This document shows, piece after piece, positions 1 through 46,312 of a stretch of DNA of 46,312 bases (within the stretch, counting starts at the first letter, position 1; each line of letters opens with the position of its first letter). The stretch comes from an uncultured Alphaproteobacteria bacterium. GTDB taxonomy: Bacteria; Pseudomonadota; Alphaproteobacteria; Rs-D84. Both the position numbers and the translations under genes were made by a program. Below the pieces are notes generated by a model. The model saw nothing but the letters and a program-made list of their open reading frames with translations. It did no database searches and had not been told where the DNA came from. The DNA lies in the NCBI GenBank assembly GCA_947168075.1, contig CAMVKK010000001.1:1-46312 (forward strand). The letters are read 5' to 3'.

Positions 1-21
1 ATCCACTGTTGCCTGTTCCAT
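1..21 (-). CDS. 5' end of an unidentified gene running out of the window (7 codons, MEQATVD)
   Basis: ATG at 21-19 on the minus strand, with AAGGAG (34-29) 7 nt upstream. Too short to identify. Confidence 0.3.
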
Positions 22-115
22 TACTTTTCTCCTTAGTCTTTATTATTTATGGTGTTCAGAATAGTAAAAAATCCCCCGGGTGTAAAGCATAAAAAGCGCC
101 ATCACATCTCTCTAT

Positions 116-1846
116 CTAAGACCGTTCAAACCACCCATCTATTTCGTTTATCGGTATAAACTTATACACCGGACGACCGTGATTACATTCGCCACCACGG
201 TTAGTATTTTCTATATCGCGCAACAATGCGTCCATTTGTGCATAATCCAGTTTTTGTCCGGCACGCACGCTGTGATGACACGCATAATTAGCTAACTTTA
301 AATGCAATTTTTCATTCAATTCCGATGAATGACCATTTGCGCGAACCTCGTCCGCTATATCGTGCAAAACGGATGCCCAATCCATATCCCAATCGGCGGG
401 CTTTTCAAAAATAGCGATTGCATCTGTACCAAATTCATCCAGTTGTAATCCAGAATCACGCAATTCATCTGCTATGGACATTATCGCCATAACATCTTCG
501 GTGCGCAAACGAACAACAATCGGTGTTAATAATGGCTGATGCTTAATCGCATGATGACGCAATCGTTCGTATGTAATTCGTTCATGTGCAGCATGTTGAT
601 CAATAATAACCAGATTTTCACCACTTTGTGCCAAAATATACTTATTACCAATTTGACCAATAACGCGCCCCAGTGGTAAATCGTTTTCGGAATCGTCTGA
701 TTTTTTCAAATCCATCTCGAACGGTTTTTCGTCCTTTGGTTGCATACGACTAAAAAAATTATCGATGTTTTTATCCGCCACATGATATGACCGAATTGGT
801 GGAATATTAAAGTGCATTGGTTCCGCGCTATGTGCATTGTTTACTGGGGTTGCGACATTTTGATTGACATTTTCGTTCATCGTTTTTGCCAACGCATCAC
901 GCAACGATTTTATAATAAATGCCCGCACATGATTTGGTTCCAAAAAGTGCACTTCTGTCTTTGCGGGTGATACATTTACATCAACCGCACTTGGTGCAAT
1001 GTCCAGATATAGTGCGCACAGCGGAAATTCGCGTGCATGCATAACATCCATATATGCCGCGCGTAACGCCCCCACTAACACCTTATCTTTGACCGGACGA
1101 CCATTAACAAATAAATATTGATCAACCGATGATGCGCGCCGTAATGTTGGCTTTGATACAAATCCGCGCAATTGCATATTTGACGAAGCCGATGATGCAT
1201 CAATCGGCAACATTTGCCCGTCAACATCATCACCCATAACGGCAATAATACGTTCCAGTGTTTCCTGATTCTTTGGAAACCGCCATTTATTATTAAGTGT
1301 GAATCCAACATCACCGCGCGCCATAGCAAGGCGTTTGACCGTTTCCAAAACAGACATCATTTCCGCCCTGTCCCCGCGCAAAAATTTTAACCGCGCGGGT
1401 GTATTTCTGAATAAATTTTGAACACGTACCCGTGTCCCCGATTGCCAATCGGACGGACGAATATCACCTGTTTCACAATTCAAACACCAACCATTGTCGT
1501 CCACCCCATTACATGTATCAATCGTCATATCAGATACAGATGCGATTGATGGTAACGCTTCGCCACGAAAACCCATATATGTAATATTCTGTAAATCATC
1601 ATCGGGTAATTTAGATGTCGCATGTCGCATTATCGCACGCGACAAATCATCGCGCGACATACCCGAACCATTATCAATTACGGAAATTAATGTGCGCCCA
1701 CCGTCCGTAACATCAATAACAATCTGGTCTGCGCCCGCATCCAGCGCATTTTCCACCAATTCTTTGACAACGGACGCTGGGCGTTCAACAACCTCGCCGG
1801 CGGCGATCTGGTTCACCAAAAAATCGGGCAACACGCGAACAGGCAT
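116..1846 (-). CDS. mutL: DNA mismatch repair protein MutL
   Basis: 576-aa ORF with the N-terminal GHKL ATPase signature LVNQIAAGEVVERPASVVKELVENALDAGA. Full length, including the C-terminal domain. Confidence 0.97.
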   Translation of the reverse strand: MPVRVLPDFLVNQIAAGEVVERPASVVKELVENALDAGADQIVIDVTDGGRTLISVIDNGSGMSRDDLSRAIMRHATSKLPDDDLQNITYMGFRGEALPSIASVSDMTIDTCNGVDDNGWCLNCETGDIRPSDWQSGTRVRVQNLFRNTPARLKFLRGDRAEMMSVLETVKRLAMARGDVGFTLNNKWRFPKNQETLERIIAVMGDDVDGQMLPIDASSASSNMQLRGFVSKPTLRRASSVDQYLFVNGRPVKDKVLVGALRAAYMDVMHAREFPLCALYLDIAPSAVDVNVSPAKTEVHFLEPNHVRAFIIKSLRDALAKTMNENVNQNVATPVNNAHSAEPMHFNIPPIRSYHVADKNIDNFFSRMQPKDEKPFEMDLKKSDDSENDLPLGRVIGQIGNKYILAQSGENLVIIDQHAAHERITYERLRHHAIKHQPLLTPIVVRLRTEDVMAIMSIADELRDSGLQLDEFGTDAIAIFEKPADWDMDWASVLHDIADEVRANGHSSELNEKLHLKLANYACHHSVRAGQKLDYAQMDALLRDIENTNRGGECNHGRPVYKFIPINEIDGWFERS

Positions 1847-1853
1847 ATTTATT

Positions 1854-2324
1854 TTAATCCTTGAATTTCACTTCCAGAATTTCAAATTCTTTTTCACCAC
1901 TGGGCAATTTAACTGTGCAAGTGTCCCCGACACACCGTCCAATCATTGCGCGTCCAACCGGCGAAGTGCATGATATAACCATTTTACCATCCGCCTCTAT
2001 ATCCGACAGAATTCGGCATTGCATTTTGTTACCGTCTTCGTCTTCGGCAACGACACGCGCACCAAACACAACACGGTTGCCAGACAAACTGTCCACATCA
2101 ACAACAGATGCATTGGCAACAATCCCCTCTAAAAACTGAATCCGCTTATCAATCTGGCGCTGTTTTTCCTTGGCTGCGCTGTAATCCGCATTTTCAGATA
2201 AATCGCCCAGGCTTCGTGCCCATTGCACTGTTTTAAGGATTTCGGGACGTTGAACCTCTTTCAAATCCTTTAATTCTTTGACCAACGCATCAAATCCAGC
2301 ACGTGATATTGGATATTTTTCCAT
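1854..2324 (-). CDS. greA: transcription elongation factor GreA
   Basis: 156 aa with the coiled-coil N-terminus motif LSENADYSAAKEKQ and a GreA/GreB-type C-terminal domain. Confidence 0.95.
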   Translation of the reverse strand: MEKYPISRAGFDALVKELKDLKEVQRPEILKTVQWARSLGDLSENADYSAAKEKQRQIDKRIQFLEGIVANASVVDVDSLSGNRVVFGARVVAEDEDGNKMQCRILSDIEADGKMVISCTSPVGRAMIGRCVGDTCTVKLPSGEKEFEILEVKFKD

Positions 2325-2372
2325 GATTCTTTCCTATTTTTTGTGCCCCAATTATAGACCAACATTTTAATT

Positions 2373-2401
2373 TTGCAATTACCAAATGAACAAGTTATAA
2401 T
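2373..2401 (+). promoter_or_regulatory. sigma70-type promoter for the LptF/G-family gene
   Basis: TTGCAA (2373-2378), 17-nt spacer, TATAAT (2396-2401), 29 nt upstream of the ATG at 2431. Confidence 0.6.
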
Positions 2402-2430
2402 CCAGTATTAATACATATATAATATAAGCG

Positions 2431-3489
2431 ATGTCCAGATACAGGATTTTGAACCGTTTTTTATTACGCCGATTTTTTTACGGCGTTGGCTTGATCATGC
2501 TTATTGTATGCGGAATTATTTTTGCAGTAACGTTTGTTGAACGTTTGCCATCAAACCCAACTGCATTTGCCGCGATAATGGATGCATGGACACGATTGAT
2601 GGAATATGTGCCGTTATTTTTACCAATGGCAATATTTATGGGAACATTGTTCGCATCGTATAATCTTACTAAATCCAGCGAGAATGTTATTATTTCCGGT
2701 GCGGGATTGTCGCCATATCAAATGGCGCGACCGTTTTTATTTGGCGCGGCATTAATTGGCATATTTGCGACCGCTGTTATTAATCCTTATTCGGTACATT
2801 TAAGTACGCGCGAAATAACTTCCGACCACCTTAAACTGGTTGATGGTGCAATATGGCTGCGCGAAAGTGGCGAAAACGGATATATTACACTGCGCGCGGA
2901 ATCAATTGGTCGTGATGGGGAAAATTTGATATTCAATAACGCAACTGTATTTGTCCAAAATCCAGAATTTAAATTAACCGAACGGGTTACGGCAAAATCC
3001 GTAACATTATCAAATGATGGTATGGATTCCGAATCGGCGCTTATATGGAACGGTGTTGGAAATGATGTTCGTAAATCGTGGCATGCCGATTCGCACCTGA
3101 CCCCGCGTACTGTTTTAGACAGATATCTGCAACCCGACCAAATTTCATTTTGGGAATTGCCGGCGTTTATTCAAAAAATGGAAAGTGTCGGTATTCCGGT
3201 TCGCGGACATTGGGTCCAGTTTTGGACGTTACTGTTTTTGCCGCTTTCTATGATTGCAATGGCAACACTGGGCATCGCGTTTTCTCAAACGCGTCAGCGC
3301 CGTAATTTCAGTTTTGGTTTTAAATTCAGTATCGGTATCGTTACATGCTTTGCATCATATTTTACGATAAATATGTTTAATGCCCTGGGGGCAACGGGCG
3401 TTTTACCACCAATATTGGCGATTATTGCACCACCGCTTATCATTATTGCTGGTGCCGGTGCATTTATCGCCAGTTTTGATACAATTTAA
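2431..3489 (+). CDS. LptF/LptG-family LPS export permease (YjgP/YjgQ)
   Basis: 352 aa. Hydrophobic TM segments at both ends flank a soluble central region of about 130 aa. The N-terminus is YjgP/YjgQ-like. No partner lptF/lptG gene is adjacent. Confidence 0.8.
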   Translation: MSRYRILNRFLLRRFFYGVGLIMLIVCGIIFAVTFVERLPSNPTAFAAIMDAWTRLMEYVPLFLPMAIFMGTLFASYNLTKSSENVIISGAGLSPYQMARPFLFGAALIGIFATAVINPYSVHLSTREITSDHLKLVDGAIWLRESGENGYITLRAESIGRDGENLIFNNATVFVQNPEFKLTERVTAKSVTLSNDGMDSESALIWNGVGNDVRKSWHADSHLTPRTVLDRYLQPDQISFWELPAFIQKMESVGIPVRGHWVQFWTLLFLPLSMIAMATLGIAFSQTRQRRNFSFGFKFSIGIVTCFASYFTINMFNALGATGVLPPILAIIAPPLIIIAGAGAFIASFDTI

Positions 3490-3504
3490 TATATGGGGGT
3501 TACC

Positions 3505-3636
3505 ATGCCGCTACGCAAAAAGAAAAGTTTTAATTTTCGTAAAATACTGATTATCACGATTATTATTGTGATATTGATATTGATGTTTATATCGTTTCCA
3601 GCCCCCGAAAATCTGACCGAGGTTGTACTGTCATAA
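3505..3636 (+). CDS. small single-pass membrane peptide (43 aa), not in the ORF track
   Basis: ATG at 3505 preceded by GGGGG (3495-3499). Sequence MPLRKKKSFNFRKILIITIIIVILILMFISFPAPENLTEVVLS, with a basic N-terminus followed by a hydrophobic helix. Its stop TAA overlaps the xerD ATG (TAATG). Confidence 0.45.
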   Translation: MPLRKKKSFNFRKILIITIIIVILILMFISFPAPENLTEVVLS

Positions 3637-4496
3637 TGAATTATATTGATATATTTTTAGAAGCCTTGGCTGCTGAAAAAGGTCGGTCAGAAAAAACACT
3701 TGTCGCATATTCGTCTGATTTGCAACATGCGGACGAAACAATTCCCGGCGGTTTAATGGGTGCCGATGAAAACGCAGTCCAAGAATACTTGGCATCTCTT
3801 CCAGACAAGGCATCGTCCATTGCACGCAAAGCCAGTGCTCTGCGCGGGTTCTATAAATTTTTAATGTTGGAAAAAATAATTACTAAAAATCCAACAGCGA
3901 ATCTGGAATTACCAAAACGCGCACGCACATTACCAAAATTTTTATCGGTTGATGAAATTGAATTATTAATATCATCGGCGGGCGACATAAAAAATGCGGT
4001 GCGGTTGCGTGCAATGCTGGAACTGGTATATGCATCTGGATTACGTGTATCTGAACTTTGCGAATTACCAATAACGGCGAACCTGGGCGACAAATTGCTT
4101 ATTCATGGCAAAGGTGCCAAAGAACGAATCGTCCCGATGCACCCGGGCGCGGTTCACGCACTGAACAAATGGTTAGATGCTCGTGGGGACAATCCGTCAA
4201 AATATGTATTTCCGTCAAGTGGGGCATCGGGTCATATTACGCGTGATGGATTTTTCAAGATTCTTAAAAAATGCGCGGTGCTATCTGGTATCGACCCGCA
4301 CAGGGTCAGCCCGCATGTTTTGCGCCATTCGTTTGCATCGCACTTACTTGCGGGGGGTGCACATCTGCGCGCGATTCAGACAATGCTGGGGCACGAAGAT
4401 ATTTCGACAACGCAAATCTATACACATGTTATGCCGGAAAAATTAATTGATACGGTTGAACAATATCATCCATTGGCAAAAAAAATCCGGGGGTAA
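3636..4496 (+). CDS. xerD: site-specific tyrosine recombinase XerD (XerC/XerD family)
   Basis: 286 aa with the C-terminal catalytic box HVLRHSFASHLLAGGAHLRAIQTMLGHEDISTTQIYTHV and LPKFLSVDEIELL in the linker. The XerD versus XerC call is less certain. Confidence 0.85.
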   Translation: MNYIDIFLEALAAEKGRSEKTLVAYSSDLQHADETIPGGLMGADENAVQEYLASLPDKASSIARKASALRGFYKFLMLEKIITKNPTANLELPKRARTLPKFLSVDEIELLISSAGDIKNAVRLRAMLELVYASGLRVSELCELPITANLGDKLLIHGKGAKERIVPMHPGAVHALNKWLDARGDNPSKYVFPSSGASGHITRDGFFKILKKCAVLSGIDPHRVSPHVLRHSFASHLLAGGAHLRAIQTMLGHEDISTTQIYTHVMPEKLIDTVEQYHPLAKKIRG

Positions 4497-4499
4497 AAA

Positions 4500-5003
4500 A
4501 TGATAAAAAAATGCGAACACGCCGGATGCACAAAGGCAGGAAGTTGCCGTTGTCCGAAAACACGCGATTTGCGTGAATATTGGTATTTTTGTCCGGAACA
4601 CGCGGCGGAATATAATAAAAATTGGAATTATTATGCGGGTATGTCGGCGGACGAAATAGAAGAAGATTGGGAACGCCAAACATTTGGTTCGCCATTAAAA
4701 GACAAAGATAAAGCCAACGCAGACGAAGCAAATTACATAAAATTCTTAAATGACTTTATAAATGGTCGCAGCGCGTTTGATAAAATACCGAAAAAGACCG
4801 CCCTGCCCGGTCCTGTGATGAGTGCATTGAAAGTATTCGATTTACCAATCTCGGCATCCTGGCGCGAAGTTGGTGTGCGCTATCGCGCGCTGGCTAAAAA
4901 GCATCACCCCGACACGGCGACAAACAAGACCGCCGCTGCAACCGAATTCGCGCGGATTTCCGCCGCATACGACACACTTAAAAAATATTTTGGAAAGAAA
5001 TAA
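4500..5003 (+). CDS. J-domain protein (C-terminal DnaJ domain, Cys-rich N-terminus)
   Basis: 167 aa with an HPD motif in ALAKKHHPD near the C-terminus and N-terminal CEHAGC..CRCP..FCPEHAAEYNKNWNYY. GGGGG Shine-Dalgarno site upstream. Confidence 0.85.
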   Translation: MIKKCEHAGCTKAGSCRCPKTRDLREYWYFCPEHAAEYNKNWNYYAGMSADEIEEDWERQTFGSPLKDKDKANADEANYIKFLNDFINGRSAFDKIPKKTALPGPVMSALKVFDLPISASWREVGVRYRALAKKHHPDTATNKTAAATEFARISAAYDTLKKYFGKK

Positions 5004-5025
5004 ACGCGCCAATGGCGCGTTTTTT
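5002..5025. terminator. bidirectional intrinsic terminator (J-domain gene / trxB)
   Basis: AAACGCGCC-aat-GGCGCGTTT hairpin flanked by an A-run and a T-run, between convergent genes. Confidence 0.7.
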
Positions 5026-5932
5026 ATTCCCGTGAATTCAGATACGCAATTGCGTCCATGGCGGCGGCGCAACCTGTGCCAACCGCGGTTGCAATTTGCA
5101 TTTTTATATTGCTGTGCACATCGCCCGCAACAAATGTTCCAGTCGGTAATTTATTTGGTATAAGCCGCCCCATTTCATCACGTGGAACCCCCTCGTCCAG
5201 ATAATCGGTATTCGCTTCGTGACCAATTGCGACAAACAATCCATCTGTTTCAATTTCTTTATCATCCAATGTTGTTACAACCAACTTTTCCGTTCCAGGC
5301 ACCGCCGCAATTTTTTTCAAATCGGTATTAAACAGACATTCGATATTCTTGCGTTCTGCGACACGATTGCGCAGAACTTCTTCGGCACGGAAAAACGAAC
5401 CCTTGCGATAAACTATCTTTACAGATTTCGCAACATCCGCCAAATACAGCGCATCATTTAACGCCGCATTTCCGCCGCCCATTACCATTACATCTTTGCC
5501 ATAATAGAAAAACCCATCACATGTGGCACAGTATGAAACACCGTGTCCCATTAATTCACGCGCACCTTCTATTTCCAGTTTGCGGGGACTTGCACCAGTT
5601 GCAAATATAACCGTTTTTCCAACATAATTTTTGCCGTCGTCGCATGCAACATTAAATCCACTTTCGGCATCACCATCAACCGATGTCGCCGATGCAAATA
5701 CTATTTTTGCGCCGAACGATTCCGCCTGGCTCTTCATAAATTCCGCCAGCGACAATCCGTCACCCGACCAGCCCGGATAATTTTCCAACTTTGCAATTGT
5801 GGACATTTGCCCGCCCAATGTCGGTCCGCCCAAGATAATTGTTTTCTTGTTTGCGCGCCCCGCGTACAGTGCTGCGGTAAGCCCAGCCGGCCCCGACCCC
5901 AAAATAATTACATCATAAATTGTGATTTCCAT
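5024..5932 (-). CDS. trxB: thioredoxin-disulfide reductase
   Basis: GSGPAG FAD motif and redox-active CATC (VSYCATCDGFFY). Start trimmed to the ATG at 5932 (MEITIYDVIILGSGPAG), which has AAAGGAA upstream. Confidence 0.95.
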   Translation of the reverse strand: MEITIYDVIILGSGPAGLTAALYAGRANKKTIILGGPTLGGQMSTIAKLENYPGWSGDGLSLAEFMKSQAESFGAKIVFASATSVDGDAESGFNVACDDGKNYVGKTVIFATGASPRKLEIEGARELMGHGVSYCATCDGFFYYGKDVMVMGGGNAALNDALYLADVAKSVKIVYRKGSFFRAEEVLRNRVAERKNIECLFNTDLKKIAAVPGTEKLVVTTLDDKEIETDGLFVAIGHEANTDYLDEGVPRDEMGRLIPNKLPTGTFVAGDVHSNIKMQIATAVGTGCAAAMDAIAYLNSRE

Positions 5933-6012
5933 TACCCTTTCCTTTGTCTTATTGCCCGCATCATAGCATATCGCGCGCACAACGCAAACCGAAAAATATA
6001 TCTATGAATATG

Positions 6013-6041
6013 TTGATTTTACCACTAAATAATCCTATAAT
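6013..6041 (+). promoter_or_regulatory. sigma70-type promoter for serS
   Basis: TTGATT (6013-6018), 17-nt spacer, TATAAT (6036-6041). Confidence 0.6.
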
Positions 6042-6076
6042 CCGCGCATATATCAATATAACCAGGGACACAACAA

Positions 6077-7354
6077 ATGATTGACATTAAATATATTCGT
6101 GAAAATCCAGAAACAGTAAAAAACGCATGTGCGGTCAAAGGGTTTGCCGACCATGTTGATGAAATTTTGGCGTTGGACAAACGCGTGCGCGAACTTAAAA
6201 CAATTACGCAAACAATGACTGCGGAAAAAAATAAAATCACGCGCGAAATTCCAACCGCCGCGGACAAAGCGCCACTGATTGCGAAATCAAAACAAATTGG
6301 TGAAGAAATTGCAGCTGATATGGCGGAATTGGCGGATAAAGAAGCGGAATTAAATGAATTACTGCACTGTGTTCCACAAATTCCAGATGCATCCGCACCG
6401 ATTGGTCGTGATGACACTGATAATGTAGAGGTTCGCCGTGTTGGTGAACCACCAAAGTTCGACTTTACCCCACGTGCTCAGTGGGATTTGCTGGATATGA
6501 ACAACTGGTGGGCACCGGAAAAGATTGGTGAAATTTGTGGCACCCGTACATATTGTTTAATGGGCGAAGCGGCTGAATTACAATTGGCAATTGAAACATA
6601 TGTTATTCAAAAATTAATCGCCAAAGGTTTCAGATATATTGAATGTCCGTCTATAACAAAGCCACAAACTATTTTCAACGCGGGACATTTTATGGGATCC
6701 GACCTGGCGGTTATGAATAACGATGTATTTATGTTAACTGATACAGACAAATGCCTGGCTGGGACGGCGGAAATTATTCTGAATTCGCTGCATGCTGACG
6801 AAGTATTAAACGAAAAAGATTTACCAATTAAATATGCGGGATTTTCACCTTGTTTCCGTAAAGAAGCGGGTGCCGCCGGTCGTGACACGCGCGGTCTGGT
6901 TCGGTTTCATCAGTTTAACAAGGTGGAACAGTATATATACTGTACCCCGGAACAATCGGACGAAATGCACGAACATATTTTGAACAACCTGTGCGAAGTA
7001 ATGGAAGATTTAGAATTGCCATATCGTGTAATTGCGAACTGCACCGGCGACATGGGATTCAACAAGGTTAAAATGAACGATGTCGAAGCGTGGTTCCCGT
7101 CTGAAAACGCATATCGTGAATTGGGGTCTTGTTCGTCTATTGGTCAGTTCCAAGCGCGCCGCACCAACACGCGTTATCGTGCATCGGACGGTTCGTTACA
7201 ATTCTGTGCGACATTGAATAATACAGGTATCGCCCTGCCGCGTGCATTGGTACCGGTTATTGAAAATCACCAAAACGCAGATGGTTCGGTCAATATTCCG
7301 AAAAAATTACAACCGTTGATGGGCGGTCGGACAAAAATTGGTGGTAAACACTAA
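6077..7354 (+). CDS. serS: serine--tRNA ligase
   Basis: 425 aa with an N-terminal coiled-coil arm (MIDIKYIRENPE...) and a class II aaRS core (FRKEAGAAGRDTRGLVRFHQF). Confidence 0.97.
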   Translation: MIDIKYIRENPETVKNACAVKGFADHVDEILALDKRVRELKTITQTMTAEKNKITREIPTAADKAPLIAKSKQIGEEIAADMAELADKEAELNELLHCVPQIPDASAPIGRDDTDNVEVRRVGEPPKFDFTPRAQWDLLDMNNWWAPEKIGEICGTRTYCLMGEAAELQLAIETYVIQKLIAKGFRYIECPSITKPQTIFNAGHFMGSDLAVMNNDVFMLTDTDKCLAGTAEIILNSLHADEVLNEKDLPIKYAGFSPCFRKEAGAAGRDTRGLVRFHQFNKVEQYIYCTPEQSDEMHEHILNNLCEVMEDLELPYRVIANCTGDMGFNKVKMNDVEAWFPSENAYRELGSCSSIGQFQARRTNTRYRASDGSLQFCATLNNTGIALPRALVPVIENHQNADGSVNIPKKLQPLMGGRTKIGGKH

Positions 7355-7357
7355 AAT

Positions 7358-7383
7358 AAAAAACCGGCAAATGCCGGTTTTTT
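7358..7383. terminator. bidirectional intrinsic terminator (serS / hypothetical gene)
   Basis: A-run, CCGGC-aaat-GCCGG, T-run. Confidence 0.75.
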
Positions 7384-7384
7384 A

Positions 7385-7828
7385 TTATCTTTGCTTTTGC
7401 GCAAAATATGTTAACGGTTGCATTTTATAAAAAGCAGATTTTATAATTTTATTACGATTTAACGCTATTTGAAATTGTTTAATATTTTTCAATAATTCCT
7501 GTTGCGCATATTGATAATCATCGGTGTAACATTGCCCGATTGCATCCAACACACGAATTACCGCCAAATACAAATCGTTGTTAATTACCAAATTACCGTT
7601 TCTGTCGATATGCCGTTCAATGAACCCGGTCAATTTATCGCAATTTACATAAACCGCATTGTTCATCGTATTTTTGCGTGGATCTTTTTGAACAACTTTC
7701 AAATAGTCGCACGCAATACCTTCGTTGTATTTACCATTACACATCCGAATCGGGCGACATTCCAGCCAAGAAATAGCATCGTCAAAAAATTTTTGTACGG
7801 TTGCATCAAAATCTATCACTTTTCTCAT
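7385..7828 (-). CDS. hypothetical protein (147 aa, Cys-containing, no family recognised)
   Basis: ATG at 7828 with AAGGA upstream. The track start at 7858 is GTG. Own terminator downstream. Wedged between serS and typA. Confidence 0.6.
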   Translation of the reverse strand: MRKVIDFDATVQKFFDDAISWLECRPIRMCNGKYNEGIACDYLKVVQKDPRKNTMNNAVYVNCDKLTGFIERHIDRNGNLVINNDLYLAVIRVLDAIGQCYTDDYQYAQQELLKNIKQFQIALNRNKIIKSAFYKMQPLTYFAQKQR

Positions 7829-7915
7829 AATGAATCCTTTTTTATTGATTACTCTCACACAAAGATAGACAAATTATACAAAATGTCAATGTTTTTTATA
7901 AAAATTGTTCTTATC

Positions 7916-7944
7916 TTGTTGAAAATTGCGAAAAATGGTATAAT
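7916..7944 (+). promoter_or_regulatory. sigma70-type promoter for typA
   Basis: TTGTTG (7916-7921), 17-nt spacer ending in TGG, TATAAT (7939-7944). Confidence 0.65.
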
Positions 7945-7980
7945 CTATGTCCGATTTATGCAAAAAATGGGGCAAAACAG

Positions 7981-9819
7981 ATGAAAATTCGCAATATTGC
8001 AATTATTGCACACGTTGACCACGGAAAAACGACACTGGTCGATAACATGTTGAAACAGGCGGGAACTTTTCGTGCCAACGAAAAGGTCGAAGACCGCGTC
8101 ATGGACAGTGGCGATATTGAACGTGAACGCGGGATTACCATTTCAGCGAAACCGACATCTATCCAGTGGGGCGAATACAAAATTAACATCGTGGACACCC
8201 CGGGACACGCGGATTTCGGGGGCGAAGTTGAACGTATTTTATCCATGGTTGACGGGGTCGTCTTGCTGGTTGATGCAGCCGAAGGTCCCCTGCCCCAGAC
8301 TAAGTTCGTGTTGGGCAAGGCATTAAAACTGGGGCTGCGTCCAATCGTTTGCATTAACAAGGTTGACCGTGCCGATGCCCGCCCAGACGAAGTTTTAACC
8401 GAAACATTTGATTTATTTGATAAATTGGGCGCAACCGATTCGCAACTGGATTTTCCGTATCTGTATTCCGTTGGTCGTGATGGTTGGGCTGTTCGTAATC
8501 TAAGCGATGAACACAAAGACCTGACCCCGCTGTTTCAATTGATTGTTGACCATGTACCGGCACCTGATTGTAATGGTTCGCGTTGCCAGATTGATGCACC
8601 GTTTTCTATGTTGGCAACCACATTGGAAGCCGACCCGTATGTTGGTCGCATTTTGACGGGCAAGGTTGAATCAGGCACCGTCCGTGTTGGTCAATCGGTC
8701 AAGGCAATTAATATGAACGGCGAATTTATAGAAAACGCCAAGATTACAAAAATCATTGAACATCGCGGCGTTGAAAAAGTTTCCCGCGACAGCGCATCCG
8801 CAGGCGACATTATCGTTGTGGCCGGGTTCAGCAAGGCAACCGTGGCGGATACACTTTGTGACCCGTCTGTGACCGAACCAATACCGGCAATGCCGATTGA
8901 TCCACCGACCCTGACCATGACATTTTTTGTTAATACATCGCCGTTGGCGGGGCGGTCAGGGAAAAAGTTAACATCGCGTATGATTGGCGAAAGACTTTTC
9001 CGCGAAGCCGAAACTAATATTGCATTAAAGGTTACACAAAGTGCAAACAACGAAAGTTTCGAAGTTTCCGGCCGTGGCGAATTACAGTTGGGCATTTTGA
9101 TTGAAACTATGCGCCGCGAAGGTTTTGAATTGTCTGTGTCGCGTCCACGCGTTGTTATGAAAACCGGCCCGAACGGCGAAAAACTGGAACCAATCGAAGA
9201 AGTCGTTATTGATGTCGATGATGAATTTTCTGGCGTTGTTATCGAAAAGATGACCAAGCGCAAAGCAACAATTACAGAAATGAAAGCATCTGGTGCGGGC
9301 AAAACGCGTATTGTATTTTCAGCCCCGTCACGCGGATTGATTGGTTATCTGTCTGAATTCCGTACCGACACGCGTGGCACAGGCATTATGAACCGCGTAT
9401 TTGATAAATACGATGAATACCGTGGTCCAATTTCACAGTATCGTCCGGGTGTGCTTGTATCTATGGAAGCCGGTTCCGTCGCGACATATGCACTGCATAA
9501 TTTGGAACCACGCGGAACACTGTTTATCGGGCCACAAACAGAAGTTTATTCTGGTATGATTATCGGTGAACATTCCAAAGAAAATGATATCGAGGTTAAT
9601 CCAGTCAAAGGTAAACAATTAACCAATGTTCGTTCGGTAACCGCCGATGAAAAATTGTTTTTGGCACCGCCGCGCAAAATGAGTCTGGAAGAAGCATTGT
9701 CGTATATCCAGGACGATGAATTGGTTGAAGTTACCCCAACAACGATTCGTCTGCGCAAAAAAGAATTGGACAGTGGCAAACGTAAAAAAGCATATCGCTT
9801 TGCCGAATCGGATGAATAA
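7981..9819 (+). CDS. typA: translational GTPase TypA/BipA
   Basis: 612 aa. G1 motif AHVDHGKTT, G3 motif DTPGHADF, and EF-G-like domain order with a TypA-specific C-terminus. Confidence 0.97.
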   Translation: MKIRNIAIIAHVDHGKTTLVDNMLKQAGTFRANEKVEDRVMDSGDIERERGITISAKPTSIQWGEYKINIVDTPGHADFGGEVERILSMVDGVVLLVDAAEGPLPQTKFVLGKALKLGLRPIVCINKVDRADARPDEVLTETFDLFDKLGATDSQLDFPYLYSVGRDGWAVRNLSDEHKDLTPLFQLIVDHVPAPDCNGSRCQIDAPFSMLATTLEADPYVGRILTGKVESGTVRVGQSVKAINMNGEFIENAKITKIIEHRGVEKVSRDSASAGDIIVVAGFSKATVADTLCDPSVTEPIPAMPIDPPTLTMTFFVNTSPLAGRSGKKLTSRMIGERLFREAETNIALKVTQSANNESFEVSGRGELQLGILIETMRREGFELSVSRPRVVMKTGPNGEKLEPIEEVVIDVDDEFSGVVIEKMTKRKATITEMKASGAGKTRIVFSAPSRGLIGYLSEFRTDTRGTGIMNRVFDKYDEYRGPISQYRPGVLVSMEAGSVATYALHNLEPRGTLFIGPQTEVYSGMIIGEHSKENDIEVNPVKGKQLTNVRSVTADEKLFLAPPRKMSLEEALSYIQDDELVEVTPTTIRLRKKELDSGKRKKAYRFAESDE

Positions 9820-9847
9820 AAACACCGCCCAAACGGGCGGTATTTTT
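9818..9847. terminator. bidirectional intrinsic terminator (typA / GT61 gene)
   Basis: ACCGCCC-aaac-GGGCGGT flanked by an A-run and a T-run. Confidence 0.75.
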
Positions 9848-11036
9848 ATCTTATTTTCGACCTTAAAAATGCACGATATTTTTTACGGTTATCACGTCCC
9901 GGAATTACACAAGCGGACAATTTTATAAATACATTTAAAATCCTGTATGTGCACGTTTCCGCCGTATGCGTATTATTATAGATTTCATACAACCGATTAT
10001 ATTCATCTAAATCAGACTGATTCATATTAACATCGTCATTGTTATATTTTATTCCAAAATCGTCCATAAATGCGCGCATATATTTTGTCATACCTATCAC
10101 TTGTGGCATATCGGAATAATGCGGCGATTTATTTTTTTCAACGGACGCCGACACAAAAACACCACGCAACCCACGGGTGCGATTTATCAAAGTTTGTGTA
10201 CCGGCGGAATCTTTATTTTTACGATTGCGCTTTATCTGAATCACGGTTCCACCACGCGGCATAAATAATGCCAGATGCAGCCCCGTTCCCGCGCAGCCCG
10301 CCAATATATTACAATGCCCGACAACCGCTGCCTGGGCCTGTAACGACATTGTTTCTGGATAAATTATTTTAAACCCGTTTCGTTCAAAAATACTCTGAAT
10401 TTTTTCTTCGCCCAGTGTTCTGCGCGTTCCCATTTTAGCACGCGAAATATAAATTTTTTTACTATACCGCCCCGCCCCATTATCAATATTGTTTACAATA
10501 TAATCAAAAATTTTTCCGTATTCCGGTGATGTATATCTGAACATATCGAACGATTGGGTCGGAACATATACATTTCGAAACTGTACTGTTTTATCAATTA
10601 TTATTATGCGTTCCCGCGGCACCCCAACCAGTTCCATCATATCATACATAAATTGCGGAACAGTTGCATCTTTGTAATTTGCCAACACAACATATTTATC
10701 GCGCATGCCGGCACCCAGCATTGCATACGCCCGACAAAAATGTTCCAGTAAAAAATGACCAAAATGCGGCATTACGCCACCCATATAAACAACATCTTTG
10801 TCTATAAAATCAATATCAGATTTTTTTATTCTGGGTACGCGTTGACGGGCGCGACCACGCGTTTTAAAACTTTCCCGCACGAAATGAAATTGTTCATCAA
10901 AAACTCCATAACTGCCGTTTTGAATCGCGATAATACCATTTTTCACATGGACTATTTTGTTTTGTCGAACCCCAAGGCTAAATGTATTACGCCAAAACCA
11001 AAATTTATAGAAAAAATCAGAATAAACCGTTTTCAT
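9846..11036 (-). CDS. glycosyltransferase family 61 / DUF563 protein
   Basis: HFGHFLLEHF motif and a C-terminal ...YISR...R.L.NE..I....GF..IYPE..S...Q block typical of DUF563. The track start at 11045 is TTG and was trimmed to the ATG at 11036. Confidence 0.8.
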   Translation of the reverse strand: MKTVYSDFFYKFWFWRNTFSLGVRQNKIVHVKNGIIAIQNGSYGVFDEQFHFVRESFKTRGRARQRVPRIKKSDIDFIDKDVVYMGGVMPHFGHFLLEHFCRAYAMLGAGMRDKYVVLANYKDATVPQFMYDMMELVGVPRERIIIIDKTVQFRNVYVPTQSFDMFRYTSPEYGKIFDYIVNNIDNGAGRYSKKIYISRAKMGTRRTLGEEKIQSIFERNGFKIIYPETMSLQAQAAVVGHCNILAGCAGTGLHLALFMPRGGTVIQIKRNRKNKDSAGTQTLINRTRGLRGVFVSASVEKNKSPHYSDMPQVIGMTKYMRAFMDDFGIKYNNDDVNMNQSDLDEYNRLYEIYNNTHTAETCTYRILNVFIKLSACVIPGRDNRKKYRAFLRSKIR

Positions 11037-11152
11037 TAAACACAACTATACACCCCGCCCCGCCGCATTCGCAAGTATGAAATATTGGAAAAAATGTTTA
11101 TTCTGTTGCAAACAGCCTTTAAAATGACTATCTTTGAACAAAAGGGGCGCGT

Positions 11153-12091
11153 ATGGCATTACCACACATTTCAAAGCAAAGAAAAATATTATCACAAATT
11201 TTAACCTTTTGGATTCCGTCCAAGAAATACAGACGGGCTTTTCGTGGAATGTTACAATTTGGTCTGCTTAAACGGTGGCGCGTTTTGCGTAACGATCGGA
11301 AAAAGCACTTCGAAAACGAGGTCGCCATCGGCGCAATCATGAAGGACGAAGGACCATACTTAAAAGAATGGCTGGATTTTCATATTTTGGTTGGCATTAC
11401 AAAATTCTATCTTTATGACAATGGTTCAACCGACAATACGCGCGATATATTAAAGCCTTATATTGAACGCGGCATTGTGGAATATCATTGGTTCCCCGGA
11501 CAACGCATGCAATTACCGGCATATCTGGAAATTATAAACAATCATTCGGACGACACACGTTGGTTGGCATTAATCGATTTGGACGAATTTTTGGTTCCTG
11601 TTCACCACGAAACAGTTCCTGAATTTTTACATACTATGCCACAAAATTTCGCACAATTAATTGTGACATGGGTAATATACGGTTCATCTGGACATAAAAC
11701 CAAGCCAGACGGATTATTGATGGAAAATTATAAACGTCATGCGAAAAATACTTTTGGAATAAAATCTATTGTGAATCCACGACTTTTGGTGGAATACACA
11801 TGTCTGCACCAAAATCTGGTTGCGGGATGGACAATTGATAACAACGGCAAAAAACTTGGGCGCACACACCAATCGACCAACCCGCCGGCATATAATAATT
11901 TGCGGCTTAATCACTATTATACAAAATCATACGAAGAATACATGGCTAAATTCAAACGCGGAACCGCCACCGGTGAAAGCAGTGAATACCGCAATGCAGA
12001 AAAGTTCAAACTGTATGACCGCAACGAAGTCTATGACGACATTATGGATAAATATATTGAAAAATTGCACGCTATGAATTCGAACGAATAA
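11153..12091 (+). CDS. glycosyltransferase family 92-like (Glyco_tranf_2_4 type)
   Basis: AIMKDEGPYLKEWLDFHILVGITKFYLYDNGSTDNT ... LIDLDEFLVP. AAAGGGG Shine-Dalgarno site upstream. Confidence 0.75.
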   Translation: MALPHISKQRKILSQILTFWIPSKKYRRAFRGMLQFGLLKRWRVLRNDRKKHFENEVAIGAIMKDEGPYLKEWLDFHILVGITKFYLYDNGSTDNTRDILKPYIERGIVEYHWFPGQRMQLPAYLEIINNHSDDTRWLALIDLDEFLVPVHHETVPEFLHTMPQNFAQLIVTWVIYGSSGHKTKPDGLLMENYKRHAKNTFGIKSIVNPRLLVEYTCLHQNLVAGWTIDNNGKKLGRTHQSTNPPAYNNLRLNHYYTKSYEEYMAKFKRGTATGESSEYRNAEKFKLYDRNEVYDDIMDKYIEKLHAMNSNE

Positions 12092-13073
12092 AGCGTAATA
12101 TGCGCCGCCGATACCGCCGTGCGTGCATCCCAGGTGCCAAATCCAGTATACCGTCCAATTCCATTTTTTTGAATGCTTTGGCAATTTCATTCCGTGTTGC
12201 GATATCCGATGTCCGCACCGCACCGCGGTATACACGACTTAGTATCGACCATAAAAATCGTTTATACCAAATTCGCGCATCGCGCCGATTCGCATTTTTG
12301 CGATATTCTTTGGCAACCGTACTAAAACCAACCAATGTATCAATTGCCGTCTGTCCAGCCCCGCCATGTAACGCAGAATTTTGATTAACAGTATAATAAT
12401 ATAGCGGCAACCGCGTAACCACCCCATTTGGACGCCGCAACAACACATACGACCAAAACACCGTATCTTCTAACATACGCATATTTGTATTAAACCGCAA
12501 ATTGCCCAGTTTTTTACGGCGATACATACGCATTGTGGTCATTCCTGTCTGTACATACCACGAATTGGGTCCATAATCTCGATTCGTTGATTTAGTAATA
12601 AGATTCTTTACATATCTGTATTTTATCTTGTTTACATCATATTTATTGTTAAAAGATTCGGGCATTTTATTTGGCGGGAAATTAACCGCATCCGGCGCAT
12701 TATGTGCATCGCGATCATATTCAAATGCCACAACATCAACCTTTTCCCTTTTTGCGATATTGTAAAGAATTTCCATCGTTTGCGGATGAATACAATCGTC
12801 CGCATCCAAAAACATAATATATTCCCCGTCCGCCATATCCAAAGCGGTATTACGCGCCGCAGAAACGCCGGCATTTTTCTTGTGCACGACGACAAAACGA
12901 CTATCGCGCTCCGCATATTTATCGGCAATCTTACCCGATTTGTCCGGCGAACCATCATCAACCAATATCGCCGACCAATCGGCAAAAGTCTGATTTAACA
13001 CAGAATCCAAACACCGCGGCAGGTATTTTTCCGCTTTATACACAGGGATAATTATAGTTATTTTGGGCGACAT
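12072..13073 (-). CDS. glycosyltransferase family 2
   Basis: IIIPVYKAEKYLPRCLDSVLNQTF..VDDGSPD..NAGVSAARN..FLDADD. The 3' end overlaps the convergent GT92-like gene by 20 nt. Confidence 0.9.
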   Translation of the reverse strand: MSPKITIIIPVYKAEKYLPRCLDSVLNQTFADWSAILVDDGSPDKSGKIADKYAERDSRFVVVHKKNAGVSAARNTALDMADGEYIMFLDADDCIHPQTMEILYNIAKREKVDVVAFEYDRDAHNAPDAVNFPPNKMPESFNNKYDVNKIKYRYVKNLITKSTNRDYGPNSWYVQTGMTTMRMYRRKKLGNLRFNTNMRMLEDTVFWSYVLLRRPNGVVTRLPLYYYTVNQNSALHGGAGQTAIDTLVGFSTVAKEYRKNANRRDARIWYKRFLWSILSRVYRGAVRTSDIATRNEIAKAFKKMELDGILDLAPGMHARRYRRRILRFIRSNS

Positions 13074-13141
13074 TATTTTTTACCTTGTTGCAAAATTATC
13101 TGAACGTGTAATAATTATATTATGCCAAAGGAATAAAATCC

Positions 13142-13987
13142 ATGACAAAACGATTATTTATTTTTGCTGGATACGATGCAAATGGTGTTATTGATGACGC
13201 ATTACTTCACTATGTGCGTGCGCTGTCGCGGCATGGTGATATTGTTCTTTGTATGGATTCTGATTGTAAAAAGTCTGAACTAGATAAAATTAAACCATTT
13301 GTATTACATGCCATTGCGGTACGCCATGGCGAATATGATTTTGGTTCATATAAACGCGCATACACTTGGGCGCGCGATAAAAAGATACTGACAAATTACG
13401 ATGATATATACCTGGTCAATGATTCTGTATTCGGACCTTTGTTTGATATAAAACAGACTTTAAAGAATATGGAATCAACAAAAACAGATGCCACCGGGTT
13501 GGTTGTTGCGCACCACAAAACACATGCGTATATGGAATCGTGGTTTGTGCGGTTGGGTAAAAAAGTATTTTTATCCCAATGGTTTGATACATTTATCATG
13601 TCTGTTCAACACGAAGAACATAAATATATTATAACTGTAAAATATGAACACGGTCTAACCAATTTGATTCAAAGCAATGGATGCACATGGGCCGGGGCTT
13701 ATAATGTTCGCGGACGACATACATATAACAATCCAAAACGCCTGTTTCAACACGGTTGTCCATTTATAAAACGCGCCTGTTTTACCCGACACAACGGGGC
13801 GGCTGGGGCACAGATACGATACATAATGAATCATATTGCGACAAATATTCGTAATGCAATTATGACAACTTCAAATCGTGTATATGGCGAAAAATATATG
13901 TGTTGGCTGATGACCGGCAATCCCATAAGAATTTGTATACGCAATATAAAATACGCGTTTAAAAAATTAAAAAGTGGCGAAATATGA
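13142..13987 (+). CDS. rhamnan synthesis protein F (RgpF/COG3754)-like polysaccharide biosynthesis protein
   Basis: Motifs GEYDFGSYKRAY and IYLVNDSVFGPLFD match the RgpF-family blocks as I remember them. Confidence 0.7.
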   Translation: MTKRLFIFAGYDANGVIDDALLHYVRALSRHGDIVLCMDSDCKKSELDKIKPFVLHAIAVRHGEYDFGSYKRAYTWARDKKILTNYDDIYLVNDSVFGPLFDIKQTLKNMESTKTDATGLVVAHHKTHAYMESWFVRLGKKVFLSQWFDTFIMSVQHEEHKYIITVKYEHGLTNLIQSNGCTWAGAYNVRGRHTYNNPKRLFQHGCPFIKRACFTRHNGAAGAQIRYIMNHIATNIRNAIMTTSNRVYGEKYMCWLMTGNPIRICIRNIKYAFKKLKSGEI

Positions 13988-14820
13988 AAAAATTAAAAAA
14001 GATTGCAGCAATTACAATGTCGCGGGACGACGAATTTTTTCTGTCCCGTTGGATTGCGTATTATGGAAAGCAATTTGGAACCGAAAACCTTTATATTTTA
14101 TTGGATGGCACAGACCAAAAAACACCGCTTAATGCCGGAAACGTGCACATAGCGAAGTTACCACATACACAAATGTCACGTGCCACGGGGGATAAATATC
14201 GCATTGGTAAATTATCAGAACTGGCGCACGAATTATTAAAAACATATGATATTGTTATTGGCTGTGATACAGATGAATTTTTAATTGTTGACCCAGATAC
14301 TAAAAAAACACTGGCGGAATATTTATCATCATTAAAAATAAAAACAACGGTATCTGGATTGGGACTGGATGTGGGTCAAAATATGAAACATGAACAGCAG
14401 TTAGATATGGAAATGCCCCTGTTGGAACAACGCGAATATGCATTGATATCCACCCGATACACAAAACCAGTCGTCATAAATCGTCCCGTGCGTTGGGGCA
14501 GCGGTTTTCACAGTATAAAGAATCACAATTTCCACATTGATCCAAATTTATACTTACTTCATTTTGGCGCGGTTGATATGGATATGTTGATTCGCAAAGC
14601 CGAAAAACGCGGTCCCGATTGGGTGAATCACCTGCGCCGGCGTGGCAACGGAACAATTAACGCCGTAACAAACAAAAAGCCGCAAAGCCAGCAATTCATG
14701 CACATAGCGCGAATTATGCAACAAATTTTTCGTCCAATATATGCGTTTGATAAACCAGGTATGTTGGGATTAAAACGCGTTGTAAAAATACCGGCCCGAT
14801 TTAAAAAATCTGGTATTTAA
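13984..14820 (+). CDS. glycosyltransferase (GT2-like, Glyco_tranf_2_4 type)
   Basis: ITMSRDDEFFLSRWIAYYGKQFG..LYILLDGTDQ ... GCDTDEFLIVDP. ATGA overlap with the upstream gene. Confidence 0.65.
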   Translation: MKKLKKIAAITMSRDDEFFLSRWIAYYGKQFGTENLYILLDGTDQKTPLNAGNVHIAKLPHTQMSRATGDKYRIGKLSELAHELLKTYDIVIGCDTDEFLIVDPDTKKTLAEYLSSLKIKTTVSGLGLDVGQNMKHEQQLDMEMPLLEQREYALISTRYTKPVVINRPVRWGSGFHSIKNHNFHIDPNLYLLHFGAVDMDMLIRKAEKRGPDWVNHLRRRGNGTINAVTNKKPQSQQFMHIARIMQQIFRPIYAFDKPGMLGLKRVVKIPARFKKSGI

Positions 14821-15968
14821 TGTGTATCCAAAATCAGATTATGAATTTGTTCTGATATTTCATTTGCATCAAAACGTTTCATATTTTTTGTTGCGACGTT
14901 TACCATCTTTTTAACATTAACAGTGTTATTCCAAACCGCATCCATATAATTTGCCAACACATCGGTATCACCAACATTAAATAGCAACCCGGCGCGACCG
15001 TCCATTAAAACTTCACGCGGCCCATACGCACAATCGGACGCAATGTTTAATGTTCCAACCGCGGCGGATTCTATTAATACAATTGCAAAACCTTCGCCGA
15101 CACTGGACAATATATTCGCACGCGCATCCTGCATTAAACCAAACGGATTATTTACTGTTCCTGTAAAAACGATATGATTTTTCGCACCCACACCATGCGC
15201 AACCGATTCGAATCGTGCCCGTGCATATCCATCACCAACAATTAATAAATCCACATTTGGTTTATTATTTTTCCGCCAAAATTTATCAAATGCCCGAATT
15301 AATGTTTCGATATCTTTGCCATTAACCAGTCGCGAAACAGACACAAAATAGTCCCCATCACGTGTTGGTGCCACACCCGCCATTTGCCGCACAACATCAA
15401 CATCAATTGGATTATAAATTCGCATAATTTTTTCGGCGTATGCCGGATATTGTTGTCGCAGTTCATCCGCAAAAGCATCCGTTAATACAACAAAACGATT
15501 ATAATTGGCAATATGATGCACATAGCCGCCATTGTGAAATTTTGCCGATGAAGAATGCCACCATGCGATTTTAGAAATTGGTAATTTTTCAACCTCGCGC
15601 ACGCAATCAAAATCATAGTAATCGACAATAACATCTATATCACGAAACGCGCGATTATTAAAAAATTTTCGCCGTGTCCATCGATATACATCACGCGCTA
15701 TGTGCTTTAATAAGCGCCATACAAAGAAATGAGGCAAATCGGTTCCCAAAAATCGTGATGGATAAAGTGTCCGCACAGAAATATTTTTATGCGAAGCAAA
15801 CCAATCGCGCCAAACATCACGAATCGGTGTATATGTAATAACTGTTATATCCAGATCACGATAATGCGACAATTTATCCAGTGTACGCGTCAGAACGCTT
15901 TCGACACCGCCGACCTTTAAATCACGCAAACAAAACGCAACATGAATTTTGCGTTTTTTATTATTCAT
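14817..15968 (-). CDS. glycosyltransferase family 4 (GT-B fold)
   Basis: 383 aa with a C-terminal E-x7-E-type block (SSVGEGFAIVLIESAAVGTLNIASD). Confidence 0.85.
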   Translation of the reverse strand: MNNKKRKIHVAFCLRDLKVGGVESVLTRTLDKLSHYRDLDITVITYTPIRDVWRDWFASHKNISVRTLYPSRFLGTDLPHFFVWRLLKHIARDVYRWTRRKFFNNRAFRDIDVIVDYYDFDCVREVEKLPISKIAWWHSSSAKFHNGGYVHHIANYNRFVVLTDAFADELRQQYPAYAEKIMRIYNPIDVDVVRQMAGVAPTRDGDYFVSVSRLVNGKDIETLIRAFDKFWRKNNKPNVDLLIVGDGYARARFESVAHGVGAKNHIVFTGTVNNPFGLMQDARANILSSVGEGFAIVLIESAAVGTLNIASDCAYGPREVLMDGRAGLLFNVGDTDVLANYMDAVWNNTVNVKKMVNVATKNMKRFDANEISEQIHNLILDTH

Positions 15969-15970
15969 GA

Positions 15971-16990
15971 CTAAATATCCCCACGCGCAAACCGTACCAG
16001 ATTATATTTCATTTCGCACCAATCGCAAGTTGGACATTCCAACGCGCCAGACAAAACTAACCCACGCATCAACGCACGCGCGGCTTCTATATCGGCGGTT
16101 GTTTCCATATATCGCACTTTACGAAAAGCCCAGTTTACAAAATACCACATAAAATTATCCGCCCACATTTTCAACTGATACGGGGTTGCATTTTCACGAT
16201 ATGCCGCGTATGCAGTTTCAATACCAATGCATAAACTTTGCATAATACGCAACTGTTTTGCCGCCAACACAATACCATTAAAATTAGGAATATAGAAATA
16301 TAATGGCAACGGCATAATTGTAACACGCGGATTTTTCAGCATAACCATTGACCACCACGGAAAATCTTCGAACAAAATGCCCTTTATAAACGGTATGTCG
16401 GCAATCAATTCACGACGGTACATGTTTTTCCAAACCTGGCAATGCTTAATCAACCATTTGCGCTTTGGATGAAACATATTGTGTGTCCGTTCGGTCGCAT
16501 AGCGATAAACATCATCCGTAACCAGTGTTTTAACCTTATTTGGTTTATATTTTTTATGCAACCGACGCGGAACAACATTATCTGTATTCATATGCAGAAA
16601 ATGCCGCACAATTAAACGCGGACGATAATGTCGATCGTATGTAAATGACACAACGTCTGAATTATCGCGTTGCGCCATATAATATGCTAATTCCATTGTT
16701 TGCGGATGGATAAAATCATCACTGTCCAGGTACATAATATATTCACCCCGCGCATGCGGGAACCCCGCGTTTCGTGCATCAGACAAACCACCGTTTGTTT
16801 TGTTTACGATTTTAAACCGCTTATCACGCCCGGCATATTCAGCCAGTATTTTACCGCTGTTATCGGGACTGCCGTCGTTGACACAAATCGCTTCCCAGTC
16901 TGAAAAAGTCTGGTTCAACACCGAATCCAAACACCGCCGCAGGTATTTTTCGACATTATACACCGGTATTATGATAGATATTGCTGGCAT
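15971..16990 (-). CDS. glycosyltransferase family 2
   Basis: IIIPVYNVEKYLRRCLDSVLNQTF..VNDGSPD..NGGLSDARN..YLDSDD. Paralogue of 12072-13073. GGGGGG Shine-Dalgarno site upstream. Confidence 0.9.
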   Translation of the reverse strand: MPAISIIIPVYNVEKYLRRCLDSVLNQTFSDWEAICVNDGSPDNSGKILAEYAGRDKRFKIVNKTNGGLSDARNAGFPHARGEYIMYLDSDDFIHPQTMELAYYMAQRDNSDVVSFTYDRHYRPRLIVRHFLHMNTDNVVPRRLHKKYKPNKVKTLVTDDVYRYATERTHNMFHPKRKWLIKHCQVWKNMYRRELIADIPFIKGILFEDFPWWSMVMLKNPRVTIMPLPLYFYIPNFNGIVLAAKQLRIMQSLCIGIETAYAAYRENATPYQLKMWADNFMWYFVNWAFRKVRYMETTADIEAARALMRGLVLSGALECPTCDWCEMKYNLVRFARGDI

Positions 16991-17007
16991 ATTCGCCCCC
17001 CGTGGTT

Positions 17008-17922
17008 TTATTTATACATTTTATTTATCATGACATCCGCGAACGAATCGGGTACCGGGTTTTCCGTTCCGCGATATGTTGTTTTTTGAAAGAACGATTC
17101 TGATGTTAATTTATCAAATATTTTTTTATCAAAAGGTTGGTCTTTGTATGCCCACCAAAGCGCATGAGTCGGATCTTGGTCAACATGCGGCATTTTTTTG
17201 AAATATTTTTTTGCGCGCGGGTCGTTTTCGATCAATGTTCTGAACAATAACTGGTGCATAAAATAATCCAGTGTATGATTTTCGTGCATCCAGTAATCCA
17301 AAATCATCGCCCGCCACGCCGCCAGCAAGTATGCCCCACGGCGCGCGCGGATAAAGCAATTTTGCATGAACGAATACGGGCTGCCCCCGATATTATAATT
17401 ATGCCCCGCCAGATACACAAAGAAATCGCAATCAGAAATCCATTTTGGAATTGGCGATGTAACGAACCCGGTGGCATCCAGCCAATAACCGCCATAGCGA
17501 TAAAGTAATTCCACACGACATATATCTGCAAAGTGTGCATTACCAATTTTACCATCGCGATATTTGTTCACTATTTCAGCGGGCAAATCGATATAGTCAA
17601 AAATGGAATCCGCATCCAAAATAACCAGTTCCTGTTTACAATGTTTACGCACACTTTTGAAACAGGCTTTTACCAACTTTGGCGCATGGCTTTCGCCCTG
17701 AAGCCAGATTGTCCAAATTTTATCGTTTTTATCATCTTTGATAACAGGTTCTTCTTTGACTGCGGCGGCGGCGGGCAAATAGCGCTTAAAATACTTTGTT
17801 GCAACTTTTGCCGTATAGTCCGTCCGAACACGACGCCGTGCCGCACGCGAACGCCATGGCCAATTCAATATATGACCACGAATCACGATTTTAGTTAATA
17901 CCCATGCACGCGCGATGTTCAT
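17008..17922 (-). CDS. capsular polysaccharide synthesis (Caps_synth / DXD sugar-binding glycosyltransferase) protein
   Basis: IWTIWLQG...K.C..S..K......L..D....Y..LP......Y..G.I..AHFADICRVELLYRYGGYWLDAT. Start trimmed to the ATG at 17922, which has GGAGGGG upstream. Confidence 0.75.
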   Translation of the reverse strand: MNIARAWVLTKIVIRGHILNWPWRSRAARRRVRTDYTAKVATKYFKRYLPAAAAVKEEPVIKDDKNDKIWTIWLQGESHAPKLVKACFKSVRKHCKQELVILDADSIFDYIDLPAEIVNKYRDGKIGNAHFADICRVELLYRYGGYWLDATGFVTSPIPKWISDCDFFVYLAGHNYNIGGSPYSFMQNCFIRARRGAYLLAAWRAMILDYWMHENHTLDYFMHQLLFRTLIENDPRAKKYFKKMPHVDQDPTHALWWAYKDQPFDKKIFDKLTSESFFQKTTYRGTENPVPDSFADVMINKMYK

Positions 17923-17950
17923 TTTCCCCTCCGCTTTTTGTGTTTTTGGT

Positions 17951-19024
17951 TTATGATTCTGCAACCTCGCTTTCATCTTCTGATGGCCCGGTTGTCATTT
18001 CTTCGGCGATACCAGATGAACGCGCCATAATCTTATCCAACAATTCTTGTTGCACATCCGGATGGTCTTTTAACCACTGACGCGCGTTGGCTTCGCCCTG
18101 ACCTATTCTTTCGTTATTATAAGAATAGAACGACCCCGCCTTTTCGATAATGTCATATTTCACCCCCATATCCAAGATTTCACTGATACGAGAAATGCCT
18201 TCGCCATACATAATTTTGAAATCAACGGTGCGGAACGGTGGTGCAACTTTGTTTTTCACAATTTTAACGCGGGTTTCGTTTCCGACAACATTTTCTTTAT
18301 CCTTTACCGCACCCGTCCGGCGAATATCCAAACGCACCGATGCATAGAACTTTAACGCATTACCACCCGATGTTGTTTCCGGGTTACCAAACATAACGCC
18401 AATTTTCATACGAATCTGGTTAATGAAAATCAACAGTGTATTACTGCGCGAAACAGACCCCGCCAACTTTTTAAGGCTTTGCGACATCAAACGTGCGGTT
18501 GTTCCAACAAACGAATCGCCAATATTGCCTTCTAATTCAGCCTTGGGCACCAATGCGGCAACCGAATCGATAACCACAACATCAACCGCCCCGGACTTGA
18601 TAAGTGTATCTGCGATTTCCAACGCCTGTTCACCCGAATCAGGTTGCGAAATGATTAATTCAGAAACATTAACACCCAACTTTTTTGCATATGATGGGTC
18701 CAGCGCATTTTCCGCATCAATATATGCACATGTGCCACCCTTCTTTTGTGCCTCGGCCACGGCATGCAACGCCAGTGTTGTTTTACCAGAACTTTCCGGT
18801 CCATATATTTCGACAATACGACCGCGTGGATAACCACCAATTCCCAACGCAATATCCAACCCCAACGAACCAGATGAAATCGCCTCTATATTCTGTTGTG
18901 AACCATCGCCCATTTTCATAATGGCTTCTTTACCGAACTGCTTTTGAATTTGCGCCAGCGCAGATTCCAACGCGGGGTTGCGTGCCGGTGCAGTATTTTC
19001 CTTTGAAACTTCTTTTTTTGCCAT
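17951..19024 (-). CDS. recA: recombinase RecA
   Basis: 357 aa with Walker [10 protein letters not shown] and typical L1/L2 regions. Confidence 0.98.
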
Positions 19025-19084
19025 AAAATTCCCCTTTACTTAACAGTCAAATCATACAAGGAAAAAACGCCCCACGCAACAGAT

Positions 19085-20272
19085 TTATTTATGTGGCGTA
19101 ATAATAATTCCAACCGTCAAAGCCCCAACAACCGCCGGTATGAACCACACCGCCGATGTCGCACCAAAATATGTAATACATGCCGCCGCCAACACCGGAG
19201 TTATAAAGTTCGGCAAATAAACACTTGTCCGAAAAACGCCGTAAAACCGCGCCTGTTGCTCTGGTTTCACATTATCAAAGAACATTAAATCATGCACAGG
19301 TTCCATAAACGCACCCGAAATTTGCCATAATACAAATATCGCCAATAACGGATATCCCGCCACCAATGTCGCCGCCGCCGCAAAAATCGCAAACGATGCA
19401 AACCCCAGTATTAACCAGATGTTTTTACCATATTTTCGCACTGCGCGCCCCATAACCTCGGCCAATACAATGTACGGGATTATACCCAATGTCAAAACCC
19501 AACCAAGTGTATCTTTGGTAAAACCATTTTCAATGACCACAATCGGCACATACAGCAATCGCACTGCGCGCAATGAATAGTATCCAAAGTTAATAAGGTA
19601 TGCACGCAACATACCCGATGTACCAAAGAAAGCCCGTGTATTTTTCCATAACGCCCGAAAAGTACGGCGCGGATTAACGGGTTTAATTTTTTTATCTGGC
19701 TGAACAATATGGAACCATTTAAAAAATAACCATGCCAATATATATATGATTGAAGATGCCATAAATGCAGACCTGTTACCGTGTGCAGTCGCTATGATAA
19801 CGGCAATCATCGGTGCGAACAGCGCCCCAATATTTAACCACAAATGATACCGCGCATTAAGCCGCGCCATACCAATTTTACCGGCAAAATCAGACATAAA
19901 CAGCGGAACCAACATCTGGCTTAGTGTAATTGCGATACCGGTTGTGAAATCAAGTGTAATAAATGTCCGCGGCAGAATCGAAAAACTCATCATCGCATAA
20001 CCTGCCGCCAACATTAAAAGCACGGTATAAAACACGCGCACTTTGGAAAATCGGCGAAATATCTCGTTTGCGAAAAGCCCCACAAACATACAGAACGCCG
20101 CATAAAGCGCGACATACAAACCGACAATTGCACTGGAACGGAATATTTCCAAAATCACCAATGAATAAACGGCATTATAAATACCATCGGCAAACCCGGT
20201 AAACAACCCCAGATTTGCGAACGAAAAACCACTGACGCGATGATTAAAAGAAATATACTTGTCCCCCGCCAT
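19085..20272 (-). CDS. MFS transporter
   Basis: 395 aa with about 12 hydrophobic segments. TATAAT and GGAGAG upstream. Confidence 0.85.
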   Translation of the reverse strand: MAGDKYISFNHRVSGFSFANLGLFTGFADGIYNAVYSLVILEIFRSSAIVGLYVALYAAFCMFVGLFANEIFRRFSKVRVFYTVLLMLAAGYAMMSFSILPRTFITLDFTTGIAITLSQMLVPLFMSDFAGKIGMARLNARYHLWLNIGALFAPMIAVIIATAHGNRSAFMASSIIYILAWLFFKWFHIVQPDKKIKPVNPRRTFRALWKNTRAFFGTSGMLRAYLINFGYYSLRAVRLLYVPIVVIENGFTKDTLGWVLTLGIIPYIVLAEVMGRAVRKYGKNIWLILGFASFAIFAAAATLVAGYPLLAIFVLWQISGAFMEPVHDLMFFDNVKPEQQARFYGVFRTSVYLPNFITPVLAAACITYFGATSAVWFIPAVVGALTVGIIITPHK

Positions 20273-20337
20273 ATTATGCGTACTCTCTCCTGTTCCGAGT
20301 ATTATACCATAAAAAAGTGGTTAGTGTTAGTGTATAG

Positions 20338-20365
20338 TATAAAAAACCGCCCAATCGGGCGGCCA
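20338..20365 (-). terminator. intrinsic terminator after secB
   Basis: On the minus strand: CCGCCC-gatt-GGGCGG followed by TTTTTT. Confidence 0.7.
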
Positions 20366-20384
20366 TAATAACAATTACAAGAAA

Positions 20385-20825
20385 TTATTTTGCTTCTTCT
20401 TTTTTCACATTGCGTTGCGCATACAGTTGCGCAAAGTCAACCGGCTGCATCGCAAACGGCGCCAATCCCGATTCGGATGTTACGCGCGTAATCAGGGCAC
20501 GCACCGCCGGGAACAACAAAGTCGGCACATCAATCAACAAAGTGCGCTTTTTGGCTTCTTCGTCTTTTTCTTCTTCCATTTGAACCAGACCCGAATATGT
20601 CGATTCAATCATAAACACTGTTTTGTCTGCGGCTTCCAACTTTGAATGAACCTTGGTAATCAAATCAACCATAAACAGGTTGTTTTCCGACCCCTTGATT
20701 TGAATATCAATATTGATTTCCAATTTCGCCTGGGTATTTTCCTGTTTAAAGAATAATTCCGGCACATTTGGGTTTTCAAACGAAAAGTCCTTTAAGAACT
20801 GAGAAATAATATTAAATTTTGCCAT
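20385..20825 (-). CDS. secB: protein-export chaperone SecB
   Basis: 146 aa with an N-terminus FNIISQFLKDFSFENPN typical of SecB. Confidence 0.93.
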   Translation of the reverse strand: MAKFNIISQFLKDFSFENPNVPELFFKQENTQAKLEINIDIQIKGSENNLFMVDLITKVHSKLEAADKTVFMIESTYSGLVQMEEEKDEEAKKRTLLIDVPTLLFPAVRALITRVTSESGLAPFAMQPVDFAQLYAQRNVKKEEAK

Positions 20826-20915
20826 CGCGATTGCTCCTTTTTTTACGCGTCAATTTGTGGTAAAGTATATATAGCATCTATTTTTTGATTTTACAAGTGG
20901 GGGGGGACGAAAAAA

Positions 20916-22010
20916 ATGGGAAAAATACTTAATCGACTGTTGTGTATCGCGCTTTGCGGGTTCGTGTTAACATCGTGCGACCTGTCGACACCGACACATA
21001 CGGGTGACGATTCGGTGGCGCCAAGCGGTAACCTTAAAAAAGTGTCTTATTCCGAACTGCCGGGGTGGCGCGATGACGATGTGCGTTATGCCCTTCAGGC
21101 GTTCCGTAATTCATGCAAGGCAAAGATTCAGTACAAGGGGCGCGTAATTCCCGACCGCGCACTGTTCGAAGAAAAATGCCGCACTTTGCCGTCTGCATCC
21201 GCCGACACACAGACGGTGCGTGCATGGTTCGAATCAAATTTCCAACCATATAAAATATATAATGATGATGGCACCGATACGGGCACATATACCGGATACT
21301 ATTCCCCAATTATTCGCGGGTCGCGCGTCCGCACCGCGGAATATAACGAACCATTAATGGGTGTTCCGACCGATGGCCGCACATACAAGGGCGTTGAAAA
21401 AAAGAAAATCGTTGAACAAAAAATCGGTCGCGTCCTGTATTGGGCAAACATTGTCGATGTCCAAAATATACAAATCCAAGGTTCCGGTATGTTGCAACTT
21501 GACGATGGCACAATGGTAAAATTGAACTTTGCCGCCGTGAACGATATGCCGTTCAAATCCATTGGCGAAGAATTGCGCCGCCGTGGTATCCGTCCCGATG
21601 GTGGCTATTCCGCCGATGCTGTTTGGAAACACCTAAAGGCAAACCCGAAACTGGCGCGCGATGTGATTTATAAAAATCCACGTTATGTTTATTTCTATGA
21701 ATCTGTTCCACCGGATGTAATTGGCAAACTGGGGACACCACTTTCTAAAATCCGTTCGGTTGCCATGGATGACAGTATTTATACACTTGGGTTGCCTGTA
21801 TATATAAGTACGAACCTGTCCGATGGACGCAAATTCCAACGATTAATGATTGCCCAGGATACCGGCTCCGCCATTCGCGGCTGGATTCGCGCAGACATTT
21901 TCTTTGGCAAGGGGGACGAGGCATATAAATACGCCCACGGTCAACATGCCCAGGGGCAAATGTTTATTTTAATGCCAATGGAATACAAATATGTCAAACC
22001 AGGCAAGTAA
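20916..22010 (+). CDS. mltA: murein transglycosylase A (lipoprotein)
   Basis: Lipobox VLTSC, MltA-specific insert and a 3D domain (IAQDTGSAIRG..RADIFFG.G). Confidence 0.9.
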   Translation: MGKILNRLLCIALCGFVLTSCDLSTPTHTGDDSVAPSGNLKKVSYSELPGWRDDDVRYALQAFRNSCKAKIQYKGRVIPDRALFEEKCRTLPSASADTQTVRAWFESNFQPYKIYNDDGTDTGTYTGYYSPIIRGSRVRTAEYNEPLMGVPTDGRTYKGVEKKKIVEQKIGRVLYWANIVDVQNIQIQGSGMLQLDDGTMVKLNFAAVNDMPFKSIGEELRRRGIRPDGGYSADAVWKHLKANPKLARDVIYKNPRYVYFYESVPPDVIGKLGTPLSKIRSVAMDDSIYTLGLPVYISTNLSDGRKFQRLMIAQDTGSAIRGWIRADIFFGKGDEAYKYAHGQHAQGQMFILMPMEYKYVKPGK

Positions 22011-22329
22011 TAAAAAGAAAATGGAAATTCGCACCGCGCGCCCACATACACTTGCGGGCGCGATGGGCGGGCTTTTTCGCATATTCGGTGTTCGCGCATC
22101 GGATGCAGACCTGGCGGCGCGTTGGGCGGAAATCATGGGACCGGACATTGGGGGGATATCGACACTGGCGGCAATCAAAAAAACACCAAACGGAAAGTTT
22201 AATATTGCGGTGCGTCCAGCAAACCCGGCATTTGCATTACAGTTATCATATATGGCGCCCGAAATCACAAAACGGGTGAATAAATATTTTGGCTTTGACG
22301 CGGTAAACAAGGTGACATTCCGAAAATGA
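21991..22329 (+). CDS. DUF721 domain protein (DciA-family candidate)
   Basis: ARWAEIMGPDIGGISTLAAIKKTPNGKFNIAVRPANPAFALQLSYMAPEITKRVNKYFG fits the DUF721 pattern. The start is uncertain (21991 or the ATG at 22021). Confidence 0.7.
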   Translation: MSNQASNKKKMEIRTARPHTLAGAMGGLFRIFGVRASDADLAARWAEIMGPDIGGISTLAAIKKTPNGKFNIAVRPANPAFALQLSYMAPEITKRVNKYFGFDAVNKVTFRK

Positions 22330-22814
22330 CACGCATATTGGGCATTGACCCGGGACTTTTACACACTGGTTGGGCGGTGATTGATACCGCGGGATCAAGT
22401 CGCAAATATGTTGCAAGTGGTGTAATCCTGCCCAAGACAAGCGGCACCCTGCCCGAACGATTGGCAATAATTTTTCGCGAAGTTTCAAAATTAATTGATA
22501 CTTTTTCGCCTGATGTATGCAGTATTGAAATTACTTTTGTAAATAAAAATCCGCGCACAACATTAATCTTGGGACATGCACGTGCGGCGGCAATTGTGGC
22601 GGTGTCCACACGCGACATTCCAATTTACGAATACGAACCGAACAAGATTAAAAAGGCACTAACCGGTGCGGGTCATGCGGACAAGGATGCGATTGATAAA
22701 ATGGTGAAAATATTACTGCCGGCTGCGAACCCAAAAACCGCAGACGAAGCAGACGCAATCGCCATCGCCCTCGCCCACGCTAACATGTCGGCGTTGGAAA
22801 GGTTTATAAAATAA
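22326..22814 (+). CDS. ruvC: crossover junction endodeoxyribonuclease RuvC
   Basis: MTRILGIDPGLLHTGWAVID with a C-terminal DEADAIAIA motif. Confidence 0.95.
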   Translation: MTRILGIDPGLLHTGWAVIDTAGSSRKYVASGVILPKTSGTLPERLAIIFREVSKLIDTFSPDVCSIEITFVNKNPRTTLILGHARAAAIVAVSTRDIPIYEYEPNKIKKALTGAGHADKDAIDKMVKILLPAANPKTADEADAIAIALAHANMSALERFIK

Positions 22815-22835
22815 AACCGCCAATGGCGGTTTTTA
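22813..22835. terminator. bidirectional intrinsic terminator (ruvC / yebC)
   Basis: AAAACCGCC-aat-GGCGGTTTTT. Confidence 0.75.
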
Positions 22836-22852
22836 TGTATATAGCGCAAAAA

Positions 22853-23569
22853 TTAATTCGCGGCGGTGAAAACTTTCTGGACATCATCGTTGTCGTTTAA
22901 CGCGTCCACCAACTTTTCAACCTTGGCATACGCCTCGTCATCCAAATCCATTGGCATATTCGGAATCCATGTCAATTCGGCGTTTTCTGGTTCACCCAAC
23001 TTGTCCGCCAATGCCTTTTGCACCGTCATAAAGTCATCTGGTTTTGTTGTGATAATGAAACCCTCTTCCGAACTTTCCAGATTATCCGCACCAGCATCCA
23101 TAACAATTTCCATCATTTCGTCTTCGGTTTTGCCAACACTTGCCGGATACATAATCTGGCCCGCACGGGTAAACATAAATACAACGGAACCCTCTTCGCC
23201 CATGTTGCCACCGTTCTTGGCAAAGATATTGCGAACTTCGGGTACTGTGCGACGTGGGTTGTCGGTCAAAGCCTCTACAATCACAGGAACGGCGCCCGGA
23301 CCATAGCCTTCGTAACGCACGGCAACATAGTTTTCGGTGTTACCGCCGGACGCTTTATCAATTGCGCGTTTAATATTATCGTTCGGCATAGAGTTTTTGC
23401 GTGCCTGTAAAATAGCCAGGCGCAAACGCGGATTATTATCCGGATTTGGATCGCCCAACTTTGCCGACATTGTTATTTCACGCGCCAATTTGGTAAATAA
23501 ACCGCTGCGCGCCGCATCAACCAGCCCCTTTTTGTGCTGAATGTTATGCCATTTGCTGTGCCCACTCAT
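22853..23569 (-). CDS. yebC: YebC/PmpR-family DNA-binding transcriptional regulator
   Basis: MSGHSKWHNIQHKKG N-terminus, 238 aa. Confidence 0.95.
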   Translation of the reverse strand: MSGHSKWHNIQHKKGLVDAARSGLFTKLAREITMSAKLGDPNPDNNPRLRLAILQARKNSMPNDNIKRAIDKASGGNTENYVAVRYEGYGPGAVPVIVEALTDNPRRTVPEVRNIFAKNGGNMGEEGSVVFMFTRAGQIMYPASVGKTEDEMMEIVMDAGADNLESSEEGFIITTKPDDFMTVQKALADKLGEPENAELTWIPNMPMDLDDEAYAKVEKLVDALNDNDDVQKVFTAAN

Positions 23570-23619
23570 ATTTGACCTTTTGATTATTTTAGATTAAAAT
23601 TACAGCAAAAGGATAACAA

Positions 23620-24198
23620 ATGATTGGAAAATTGCAAGGTATTGTTGATTATGTCGGCGATGGTTTTGTAATCTTGATGGCGGGTCCGGTGGGATACAAG
23701 GTTTATACCCCGGAATACCTGACCCCAAAGTCCACCGTAACATTGTGGATTGAAACAATTGTACGCGAAGATTCCATCCGGCTTTTTGGGTTCTCTACCA
23801 TTGCATCCCAGAATCTGTTTAATCAATTAACCACCGTTTCCGGTGTCGGGCCAAAGGTTGCGCTGGCGATAATGGGCACAATAAAGACCGATACATTGAT
23901 GTCCGCAATTGCAACGGGGGATGCTAAAACAATCGCAACCGCCCCGGGCGTTGGGAAAAAGGTCGCAGAAAAAATCATTGTTGAATTGAAATCTAAAATC
24001 GGTGGTGGCTCGTTTGATATGGCGGGCGATGGCGGCGCGGCGGGCGCCCTGCCCGATTTATTGGCGGCACTGGAATCATTGGGGTATCGCCGGCTGGATA
24101 TCGTGGACATGGCACAGAAATTGGTCGCCGACAACCCCGCGCTTGGCGTTGCACAACTTGTCCCAATCGCATTGAAACAAATAAGTGGAAATAAATAG
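23620..24198 (+). CDS. ruvA: Holliday junction branch migration complex subunit RuvA
   Basis: MIGKLQGIV..., HhH motifs (VSGVGPKVALAI, APGVGKKVAEKI), 192 aa. Confidence 0.93.
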   Translation: MIGKLQGIVDYVGDGFVILMAGPVGYKVYTPEYLTPKSTVTLWIETIVREDSIRLFGFSTIASQNLFNQLTTVSGVGPKVALAIMGTIKTDTLMSAIATGDAKTIATAPGVGKKVAEKIIVELKSKIGGGSFDMAGDGGAAGALPDLLAALESLGYRRLDIVDMAQKLVADNPALGVAQLVPIALKQISGNK

Positions 24199-24199
24199 T

Positions 24200-25501
24200 A
24201 TGAATAACGACACTATCTTTGCTTTATCAAGTGGTCATGGAAAATCGGGGGTTGCGGTTATTCGCGTGTCTGGCAATAACCTGTCTGATTTTGCGGAACG
24301 CATTATTGGGCATTTCGGGGTTGCCCCGCGGCATGCGTATTTTGTGAACCTGCGCGATAATGCGGGCGAAATGATCGACCAGTGTATTATTACATACTTT
24401 ACCGCGCCCCACTCTTTCACCGGCGAAGATGTTATCGAAATTGCATCGCATGGCGCACCGGCGGTTATTGAAAAAATATTCGACTTTTTATCATCAAACA
24501 ATATGCGCATGGCGACACCGGGCGAGTTTTCCCGTCGCGCATTTTATAACAACAAAATGGACCTTACCGATGTTGATGGTTTGGCGGCATTGCTGGATGC
24601 CGAAACCGATGTTCAGCGTAAATCGGCATTATCATCTATGATGGGGCGCGACAGTAAAATATATGACGCGTGGCGCACAGATATGATTGAAATCGCGGCG
24701 TATGCGGCGGCGATTCTTGACTATGATGCGGACGATTTACCGAAAAACATTAGTACAACAATCAAAACAAAAATTAAAAAATTATATGGTGAAATAGATA
24801 AGTCTCTTTCGCGCTATACGGCGGCGCGCGCCATTCGCGGCGGTTTTAATATTGCACTGGTCGGCGAACCCAATGTTGGTAAATCATCATTGTTTAATGC
24901 AATACTGGGATCGAACCGTGCAATCGTGTCCGACATTCCCGGCACCACGCGTGATGTCGTGTCCACAACACTTGATATTGATGGTTATCTTGTAAACCTG
25001 TCTGATACGGCGGGATTGCGAAAAAACACAAGAAACAAAATTGAAAAAATCGGAATTGAAAGAACGGAAAATGAAATCAGAAATGCAGACTTGGTAATTC
25101 GTGTATATGCCGAAAAAGCCGGCATACACAAAATTGCTGACAATGAAATTATTGTTATAAATAAATCAGATTTATTAAAATCAAAACGCGCAAAAAATGC
25201 GATTTATGTTTCTGCAAAAACGAGCGATGGATTAAACGACCTGTTAAAAGTTATTCGTAAACGACTGCACAAATTAACAGATGGTTTGGAAAACGCACTT
25301 GTTATAAACGCGCGCACAAAATCATTGTTGGAATCTGCGCGTGATGAATTGAAAAGTGCATCCGCGATACGCGGCGAAAACTATGATTTAATTTCTGAAC
25401 ATGTGCGCGCCGCCGCGGACGCGATCGGAAAAATCCTTGGCACGATTACCGCCGCGGACGTCATGGACGCAACATTCTCACAACTGTGTTTGGGAAAATA
25501 A
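24200..25501 (+). CDS. mnmE: tRNA modification GTPase MnmE
   Basis: DTIFALSSG... N-terminus, G domain GEPNVGKSSL and C-terminal CLGK. Start trimmed to the ATG at 24200, just after the ruvA stop. Confidence 0.95.
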   Translation: MNNDTIFALSSGHGKSGVAVIRVSGNNLSDFAERIIGHFGVAPRHAYFVNLRDNAGEMIDQCIITYFTAPHSFTGEDVIEIASHGAPAVIEKIFDFLSSNNMRMATPGEFSRRAFYNNKMDLTDVDGLAALLDAETDVQRKSALSSMMGRDSKIYDAWRTDMIEIAAYAAAILDYDADDLPKNISTTIKTKIKKLYGEIDKSLSRYTAARAIRGGFNIALVGEPNVGKSSLFNAILGSNRAIVSDIPGTTRDVVSTTLDIDGYLVNLSDTAGLRKNTRNKIEKIGIERTENEIRNADLVIRVYAEKAGIHKIADNEIIVINKSDLLKSKRAKNAIYVSAKTSDGLNDLLKVIRKRLHKLTDGLENALVINARTKSLLESARDELKSASAIRGENYDLISEHVRAAADAIGKILGTITAADVMDATFSQLCLGK

Positions 25502-25527
25502 AACACCGGCATTTGCCGGTGTTTTTT
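25499..25527. terminator. bidirectional intrinsic terminator (mnmE / LpoA-like gene)
   Basis: ACACCGGC-attt-GCCGGTGT followed by TTTTTT. Confidence 0.75.
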
Positions 25528-25529
25528 AA

Positions 25530-27104
25530 TTATTCTTCCACTTCTATACTATCAATATATGTTTGTTTTACTGGCGCAAGTTTTACTGGTTTATAATCTT
25601 CGGCAACGATTGGGTCGCGATCATCTTCGGGCAAAATCGTGACAACGTCAACCAATTGCGCATTAGATTGCGCCACCATATTTGCGCCGTATGTTTTTGA
25701 TCTGTATTTCCCGCGCAGCCGTTCTGGTATCGTGATATAATTCATTGGATTCACACCGCGCGTCTGTAACGACAATTCGTCCAGCGGGGAAATATGCCGC
25801 TGTTCAATATTATAAAGTGGTGTCATAAAATCGGTGGCTGCTTCTTTGACAACTTTGATTTCGCCATCGCCTGACAATTGCATAATGCGTAATGCGCGTT
25901 CACTTTCACCCGTTGGACGCAGACGAACAATACCATCTGTTCCGGCGTATCCCGACGGGTCCAGTAAATATGCCGCGTTTGATTTATCAGAATACATCAT
26001 ACCGATTGCCATATTTATCGCATCATATCCGAATGATGCCAAACGATTTGGTTTTGCCCCCGCAACGCGTTCATATTTATTAACAAATGCTTCGCCGATT
26101 TCCGGTAACGCAGCATATTTCGCCCCCGACAGTGTTAAATCAGATGCAATGTCCGCACCGTCCCACATCGCCGTTCCATACATTTTTACATCGCGCGCCC
26201 CCACCCCGAAATAGCGCAAGAACGATGCCAACGATTTTGTATCTTCGCCAGTTCCCAGGAACAATACCGCGTCATACGGCAAATCGCCAATTACATCGTG
26301 TTTAGACAACTTATCCAACTGACGAATTATGGATGACCGTTCAATAGATGTTAAACTTTCGTTGGTCAACACATCGGACAAGATTTCGCGCGCCCGTGTG
26401 TGTGCCGCAGTGCGTGCAACATTCATTGCCGCCAATTGTGTTGCACCCTTGATTGAATCTGTATCCTTTTCGGTATAGAAAAACGCGCCAACCAGTGGGA
26501 TATTATAAACATCCGCCGCCGCATGCGCCGCCCCCGCAAGCAAATGTCCCGATTCTGTATCCGGCGCAAGGACTATAAATTTACGAACCCGATCAGATTG
26601 CATTTCTTTTATAATAGCCTCGACACTGTTTGTTGGCATCAAAGCCATTGTCATAACGCCATTACCAACCGCGGTCGCATCCGAAGTAAATGACAGCACC
26701 GGCAACCCCGAAGATTTTAATTCACGCACCATCCGCGCATCATTTGCAAATAATGGTCCAACAATAATATCAGGATCTGAATTCAATGCTTCATTAACCG
26801 CGTCCACCCCGCGCGCAGAATCAAAGAACGATACATTTAAATTTTCCGCCCCCGATTCCAACACGGACATTTCGACAGACGAACGAATCGCCCGCCCTGT
26901 CGCCGCCGCATCACCAGTTGTCGGCAGTAAAACCGCCATATGATGGGACGATGAATCTGTATACGTTCCATACATAGCAGCCGGTGCAGTTGTTGCATCA
27001 TTTTGTTCAACCGACCAACGACCCGTACCACCACCACAAGCAGCCAACAAACCGCAAAGCGCCAGACATCCGAAAATATTTTTTATATGCATTGAAAAAT
27101 CCAT
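25530..27104 (-). CDS. penicillin-binding protein activator-like lipoprotein (LppC/LpoA family, type-1 periplasmic binding fold)
   Basis: Lipobox LLAAC. Divergent from rsmI, as lpoA (yraM) is from rsmI (yraL) in E. coli. Periplasmic-binding-protein-like body. Confidence 0.7.
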   Translation of the reverse strand: MDFSMHIKNIFGCLALCGLLAACGGGTGRWSVEQNDATTAPAAMYGTYTDSSSHHMAVLLPTTGDAAATGRAIRSSVEMSVLESGAENLNVSFFDSARGVDAVNEALNSDPDIIVGPLFANDARMVRELKSSGLPVLSFTSDATAVGNGVMTMALMPTNSVEAIIKEMQSDRVRKFIVLAPDTESGHLLAGAAHAAADVYNIPLVGAFFYTEKDTDSIKGATQLAAMNVARTAAHTRAREILSDVLTNESLTSIERSSIIRQLDKLSKHDVIGDLPYDAVLFLGTGEDTKSLASFLRYFGVGARDVKMYGTAMWDGADIASDLTLSGAKYAALPEIGEAFVNKYERVAGAKPNRLASFGYDAINMAIGMMYSDKSNAAYLLDPSGYAGTDGIVRLRPTGESERALRIMQLSGDGEIKVVKEAATDFMTPLYNIEQRHISPLDELSLQTRGVNPMNYITIPERLRGKYRSKTYGANMVAQSNAQLVDVVTILPEDDRDPIVAEDYKPVKLAPVKQTYIDSIEVEE

Positions 27105-27140
27105 TTATTTCTGTATTATTTTACTATAAAGGATATAAAA

Positions 27141-27941
27141 ATGCAATCAGGGCTTTATATTGTTGGAACACCTATTGGAAATCTGGGCGACATGTCGCCA
27201 CGCGCCATCGAGGTTCTGCGTAATGTTGATTTAATTGCCGCCGAAGACACACGCGTATTCGGTAAATTGGCATCGCATTTTGATATCAAGACAAAGCGCA
27301 TATCGCACCACGACCATAACGAACGCGACATTGTGCCAAGTTTGGTTGAAAAATTGTTGGCGGGCGCATCAATCGCGGTGGTATCGGACGCCGGCATGCC
27401 GGGAATCAGCGATCCCGGTTTTCGCCTGGTGCGTGCGGCACGCGCGGAAAAAATTCCGGTATTTGTTGTACCTGGTCCAACCGCGGTTATATCTGCATTG
27501 GTGTTATCCGGTTTTCCAACCGACAGATTCACGTTTTGCGGTTTTTATGACCCCAAGAAAGTTCGCGATGACAATCGCATACGCCACACAATTATTTATT
27601 ACGAAAGCCCAAATCGCATAATGGATACTATTGCGGACTTTGCACGAGTAATGCCCGAACGGCAAATCGCAATTGTTCGTGAAATTACAAAATTACACGA
27701 GGAAGCAATAATTGGCTATCCGGCGGATTTAATGCACATAGAGCCGCCACGGGGTGAAATCGTAATTGTTGTATCCCCCGCCCCCGAACATAAAATGTCG
27801 GATGCTGAAATTACAGAAATAGTAAATGACATTGCGTCCAGTTCCACTAAATCAGCGGCGGCGAGTTTGGCAGCACGCACCGGCATATCAAAAAAAGAAG
27901 CATACAAGCGCATGATAAATCACGGGGGCGACAATGATTAA
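27141..27941 (+). CDS. rsmI: 16S rRNA (cytidine1402-2'-O)-methyltransferase
   Basis: LYIVGTPIGNLGDMSPRAIEVLRNVDLIAAEDTR and SDAGMPGISDPG. Confidence 0.93.
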   Translation: MQSGLYIVGTPIGNLGDMSPRAIEVLRNVDLIAAEDTRVFGKLASHFDIKTKRISHHDHNERDIVPSLVEKLLAGASIAVVSDAGMPGISDPGFRLVRAARAEKIPVFVVPGPTAVISALVLSGFPTDRFTFCGFYDPKKVRDDNRIRHTIIYYESPNRIMDTIADFARVMPERQIAIVREITKLHEEAIIGYPADLMHIEPPRGEIVIVVSPAPEHKMSDAEITEIVNDIASSSTKSAAASLAARTGISKKEAYKRMINHGGDND

Positions 27942-28488
27942 ATTTGTTGGTGGATTTGAAACCGTAAAATCTTTGCCGAAAACACAATTTACCGAATACG
28001 CCTTTGTCGGGCGCAGTAATGTTGGTAAATCGTCATTGATAAACGCGATTGTTGGTGAAAACATTGCGCGCACATCGAACACACCGGGACGCACACAAAC
28101 ACTAAACCTTTTTAATATCGATGACCGCGTTATGGTTGTCGATTTGCCTGGATACGGATATGCGCGCGTATCAAAGTCAGATGCAATTCGTTGGCTGGAA
28201 AGATTAGAAGAATATTTAATAACCCGCCGGCAACTAAAAAGATTATTTGTTTTGATTGATTCGCGCATTGGACCACGGAATTCAGACCTGGAATTGATGG
28301 AATTCTGTGATGAAAACGCAATCCAATATCAAATTGTTTATACCAAAATTGATAAACGCGTCCGCGAAAAAGACCAAATAAAAATAGAACACACCGACCA
28401 CGGTGCAATGGTATCTGATATAATCGAAACATCTGCTGAAAAGAAAACTGGCATTGAAAGTTTAAGGAAAATCATTGGTATCAAATAA
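27934..28488 (+). CDS. engB: ribosome biogenesis GTP-binding protein YihA/YsxC (EngB)
   Basis: FVGRSNVGKSSLINAI and DLPGYGYA. Confidence 0.93.
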   Translation: MIKFVGGFETVKSLPKTQFTEYAFVGRSNVGKSSLINAIVGENIARTSNTPGRTQTLNLFNIDDRVMVVDLPGYGYARVSKSDAIRWLERLEEYLITRRQLKRLFVLIDSRIGPRNSDLELMEFCDENAIQYQIVYTKIDKRVREKDQIKIEHTDHGAMVSDIIETSAEKKTGIESLRKIIGIK

Positions 28489-31006
28489 AAATATTTTTGC
28501 CGCAACAAATCCGGCGCATATACTTGACGCGCTGTGGAAAATTATTAGCGCATCAAATGTTCCGCTGGAAAACACCATTATATTTTTACCCAGTCGCCGT
28601 GCCGTACGCAGTGTTGAACAAATGTTGGTTCATCAATATGGACACGCAATAATTTTGCCACACCTGGTTGCGCTTGGCGAAGGGGTTGATGATACGGATG
28701 AATACGAACCCACGCAACCCGACACTATTTCAAATATCGAACGCGTTGTAATATTAGCAAAATTATTATCAATGGATGCACATATTGGCAACATTTCAAC
28801 TGCATTGCCAATTGCACACGATTTAGTTCGTATGACCGATTATCTTGAAAACGAAGGACAAAATATCGCCAACATTAATTGGACAAAATTAATCGATGAA
28901 AAATATGCTGAACATTTCAGGGGCAAAGCAAAAATATTAAAAATATTATCTGATAATATTTCATCGATTACCCAGGGACGCATAACAACAACCACTAAAC
29001 GCAATGCCGATATTCGTGCATGGATTCCTTTTTTAACCAATCCAAATTGTAAATATAAATCGGTAATTGTATGTGGTTCCACCGCCAGTGTTCCCGCCAC
29101 AGCCGACTTAATGGCGACAATTGCGGAATTACCGTTTGGTAAAATTATACTGTCTGGAAAAATTGCTGGACGCGATATTGATTTTGAACTACCAACAAAT
29201 CCATATTATTCCGAACACAGATTTTTATCGCGCATTGGGTGTGCTTTATCCGATATTCAATTAATAGATGTTGGTCCATCCGACACAATTGATTTTATGA
29301 ACGCAGCATTTGGAAATGATCCGACCAAACCAGATAATTTGGACGCTGTTTCGCATTGTCATTTGATTGAGTGCGACCGCGAAAGTGTCGAAGCATTGGC
29401 AGTTGCAGAAATCACCGCACGCGCGATTCACGACAACAAATCTGTTTTGGTAATAACGCCCGATGCCGCCGGAAACCAACGCATAGCGTCCGCTTTTGTT
29501 GCAAATAATATTGTGGCTGATTTTTCAGGTGGACAACCCGCAACAATGCACCCGGTTGGTCGCGCGATATTGAATTTATTTGATGATTGGATTGAAAAAA
29601 AATCACATGTTTTTGAAGATTTATATGCCGATGCAAATCACGATTTATTTAAAATGATTGTAAAATTAGTTGATTCGTATCGTGATATGTGGACACCCCG
29701 ATTTAATCCAATGGACGAAGCAAATTTGCCAATATGGATTGCCATACGCGATATGTCAAACGCACTAATGAATAATGGAATTATATTAACAATTAACGAT
29801 GCGCGTGCGTTTATATCCGATGTTTTATCAACCGTTATAATACGCGGAACCCCAGCAAACGATGTACATACATGCGTTCTGGGCACAATCGAATCGCGTA
29901 TGCAAACCGCCGATGTTGTTATATTAACTGGGCTTAATGACGGTATGTTCCCAGCACGCGGATATGAAAATTCTTGGTTACCAAGAAATATATCTGAACA
30001 AATCGGTTTGCCACCACCCGATCGAAAAGTGTCATTAATGTCGTTGGATTTTATGAATTTATCATGTTGTGGCGAAGTTTATTGGCTGCGCAGTAAAATG
30101 TCCGGTGGCGCACAAACACCTGAATCGCGTTTTATTTCGCGCGTTACTGCACGTGGCGGCAAATTTGATAAAAGCATCGGCAATGATATTTTATCAACAA
30201 TTCATGCCCGTGATGATATTGAATTAAGACCACTGGATTATTCCGCCCCAACCCCACCCGCCGACTGGTCCGATGTTTATGTCACAGAACTGGAATTATT
30301 AATACATAATCCATATGCTTTTTATGCGCGGCATATTCTGCGACTGCACCCAATTGATGATTATTGGTTACCGCCCGATGCACGCATATTCGGGACAATG
30401 GTTCACGACACAATTGAATACGCGCAACCTGGCGACACACCAGATACGCTTGTTGCGCGTATGGATGCTGCGGCACATGATTTACTGGGCACCAACAGTG
30501 TTCTGTTCCATTTTTGGCACAAAAGATTCATGGAAATTGCCCCATTAATTGCAAACGAAATTAACACAACCCAGAACGCCTATGCCGAAATACCGGGCGC
30601 CATAAAAATTGCAAATCGCACAGTCCGCGCCCGCGCAGATCGTGTGTATGATGGTGTTGTTATGGATATAAAAACTGGTGCCGCACCGTCAAAATCACAA
30701 TTAATGGACGGCAATATGCCACAATTGCCATTGGAAGCGTTTATGTTGCAATCAGATGGATTTAAAATACCAACAACCGTGCGCAGCAAGACGCCAATTA
30801 TGGTATTTTTACAATTGCGTAATAACGATGTTGCGCGCATCGAATATGATTCCGAAACGACCCAGCAAATGATTGATGCGGCGATTCAAAAAACGACCGA
30901 ACTTTTCAATATGTACAGCGCAGGTTCCGCACCATACGAATATCACGAAACCGGTGATATAAAGTATAAAGCGTACGATGACCTGGCACGCATTAACGAT
31001 TTATAA
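28475..31006 (+). CDS. addB: double-strand break repair protein AddB (alphaproteobacterial type, PD-(D/E)XK nuclease C-terminus)
   Basis: N-terminus ...IIFLPSRRAVRSVEQ... and a C-terminal nuclease motif RADRVYDGVVMDIKTG. At 843 aa it is shorter than I would expect for AddB. Confidence 0.75.
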   Translation: MVSNKNIFAATNPAHILDALWKIISASNVPLENTIIFLPSRRAVRSVEQMLVHQYGHAIILPHLVALGEGVDDTDEYEPTQPDTISNIERVVILAKLLSMDAHIGNISTALPIAHDLVRMTDYLENEGQNIANINWTKLIDEKYAEHFRGKAKILKILSDNISSITQGRITTTTKRNADIRAWIPFLTNPNCKYKSVIVCGSTASVPATADLMATIAELPFGKIILSGKIAGRDIDFELPTNPYYSEHRFLSRIGCALSDIQLIDVGPSDTIDFMNAAFGNDPTKPDNLDAVSHCHLIECDRESVEALAVAEITARAIHDNKSVLVITPDAAGNQRIASAFVANNIVADFSGGQPATMHPVGRAILNLFDDWIEKKSHVFEDLYADANHDLFKMIVKLVDSYRDMWTPRFNPMDEANLPIWIAIRDMSNALMNNGIILTINDARAFISDVLSTVIIRGTPANDVHTCVLGTIESRMQTADVVILTGLNDGMFPARGYENSWLPRNISEQIGLPPPDRKVSLMSLDFMNLSCCGEVYWLRSKMSGGAQTPESRFISRVTARGGKFDKSIGNDILSTIHARDDIELRPLDYSAPTPPADWSDVYVTELELLIHNPYAFYARHILRLHPIDDYWLPPDARIFGTMVHDTIEYAQPGDTPDTLVARMDAAAHDLLGTNSVLFHFWHKRFMEIAPLIANEINTTQNAYAEIPGAIKIANRTVRARADRVYDGVVMDIKTGAAPSKSQLMDGNMPQLPLEAFMLQSDGFKIPTTVRSKTPIMVFLQLRNNDVARIEYDSETTQQMIDAAIQKTTELFNMYSAGSAPYEYHETGDIKYKAYDDLARINDL

Positions 31007-31014
31007 TATTGAAA

Positions 31015-31785
31015 CTATTTTAATTTAAGCATCAATCCACAATGGTCGGTTGGCTTTGATGCCAAGCGCGGACACATGTCAATTTCGCAATTTGTAACCA
31101 GCGCATTCGCCGTTTTATTACAAAGGAAATAATCCAATCGTAATCCCTGGTTATTACCGACCGTATCACGTCCACGATATCCATACCAAGTGTACCCCGT
31201 ATCATCCGGATGCAGTTTACGCCACGCATCCGTCCAGCCCGCGTTCAGCCACGATTGCAAAATCGCGCGTGCCGCCGGTGCAGCAATCGCTATGCCAACA
31301 TAATTTTTCGGATTCCATACATCCCTGTCTTCCAGCGCAACATTAAAATCGCCACCGATGATGACTGGTTCTTCACTGTCCAGATACCCCGAAATATATT
31401 CCCCAAAAGCATTCATCCAATCTAATTTATACGGAAATTTTGGTGAATCAACCGTATCGCCATTTGGCATATAAACATTTATTATTCGAACGCGTCCATC
31501 GATTACACATTCCAAAAAACGCGCCGATGCATCTGCAAAATTGGGCAATCCGCGGGTTACATCTTCGATTGAAAAGCGGGAAAAGACCGCAACCCCGTTA
31601 TAACTTTTTTGACCAAAAACCTTTATATTATATCCATAATCATCAAATAAATTGTGTGGAAAAGCCGCATCTTCGACTTTTAATTCCTGGACCATAATCA
31701 CATCGTATTCACCACCCCGCAGAATATCAATAAAACTTTCCACGTGTGCGCGTATTGAATTAATATTTATTGTTAGTATTTTCAT
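31015..31785 (-). CDS. xthA: exodeoxyribonuclease III
   Basis: MKILTININSIRAH..., QELK, GDFNV and DH motifs of the EEP nuclease fold. Confidence 0.93.
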   Translation of the reverse strand: MKILTININSIRAHVESFIDILRGGEYDVIMVQELKVEDAAFPHNLFDDYGYNIKVFGQKSYNGVAVFSRFSIEDVTRGLPNFADASARFLECVIDGRVRIINVYMPNGDTVDSPKFPYKLDWMNAFGEYISGYLDSEEPVIIGGDFNVALEDRDVWNPKNYVGIAIAAPAARAILQSWLNAGWTDAWRKLHPDDTGYTWYGYRGRDTVGNNQGLRLDYFLCNKTANALVTNCEIDMCPRLASKPTDHCGLMLKLK

Positions 31786-31786
31786 A

Positions 31787-31816
31787 TTGGAAATCCGTTT
31801 AACTTTGTATTATAAT
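31787..31816 (+). promoter_or_regulatory. putative sigma70 promoter for the acyl-CoA ligase gene
   Basis: TTGGAA, 18-nt spacer, TATAAT (31811-31816). Confidence 0.5.
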
Positions 31817-31853
31817 ACCCCCAACAGATTATTAAAAACAAGGATTTTATACA

Positions 31854-33434
31854 ATGAATATGTACAAGTTTTTAGAAAACACTGTTTCGCAGTTCCCAGA
31901 TAATTTGTTTCTGGTCCGTGAAAAGGTTACATACACCGAATTCATAGAATTGGTTCGGGCTCGTGCCGCATCTTTACACAAAGCGGGCGTAAAACCGGGT
32001 GATGTTATTGGTGTTTTATCGCATAACATTCCGGAATTTCCGATAACATTATTTGCGATTTGGTATTTGGGTGGTCGTGTTTTAATGTTGGATACGAACC
32101 TGACACCGTTTGAATATGACAATATGACCGCGATTGCCGATTGTCACTTTGTCTGTGCCGAAGAATCGTTTTTTTATAAAACAAAAAATTTCACATTTTA
32201 TGATATTACCAAGAAAGACGGAAAACCCGACCCGGATCTGGAACCGGCACCCGTCGAATCGTTGGACATTGCGATATTATCATTTACATCGGGTTCAACC
32301 GGCACGCCCAAGGTTGTGCCATTAACACACTTTAACCTGATTGAATGTGCACATTCGTTAAAGGACATGCGGGACTATATTGAACCGGGTTATTACCTGT
32401 ATGGATTTTTACCAATGTACCACATATTCGGTTTCGCTGTGGAAATTTTGGCAACAATTGAATACGGTTGCGGTGTTATTTTACAGCCCAGCATTAATCC
32501 AAAATTACTGATGGCGGACTTTGTCGAATTCCGTCCCCAGGTAATTCCTGCTGTCCCCCGCCTATTCGAGGTTATTCGTAACCGTATTATCGATCAATTA
32601 AAGGCGCGTCATCTGTGGCTATTCGCATCGTTTGTTTTGAAATATGGCAAAACATTAGAAAAATTGGGATTGGGCTTTTTGGTACGCAAGGTCCAAGATC
32701 CCGTCCGCAACATATTTGGTGGCCGCGTAACATTACTGGTCGCCGGTGGTGCCGCCACCAAGCCCGAGGTTGAAACTTTTTACGAACGTTTGGGCATGCC
32801 GTTTATCCAAGGCTATGGTATGACGGAAACGGTTGGACCAATCTGTATTTCGAAACGCACAAAAAAGCGTGTTCCGTTTGCGTTTGGTGCACCAACAACA
32901 AATAACGAAGTCGAAATCCGCAACAAAGATGCCGATGGTATTGGCGTTCTTTGGGTTCGCGGTCACCAGGTGTTTGACGGCTATCTGAATAATCCCGAGG
33001 TTAACAGCCAGGTATTCGATGAACACGGATTTTTCAACACTGGCGATTTAGTGTCAATGGACAAAAACGGCGAATTACATTTTGCTGGACGCAAAAAACA
33101 AGTGATTGTTTTAGATTCTGGTAAAAATGTTTATCCTGATGAATTGGAAGCAATGTTTATGAAAATTCCTGGTGTTAAAAATGTTGCGGTATTCGAACAT
33201 AAATTAGAGGATAAAACCGTTGCATATGCCGTATTCAGTGTAGACGAAGGTATGACAATTGACAAATTGGCCACCGCGGTTGCAAATGCGAACAAGAAAT
33301 TGGCGTCGTATAAATGGGTTACGCACTTTGCGATGACGACGGACGATTTACCAACAACCAGCACGCAAAAGGTTAAACACCATGTTGTGCGGCAAAACCT
33401 TATTGATGGTAAATATCCGATTCAAAAACAGTAA
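31854..33434 (+). CDS. AMP-dependent synthetase/ligase (long-chain acyl-CoA synthetase-like)
   Basis: AMP-binding motif LSFTSGSTGTPKVV, plus GYGMTE and TGD motifs. Confidence 0.85.
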   Translation: MNMYKFLENTVSQFPDNLFLVREKVTYTEFIELVRARAASLHKAGVKPGDVIGVLSHNIPEFPITLFAIWYLGGRVLMLDTNLTPFEYDNMTAIADCHFVCAEESFFYKTKNFTFYDITKKDGKPDPDLEPAPVESLDIAILSFTSGSTGTPKVVPLTHFNLIECAHSLKDMRDYIEPGYYLYGFLPMYHIFGFAVEILATIEYGCGVILQPSINPKLLMADFVEFRPQVIPAVPRLFEVIRNRIIDQLKARHLWLFASFVLKYGKTLEKLGLGFLVRKVQDPVRNIFGGRVTLLVAGGAATKPEVETFYERLGMPFIQGYGMTETVGPICISKRTKKRVPFAFGAPTTNNEVEIRNKDADGIGVLWVRGHQVFDGYLNNPEVNSQVFDEHGFFNTGDLVSMDKNGELHFAGRKKQVIVLDSGKNVYPDELEAMFMKIPGVKNVAVFEHKLEDKTVAYAVFSVDEGMTIDKLATAVANANKKLASYKWVTHFAMTTDDLPTTSTQKVKHHVVRQNLIDGKYPIQKQ

Positions 33435-33436
33435 AT

Positions 33437-33464
33437 AAAAAACCGACCGTTTGGTCGGTTTTTT
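33437..33464. terminator. bidirectional intrinsic terminator
   Basis: AAAAACCGACC-gttt-GGTCGGTTTTTT. Confidence 0.75.
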
Positions 33465-33489
33465 ATTTTTTCCATCTTTTTTTATCGTC

Positions 33490-34215
33490 TTATTCTATCA
33501 CAAAACTGCGCGGATAATAATCGCTATAGAAACGTCCATCTGTGGCGGTGAATTTCAAAACACAATAGTTCGGATCTGTAACACCCCCAGGATAATATTC
33601 TGTGTCCCCGTCTCGCCAAATCATCTCTTTGGTCTTGGCATCTGTCAATACTTCCATTGTGCCACGCAACATAACCCCGATGAAATTTTTTGAATCACAG
33701 AAATATATGCACGCTTTTGGATTCGCTTTGTAATGGGCCACACGCAAAGAAAAAGTATTGGTTGTAAAATAGAAAACCTTTATCCCGTCGTGCACACGTG
33801 GTGACAACATGGCTTTGGTGCATGGAAACCCGTCTTGGTCAACCGATGATATAAATGTAATTGGCGATGTATCCGCCATCTTGGCGACAAGTTCCTTGAC
33901 CCCTAACAAAGATGGATTTTCTGGCATATCATTTGAAATGGTTATTTGGCTGCGCCAACGTTTCAGATACGGAAAATACATTTTCATTTGACCAATATAT
34001 TCTTCTTTTGTTATCGGGTGTTCCAGGTTCTTATTAACTTCATCAATAAACCCTGCACAATGCTCTATCATTTCGTCCATTGTGCAATCTTGTAAGAATT
34101 TGCCATCTTTATAACAATAAATACAATAATCCGAATTCTTTGAACCGTCCGCATTTGTGCCATACAGCGATTCATCCGCCATTGGCATCGCACAACTTTG
34201 ACATATTTTTTGCAT
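33490..34215 (-). CDS. zinc-ribbon domain fused to a pyridoxamine 5'-phosphate oxidase-family (FMN-binding split barrel) domain
   Basis: N-terminus CQSCAMPM...GTNADGSKNSDYCIYCYKDGKF matches the putative zinc-ribbon family. The C-terminal ~130 aa are PNPOx/general-stress-protein-26-like. Confidence 0.75.
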   Translation of the reverse strand: MQKICQSCAMPMADESLYGTNADGSKNSDYCIYCYKDGKFLQDCTMDEMIEHCAGFIDEVNKNLEHPITKEEYIGQMKMYFPYLKRWRSQITISNDMPENPSLLGVKELVAKMADTSPITFISSVDQDGFPCTKAMLSPRVHDGIKVFYFTTNTFSLRVAHYKANPKACIYFCDSKNFIGVMLRGTMEVLTDAKTKEMIWRDGDTEYYPGGVTDPNYCVLKFTATDGRFYSDYYPRSFVIE

Positions 34216-34287
34216 ATTTTTCCCCTATTCTGTTAACACGAATATTTTATCATCACAAATCACTAAAAACAACCAAGTAAAAATTTA

Positions 34288-34317
34288 TTTACAAAAAAAC
34301 ACATAATTGAATATAAT
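34288..34317 (+). promoter_or_regulatory. putative promoter for the W-rich mini-peptide
   Basis: TTTACA, 18-nt spacer, TATAAT (34312-34317). Confidence 0.5.
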
Positions 34318-34354
34318 CATAATGTGTTACAACCAACACACAAAGGAGTTAAAA

Positions 34355-34468
34355 ATGTTTACAATTATATTTATTATTTTGAAATTGACGAAAACTGTTA
34401 AATGGTCATGGTGGTGGATACTGTTAACATTGGCACTGGATGGCGGATTTTTTGGCCGTATAATTTAA
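34355..34468 (+). CDS. 37-aa W-rich membrane peptide (Tmemb_185A / Fragile-X-F-like repeat unit), not in the ORF track
   Basis: AAAGGAG Shine-Dalgarno site 7 nt upstream of the ATG at 34355. Sequence MFTIIFIILKLTKTVKWSWWWILLTLALDGGFFGRII. Own promoter and terminator. Confidence 0.5.
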   Translation: MFTIIFIILKLTKTVKWSWWWILLTLALDGGFFGRII

Positions 34469-34480
34469 TATTTCATAAAT

Positions 34481-34510
34481 AAAACCGCGCCCAATTGGTG
34501 CGGTTTTTTT
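34481..34510 (+). terminator. intrinsic terminator after the mini-peptide gene
   Basis: ACCGCGCC-caatt-GGTGCGGT (one G-U pair) followed by TTTTTTT. Confidence 0.7.
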
Positions 34511-34517
34511 ATTTCAC

Positions 34518-34589
34518 TTGAAAAAAATGCCATTTTTTGGTATAATACCTGGTGCATTCAGGGACATTTTCGTCCCGTTTTTTATTTCC
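34518..34589 (+). promoter_or_regulatory. promoter + promoter-proximal terminator module, copy A
   Basis: TTGAAA (34518-34523), spacer aaaatGCCATTTTttgg, TATAAT (34541-34546), 14 nt, GGGAC-attttc-GTCCC (34561-34576), G, TTTTTT, ATTTCC. Paralogous to 44756-44826. Confidence 0.6.
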
Positions 34590-34617
34590 AAATTTTAATA
34601 AAACAAAAGGAAAAGAT

Positions 34618-35100
34618 ATGTCACGACAAATACAAATTCGGCGCGGCACCGCGGCGGAACATGCAACCTTTACCGGCGCAGTCGGTGAAGTTACAATGGA
34701 CACAACAAACAAAACACTTCGCGTACATGACGGAACAACCGTTGGTGGTATACCTCTGGCGCGTGCTGATGCGGTACCATCAGATATTACCAATAAAATG
34801 ATTCCTGATTATGCCAATGGCATAGCAATGAATATGACCATAACAGAACAAACATACACATGCCCGTCCAATGGTGTTATTATGGCCGACACCAGTGGGT
34901 TTAATTGGGCATATGGATATATCAAAATAAATGGTGTAACCATGTTTAATGTAACAACAAATGGCAGCGGATCTTTTGTTAACGGTAACGGTCAATTTAT
35001 TGTTGGTGCGGGCGACGTTATAGCCTATAAATCGGGCTATGTGCATGAAACCGTACATCCGTCAACAAATAAACTTACATTTTTTCCGTTTCGATCATGA
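34618..35100 (+). CDS. phage tail-fibre-like protein (hyaluronidase / Mtd N-terminal-type domain plus a small C-terminal tip)
   Basis: The N-terminus MSRQIQIRRGTAAEHATFTGAVGEVTMDTTNKTLRVHDGTTVGGIPLA is the conserved N-terminal module of many phage tail fibres. ATG at 34618 with AAGGA upstream. The track start at 34552 lies inside the leader. Confidence 0.75.
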   Translation: MSRQIQIRRGTAAEHATFTGAVGEVTMDTTNKTLRVHDGTTVGGIPLARADAVPSDITNKMIPDYANGIAMNMTITEQTYTCPSNGVIMADTSGFNWAYGYIKINGVTMFNVTTNGSGSFVNGNGQFIVGAGDVIAYKSGYVHETVHPSTNKLTFFPFRS

Positions 35101-36035
35101 TTTATGGAAAGATACACGAATAATGCCAAATAATTTAAAGATTACTTTATTTCCGACACGATAACGATGATATATAAATCTATGAACAAACCGGCGACTA
35201 CGTTCATGACGATATGTTGCTTTTACATCGGGGCGCGTTTTGGAAAAATCGCATTTTTTTAATTGTTGCCATTCGTATGCTGCGGTTTTGTCCGCCATTG
35301 CTTGAATTTTGGTGGTGTTTGCCATGGTATTTGCGCCATGCCAACGATATGAAAACAGAACTTTATCAATATACTTTATTTTTGCGTATTTTGATATCTG
35401 CATCATAAACCACCAATCTTCCAATGGTGCATCCGGTGTAAATTCACCGGTTTTTTTAAGTATATCTCGACGAATAAGGTATCCGTTCGGAATATAATTT
35501 CGACCAAACAATGTCGCATATGTTCCAAATTGTTCCGAATCAAAATCTATGTCGGCATTAGTTGCACGTAGAAATTCACCAAATGTTTTGTGGCATATAC
35601 ATTGTTACGCACCGCATCCCAATATGCGCGTTTCCCATCAGCATCAATAATTTCATTATCGCCAACCGCCAGTGCGTAATCTGGGTGTGATTCCATAAAT
35701 TCAATCAATGTTGATATTGCATTTGGTTTTGACATATCATCGGATGCAATATGATAGATATATTTACCACGCGCTTTTTCATAAAGTCTGTTTATAGTAC
35801 GACATGTTCCCATATTAGTTTGCGAATCAAAAAACACGCGTACGAATCGCGATTCCAGTTTTGGCATCATATCCAAAATTTTTTGTTTCGTGCTATCACG
35901 CGACCCATCGTCAATAATAACCAATTCAATATTATCATATGTCTGGGCAACCACAGAATTTAAACAGTCAACAATATATTTTTCATGATTGTATGCGGGA
36001 ATACATACAGACACCAATGGATGATTATTTAACAT
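35095..36035 (-). pseudogene. glycosyltransferase family 2, interrupted by a frameshift
   Basis: N-terminal fragment (36035-35547: VSVCIPAYNHEKYIVDCLNSVVAQTY..IDDGSRD..ASDD) and C-terminal fragment (to 35095: ..FGRNYIPNGYLIRRDI..) lie in different frames. Both frames are open only in 35550-35604, which contains a T4 run at 35586-35589. Confidence 0.65.
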
Positions 36036-36771
36036 GATATTTCCTTCGTAAATTGTGCTTTATTTTACCAATTGGAATCATGTTTATTAATATACGTGTA
36101 AATTCGCGTTTTATTTTTTTGCCAAAGGCAATATTTAATTTAAAATTCTGTAAATGCTTTATCAGTATATCGCCAATCACAACATAATCCAATTCAGAAG
36201 TTTTATCTTTATAATCATCGTATATGCGAATAATGTGGTCGGACACTTGTTCCGTTTGCTTTTTACTGTTGGAATTTGAAAAATACAACAAATCTACCAC
36301 AGTATCAGGGAAAGCATCGGCTATTATTTGGTGTCCACGAATCAAATCTTTATTATCAACGATATCATGATCTTTAACAGGCGTTTCTATATAGACAACC
36401 AAAACACGTTGTGATTTATCTATTGATTCCAGTAATCTTGATATACGGCGTGCATATTTTTCAGATACCGCAGGATATGTTTCGTCCAGTGGACGACCCG
36501 TCGCAAAATCATGATTAAATGTCAGGTCATTGTATTTATTGTGATATGCATCACATGATATGCTGCGTTCAGAATATGTGTATTCTAAATCATTTTTTTC
36601 AATAAACCTGTTAAAACGAGATGCCACTATCTTGCAGCGTCCGATAAAATCAGAACCGAACAACCAATCCAAGGGGTATGATTTTAATTGTAAATCAGCA
36701 CCACGTAATGCGGATGTGCAAGAACATGCTTCACCAACACTAAAAATTAAATCGTATTTTTGCTTTCTCAT
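36025..36771 (-). CDS. DUF1796-like protein (putative papain-like cysteine peptidase fold)
   Basis: N-terminus LIFSVGEACSCTSALRGADLQLKSYPLDWLF resembles the DUF1796 sLG.nC....l+......PFDW block (from memory). Confidence 0.6.
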   Translation of the reverse strand: MRKQKYDLIFSVGEACSCTSALRGADLQLKSYPLDWLFGSDFIGRCKIVASRFNRFIEKNDLEYTYSERSISCDAYHNKYNDLTFNHDFATGRPLDETYPAVSEKYARRISRLLESIDKSQRVLVVYIETPVKDHDIVDNKDLIRGHQIIADAFPDTVVDLLYFSNSNSKKQTEQVSDHIIRIYDDYKDKTSELDYVVIGDILIKHLQNFKLNIAFGKKIKREFTRILINMIPIGKIKHNLRRKYHVK

Positions 36772-36793
36772 TTTGACTCACTATCCTAATGTA

Positions 36794-37771
36794 TTAAATG
36801 AATAATATAATATGTAAAATAATTGATACACACAATACACTACTTATGATCCAAAGTGCTATACGTAATTTTTTCAGGTCGTGTTTGTATTTTCGCACTT
36901 TTACAAAACCGCATGGTATGTTTGCTGTTAGTGTTACTGTCAACTTATTAAAGCATTCCTGCTTATCAATGCCTGCATAATCACAAAACTTATCATAGTA
37001 TTTATAATATGCAGATATACAGTCGTTATTGATAATAGAGTCACGAATATAACCGAAAACATCATCATACCATGCGTTCGGTTTAATGCCGTGAAAATGA
37101 ATTATTTTTGCATTTGGATTATAACCATAATATGGCTTCCAGTTATATTCCAAAGGTAATTTATCAAACACGCCACGATATAAATCATTTAAATATCCCT
37201 GGTCACAGCATTCAATGGTTGCCGTCTGTCCATTGTTTATCATTTCCAAAAATTCTTTGTACTTGTCGCGCATTTTAGGGACATTGATAAGCATTATACC
37301 GGCGTTAAAATAAGTATAATCTTGTGTTTTTTCAAATTCCGGACAAACACCGATATATTCTGGCAATTTTCCAAAATCCGATAATTTAATATCCTGTAAA
37401 AACATAACATCTGTATCAACATACAGCACATATTCATCATCAGTTACATCCGGCAACAACATACGCAAGAATCGCGCACGCAAAGATTTTTCTGATATCT
37501 GCGTTTTAAAGTGATGTTGCATAAATTCAGGCGTATAAATTTTTAAAATCTGGGGTAAAAACGGAATTGTCTTGATATGAACCGTAACATCATATTTACG
37601 CAATATCGCATATAATTTATCATTTTTTTCACCATCATAAAGACAATGTAAATCCAATGTAGTGTTTGCGCGCGCACTGGCCAGTGTCGCAATCAACATA
37701 TCTGTGTATATTTTATTGTTTTCAATATCGTTACTGAACGCAAAGAAACACTTTAATTTATTTCCACTCAT
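36794..37771 (-). CDS. glycosyltransferase family 8 with a C-terminal TM anchor
   Basis: [15 protein letters not shown] (DxD), [11 protein letters not shown] and HFHG motifs. C-terminal helix [24 protein letters not shown]. Confidence 0.85.
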
Positions 37772-38846
37772 TTAATAACCTCACTATTGTTTTGATTTCA
37801 TCATCCGTCATAACTGGTGACATTGGAATCGACATAATTGTCCGGTGAATTTCTTCGGTAATTGGGAACGATTGGTTGTTCCATTCAGCGTACGCGCCCT
37901 GTTTGTGCGGCGGGGTTGGATAGTGAATATTTGTTTGAATCCCGTTATCGTTCAGGTATTTACATAATTCATCACGATTTTCCGTGCGCAATGCGAAAAC
38001 ATGCCACACATGTGCATTTTCATCATATGTTTTTGGCAATATGATTTTTGGATTTGTGATGTTTTCACGATAATATTTAGCAATTTCACGACGACGCGCA
38101 TTGTCCGCATCCAGATGCGGCAATTTAACATCCAGCAATGCTGCTTGAATTTCATCCAGACGTGAATTGACCCCTTTATAAATATGATGATATTTGCGGT
38201 CGGAACCATAGTTCGCAATAGCCCTTACTTTATTAAACAATTCGGTGTCGTTGGTTGTTACACCACCGGCATCACCCAACGCCCCTAGGTTTTTGCCCGG
38301 ATAAAATGAAAACGCCGCTGCATCGCCCAAATTACCAACGCGCCGACCGTCATACATTGCACCATGCGCCTGGGCTGCATCTTCAATTACTTTCAGATTA
38401 TACTTTTTTGCTAATTCCCAGATTTTTTTCATCTGCACAGCCTGACCATACAGGTGGACAACAATAATCGCACGGGTGTGTTCTGTGATTTTTTCTTCGA
38501 TTTTTTCTGGGTCAATATTATATGTGTTTATATCCGGTTCAACCAACACCGGCGTACACCCGTTTTCAGAGATCGCCAAAATTGTCGCAATATATGTATT
38601 TGCCGGAACAATTATTTCATCACCCACGCCAAATCCATAGCCACGTATAATAAGATTTATTGCATCCAACCCATTTGCGACACCAACCGCATGTTTTGTT
38701 CCACAGAATTCCGCAAAATGTTTCGTAAATTCATCGTTCCATTTGCCCGACAAATACCATCCAGAATCCAATATTTCTTTGATTCGTGCATCCATTTCAT
38801 CACGAAAACGATTGTTTATTTTTTCCAGGTCTAAAAATTTAATCAT
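37758..38846 (-). CDS. DegT/DnrJ/EryC1/StrS-family sugar aminotransferase (FdtB/QdtB-like)
   Basis: PLP-lysine context [17 protein letters not shown]. Start trimmed to the ATG at 38846 (MIKFLDLEK), which has GGGGG upstream and an ATGA overlap with the upstream gene. Confidence 0.92.
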
Positions 38847-39832
38847 AATATTACCCCCAATACTGCTATCACTATCACAGCCGCCAATACGCATAATACG
38901 ATATTAAAAAGCCGTTTATATTTTTTATATTTTTTTACATTTTCATCCGGCACATCGCGGAAAATACTCGTTCTTGGCAATTTTAGATATTCAAAAATAT
39001 TCCACCATGTATCCGCATGCTGGGGGGTTCCATTCCATGGTTTCGATGCCGCAAAATGTAAAATTTTTGGATTAATGATGGAATCAAACATTTCATCACG
39101 ACTGTAATGGCTGATAAAATCCGGTTTTCGCAACAAATCCAACAAATACGGATAAGAAATATAATTCAACGGCAAAAATGCCACATGGTTTTCACATGCA
39201 ATATTCATAATATCTTGATCATTAAAGCGTTTGATAATCGTATCGTCATGCACAATTTCCAGCATACGCGATTCCAAATTGTCCGCACGAATTTTTTTAA
39301 GATTCATAACCCATATTCCACCTGCAATATATGTATCGTGCAGCATTTCAAAGTGTTCAGGTTTAAGGTGCGACAATTCGTCCGCCACATATTTCATAAA
39401 TGGTCCACGCACACCGGCAATATATTTCCCACGCAAATCAATATCGTATATTTCCGAAATATCGTCCATAAACACCACATCAACATCGGAATAGATTATT
39501 TTATCATACTGTGGAAAGAATCGCGCCGCAAAGCACCGCAGAATTGTATCAGCGGTAAACCGTGATCCCGCATGACCCGATGAAAAAGAACCAGAATTAA
39601 ATTCATCAGACAAAAATCCGGCAGTATCGTGAAATTCCAATATTGCATTTTTAAAACGACCAACCACCGATTGCAAAAGTTTTATATTTTCGTCTGAAAT
39701 ATCGTGGTGTAAAACATGCATTTCATAAAAAATGTCCCGCCCTGCCCGATTAAGCAACGAATAAAACGCCACCGCCGCTGGCACAACATAGTTATTATCA
39801 AATGTAAAAAATATTGGTATATGTTTCATCAT
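38843..39832 (-). CDS. glycosyltransferase family 8 with a C-terminal TM anchor
   Basis: [37 protein letters not shown] and [11 protein letters not shown] motifs. C-terminal helix [26 protein letters not shown] overlap with the glf stop. Confidence 0.85.
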
Positions 39833-40923
39833 CTTATTCCGTTTAATATTTCCATACAACGCGCGATTGCTTTGTCCATATCATAATACTTATATTCGCC
39901 CAAACGACCACAGAAATATACATTTGGCATATCGCGCGCCAAGGTTAAATATTTGTTATAAAGTTCCGCTGTATCATCATTTGCAATCGGGTAATAACGT
40001 TCATTTTTACCACGTTCAAATTTTTCCGGATATTCATAGGAAACAATCGTTTTATCTGATTTGTCATTAAGAAAATACTTATATTCCCCGATACGCGTCC
40101 AGTCATAATTACACGGATAATTTATAACAGCGGCATCTTGGAAACGTGCAAAAGGATACTTTATAAATTCGAAATGTTCACTGCGATATGGTAATTCACC
40201 AAATTTATAATCAAAAAATTCATCGATGCTGCCGGTCCAAAACAAACGGTCATATCTCATAGACCCGTCAAATGGTGTTTTTAATTTTACAGTTATATTC
40301 GGATGTTCCAACATTTTTTGAACCATTTTAGTATATCCACCGATTGGAATTCCTTGGTATTTATCTTGGAAATAGCGATCATCACGCGACACATATACCG
40401 GCACACGTCCCGATACAGTGGGATCGATTTCATCGGGTCTTTTTCCCCACTGTTTTAATGTGTATTCCAAAAATATTTTATCATAAATATATTGTGCCAA
40501 GAATTTAAGGTCTTTATCATCTTTCTTGCGCAATTCCAGAATTGGAACTTTGACATTCAACCCGAAATTATCCAGTAATTTTTGTTCAATGGTTTCAGCC
40601 AACGCGCCGGGAAAAACGGCATGCAACGTATTAAGATTAAATGGTATTGGCACAATTTGACCATCAATTAAACCACGAACTTTGTGCTGATACGGATACC
40701 ATTGACAAAAACGAGAAACGAAATCCCAAACTTCTTTATTATTAGTGTGGAAAATATGTGTTCCGTATTTATGCACACATATACCATCATCATAGTAATC
40801 ATAAATATTGCCAGCGATATGTTCCCGTGAATCTATGACGGTAACTTTTTGACCTGCATCGGCAAGCATCCGCGCAATTGTCGCCCCAGATATACCACAA
40901 CCAACAACAAGATTATTTACCAT
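39829..40923 (-). CDS. glf: UDP-galactopyranose mutase
   Basis: GCGISGATIARMLA...VIDSREHIAGNIYDY...VHKYGTHIFHT, 364 aa. Confidence 0.95.
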   Translation of the reverse strand: MVNNLVVGCGISGATIARMLADAGQKVTVIDSREHIAGNIYDYYDDGICVHKYGTHIFHTNNKEVWDFVSRFCQWYPYQHKVRGLIDGQIVPIPFNLNTLHAVFPGALAETIEQKLLDNFGLNVKVPILELRKKDDKDLKFLAQYIYDKIFLEYTLKQWGKRPDEIDPTVSGRVPVYVSRDDRYFQDKYQGIPIGGYTKMVQKMLEHPNITVKLKTPFDGSMRYDRLFWTGSIDEFFDYKFGELPYRSEHFEFIKYPFARFQDAAVINYPCNYDWTRIGEYKYFLNDKSDKTIVSYEYPEKFERGKNERYYPIANDDTAELYNKYLTLARDMPNVYFCGRLGEYKYYDMDKAIARCMEILNGIR

Positions 40924-42106
40924 TACATACCTCCGCTATCATATTGATATAATTTTTGGCAAACTGATTTGGGGAATAATGATCTGCCCATGCCTTTTTT
41001 ATATTGCCACTGTCGATTAAACGCCGCGTAGCACAGGAATCCAGTATCAACAACGTTTTTTTTATGCAGTCTTTTTCATCGTCATAAAGCGTTATAATGC
41101 CTGTATCGACATATACAGTTTTATTACCACCGGTGTCTGATGCAACGACATAGGTGCCTGTTGATAACACTTCTAATAAAATTAAATCAAAATAAGTTTG
41201 ACGATTTGGCAATATAAATACATCAGTTGCAGCTAAGACTTCGGCTGGATTTATTTGCCCCAGTTCAATCCAACGTGGATGTTCCAATGGCGCGATTTTC
41301 CCCATACGTCCACCAACCAGAAATGTAATATCATCGCGCACGTCCAATATTTGTTTGGCTATTTTCTGTAAAACATCATACCCCTTGATTTCATTATGTC
41401 GTCCGATATAGGTTACGACATAGGGTGTTTTAACATTATACCTTTTACGCATTTCATCGCGTGTTTTATCGGTTTGCAGTGGACGGCACCCCGTACGAAC
41501 ATACTTAATCTGATGCGTCTTTAACAATTCATCAAAATACGTCAGCGCGCCACTGTAACATTCCACTGATTCGGCCGATGGGAAAATATACATATCGGCG
41601 GCGGTAAATGCATCGCGTTCCACTTTTTGTGCCACCGCATAACGTGCGTCTGCATCTGGAATACCTTCCGCCAGGTCGCGATCATGGCTTTCTTCGGATG
41701 GTGGTTGTGGGCTGTGCGACATTTGCAATATTTTGGCAGATAATTTACGTGATTTAATATATTTTTTCGCAAATAACACATCATAAACAGAGTGAACTGT
41801 TATCGTTTGAAAATCATATTTATCCAACGCCTTTGCAAACAAGCGATATGTTAAATATTTTATTACATTCTGACGCATATTTCGCCGAACACGACCCACC
41901 GGAATGTAAAAACACAACATGCGTCCAATAAAATTTATTCTTTTTATCTGGCGCGGAAACATTGTGGCATTTATAAACACGATTTTATTCGGTATGTGTG
42001 ATTCATTAATCGCATGTTCCAAATTTGCAATATATCCAGACGGCCCACCGGCACGAATATTAACATCCTCACTCAGAAATACGATATTATCTACTTTTTT
42101 CTTCAT
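40913..42106 (-). CDS. glycosyltransferase family 4/1 (GT-B fold)
   Basis: C-terminal GT-B nucleotide-sugar-binding half ([32 protein letters not shown]). Start trimmed to the ATG at 42106. Confidence 0.8.
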
Positions 42107-42542
42107 ATTGAACCACTTTGGTAAATATTTTTGTATTTGCAGGAACATCTTTTGTTACAATTGCGCCGGCACCAACTATCGCGTTTTCGCCAATGGTTAC
42201 ACCTGGTAAAATCGTTGCGTTCGCACCAATCGATGCGCCACGTTTAATAATAACCGGTTCCAGTTTCCAATCTTTGTTCCGTGATTTTGGATATCGGTCG
42301 TTCGTAAAAGTTGCATTTGCCCCAATAAATACATTATCTTCGATAACCATGCCGTCCCATATTTGAACACCACACTTTATCGTAACGTTATTTCCAATCA
42401 CAACATCGTTTTCAATAAAGCAATGTGAACAAATATTGCAATTATTCCCTATTTTGGCGCCCGGCAACACAACACAGAATTGCCATATATTTGTATCTTT
42501 GCCAATGTTTTTGGATTGTACGTCTGATAATTGATGTATCAT
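42087..42542 (-). CDS. hexapeptide-repeat sugar N-acetyltransferase (FdtC/QdtC-like)
   Basis: Left-handed beta-helix repeats ([49 protein letters not shown]). Confidence 0.85.
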
Positions 42543-42937
42543 TTTGCAATCTCCGTTTTAAACTGTTCATAGTCGCGAATATAATCTGATTCATCATAGT
42601 GTTCCGATGCCAAAACCATAACAACACAATCGGGTGAAAAGTTTGTAAATTCGCGCCAAATGTTTGACTTTATGTGTAATCCAACCGCCGGATTATCTAG
42701 GTGTACTGTTACGCGTTCATGTCCATCGTCCAAAATAAAATCGCATGAGCCAGATGTACAAACAATAACCTGTTCCAAATTGCGATGCGCGTGCCGACCA
42801 CGAATTGCGTCCCTGTCTGTACCCCAAATATAGTACACCCGTTTAATATCAAACGGAAAATCCGTACCCTGTTCCAGTGCGACCAGGTTTCCCGTATGGT
42901 CACCACGAACTTTGAAATTTAACAATTCATACATCAT
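42539..42937 (-). CDS. dTDP-4-dehydro-6-deoxyglucose 3,4-ketoisomerase (WxcM/FdtA/QdtA cupin)
   Basis: 132 aa with [11 protein letters not shown]....[27 protein letters not shown], typical of FdtA-type isomerases. Confidence 0.9.
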
Positions 42938-42943
42938 ATAATG

Positions 42944-43789
42944 TTATCTCCACTTGATCTTGAACACCGGAATAAATTCAAACAGGTATACGCGATTATG
43001 TTTAATTTTAATCAACGGAATACCCAAAAACCGCAACCGAAAACGCGTCGTACATGCGTCGGATTCGCGCCATTCGTTCCAATACGCCGGAAACCGATTT
43101 ATAATATCCAACCGAACCGCGCGGTGCATTGTGTCCATGCGTGATTTCTGTTTATTTGATGTCTGGTTTTCAAATGTGCGGTATTTTACCAGCACTGTTT
43201 GCAAATTATGGAAATTTGTTACCGCCATTAAACGCGACCACAAACGATAATCTTCGCACGGGGAATAAAATTCTTCGTATTCAATATCGTTGTCAACCAA
43301 CACAGACTTACGCACCATTGCCGCCGTATGCCACACACAGCACCAATCGGTCATCGCAATTTTAATATCTGTATCAAATTCTGGAACAACGCGAACCGCA
43401 GATTTATCACCAAAATCACGGATAAACCCGGACACCACGCCAACATATGGGTTTGCATCCAGATATGCAACTTGTTTTTCTAATCTTTCTGGAACAGAAA
43501 TGTCGTCATGGTCAAATATTGCAATGTATTCCCCACGCGCCATCTTTAACAATTTATTGCGGCTTGGTGTAATGCCCATGTTTTTATCGTTTTTCGAATA
43601 TTTAATACGTTTATCTTTATAAGATTTCACGATTTTTTCAATTTCAGTATTATCCGGAGAATCGTTCAGAATCAAAAATTCAAAATCCGTAAATGTCTGA
43701 TTTAATATAGACTCAATCATTTCCCGCAAGTGCGCCGGATTTGTATTATAGATTGGCGTTAAAACAGACACACGTGGACACGTCTGCAT
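42944..43789 (-). CDS. glycosyltransferase family 2
   Basis: VSVLTPIYNTNPAHLREMIESILNQTF..LNDSPD..IFDHDD. AGGGAA Shine-Dalgarno site upstream. Confidence 0.9.
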   Translation of the reverse strand: MQTCPRVSVLTPIYNTNPAHLREMIESILNQTFTDFEFLILNDSPDNTEIEKIVKSYKDKRIKYSKNDKNMGITPSRNKLLKMARGEYIAIFDHDDISVPERLEKQVAYLDANPYVGVVSGFIRDFGDKSAVRVVPEFDTDIKIAMTDWCCVWHTAAMVRKSVLVDNDIEYEEFYSPCEDYRLWSRLMAVTNFHNLQTVLVKYRTFENQTSNKQKSRMDTMHRAVRLDIINRFPAYWNEWRESDACTTRFRLRFLGIPLIKIKHNRVYLFEFIPVFKIKWR

Positions 43790-43821
43790 AATATATTCCC
43801 TTTGGTTCAGATACTGTCCAC

Positions 43822-43850
43822 ATTGTAATCGATAAAATCCCGTTTTTCAA
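43822..43850 (-). promoter_or_regulatory. putative promoter of the minus-strand glycan operon
   Basis: On the minus strand: TTGAAA (43850-43845, overlapping the upstream stop codon), 17-nt spacer, TACAAT (43827-43822). Confidence 0.5.
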
Positions 43851-44599
43851 GCGATAAAGGGCTTTTTATTTCGGTGTATTCCAGTGCAAAAATCTTGTAT
43901 TCTTGTCGCTCTTTTTTCCAAAAATTTCATTTGGTTATCCAACAATTGTTCCCAATCCGACTGTTCCCATGCCAGTGGCGAATGATTAAAAACATCATCT
44001 TTATATTTTCCAAAGAAAAAATTAATCCGACCATTTTCAACCAAATCACCCAAGAAAAAATACTCCACATACCCATCAAATGTTTTGAACAAATCAAAAA
44101 AATTTTTATCCGCACAAATCGTTGTATAAAGCGGATTTTGGGCATTTTTATCGTTATAATATCGACGAATACATTCCAGTGTTAAATCAAATCTGTCCTT
44201 TATCAGATGATTTCGTCCGCGTTCTACATTGATGGAATTTTTGCGTTTCGGAAAAAGAATTTCACCCCCAATTGTATGCGCCATATCCAAATATTTTTTA
44301 TATAGTTTTTTGTAATGATCGGACGTATTTTCCAAATGTTTTGCATTTATATTTTTATATTCTCTGTACCGTTCGTTCATATTCAGTATGCAATCACTGC
44401 CCAGGCGCATATTTTCGGGACTGTCGATATAAAGGTAATCATAGCTCATATCACCCCCAGGGGTCAGAATAATATTGTCCGATTTCCGGCTGTACAACAT
44501 TATCTGATATTCCCGTAATTTCTTGCTAAATATATCTGGATCGGTCCCCGATGAATCAACCCAAAAGTTAAGGTTCACATCTATATCTTGTAACTGCAT
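43847..44599 (-). CDS. conserved hypothetical protein (I recall the motifs as the uncharacterised DUF6994 family; unverified)
   Basis: 250 aa with GTDPDIFSKKLREYQ near the N-terminus and IKDRFDLTLECIRRYY in the middle. ATG at 44599 with AAAGGA upstream. The track's longer start would include its own promoter. Confidence 0.7.
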   Translation of the reverse strand: MQLQDIDVNLNFWVDSSGTDPDIFSKKLREYQIMLYSRKSDNIILTPGGDMSYDYLYIDSPENMRLGSDCILNMNERYREYKNINAKHLENTSDHYKKLYKKYLDMAHTIGGEILFPKRKNSINVERGRNHLIKDRFDLTLECIRRYYNDKNAQNPLYTTICADKNFFDLFKTFDGYVEYFFLGDLVENGRINFFFGKYKDDVFNHSPLAWEQSDWEQLLDNQMKFLEKRATRIQDFCTGIHRNKKPFIA

Positions 44600-44620
44600 T
44601 GAACTATCCTTTGAACCAAA

Positions 44621-44649
44621 ATTATACCACACGAATTAATAAATTACAA
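44621..44649 (-). promoter_or_regulatory. sigma70-type promoter of the DUF6994-like gene
   Basis: On the minus strand: TTGTAA (44649-44644), 17-nt spacer ending in TGG, TATAAT (44626-44621). Confidence 0.6.
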
Positions 44650-44666
44650 AATTATCACTACCCGAC

Positions 44667-44700
44667 AAAACAAAAACCGACCGAAACGGTCGGTTTGTGT
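44667..44700 (-). terminator. intrinsic terminator with no gene upstream of it (insulator-like)
   Basis: ACCGACCG-aaa-CGGTCGGT. On the minus strand it is followed by TTTTTGTTTTG. On the plus strand it is followed by TTGTGTT after the stem (weaker). Confidence 0.65.
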
Positions 44701-44755
44701 TCTGGTGGGGTTAAAAATTAGTACGGTATCTTACATACAACACACTGCTTAATTC

Positions 44756-44826
44756 TTGATTTTTAGGCCATTTTATGATATAATCTCTGACAATTGAAGG
44801 CGCATTGTTGCGCCGTTTTTATTGCC
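44756..44826 (+). promoter_or_regulatory. promoter + promoter-proximal terminator module, copy B
   Basis: TTGATT (44756-44761), spacer tttagGCCATTTTatga, TATAAT (44779-44784), 14 nt, GGCGC-attgtt-GCGCC (44799-44814), G, TTTTT, ATTGCC. Confidence 0.6.
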
Positions 44827-44860
44827 TGCAATATCACCCACAAAATTTTGCAATTTTGCG

Positions 44861-44884
44861 GGGCCCAATGTGCGGGCTTTTTTT
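44861..44884 (+). terminator. second, weaker hairpin/U7 in the leader of the MuF-GH108 gene
   Basis: GCCC (44863-44866) pairs with GGGC (44874-44877), with a 7-nt loop and two possible G-U extensions, followed by TTTTTTT (44878-44884). Confidence 0.4.
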
Positions 44885-44903
44885 ATTTAACAAAGGATAT
44901 AAG

Positions 44904-45761
44904 ATGAACAAAATACCAGAAAACATATTAAACCTTATGCAAAGCGATGCATATGTAAATTCTAACAATCCAGAACACCAAAATGTTGCAAAGCAAATTC
45001 AAAATTATTTTGAAAACAAATATGGCAACAGCACGATTGATGCAACTGGACGCAATATAACGATTAGAAAAGCATGGTGCTGGCATGCCATAATAGACGA
45101 AAGAACTTGCGAAGATTGTGCAAGTTTTTCTGATACTATTTATGAAAACGAAGAAGATATCCCAGAACACCCACATCATGACAATTGTCGGTGCTGGATA
45201 GAAGAAATTGAATTAGATGATAATAACAAGCCTGTTGTTGATACTCGCAAACAAGGTATTATTCATAAAACCATGGCAGAGGAAGGCGGATATGTGGATA
45301 ATCCAAAACTGATTGATCAACCGACAAATTCAGGTATAACACAACCAACATTGGATAAATACAATGCAGATCATCCAGATTTTAATTTTCCAGATAAAGT
45401 GAAAGATTTATCACCAGAACAGGCACGTCAAATATACGGTGAAGATTACTATGACGAACGCCGTATTGGTGATATAGAAAACGAACGCATTGCCAACGCG
45501 ATATTTGATATGGGCGTTATGAGTAATTTCAATAATGTTGGAAAAATCGTCCAAGAAACATTAAACGATTCAATGGGAGCAAATCTAAAAACAGATGGTA
45601 AAATCGGTGACAATACCATAGATGCTTTGAACAATATACCGGATAATAAAATTGACGATTTTATGCAAGATTTAAAAGAAAACAGAATCGAGTATCTGCA
45701 AGGTTTATCTGATTGGGACAAATATGGAAACGGATGGACAAGTCGTACAAATAGATATTGA
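44904..45761 (+). CDS. fusion protein: phage MuF/SPP1-gp7-type C-terminal motif + GH108 N-acetylmuramidase + PG_binding_3 domain
   Basis: WCWHAIIDERTCEDCASFS...HPHHDNCRCW (MuF-type W..D.RtC..C...hpNCRC), then AEEGGYVDNP....TNSGIT (GH108 EGGY block), then KTDGKIGDNTIDAL...GNGWTSR (PG_binding_3). ATG at 44904 with AAAGGA upstream. No signal peptide. Confidence 0.8.
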   Translation: MNKIPENILNLMQSDAYVNSNNPEHQNVAKQIQNYFENKYGNSTIDATGRNITIRKAWCWHAIIDERTCEDCASFSDTIYENEEDIPEHPHHDNCRCWIEEIELDDNNKPVVDTRKQGIIHKTMAEEGGYVDNPKLIDQPTNSGITQPTLDKYNADHPDFNFPDKVKDLSPEQARQIYGEDYYDERRIGDIENERIANAIFDMGVMSNFNNVGKIVQETLNDSMGANLKTDGKIGDNTIDALNNIPDNKIDDFMQDLKENRIEYLQGLSDWDKYGNGWTSRTNRY

Positions 45762-45793
45762 TTTCTTTGTATATATCCTGCAATAATAAGTGT

Positions 45794-46291
45794 ATGAAAA
45801 AGTTAGCGTTTGTATTATTATTGATAATTCCAATGGTTGCTGTTGCCGATAGGCGTAGTGATTTTGTTAATAAAATACTTGAATATGAAAACACACAAAC
45901 CGACAATAATACCGCACGAATAAATACGTATGGTGTAAATCAAGAAAAACTTGATATGTATCGGGCCGCACATCCGCGTTATAATTTTCCAGAATCCATA
46001 AAAAATTTAAATGAAAAACAAGCCAAACAAATTTTGTCTTATTTCTGGGACAATTACAGGTTTAGCGATTATAAGTATGATGAGATTCAAGAAAAAGTTT
46101 GGGATATGATGATTCATATGTCTATGTCTGATTTAGAAAAACAAATCAACGAATGTATTCGTAAATACTATAAATTTGATGCTAGTTTTTATGCGCCATT
46201 CGGTTCGGTTGCTTCTGTTAGTTTATTAAATGGCATGGCATCAAAACATATCCCTGATTTTTATTTGATATTAAACGAAGTCAAATACTGA
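45794..46291 (+). CDS. secreted GH108-like paralogue lacking the EGGY and PG-binding motifs
   Basis: Signal peptide MKKLAFVLLLIIPMVAVA. LDMYRAAHPRYNFPESIKNLNEKQAKQI aligns with LDKYNADHPDFNFPDKVKDLSPEQARQI of the upstream protein, and LEYENTQ replaces AEEGGYV. The track start at 45758 is TTG. No strong Shine-Dalgarno site at 45794. Confidence 0.65.
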   Translation: MKKLAFVLLLIIPMVAVADRRSDFVNKILEYENTQTDNNTARINTYGVNQEKLDMYRAAHPRYNFPESIKNLNEKQAKQILSYFWDNYRFSDYKYDEIQEKVWDMMIHMSMSDLEKQINECIRKYYKFDASFYAPFGSVASVSLLNGMASKHIPDFYLILNEVKY

Positions 46292-46312
46292 TATGACAAA
46301 GATATTCACGAT

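What the first reader, a model, noticed from the sequence alone, without database searches (positions are those of the whole stretch)
34518..34589. Paralogous promoter + promoter-proximal terminator module shared by the two phage-derived cassettes, with compensatory stem changes
The two copies read as follows.
- Copy A (34518-34589): TTGAAA-aaaatGCCATTTTttgg-TATAAT-14 nt-GGGAC/attttc/GTCCC-G-TTTTTT-ATTTCC.
- Copy B (44756-44826): TTGATT-tttagGCCATTTTatga-TATAAT-14 nt-GGCGC/attgtt/GCGCC-G-TTTTT-ATTGCC.

The copies share several features.
- An identical GCCATTTT octamer sits at the same place in a 17-nt spacer.
- The distance from the -10 element to the hairpin is 14 nt in both.
- Both hairpins have a 5-bp stem and a 6-nt loop.
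- The tail is the same (G, U-run, ATTnCC).

The two 5'-arm differences between the copies (G>C and A>G) are matched by complementary 3'-arm changes. This covariation argues for selection on RNA structure. The hairpin and U-tract would end transcripts at about +30, before the SD and ATG of the downstream gene.

Copy A precedes the tail-fibre-like gene and copy B precedes the MuF-GH108 gene. Each copy is itself preceded by a strong terminator, so both are insulated cassettes. None of the housekeeping promoters I could read (2373, 6013, 7916, 31787) has the octamer or the hairpin.

The layout resembles phage late-gene control by processive antitermination, as in lambda PR'/tR' with a factor-binding element between -35 and -10. 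No antiterminator gene is visible in this window.
Basis: partly seen in the sequence, partly recalled or inferred. Interest (0 to 1): 0.72.

Follow-up and report, generated by a model that had tools for sequence, protein, structure and literature searches.

The report
Promoter-plus-terminator switch on domesticated phage genes
The two look-alike segments are real members of a large family found in uncultured gut and rumen Alphaproteobacteria, in which a near-perfect promoter is followed at once by one or two stop-signal hairpins in front of single phage-derived genes, which suggests these scattered genes are held off until an unknown factor lets RNA polymerase read through.

Summary
Copy B is the best match to copy A in the whole window (42/66 identities; background 17.3±3.8).

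Scans of public data recovered at least 81 distinct copies of the same module, all from Candidatus Enterousia-like gut and rumen Alphaproteobacteria. The module reads TTGA–(A/T)6–N5–TTTT–n–TG–r–TATAAT, then about 14 nt, then a GC-rich hairpin and a T-run. In 53 of 81 copies a second hairpin and T-run follow, then the SD and ATG.

Evidence that the hairpin is selected as structure:
- There are 42 different stem sequences.
- 95.6% of aligned cells pair, against 61.7% in shuffles.
- A search pattern that did not ask for a hairpin still found one in 67 of 114 hits (shuffles: 1.9).

The downstream genes identified all fell into five phage-derived classes plus one unknown protein: Mtd_N tail-fibre-like proteins, MuF-fused cell-wall hydrolases/toxins, lysozymes, an endolysin-like class, and a DNA methylase. 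They sit as single-gene cassettes among housekeeping genes.

Only the TTTT and the TG are conserved.

The best reading is promoter-proximal intrinsic termination relieved by a processive antiterminator of the AlpA, λ Q or GafZ type. This is an inference: no regulator was found.

The parts
34481..34507 (+). Strong intrinsic terminator of the upstream 37-aa membrane-protein gene (34355-34468). It insulates copy A from upstream transcription.
   Evidence: 11-bp stem followed by a T-run. Folds at -16.6 kcal/mol, z = -4.7.
34518..34546 (+). Copy A promoter: TTGAAA, an A-tract, variable TGCCA, a T-tract, TGg, then TATAAT. It is an extended -10 sigma-70 type with a 17-nt spacer.
   Evidence: 11/12 match to consensus with TG. 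It fits the family consensus TTGA-W6-N5-TTTT-n-TG-r-TATAAT.
34547..34560 (+). Initial transcribed region of copy A. The start site is predicted at about 34552-34556.
   Evidence: Across the family only a C/A at 7-8 nt after the -10 is conserved, as expected for a start site. The start site is inferred, not mapped.
34561..34583 (+). Copy A leader hairpin GGGAC/attttc/GTCCC, then G and T6. This is an intrinsic-terminator-like element ending at about +30.
   Evidence: Folds at -8.7 kcal/mol, z = -3.3. Conserved as structure in relatives.
34618..35100 (+). Gene controlled by copy A: a 160-aa Mtd_N tail-fibre-like protein (SD AGGA at 34608-34611).
   Evidence: Pfam PF18454, E = 1e-17, and phrog_9648 tail protein.
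44756..44784 (+). Copy B promoter: TTGATT, a T-tract, variable GGCCA, TTTT, aTGa, then TATAAT.
   Evidence: Near-identical promoters occur in eight MAGs of Enterousia-like Alphaproteobacteria.
44785..44798 (+). Initial transcribed region of copy B. The start site is predicted at about 44790-44792.
   Evidence: Inferred from the family-wide C/A at 7-8 nt after the -10.
44799..44820 (+). Copy B first leader hairpin GGCGCA/ttgt/TGCGCC, then G and T5.
   Evidence: Folds at -11.6 kcal/mol.
44824..44884 (+). Copy B second terminator-like structure. A basal stem GCCUGCA/UGCGGGC encloses a conserved ~40-nt insert hairpin, followed by T7.
   Evidence: Folds at -22.2 kcal/mol. Long and short versions occur in relatives.
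44904..45761 (+). Gene controlled by copy B: a 285-aa fusion of a MuF fragment, GH108 and PG_binding_3 (SD AAGGA at 44893-44897).
   Evidence: Pfam PF04233 (25.4 bits, below the 29.6-bit cutoff), PF05838 and PF09374; phrog_315 endolysin.
45794..46291 (+). Second GH108-like gene with an N-terminal hydrophobic segment, 32 nt downstream. It may be co-transcribed with the copy B gene.
   Evidence: Pfam PF05838, E = 1.5e-4. Co-transcription is inferred from spacing only.

Best explanation
The two segments belong to a lineage-specific family of stereotyped transcription units in Candidatus Enterousia-like gut and rumen Alphaproteobacteria.

Layout of each unit:
- A near-consensus extended -10 sigma-70 promoter with characteristic A/T-tracts: TTGA-W6-N5-TTTT-n-TG-r-TATAAT.
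- A start site about 7-8 nt after the -10.
- From about +7, a GC-rich hairpin of 5-12 bp followed directly by a U-tract. This is an intrinsic terminator ending at about +30.
- Often a second terminator, then the SD and ATG of a single phage-derived gene.

Shown here: the anatomy, its conservation, covariation in the stem, and the restriction of downstream genes to five phage-derived classes plus one protein of unknown function.

Inferred: RNA polymerase starts efficiently but mostly stops in the leader. The genes are expressed only when polymerase becomes terminator-resistant, most likely through a factor that loads at or near the promoter, as AlpA, lambda Q and GafZ do. This would switch on all the scattered cassettes together. 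The hairpin sequences and initial transcribed regions differ between cassettes, so the shared recognition feature must lie in the conserved promoter or in the terminator geometry, not in an RNA sequence.
For: - The family exists. A genome scan found copy-B-type modules in eight Enterousia-like or alphaproteobacterial MAGs.
- The hairpin was not imposed by the search. 67 of 114 hits to a pattern without any hairpin constraint have a hairpin of at least 5 bp abutting the T-run, against 1.9±1.4 in shuffles.
- Covariation is strong. On the model-based alignment of 95 modules, 95.6% of cells pair against 61.7% in shuffles. There are 179 double-change cells against 50, all six pairs show compensatory changes, and 0 of 500 shuffles reach the observed score.
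- The unbiased sample agrees. Upstream regions of Mtd_N genes retrieved through the protein alone show promoter, hairpin and T-run in eight of nine lineages, with six different stems.
- Tandem terminators are common: 53 of 81 modules.
- Leader hairpins are weaker (mean -9.5 kcal/mol) than the strongest terminator-like hairpins elsewhere in the scanned stretch of the window (10-16 bp stems; -16.6 kcal/mol for the one that was folded). That suits a bypassable stop.
- The 71 distinct downstream proteins form six clusters, five phage-derived and one unknown, with no housekeeping genes. The seven loci whose flanks were examined are chromosomal, and the first 32 kb of the window is housekeeping.
- The promoter architecture is specific to the module compared with other TTG-N20-TATAAT sites in the same loci.
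- The same promoter motif in unrelated phages is followed by a hairpin in only 1 of 121 cases.
- A precedent exists. AlpA targets have an element between -35 and -10 and one or two intrinsic terminators upstream of the first ORF, and they drive lysis genes and a second locus (PMC7969949) that later work showed includes the peptidoglycan amidase AmpDh3 (PMC9998450). GafZ and lambda Q work similarly (PMC11150451).
Against: - No antiterminator gene was found in the window or in any locus.
- No conserved sequence-specific element lies between -35 and -10 beyond the A/T-tracts and TG.
- No conserved -10-like pause element lies in the initial transcribed region.
- The start site and termination have not been measured.
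- The metagenome pattern required a T-run, so T-run conservation rests on the eight protein-retrieved lineages and on copies found in flanking sequence.
- The model-based alignment leans towards the imposed structure.
- One lineage (L060-L063) expresses the orthologous Mtd_N gene without the module.
Confidence: 0.5

Rival explanations
1. The module is a factor-independent attenuator. A very strong promoter plus leaky terminators sets a low, low-noise output. Alternatively, output follows global changes in termination efficiency (NTP pools, ppGpp, NusA/NusG). The 5' hairpin may also stabilise read-through mRNA. No dedicated antiterminator would exist.
For: - Leader stems are short (mode 6-7 bp, mean -9.5 kcal/mol) and weaker than the strongest terminator-like hairpins elsewhere in the window, so some read-through is expected.
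- No regulator gene and no conserved sequence-specific element were found in the spacer or the initial transcribed region.
Against: - A weak promoter would achieve low output more simply. Instead a near-consensus promoter and often two tandem terminators are conserved across deep divergence (41% protein identity).
- The restriction to five phage-derived gene classes plus one unknown protein suggests co-regulation rather than simple dimming.
- The hairpin starts about 6-7 nt from the predicted 5' end, which is further than is typical for 5'-end protection (own knowledge).
Confidence: 0.25
2. An RNA-binding antiterminator acts on the leader hairpin or leader RNA, as with N/boxB, put, EAR or LoaP.
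For: - The hairpin lies close to the promoter, as nut and put elements do.
- The second terminator of copy-B-type leaders carries a nearly invariant ~40-nt insert that could be a binding site.
Against: - There are 42 different stems, and loops vary in both length (3-7 nt) and sequence. The initial transcribed region is not conserved.
- The conserved insert is absent from copy A and from many other family members.
- No Rfam family matches.
Confidence: 0.08
3. The short transcript of about 30 nt (or about 90 nt when there are two hairpins) is itself the product, for example a small RNA or decoy. The downstream gene would then be expressed only incidentally.
For: A strong promoter followed by a terminator is the anatomy of a small-RNA gene.
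Against: - Apart from the U-tract, the transcribed sequence is not conserved, so no shared target-pairing sequence exists.
- An SD and ATG follow at a fixed short distance (median 53 nt) in nearly all copies.
- The association is with particular protein families.
Confidence: 0.05
4. The resemblance is chance: two strong promoters that each happen to be followed by a hairpin. Alternatively, the inverted repeat is a DNA operator.
For: Part of the similarity is generic promoter consensus (TTGA, TG, TATAAT). The octamer also occurs in unrelated phage promoters.
Against: - The identity has a z-score of about 6.5.
- The family has at least 81 members with the same geometry, and the stem covaries.
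- An operator for one protein would conserve its sequence, not only its pairing.
Confidence: 0.01

Closest known systems
AlpA-dependent antitermination in Pseudomonas aeruginosa (alpBCDE and PA0807-PA0829 loci; PMC7969949, PMC9371919)
   Same: - Chromosomal loci of phage or lysis character, including a peptidoglycan amidase (AmpDh3; PMC9998450).
- A sigma-70 promoter followed by one or two intrinsic terminators upstream of the first ORF.
- More than one dispersed locus shares the arrangement.
- The factor-binding element is proposed to lie between -35 and -10.
   Different: - Two loci there, against what appear to be many single-gene cassettes per genome here.
- No AlpA-family gene was identified here, and no conserved sequence-specific spacer element, only A/T-tracts.
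- The terminator here starts within about 7 nt of the start site.
- The lineage is an unrelated, uncultured alphaproteobacterium.
Lambdoid late control: PR' promoter, Q-binding element, sigma-dependent pause, tR' terminator, Q protein
   Same: A strong, constitutive-looking promoter followed by a terminator that blocks late phage genes such as lysis and tail genes.
   Different: - Lambda has one promoter for a ~20-kb operon, with the Q gene immediately upstream. Here there are many one-gene units and no Q gene nearby.
- No conserved -10-like pause element was found.
- The terminator is at about +30 here, against +194 in lambda (own knowledge).
GafY/GafZ control of the Caulobacter gene transfer agent and its ~18 accessory promoters (PMC11150451)
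   Same: An alphaproteobacterium with phage-derived genes scattered around the chromosome and co-regulated from related promoters. Antitermination by a factor (GafZ) whose putative DNA element lies between -10 and -35.
   Different: - GafY-dependent promoters have a degenerate -35 and need an activator plus IHF. Here the -35 and extended -10 are near consensus.
- The Caulobacter terminator lies after the first gene of a 14-kb cluster and is made of 150-bp repeats.
- No GTA structural cluster or gafYZ homologue was examined here.
Prophage 'morons' (independent promoter-gene-terminator units; own knowledge)
   Same: Single accessory genes of phage origin with their own sigma-70 promoter. The methylase cassettes sit at the ends of P2-like prophages.
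   Different: In a moron the terminator follows the gene. Here the terminator or terminators lie between the promoter and the gene. Many cassettes here are long-term chromosomal residents in conserved synteny.

Membership tests
Intrinsic (Rho-independent) terminator | GC-rich stem-loop immediately followed by a U-tract on the transcribed strand | tested here: met
   Copy A has a 5-bp stem (4 GC), then G and T6. Copy B has a 6-bp stem (5 GC), then G and T5, plus a second structure followed by T7. Family-wide, stems are 5-12 bp and T-runs mostly 5-7.
Intrinsic (Rho-independent) terminator | Actual release of transcripts at the U-tract | not testable with these tools
   This needs in vitro transcription, Term-seq or metatranscriptome 3' ends.
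Extended -10 sigma-70 promoter | TTGACA-like -35, a 17±1 nt spacer, and TGnTATAAT | tested here: met
   Copy A: TTGAAA-17-TGgTATAAT. Copy B: TTGATT-17-TGaTATAAT. The core elements (TTGA, TG, TATAAT) are invariant or nearly so in the 48-module alignment, though several were required by the search patterns. The start site was not mapped.
Lambda-Q-type late promoter/terminator system | Conserved factor-binding DNA element between -35 and -10 | tested here: inconclusive
Only the W6 tract after the -35 and TTTT before the TG are shared, and the central N5 varies.
Lambda-Q-type late promoter/terminator system | A -10-like (TAnnnT) sigma-dependent pause element in the initial transcribed region | tested here: not met
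   Position-by-position composition of 81 initial transcribed regions shows only a C/A at 7-8 nt after the -10 and no conserved hexamer.
Lambda-Q-type late promoter/terminator system | Antiterminator gene directly upstream of the promoter | tested here: not met
   Upstream of copy A lies a 37-aa membrane protein. Upstream of copy B lies a divergent DUF6994 gene. The Pfam scan of 30 ORFs from the first 32 kb (plus one ORF at 42 kb) lists housekeeping families, but only 25 of 62 families were displayed.
AlpA-type antitermination regulon | One or two intrinsic terminators between the promoter and the first ORF at several loci | tested here: met
   Copy A has one terminator and copy B has two. 53 of 81 family members have two.
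AlpA-type antitermination regulon | Presence of an AlpA-family (PF05930) regulator | not tested
   Whole genomes of the lineage could not be scanned. None was seen among the genes annotated in the loci.
GafYZ-type GTA regulon | Activator-dependent promoter with a degenerate -35 | tested here: not met
   The -35 begins TTGA in 80 of the 81 compiled modules, though most were retrieved with patterns that required TTGA; two protein-retrieved relatives read TTGTAA (L206) and TTGCAA (L065). The feature itself is described in PMC11150451.
N/nut (boxB) or other RNA-element antitermination | Conserved hairpin or loop sequence recognised by the factor | tested here: not met
   There are 42 distinct stems, and loops of 3-7 nt with varied sequence.
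Any described RNA family (Rfam 15) | Score at or above the family's gathering threshold | tested here: not met
   No hit at gathering threshold in the window. Only weak, terminator-driven matches appear with the E-value threshold.

The most novel reading that the evidence does not exclude
The modules mark a previously unrecognised antitermination regulon. In this reading an unidentified factor, host-encoded or brought in by an infecting or induced phage, converts RNA polymerase at a stereotyped A/T-tract promoter into a terminator-resistant form. That would switch on the dispersed cassettes together. These are single-gene cassettes of domesticated phage functions: receptor-binding-like proteins, endolysins, MuF-fused cell-wall toxins and a methylase. 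The result would be a gene-transfer-agent-like, programmed-lysis or phage-responsive defence programme in a little-known group of gut Alphaproteobacteria.
Probability: 0.35. Interest if true: 0.8.

Novelty: new variant of a known kind. Interest (0 to 1): 0.63.

Why it matters
If the reading is right, uncultured gut and rumen Alphaproteobacteria keep a set of domesticated phage genes under one simple switch: a strong promoter, an immediate stop, and a bypass.

- This gives a sequence signature that can define the whole regulon in any genome of the lineage.
- It predicts an undiscovered antiterminator, which can be searched for by asking which genes co-occur with the module across genomes.
- It offers compact natural promoter-terminator parts with dozens of sequence-diverse but equivalent hairpins. 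These are useful for studying what makes a terminator bypassable.
- It links MuF-type polymorphic toxins and small Mtd_N proteins to a shared control mechanism. Their biology outside prophages is unknown.

Tried and rejected
- **Octamer as a diagnostic.** A viral scan with TTGA-N7-GCCATTTT-N4-TATAAT gave 37 stretches carrying 36 unrelated promoters, none followed by the hairpin. I rejected the octamer as a marker.
- **Sequence alignment plus RNAalifold.** A MAFFT alignment of 48 modules gave no consensus structure because stems of different length were out of register. I replaced it with a covariance model built from 14 in-register seeds and a model-based alignment.
- **Exact-sequence look-up of the MuF-GH108 protein.** It is not on record.
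- **Rfam.** Nothing at gathering threshold, and only weak terminator-driven matches at the E-value threshold.
- **Annotated phages.** blastn of the copy B leader found no match. The GH108 part of the protein is about 30% identical to endolysins of phages of Alphaproteobacteria and other bacteria.
- **Promoter motif alone in viral contigs.** 121 matches, of which one is followed by a hairpin and T-run. The promoter motif therefore does not by itself imply the hairpin.
- **Search for a regulator.** None was found in the window or among annotated neighbours of the cassettes. A 72-aa basic protein is divergently paired with copy-B-type modules in six loci and matches no family. It is absent from the window, so it remains a lead only.
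- **GTA (GafYZ) membership.** I considered it and did not adopt it, because the promoters have a consensus -35 and no GTA cluster was examined.
- **Integron attC-like or operator readings of the inverted repeat.** Rejected, because pairing is conserved but sequence is not, and a U-tract always follows.

Full report
**1. The observation**

- Copy A: TTGAAA (34518-34523), a 17-nt spacer ending in TGG, TATAAT (34541-34546), 14 nt, GGGAC/attttc/GTCCC (34561-34576), G, T6.
- Copy B: TTGATT (44756-44761), a 17-nt spacer ending in TGA, TATAAT (44779-44784), 14 nt, GGCGC(A)/ttgt/(T)GCGCC (44799-44814), G, T5.

The two stem differences are complementary on both arms. Copy B is the single best ungapped match to copy A on either strand of the window: 42/66 identities, against a mean of 17.3 (sd 3.8) and a next-best of 35. 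Outside the generic TTGA, TG and TATAAT positions, 30 of 54 positions are identical. The hairpins fold at -8.7 and -11.6 kcal/mol, with z-scores of -3.3 and -2.5.

- a 160-aa Mtd_N tail-fibre-like protein (34618-35100);
- a 285-aa fusion of a MuF fragment, GH108 and PG_binding_3 (44904-45761).

Two corrections are needed.
- Copy B has a second, larger terminator-like structure before its SD. It has a basal stem at 44824-44830/44871-44877 enclosing an inner hairpin, followed by T7 at 44878-44884, and folds at -22.2 kcal/mol.
- The hairpin upstream of copy B (44674-44696) has its T-run on the minus strand. It serves the divergent DUF6994 gene rather than insulating copy B.

**2. Where the window comes from**

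The first 32 kb encode housekeeping proteins: MutL, RecA, YebC, BipA, LptF/G, RuvC, MnmE, SecB, MltA and others. From 35 to 44 kb there is a glycosyltransferase cluster. DNA-pattern hits and protein relatives come from MAGs named Candidatus Enterousia or "Alphaproteobacteria bacterium", taken from gut and rumen. The two cassettes therefore sit in a bacterial chromosome, not in a prophage.

**3. The module is one of a large family**

*Genome scan.* I scanned the genome collection for promoter plus GGNNC-N6-GNNCC-GTTTT. It returned copy-B-type modules from eight such MAGs. They lie in front of MuF-GH108 genes, a MuF-Tlde1/YkuD toxin, a smaller MuF-like protein, an unknown 216-aa protein, and an Mtd_N protein.

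*Metagenome scan.* I then scanned metagenomes with a pattern that constrains only the promoter and a T-run: TTGA-W5-N6-TTTT-N-TG-N-TATAAT-N28-40-TTTTTATT. Of 114 distinct hits, 67 have a GC-rich hairpin of at least 5 bp ending exactly at the T-run. Shuffles of the same segments give 1.9±1.4.

*Geometry.* I compiled 81 distinct modules carrying 42 distinct stem sequences. Their geometry is:

| Feature | Value |
|---|---|
| -10 to stem | median 14 nt |
| Stem length | 5-12 bp, mode 6-7 |
| Loop length | 3-7 nt |
| Hairpin energy | mean -9.5 kcal/mol |
| Second hairpin and T-run before the ATG | 53 of 81 |
| Stem end to ATG | median 53 nt |

*Covariance model.* A model built from 14 in-register seeds, which include both window copies, finds only those two copies in the window (86.9 and 69.7 bits; next-best 22 bits). 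Their high scores are partly by construction, so the informative point is the absence of any third copy. The model finds 95 copies in the loci held. On that alignment:
- 95.6% of cells pair, against 61.7% in shuffles;
- 179 cells show changes on both sides, against 50;
- all six pairs have compensatory variants;
- the covariation score is 0.851 against 0.237, and 0 of 500 shuffles reach it.

This alignment is fitted to the structure and so leans towards it. The hairpin-agnostic test above does not have that bias.

**4. An unbiased sample**

The DNA patterns required a T-run, so I also retrieved relatives of the Mtd_N gene through its protein sequence and read their upstream regions. Eight of nine lineages have the module. 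Protein identity in the sample goes down to 41%, and the gene stays convergent with a glycosyltransferase cluster in every lineage. Each has the promoter, a hairpin and a T-run. The stems are GGGAC (three lineages), CGCTGATGC, CGGTGCA (with a bulge), GCGCCGCC, CGACGG and CACCACCC. Two of the eight also have a clear second terminator. One lineage (L060-L063) lacks the module after a rearrangement next to phage-like genes. The hairpin and U-tract are therefore maintained while their sequence turns over, which is what selection on structure predicts.

**5. What is and is not conserved in the promoter**

The family consensus is TTGA-(T6 or A6)-N5-TTTT-n-TG-r-TATAAT. Other TTG-N20-TATAAT sites in front of genes in the same loci lack the tracts.

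GCCA lies in the variable N5, and TTTT is shared by the family. The same octamer also occurs in 36 unrelated phage promoters that have no hairpin. It is therefore not evidence of a factor-binding site.

In the initial transcribed region only a C/A at 7-8 nt after the -10 is conserved. That is the expected signature of a start site. No -10-like pause hexamer is conserved there. The promoter motif alone, in unrelated phage contigs, is followed by a hairpin and T-run in only 1 of 121 cases.

**6. Which genes follow the module**

The 71 distinct downstream proteins form six clusters (annotation).

| Cluster | Members |
|---|---|
| MuF-fragment fusions to GH108, Tlde1/YkuD or PG-binding domains | 22 |
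| Mtd_N or collagen-like tail-fibre proteins | 22 |
| GH24 phage lysozymes | 8 |
| EcoRI-like adenine methylases | 7 |
| "NNPGN" endolysin-like proteins (phrog_873) | 7 |
| Unknown 216-aa protein | 5 |

None is a housekeeping gene. Flanking genes in the loci examined are chromosomal, for example lepA, acpP/fabF, ligA and polysaccharide clusters. In three loci (L074, L102, L141) the methylase cassettes lie at the ends of P2-like prophages, which use an NNPGN protein as their endolysin.

**7. Mechanism**

*What is shown.* A near-consensus promoter is followed, before the ribosome-binding site, by one or two elements with the full anatomy of intrinsic terminators. These are conserved as structure.

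*What follows from established knowledge.* Such an element stops a fraction of polymerases, so full expression needs read-through.

*The best-fitting model.* Processive antitermination by a factor loaded at the promoter. The closest known case is AlpA of Pseudomonas aeruginosa. Its two chromosomal target loci have an AlpA-binding element between -35 and -10 and one or two intrinsic terminators upstream of the first ORF. One locus encodes lysis genes (PMC7969949), and the other includes the peptidoglycan amidase AmpDh3 (PMC9998450). Lambda Q and Caulobacter GafZ are of the same kind (PMC11150451).

*Arguments in favour.*
- The conserved strong promoter.
- The tandem terminators.
- Leader hairpins that are weaker than the strongest terminator-like hairpins elsewhere in the window.
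- The narrow set of gene classes.
- The shared features lie in the promoter and in the geometry, not in the RNA sequence. This last point argues against an N/boxB- or put-like RNA-binding mechanism.

*Arguments against.* No regulator gene was found. There is no sequence-specific spacer element and no pause element. There are no transcript data.

*Main rival.* A factor-independent attenuator, or an element that responds to global termination efficiency (confidence 0.25). A small-RNA product is unlikely because the transcribed sequence is not conserved. Chance similarity is excluded.

**8. Comparison and novelty**

The arrangement works like an AlpA- or Q-type switch, but I cannot file it as a member of either family. 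The defining regulator, binding element and pause element were not found or not met. It differs from GafY-dependent GTA promoters because its -35 is consensus. It differs from prophage morons because the terminator comes before the gene. No Rfam family and no annotated phage carries it. I found no description of it in the few targeted literature searches I ran. I rate it a new variant of a known kind: a multi-copy, single-gene-cassette form of promoter-proximal termination control, in a little-studied lineage.

**9. Verdict**

The module, the covariation and the link to phage-derived genes are confirmed and extended. The octamer as a factor-binding site is not supported. Antitermination is plausible but unproven.

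Noticed in passing
window 35095-36035 (-): The GT2 glycosyltransferase gene convergent with the Mtd_N gene is broken into a 162-aa N-terminal part and a 138-aa C-terminal part in another frame. In the relative L060 it is one intact 318-aa gene. This is either a pseudogene or an assembly error.
   Followed up: partly
window 34355-34468 (+), promoter-like site 34288-34317, terminator 34481-34507: A 37-aa membrane-protein gene matches phage family phrog_1374 and has its own promoter-like site and an 11-bp terminator. It lies directly upstream of copy A. It is conserved next to copy-A-type modules in L059, L194 and L147.
   Followed up: partly
window 34618-35100 and loci L059, L060, L064, L065, L206, L209, L213, L216: The small Mtd_N gene is always convergent with a glycosyltransferase or polysaccharide gene cluster (DUF1796 genes in most lineages, other sugar-modifying genes in L213). 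This holds down to 41% protein identity. It points to a long-resident gene functionally tied to surface polysaccharide, not a recent prophage remnant.
   Followed up: partly
window 44831-44870; also L040, L049, L054, L057, L058 and others: The loop of copy B's second terminator holds a ~40-nt insert (CACCCACAAAATTTTGCAATTTTGCGGGG...) that is nearly invariant across species, while the neighbouring leader sequence varies. L055, L050 and L108 have the same terminator without the insert. It may be a separate functional element.
   Followed up: partly
L040, L055, L058, L101, L116, L132 (not in the window): A 72-aa basic protein (MKQYKHFQEIEPNNK...) is encoded divergently right next to copy-B-type modules in six loci. 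It matches nothing in Pfam, NCBIfam or PADLOC. It could be a regulator or an immunity protein.
   Followed up: partly
window 44904-45761; L054, L136, L177, L049: The MuF-fragment proteins behind the module are polymorphic. The same N-terminal part is fused to GH108/PG_binding_3, to Tlde1/YkuD-type domains, or to PG_binding_1. This is the pattern described for MuF polymorphic toxins (PMC5576092), but here it occurs outside prophages.
   Followed up: partly
window 43847-44649 (-): The DUF6994 gene probably starts at 44599 (MQLQDID...), not at the GTG at 44632. An extended -10 promoter (TTGTAA-17-TGgTATAAT) occupies 44649-44621 on the minus strand, and it has no leader hairpin.
   Followed up: no
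L058 2524-4991: One module cassette (the unknown 216-aa protein followed by an overlapping DUF488 gene) lies next to an Abi_alpha abortive-infection gene. Some cassettes may therefore sit in defence-island-like regions.
   Followed up: no
L057 3420-3800: An intact module is followed by a MuF gene interrupted by a stop after 17 codons. The promoter-terminator unit appears to outlive its gene here.
   Followed up: no
L074, L102, L141: P2-like prophages of this lineage have a tail sheath, tape measure and gpD-like genes, and a lysis cassette that uses an NNPGN-type endolysin. They carry the EcoRI-like methylase cassette with the module near one end.
   Followed up: partly

Follow-up and report, generated by a model that had tools for sequence, protein, structure and literature searches.

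A MuF-derived module fused to a predicted GH108 muramidase and its exported paralogue in Candidatus Enterousia, compared with toxin, autolysin and phage systems

Described systems and the Enterousia pair

Polymorphic toxins of the MuF type combine a conserved N-terminal MuF domain with a variable toxin domain and an adjoining immunity gene (Jamet et al. 2017, PMC5576092; Apk2 and Bxa, PMC11699363). The known examples lie in the head modules of prophages and act in the cytoplasm, and the text of the 2017 survey does not mention a lysozyme or peptidoglycan domain (PMC5576092). Leaderless proteins uniting a GH108 domain with a PG_binding_3 region are typified by Brucella SagA and Salmonella TtsA (7DNP and 6V40). 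The catalytic residues of SagA are E17, D26 and T31, and its proposed periplasmic inhibitor, PhiA, is an 8-stranded beta-barrel of the MliC/PliC type (PMC8334348). GH108 catalytic domains are also found in endolysin cassettes, such as that of coliphage N4 gp61 and those behind the NCBIfam 'holin-associated N-acetylmuramidase' family. Wall enzymes encoded beside exported self-protectors are represented by the type VI secretion (T6SS) pairs Tse3-Tsi3 and Tlde1-Tldi1, and by the Bdellovibrio DD-endopeptidases with Bd3460. Finally, EnvC, NlpD and DipM are LytM-fold pseudoenzymes, that is, exported dead wall-hydrolase folds kept under selection.

Here we analyse a pair of genes from Candidatus Enterousia (order Rs-D84), a genus of genome-reduced gut Alphaproteobacteria with genomes of ~1 Mb. 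The pair lies near the end of the 46,312-nucleotide stretch of DNA under analysis (the window). Both genes are on the forward strand, gene 1 at 44904-45761 (285 aa) and gene 2 at 45794-46291 (165 aa), exactly where the initial annotation of the window had placed them. Like the MuF toxins, the pair has a constant MuF-derived N-terminal module, a variable C-terminal enzyme and a small cognate gene alongside. It differs from them in retaining only the C-terminal ~95 residues of MuF, in lying outside both a prophage and a head module, in that the catalytic domains found here act on periplasmic peptidoglycan, and in that the partners across the family are exported or membrane proteins. Gene 1 shares with SagA and TtsA the leaderless GH108 plus PG_binding_3 organization, the fold and the catalytic Glu and Thr, and the proposed inhibitor of SagA recalls the arrangement of gene 1 with gene 2. 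However, SagA and TtsA lack an N-terminal MuF module, and neither type IV secretion (T4SS) genes nor toxin cargo lie near the pair. Nor is the pair of the SagA/PhiA type, as gene 2 is an all-helical GH108-fold paralogue of the enzyme and PhiA is neither. With the T6SS and Bdellovibrio pairs it would share a wall enzyme beside a candidate exported protector, and a Tlde1 domain is present in one member of the half-MuF family. Unlike in those systems, the candidate protector here is the enzyme's own dead copy, and neither the window nor the fetched loci yielded T6SS genes or targeting domains (PAAR, VgrG, MIX, Rhs). Gene 2 is comparable to EnvC, NlpD and DipM as an exported dead hydrolase, but these regulate enzymes of different folds (amidases and lytic transglycosylases) and do not share a two-gene cassette with a leaderless paralogue. 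The endolysin cassettes have the GH108 domain in common with gene 1, whereas the pair is without holin, spanin or prophage and has in addition the MuF module and the exported paralogue. We read the pair as belonging to a polymorphic, hitherto undescribed family of proteins predicted to attack peptidoglycan.

The half-MuF muramidase and its exported paralogue

Gene 1 encodes, in this order, the C-terminal half of a MuF/SPP1-gp7 domain, an intact GH108 domain and a PG_binding_3 region. Pfam and profile comparison thus bear out the three-part architecture originally proposed for it, with the MuF part only half-length. The N-terminal module (N-module, or half-MuF; aa 1-110, 44904..45233, forward strand) was delimited using Pfam, hhalign, alignment and AF2 modelling. 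Pfam Phage_Mu_F matched aa 53-98 with 25.4 bits (E 2.6e-5), under the cut-off of 29.6 and across profile positions 61-110 of 112 only, and TIGR01641 scored 19.8 bits against a cut-off of 39.65. When the family of the N-module was compared by hhalign with canonical short MuF proteins (15 proteins, all 15 matching PF04233, two of them directly following portal genes in viral contigs), the two were aligned with a probability of 99.8% (E 1.2e-28), N-module residues 12-107 being placed on the final ~95 MuF columns. On the strength of this profile-profile result the MuF assignment of the initial annotation is kept despite the sub-threshold Pfam score, but for half of the domain only. The N-module is a true homologue of MuF, of which it keeps only the C-terminal ~95 residues. 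In an alignment of 34 sequences C69, C72, P87, P90, H92, C95, R96, C97 and W98 are invariant, and C69, C72, H91/H92, C95 and C97 form a putative Zn site. The AF2 model of the module has a pLDDT of 80-95; a fold search with it gave zero matches in the PDB and only weak ones, to minor-capsid/MuF proteins (E >1), in BFVD.

The GH108 domain (aa 121-206, 45264..45521, forward strand; delimited by Pfam, SagA alignment and Foldseek) scores 58.8 bits against a cut-off of 21.2. The predicted catalytic Glu127 (45282-45284, forward strand) lies in an EGGY motif and Thr141 (45324-45326, forward strand) in a DQPTN motif, with Asp138 nearby. E127 and T141 align exactly with E17 and T31 of SagA (7DNP); Asp138 is offset by 2 residues from D26 and sits in a flexible loop. 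All three are each at least 90% conserved in the 34-sequence alignment. The AF2 model of gene 1 matches the solved structures of SagA, NMB1012 and TtsA (Foldseek 7dnp, 2ikb and 6v40; probability 1.0) with target-normalised TM scores of 0.55-0.77, so that the GH108 assignment holds by both sequence profile and fold. The PG_binding_3 tail (aa 214-281, 45543..45746, forward strand), likewise correctly recognized at the outset, reaches 26.8 bits, the cut-off being 24.6. It aligns with residues 107-161 of SagA and includes DGKIG and a C-terminal W..YG.GW helix. Gene 1 also matches PHROG 315 'endolysin' (E 8.7e-29). It has no signal peptide, its Kyte-Doolittle peak never exceeding 0.52. Gene 1 is predicted to be an N-acetylmuramidase with intact catalytic residues.

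By BLASTP gene 2 aligns with gene 1 over 149 aa that take in both the GH108 and the PG-binding region (26% identity, E 1e-15), and Pfam recognizes GH108 in it with 22.7 bits against the cut-off of 21.2. A search of the PDB with its sequence returned nothing significant, GH108 relatives being found by fold comparison only, and PHROGs gave zero matches. Its AF2 model (pLDDT 85.9) is all-helical and matches the GH108 structures of NMB1012, SagA and TtsA in Foldseek (TM ~0.58, probability 1.0). Gene 2 is, by alignment and shared fold, a true paralogue of the GH108 and PG-binding part of gene 1. A Sec-type signal peptide is predicted at aa 1-19 (45794..45850, forward strand), namely MKKLAFVLLLIIPMVAVA, with cleavage after AVA and before D. 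The Kyte-Doolittle mean of residues 1-19 is 1.89, and the n-, h- and c-regions together with the A-x-A motif and the following D are kept across 35 homologues, in agreement with the export signal first suggested by inspection. The mature part (45851..46291, forward strand) is a GH108-fold pseudoenzyme according to Pfam, BLASTP, AF2 and Foldseek. In the BLASTP alignment Tyr stands opposite the catalytic Glu of gene 1 and Ile opposite the Thr, and a gap takes the place of the Asp. Among the 35 homologues conservation is lowest where the catalytic helix and loop would be and strong over the remainder. The replacement of AEEGGYV by LEYENTQ and the absence of DGKIG, both quoted in the initial annotation, are indeed present in the sequence, FYAPFGS standing in place of DGKIG. 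The loss is larger than had been noted, as the final ~25 residues, with the W/F..GW helix that contacts peptidoglycan in SagA, are gone as well. By these comparisons gene 2 is a catalytically dead GH108 paralogue that is predicted to be Sec-exported and is under strong conservation.

The wider family, its leader and its genomic setting

A profile of the N-module was run against 1.84 billion proteins, and 20 top matches were scanned with Pfam. Among these the catalytic domains fused to the module are GH108, GH24/pesticin-like, Tlde1/YkuD and M23, with 4 of the 20 lacking such a domain. A constant N-terminal module with varied C-terminal enzymes, the hallmark of MuF toxins, is thus found here too. 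All the cargos identified are peptidoglycan-targeting, a restriction that is also compatible with housekeeping wall remodelling. The fusion junction, ...CRCW(I/V)EE..., is conserved across cargo types. One protein (P0115) is 90% identical to gene 1 through ...WIEEIELDD and is thereafter a GH24 enzyme, and at three loci (L091, L032 and L056) there are orphan cargo cassettes nearby, truncated but with the junction sequence retained.

Partner genes also change with the toxin domain, the second feature of MuF toxins, and here it is found as an arrangement comprising gene 2 and three other partners. When 83 loci were surveyed by tblastn, about 31 of 32 genomes, each representing a species, had gene 2 ~35 nt downstream of the 285-aa form; it was never beside forms with a long N-module or none. 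In one species gene 1 is without an adjoining gene 2 (L025), and some GH108 copies devoid of the N-module are likewise without an adjoining partner. A secreted family of ~135 aa with four cysteines adjoins a GH108 or GH24 form at 12 or more loci, whereas the Tlde1 form is followed by a 117-aa hydrophobic/membrane protein and the M23 form by a 154-aa signal-peptide protein. An assignment of the four-cysteine family to the LprI/DUF1311 lysozyme inhibitors was considered and is unsupported, with zero Pfam or PDB matches; a 148-aa neighbour at another locus (L092), which does not belong to this family, has a weak LprI match below the cut-off (E 0.008). The long form adjoins an AmiC-like amidase in three loci (L006-L008).

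The surroundings of the pair are highly variable, with 13 upstream and 14 downstream flank clusters across 28 loci, and at four loci whose pairs are 95-97% identical all flanks differ, a sign of mobility or hypervariability. Chimeric or truncated copies exist (P0212, P0116 and L056). Across many species identity falls no lower than 52% for gene 1 and 40% for gene 2, with invariant motifs and fixed spacing. The pair has a GC content of 33% against 41% for the window.

Upstream of gene 1 a promoter scan detected a sigma-70-type promoter (44756..44784, forward strand; TTGATT, 17 nt, TG-n-TATAAT) with a score of 10/12 and an extended -10 element. Across 16 aligned loci its -35 TTGA and the TGATATAAT box show little or no variation, irrespective of the sequence upstream. 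Two terminator-like hairpins, each with a U tract, occupy the leader. The first (GGCGCA-uugu-UGCGCC; 44799..44822, forward strand, within the 5' UTR) was found by terminator scan and recurs in the minimum-free-energy fold of the window; in an RNAalifold analysis of 18 leaders it has two-sided compensatory changes in 5 of 6 pairs and almost no broken pairs. The second (44824..44887, forward strand; terminator scan, alignment, RNAalifold and minimum-free-energy fold) has the outer stem GCCUGCA...UGCGGGC, carries a 40-nt insertion in the lineage of the window and has a local alternative at 44860-44880. Its short form, for instance GCCUGC-uucgu-GCGGGC, is kept with covariation in other species. 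An Rfam scan of the window at the gathering threshold found nothing, which places the hairpins outside known RNA families. An invariant ribosome-binding site, AAAGGA (44892..44897, forward strand), lies 6 nt upstream of the ATG. The promoter and terminator-like leader are common to Enterousia members of the family across cargos.

Upstream of gene 1 is a DUF6994 gene on the opposite strand. Gene 2 is followed by a DUF488 gene (46293..46312, forward strand), recognized by the translated start MTKIFT... and cut by the end of the window. Its start codon lies 1 nt past the stop of gene 2 and it is probably the third gene of an operon. DUF488 genes adjoin the module in at least 16 loci, in two of them (L009 and L091) with the same MTKIFT... 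start, and the DUF488 protein matches the PADLOC profile PDC-M45C (E 3.8e-33); PADLOC gave zero matches for gene 1, gene 2 and DUF6994. The DUF488 gene, the promoter with its tandem-terminator leader and the polymorphic family context are additions to the initial annotation. The window also encodes MltA, a conventional lytic transglycosylase, and a tRNA scan of it found none.

Among the 30 scanned ORFs of the window there are no portal, capsid, terminase or tail genes, and no portal, capsid or tail genes figure in the gene tables of the inspected related loci. The sole phage-type exception among the 30 ORFs, and thus to the earlier statement that other phage structural genes are absent, is a small stand-alone protein with an Mtd_N domain (34552-35100). 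It occurs near the pair in seven loci that mostly belong to one syntenic group, and it was therefore treated as synteny and set aside as a tail-fibre link. The possibility that the pair lies inside an intact prophage extending past the window, raised at the outset, was pursued in relatives and is ruled out by the chromosomal genes found downstream there (DUF488, RNase J, AlaRS, gyrA and similar). Neither a (pro)phage location nor a position after a portal gene in a head-morphogenesis module was found for the window and the inspected related loci, the contexts being chromosomal.

Candidate functions and their alternatives

We tentatively favour reading the pair as a non-prophage, peptidoglycan-targeting variant of the MuF polymorphic toxins with a periplasmic dead-paralogue immunity protein or inhibitor as partner. 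The enzyme of gene 1 would act in a periplasm, that of the producer or, with greater likelihood, of a neighbour or partner, and the half-MuF module would serve in trafficking or as an adaptor. As the proposed cognate periplasmic protector, gene 2 may bind the enzyme by mimicking a GH108 partner, and would itself neither cut nor bind the wall. Expression from the strong conserved promoter would normally be halted by the two leader terminators, so that read-through or antitermination would be needed. The effector with immunity or inhibitor partner suggested from the initial inspection is strengthened as an arrangement by the four cargos, each of which has an exported or membrane protein of its own beside it. 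We know of no case in which an immunity protein is a dead paralogue of its own toxin. Gene 1 is leaderless, and holin, T6SS, T4SS, portal and tail genes are not seen nearby, which speaks against a toxin. In favour of a toxin is the predicted lifestyle of Enterousia as an obligate symbiont or parasite drawing its metabolites from other cells (PMC12306168). A bolder form of the toxin reading, which we regard as unlikely, would have the half-MuF module as a phage-independent tag for the delivery or export of swappable wall enzymes into neighbour or host cells, gene 2 as the first dead-paralogue immunity protein, and the whole family gated by antitermination at the tandem-terminator leader.

A possible, if somewhat unlikely, alternative is that gene 1 is an endogenous autolysin, a housekeeping or 'space-making' muramidase modelled on SagA of the Brucella T4SS and TtsA of typhoid toxin release, which are also its nearest solved relatives. 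Half-MuF would then be a regulatory or targeting domain, and gene 2 a regulatory pseudoenzyme that activates, localizes or restrains gene 1 as the degenerate LytM proteins EnvC, NlpD and DipM do their targets. The presence of the pair in almost every species of a genus with ~1 Mb genomes is more suggestive of a core function than of an accessory weapon. The exclusive use of wall enzymes as cargo and the AmiC-like amidase beside the long form point in the same direction. Regulation of hydrolases by dead paralogues is, moreover, an established theme. Purified PhiA did not inhibit SagA in vitro (PMC8334348), and hence such partners need not be simple inhibitors. Against an autolysin, the changing flanks, the swaps of cargo and partner, the orphan cassettes and the low GC content are a plasticity unexpected of a housekeeping gene; T4SS, toxin and holin genes are absent beside the pair, and the window has MltA already. 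The family also includes a cargo that is Tlde1 by Pfam family name, Tlde1 being the catalytic domain of a T6SS antibacterial effector.

It is distinctly improbable that half-MuF docks the muramidase on the portal of a phage-derived particle encoded elsewhere (a prophage, gene transfer agent (GTA) or tailocin-like element), to be ejected so as to open the wall of a recipient. The homology of the N-module with the C-terminal half of MuF and the position of canonical MuF genes after portal genes in viral contigs are in keeping with such a role, and a strong promoter with immediate terminators recalls the control of lambdoid late operons by Q antitermination. MuF has also been viewed as a domain that targets the injected effectors fused to it to the capsid, in a source that likewise discusses peptidoglycan enzymes incorporated into virions (PMC5512222). 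However, half of the MuF domain is gone, and the fusion is absent from the 2.9 million viral contigs of IMG/VR, where only canonical MuF proteins of ~200 aa, beside portal genes, are found. With portal, terminase, capsid and tail genes missing from the 30 window ORFs and the inspected related loci as well, the particle-packaged or particle-delivered hydrolase of the initial annotation goes unsupported. An ejected virion enzyme would, furthermore, have no need of an exported partner, and these ~1 Mb genomes are not known to harbour a prophage or GTA. The lysis module proposed alongside it is unlikely and a holin-endolysin cassette is ruled out because a holin is absent. No holin or spanin genes adjoin the pair, LrgAB lies 4 kb off in a single locus only, and gene 1 scores 67.9 against a cut-off of 240 with the NCBIfam holin_dep_muram model ('holin-associated N-acetylmuramidase').

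Scarcely credible, and already disfavoured by the comparisons at hand, is the idea that the pair is what is left of a decaying prophage lysis or head module, without present function and with gene 2 as a degenerating duplicate: the phage origin of both parts of gene 1, the lost catalytic residues of gene 2 and the chimeric and truncated copies would fit it, but both ORFs are intact, and the identity floors, invariant motifs, signal peptide, fixed spacing, promoter and leader are all conserved.

For the family as a whole, a MuF-derived module outside prophages, with only periplasm-acting cargo and exported partners, offers a simpler system in which to study the binding target of the module. A dead-paralogue partner, be it inhibitor or activator, would be a new mode of muramidase control, and the promoter with its tandem-terminator leader is a compact candidate for an antitermination switch. 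Enterousia (Rs-D84) has not been cultured, and with its genome of ~1 Mb it is believed to subsist on other cells; this conserved and diversifying set of wall-cutting enzymes is a concrete candidate means of opening its partners.

Gene 1, its catalytic residues and its exported paralogue

Gene 1 is an ORF of 285 aa at the 3' end of the window (44904-45761, forward strand), co-directional with gene 2 (45794-46291), which encodes 165 aa from an ATG beginning MKKLAF. Pfam searches recover in gene 1 a Glyco_hydro_108 domain at residues 121-206 (58.8 bits, cut-off 21.2) and a PG_binding_3 domain at residues 214-281 (26.8 bits, cut-off 24.6); Phage_Mu_F matches residues 53-98 through the last 50 profile positions only, with 25.4 bits against a cut-off of 29.6. 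PHROGs profiles detect 'endolysin' (8.7e-29) and several 'head morphogenesis' families (1e-4 to 1e-5), and the NCBIfam holin-associated muramidase model reaches 67.9 bits, far under its cut-off of 240. Gene 2 barely exceeds the GH108 cut-off (22.7 vs 21.2 bits) and aligns with gene 1 at 26% identity across 149 residues (E 1e-15). These ORF, Pfam, PHROGs and paralogue-alignment results bear out every detail that the initial annotation had read from the sequence, namely a MuF-motif, muramidase and PG-binding fusion followed by a signal-peptide paralogue.

The closest PDB sequences to gene 1 are Brucella SagA (7DNP), Neisseria NMB1012, and Salmonella TtsA and Sen1395, and its predicted AF2 fold (34 homologues as input; pLDDT 87.4, pTM 0.81) superposes on the SagA, NMB1012 and TtsA/Sen1395 structures. 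[quoted passage not shown] Gene 1 retains their counterparts as E127 (EEGGY), T141 (DQPTN) and D138, an Asp shifted two positions relative to that of SagA, with each being at least 90% conserved. The sole low-confidence stretch of the model, the loop at residues 130-142, is expected to be so because it is the mobile catalytic loop. Gene 1 would be a muramidase in activity as well as in sequence; it has no hydrophobic segment, the top 19-residue Kyte-Doolittle mean being 0.52.

Gene 2 has a predicted model (pLDDT 85.9) that matches GH108 structures across ~149 columns (TM ~0.58, probability 1.0). In the alignment with gene 1 its catalytic Glu is replaced by Tyr, the Asp is deleted and the Thr is replaced by Ile, and this N-terminal, catalytic-equivalent stretch is the least conserved among 35 gene 2 homologues. 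The remainder is strongly conserved across the same homologues (VNQEKLDMYRAAHPRYNFP..IK.L...QA.QIL.YFWDNYRF.DYKYDE and FYAPFGS.ASV.LLNG), as is a signal peptide with a positive n-region, 13-15 hydrophobic residues and A-x-A followed by D, by which features the protein is marked for export. Gene 2 also ends ahead of the W/F..GW helix, whose counterparts in SagA, Phe151 and Trp155, touch peptidoglycan (PMC8334348). The lost catalytic residues, the missing helix, and the conserved signal peptide and body together make gene 2 an exported pseudoenzyme under purifying selection; neither wall cleavage nor the ancestral mode of wall binding is likely for it, and it may bind and neutralise the gene 1 enzyme. 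In one related locus a chimeric ORF (P0212; L062 9938-10378) carries a gene-1-type GH108 catalytic N-terminus (EEAGY, DQPTN) on a gene-2-type body, the join falling at the HP.(F/Y)NFP stretch common to both paralogues; it either arose by recombination between them or is an artefact of assembly.

The half-MuF N-module and the leader

Residues 1-110 of gene 1, the N-module, are highly conserved, with C69, C72, P87, P90, H92, C95, R96, C97 and W98 being invariant, a pattern that suggests a putative zinc site. A search of 1.84 billion representative proteins with the N-module profile returned 1444 matches at E <=1e-3. In the distant matches the motif sits C-terminally in ~200-aa proteins, which in IMG/VR are encoded between the portal gene, directly upstream, and the genes for scaffold and capsid, and end in ...C..C...P..PH.HCRCWIEEV. 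When the N-module family was aligned, profile against profile, with 15 of these proteins, all 15 of which match PF04233, the probability was 99.8% (E 1.2e-28), with residues 12-107 pairing with the final ~95 MuF columns. The N-module is therefore genuinely homologous to the C-terminal half of MuF. It falls short of a full MuF domain and is a non-member by Pfam's own threshold; the MuF assignment made initially holds as homology, restricted to that half. No solved structure resembling the N-module was found by fold search.

Upstream of gene 1 lies a near-consensus extended -10 promoter (44756-44784), followed by a leader of ~110 nt with two tandem, terminator-like hairpins (44799-44822 and 44824-44887), a U tract after each, and then AAAGGA and the ATG. 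This promoter-leader unit (window 44756-44903; L006 9880-10000; L091 7905-8012; L089 118-205; same position in L001-L061) is conserved ahead of every Enterousia cargo form examined: the 285-aa form, a second GH108 copy (L009), a long GH108 form (L006), a Tlde1 form (L091) and a GH24 form (L089), the last having hairpin 1 only. RNAalifold on 18 leaders yields 11 pairs, nine with compensatory double changes. For the window leader the folding energy is -34.7 kcal/mol (z -2.3), and the leader fits no Rfam family. A strong promoter with terminators immediately after it would imply attenuation or antitermination control, making the leader a candidate switch of either kind. The obvious analogue is the lambdoid pR'-tR'/Q arrangement preceding lysis genes.

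Polymorphism of cargos and partners

In a tblastn survey across 83 loci the 285-aa form was found in ~32 species-representative genomes, with gene 2 ~35 nt downstream in all except L025. Forms without gene 2 are of ~400 aa, with an insertion inside the N-module, or of ~180 aa, with an in-frame N-module deletion. Most of them have a convergent gene for a secreted ~135-aa protein with four conserved cysteines (C...C...PD.C...CG). Members of this family are encoded in L006 (11209-11619), L089 (1077-1478) and L032 (9242-9637), all on the reverse strand, and further in L046-48, L051, L053 and L056; in L067, L071 and L074 it is a C-terminal domain. The L006 and L089 copies match at E 1e-18. In at least 12 loci, some of them in distant Alphaproteobacteria, the gene neighbours a GH108 or GH24 muramidase gene without a gene 2 partner; its product, which has no Pfam or PDB relative, is a candidate for a new muramidase inhibitor or immunity family.

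The cargo varies likewise. One homologue, P0115, shares 90% identity with gene 1 as far as ...CRCWIEEIELDD and thereafter becomes a GH24 phage-type lysozyme. Pfam scans of the 20 top N-module matches identified GH108, GH24/pesticin-like lysozyme, Tlde1/YkuD and Peptidase_M23 as fused catalytic domains, with four of the 20 having none; every catalytic cargo found is peptidoglycan-targeting. More junction-bearing or Tlde1 variants occur within Enterousia (L032, L056, L070). L091 8001-10211 encodes a Tlde1/YkuD fusion with a long N-module, then a hydrophobic protein of 117 aa and then a GH108 'orphan', the start of which, CFIEETSDEKGKTIAKKDYKA, repeats the junction of the full gene, CQCSITEETLDEKGKTIAKKDYKA; this arrangement, amid housekeeping flanks (BamA, RseP, RRF), is a cassette-exchange signature. 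Flanks across 28 loci form 13 upstream and 14 downstream clusters, and the pairs of the window, L012, L014 and L015 are 95-97% identical, yet their flanks all differ. Polymorphic toxin loci are usually recognised by the combination seen here: an N-terminal module that stays constant, exchangeable cargo beside its cognate gene, orphan cassettes and a context that varies.

L009 (8001-9285) holds a second GH108 copy of 181 aa that keeps the promoter, leader and first gene 1 codons, has the N-module deleted in frame, and is followed by a resolvase-like gene (weak Pfam Resolvase match). In another low-GC organism, wall enzymes are grouped in an island at L092 2982-17017 (also L093), next to a TpsB/TpsA two-partner secretion pair. 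They comprise a 283-aa GH108 protein, a MuF-motif-M23 fusion and part of a GH24 enzyme; each is accompanied by a small gene in convergent orientation, one of which has a weak LprI match (E 0.008).

Genomic context and interpretation

Every close homologue belongs to Candidatus Enterousia or to unnamed Alphaproteobacteria, in MAGs from gut and rumen, one (L038) being on a circular genome of 958,618 bp. Genomes of Candidatus Enterousia (order Rs-D84) measure 0.75-1.0 Mb, and the genus is predicted to rely on other cells (PMC12306168). The 30 window ORFs scanned are those of an ordinary chromosome (MutL, BipA, MltA, RuvABC, YebC, MnmE) with a glycosyltransferase and sugar-modification cluster, and relatives have DUF488, RNase J, AlaRS, HU, gyrA, MerR, McrBC and similar genes downstream of the pair, with no phage structural genes there. 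Given these chromosomal contexts and the absence of the fusion from 2.9 million viral contigs, the pair does not belong to a prophage extending beyond the window, a possibility that the initial annotation had raised.

The pair has 33% GC vs 41% for the window, the last ~13 kb of which (33000-46312) is GC-poor (33-40% vs 42-48% elsewhere). This stretch holds GT2, two GT8, GT4, GLF, DegT, FdtA/WxcM, hexapeptide transferase and DUF1796 genes and a DUF6994 gene (43847-44632, reverse strand), and is probably a variable surface-polysaccharide region. At 34552-35100 (forward strand) is a small stand-alone protein with Mtd_N (E 1.6e-17), the N-terminal domain of the phage major tropism determinant or tail fibre; six further loci, mostly of one syntenic group, have relatives no more than 10 kb from the pair. 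In many species (L023, L029, L036, L058, L025, L026, L031, L061, L006) the module sits immediately 3' of a tRNA gene with its terminator, a position typical of insertion hot spots; no tRNA is near the window copy. The pair in L009 is immediately preceded (1-5385) by genes for a Schlafen-like helicase, a protein of 444 aa and a reverse transcriptase of 671 aa, and in L005 the genes downstream include McrBC and a restriction enzyme of type ISP; the module is therefore frequently surrounded by defence genes. Only 1 nt separates the gene 2 stop from the start of a DUF488 gene (46293-46312, cut by the window end). This gene recurs at L009 7342-7767 and L091 7433-7858 (reverse strand); at least 16 loci have it beside the module, in either orientation, and among PADLOC models it hits the candidate-defence model PDC-M45C with E 3.8e-33.

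The best-supported reading, tentative as it is, makes the pair a variant of the MuF polymorphic toxins that lies outside prophages and attacks peptidoglycan, in which gene 2 would be the cognate protector in the periplasm; here we infer the enzyme's place of action, its way out of the cytoplasm, and antitermination. The main rival, a SagA/TtsA-like endogenous autolysin under pseudoenzyme control, which we rate as less probable, is favoured by the pair being near-universal in a very small genome. Particle delivery of the gene 1 enzyme, suggested initially, is improbable: its only bases are the MuF homology and the late-operon-like leader, and neither the phage-free contexts nor the viral contigs lend it support. 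Sequence conservation rules out, for practical purposes, a decay remnant.

GH108 enzymes, MuF toxins and wall-effector/immunity pairs are already known. As far as the searched literature shows, the new elements are the use of the half-MuF module outside phages, its coupling to wall enzymes in every fused catalytic domain found (GH108, GH24, Tlde1, M23), an exported partner that is a dead paralogue of the enzyme, the four-cysteine partner family and the shared tandem-terminator leader. If the polymorphic toxin reading is right, the Enterousia family would share with other MuF polymorphic toxins an N-terminal module with varying cargo, but would differ from them in being non-prophage and peptidoglycan-targeting throughout the catalytic cargos found.
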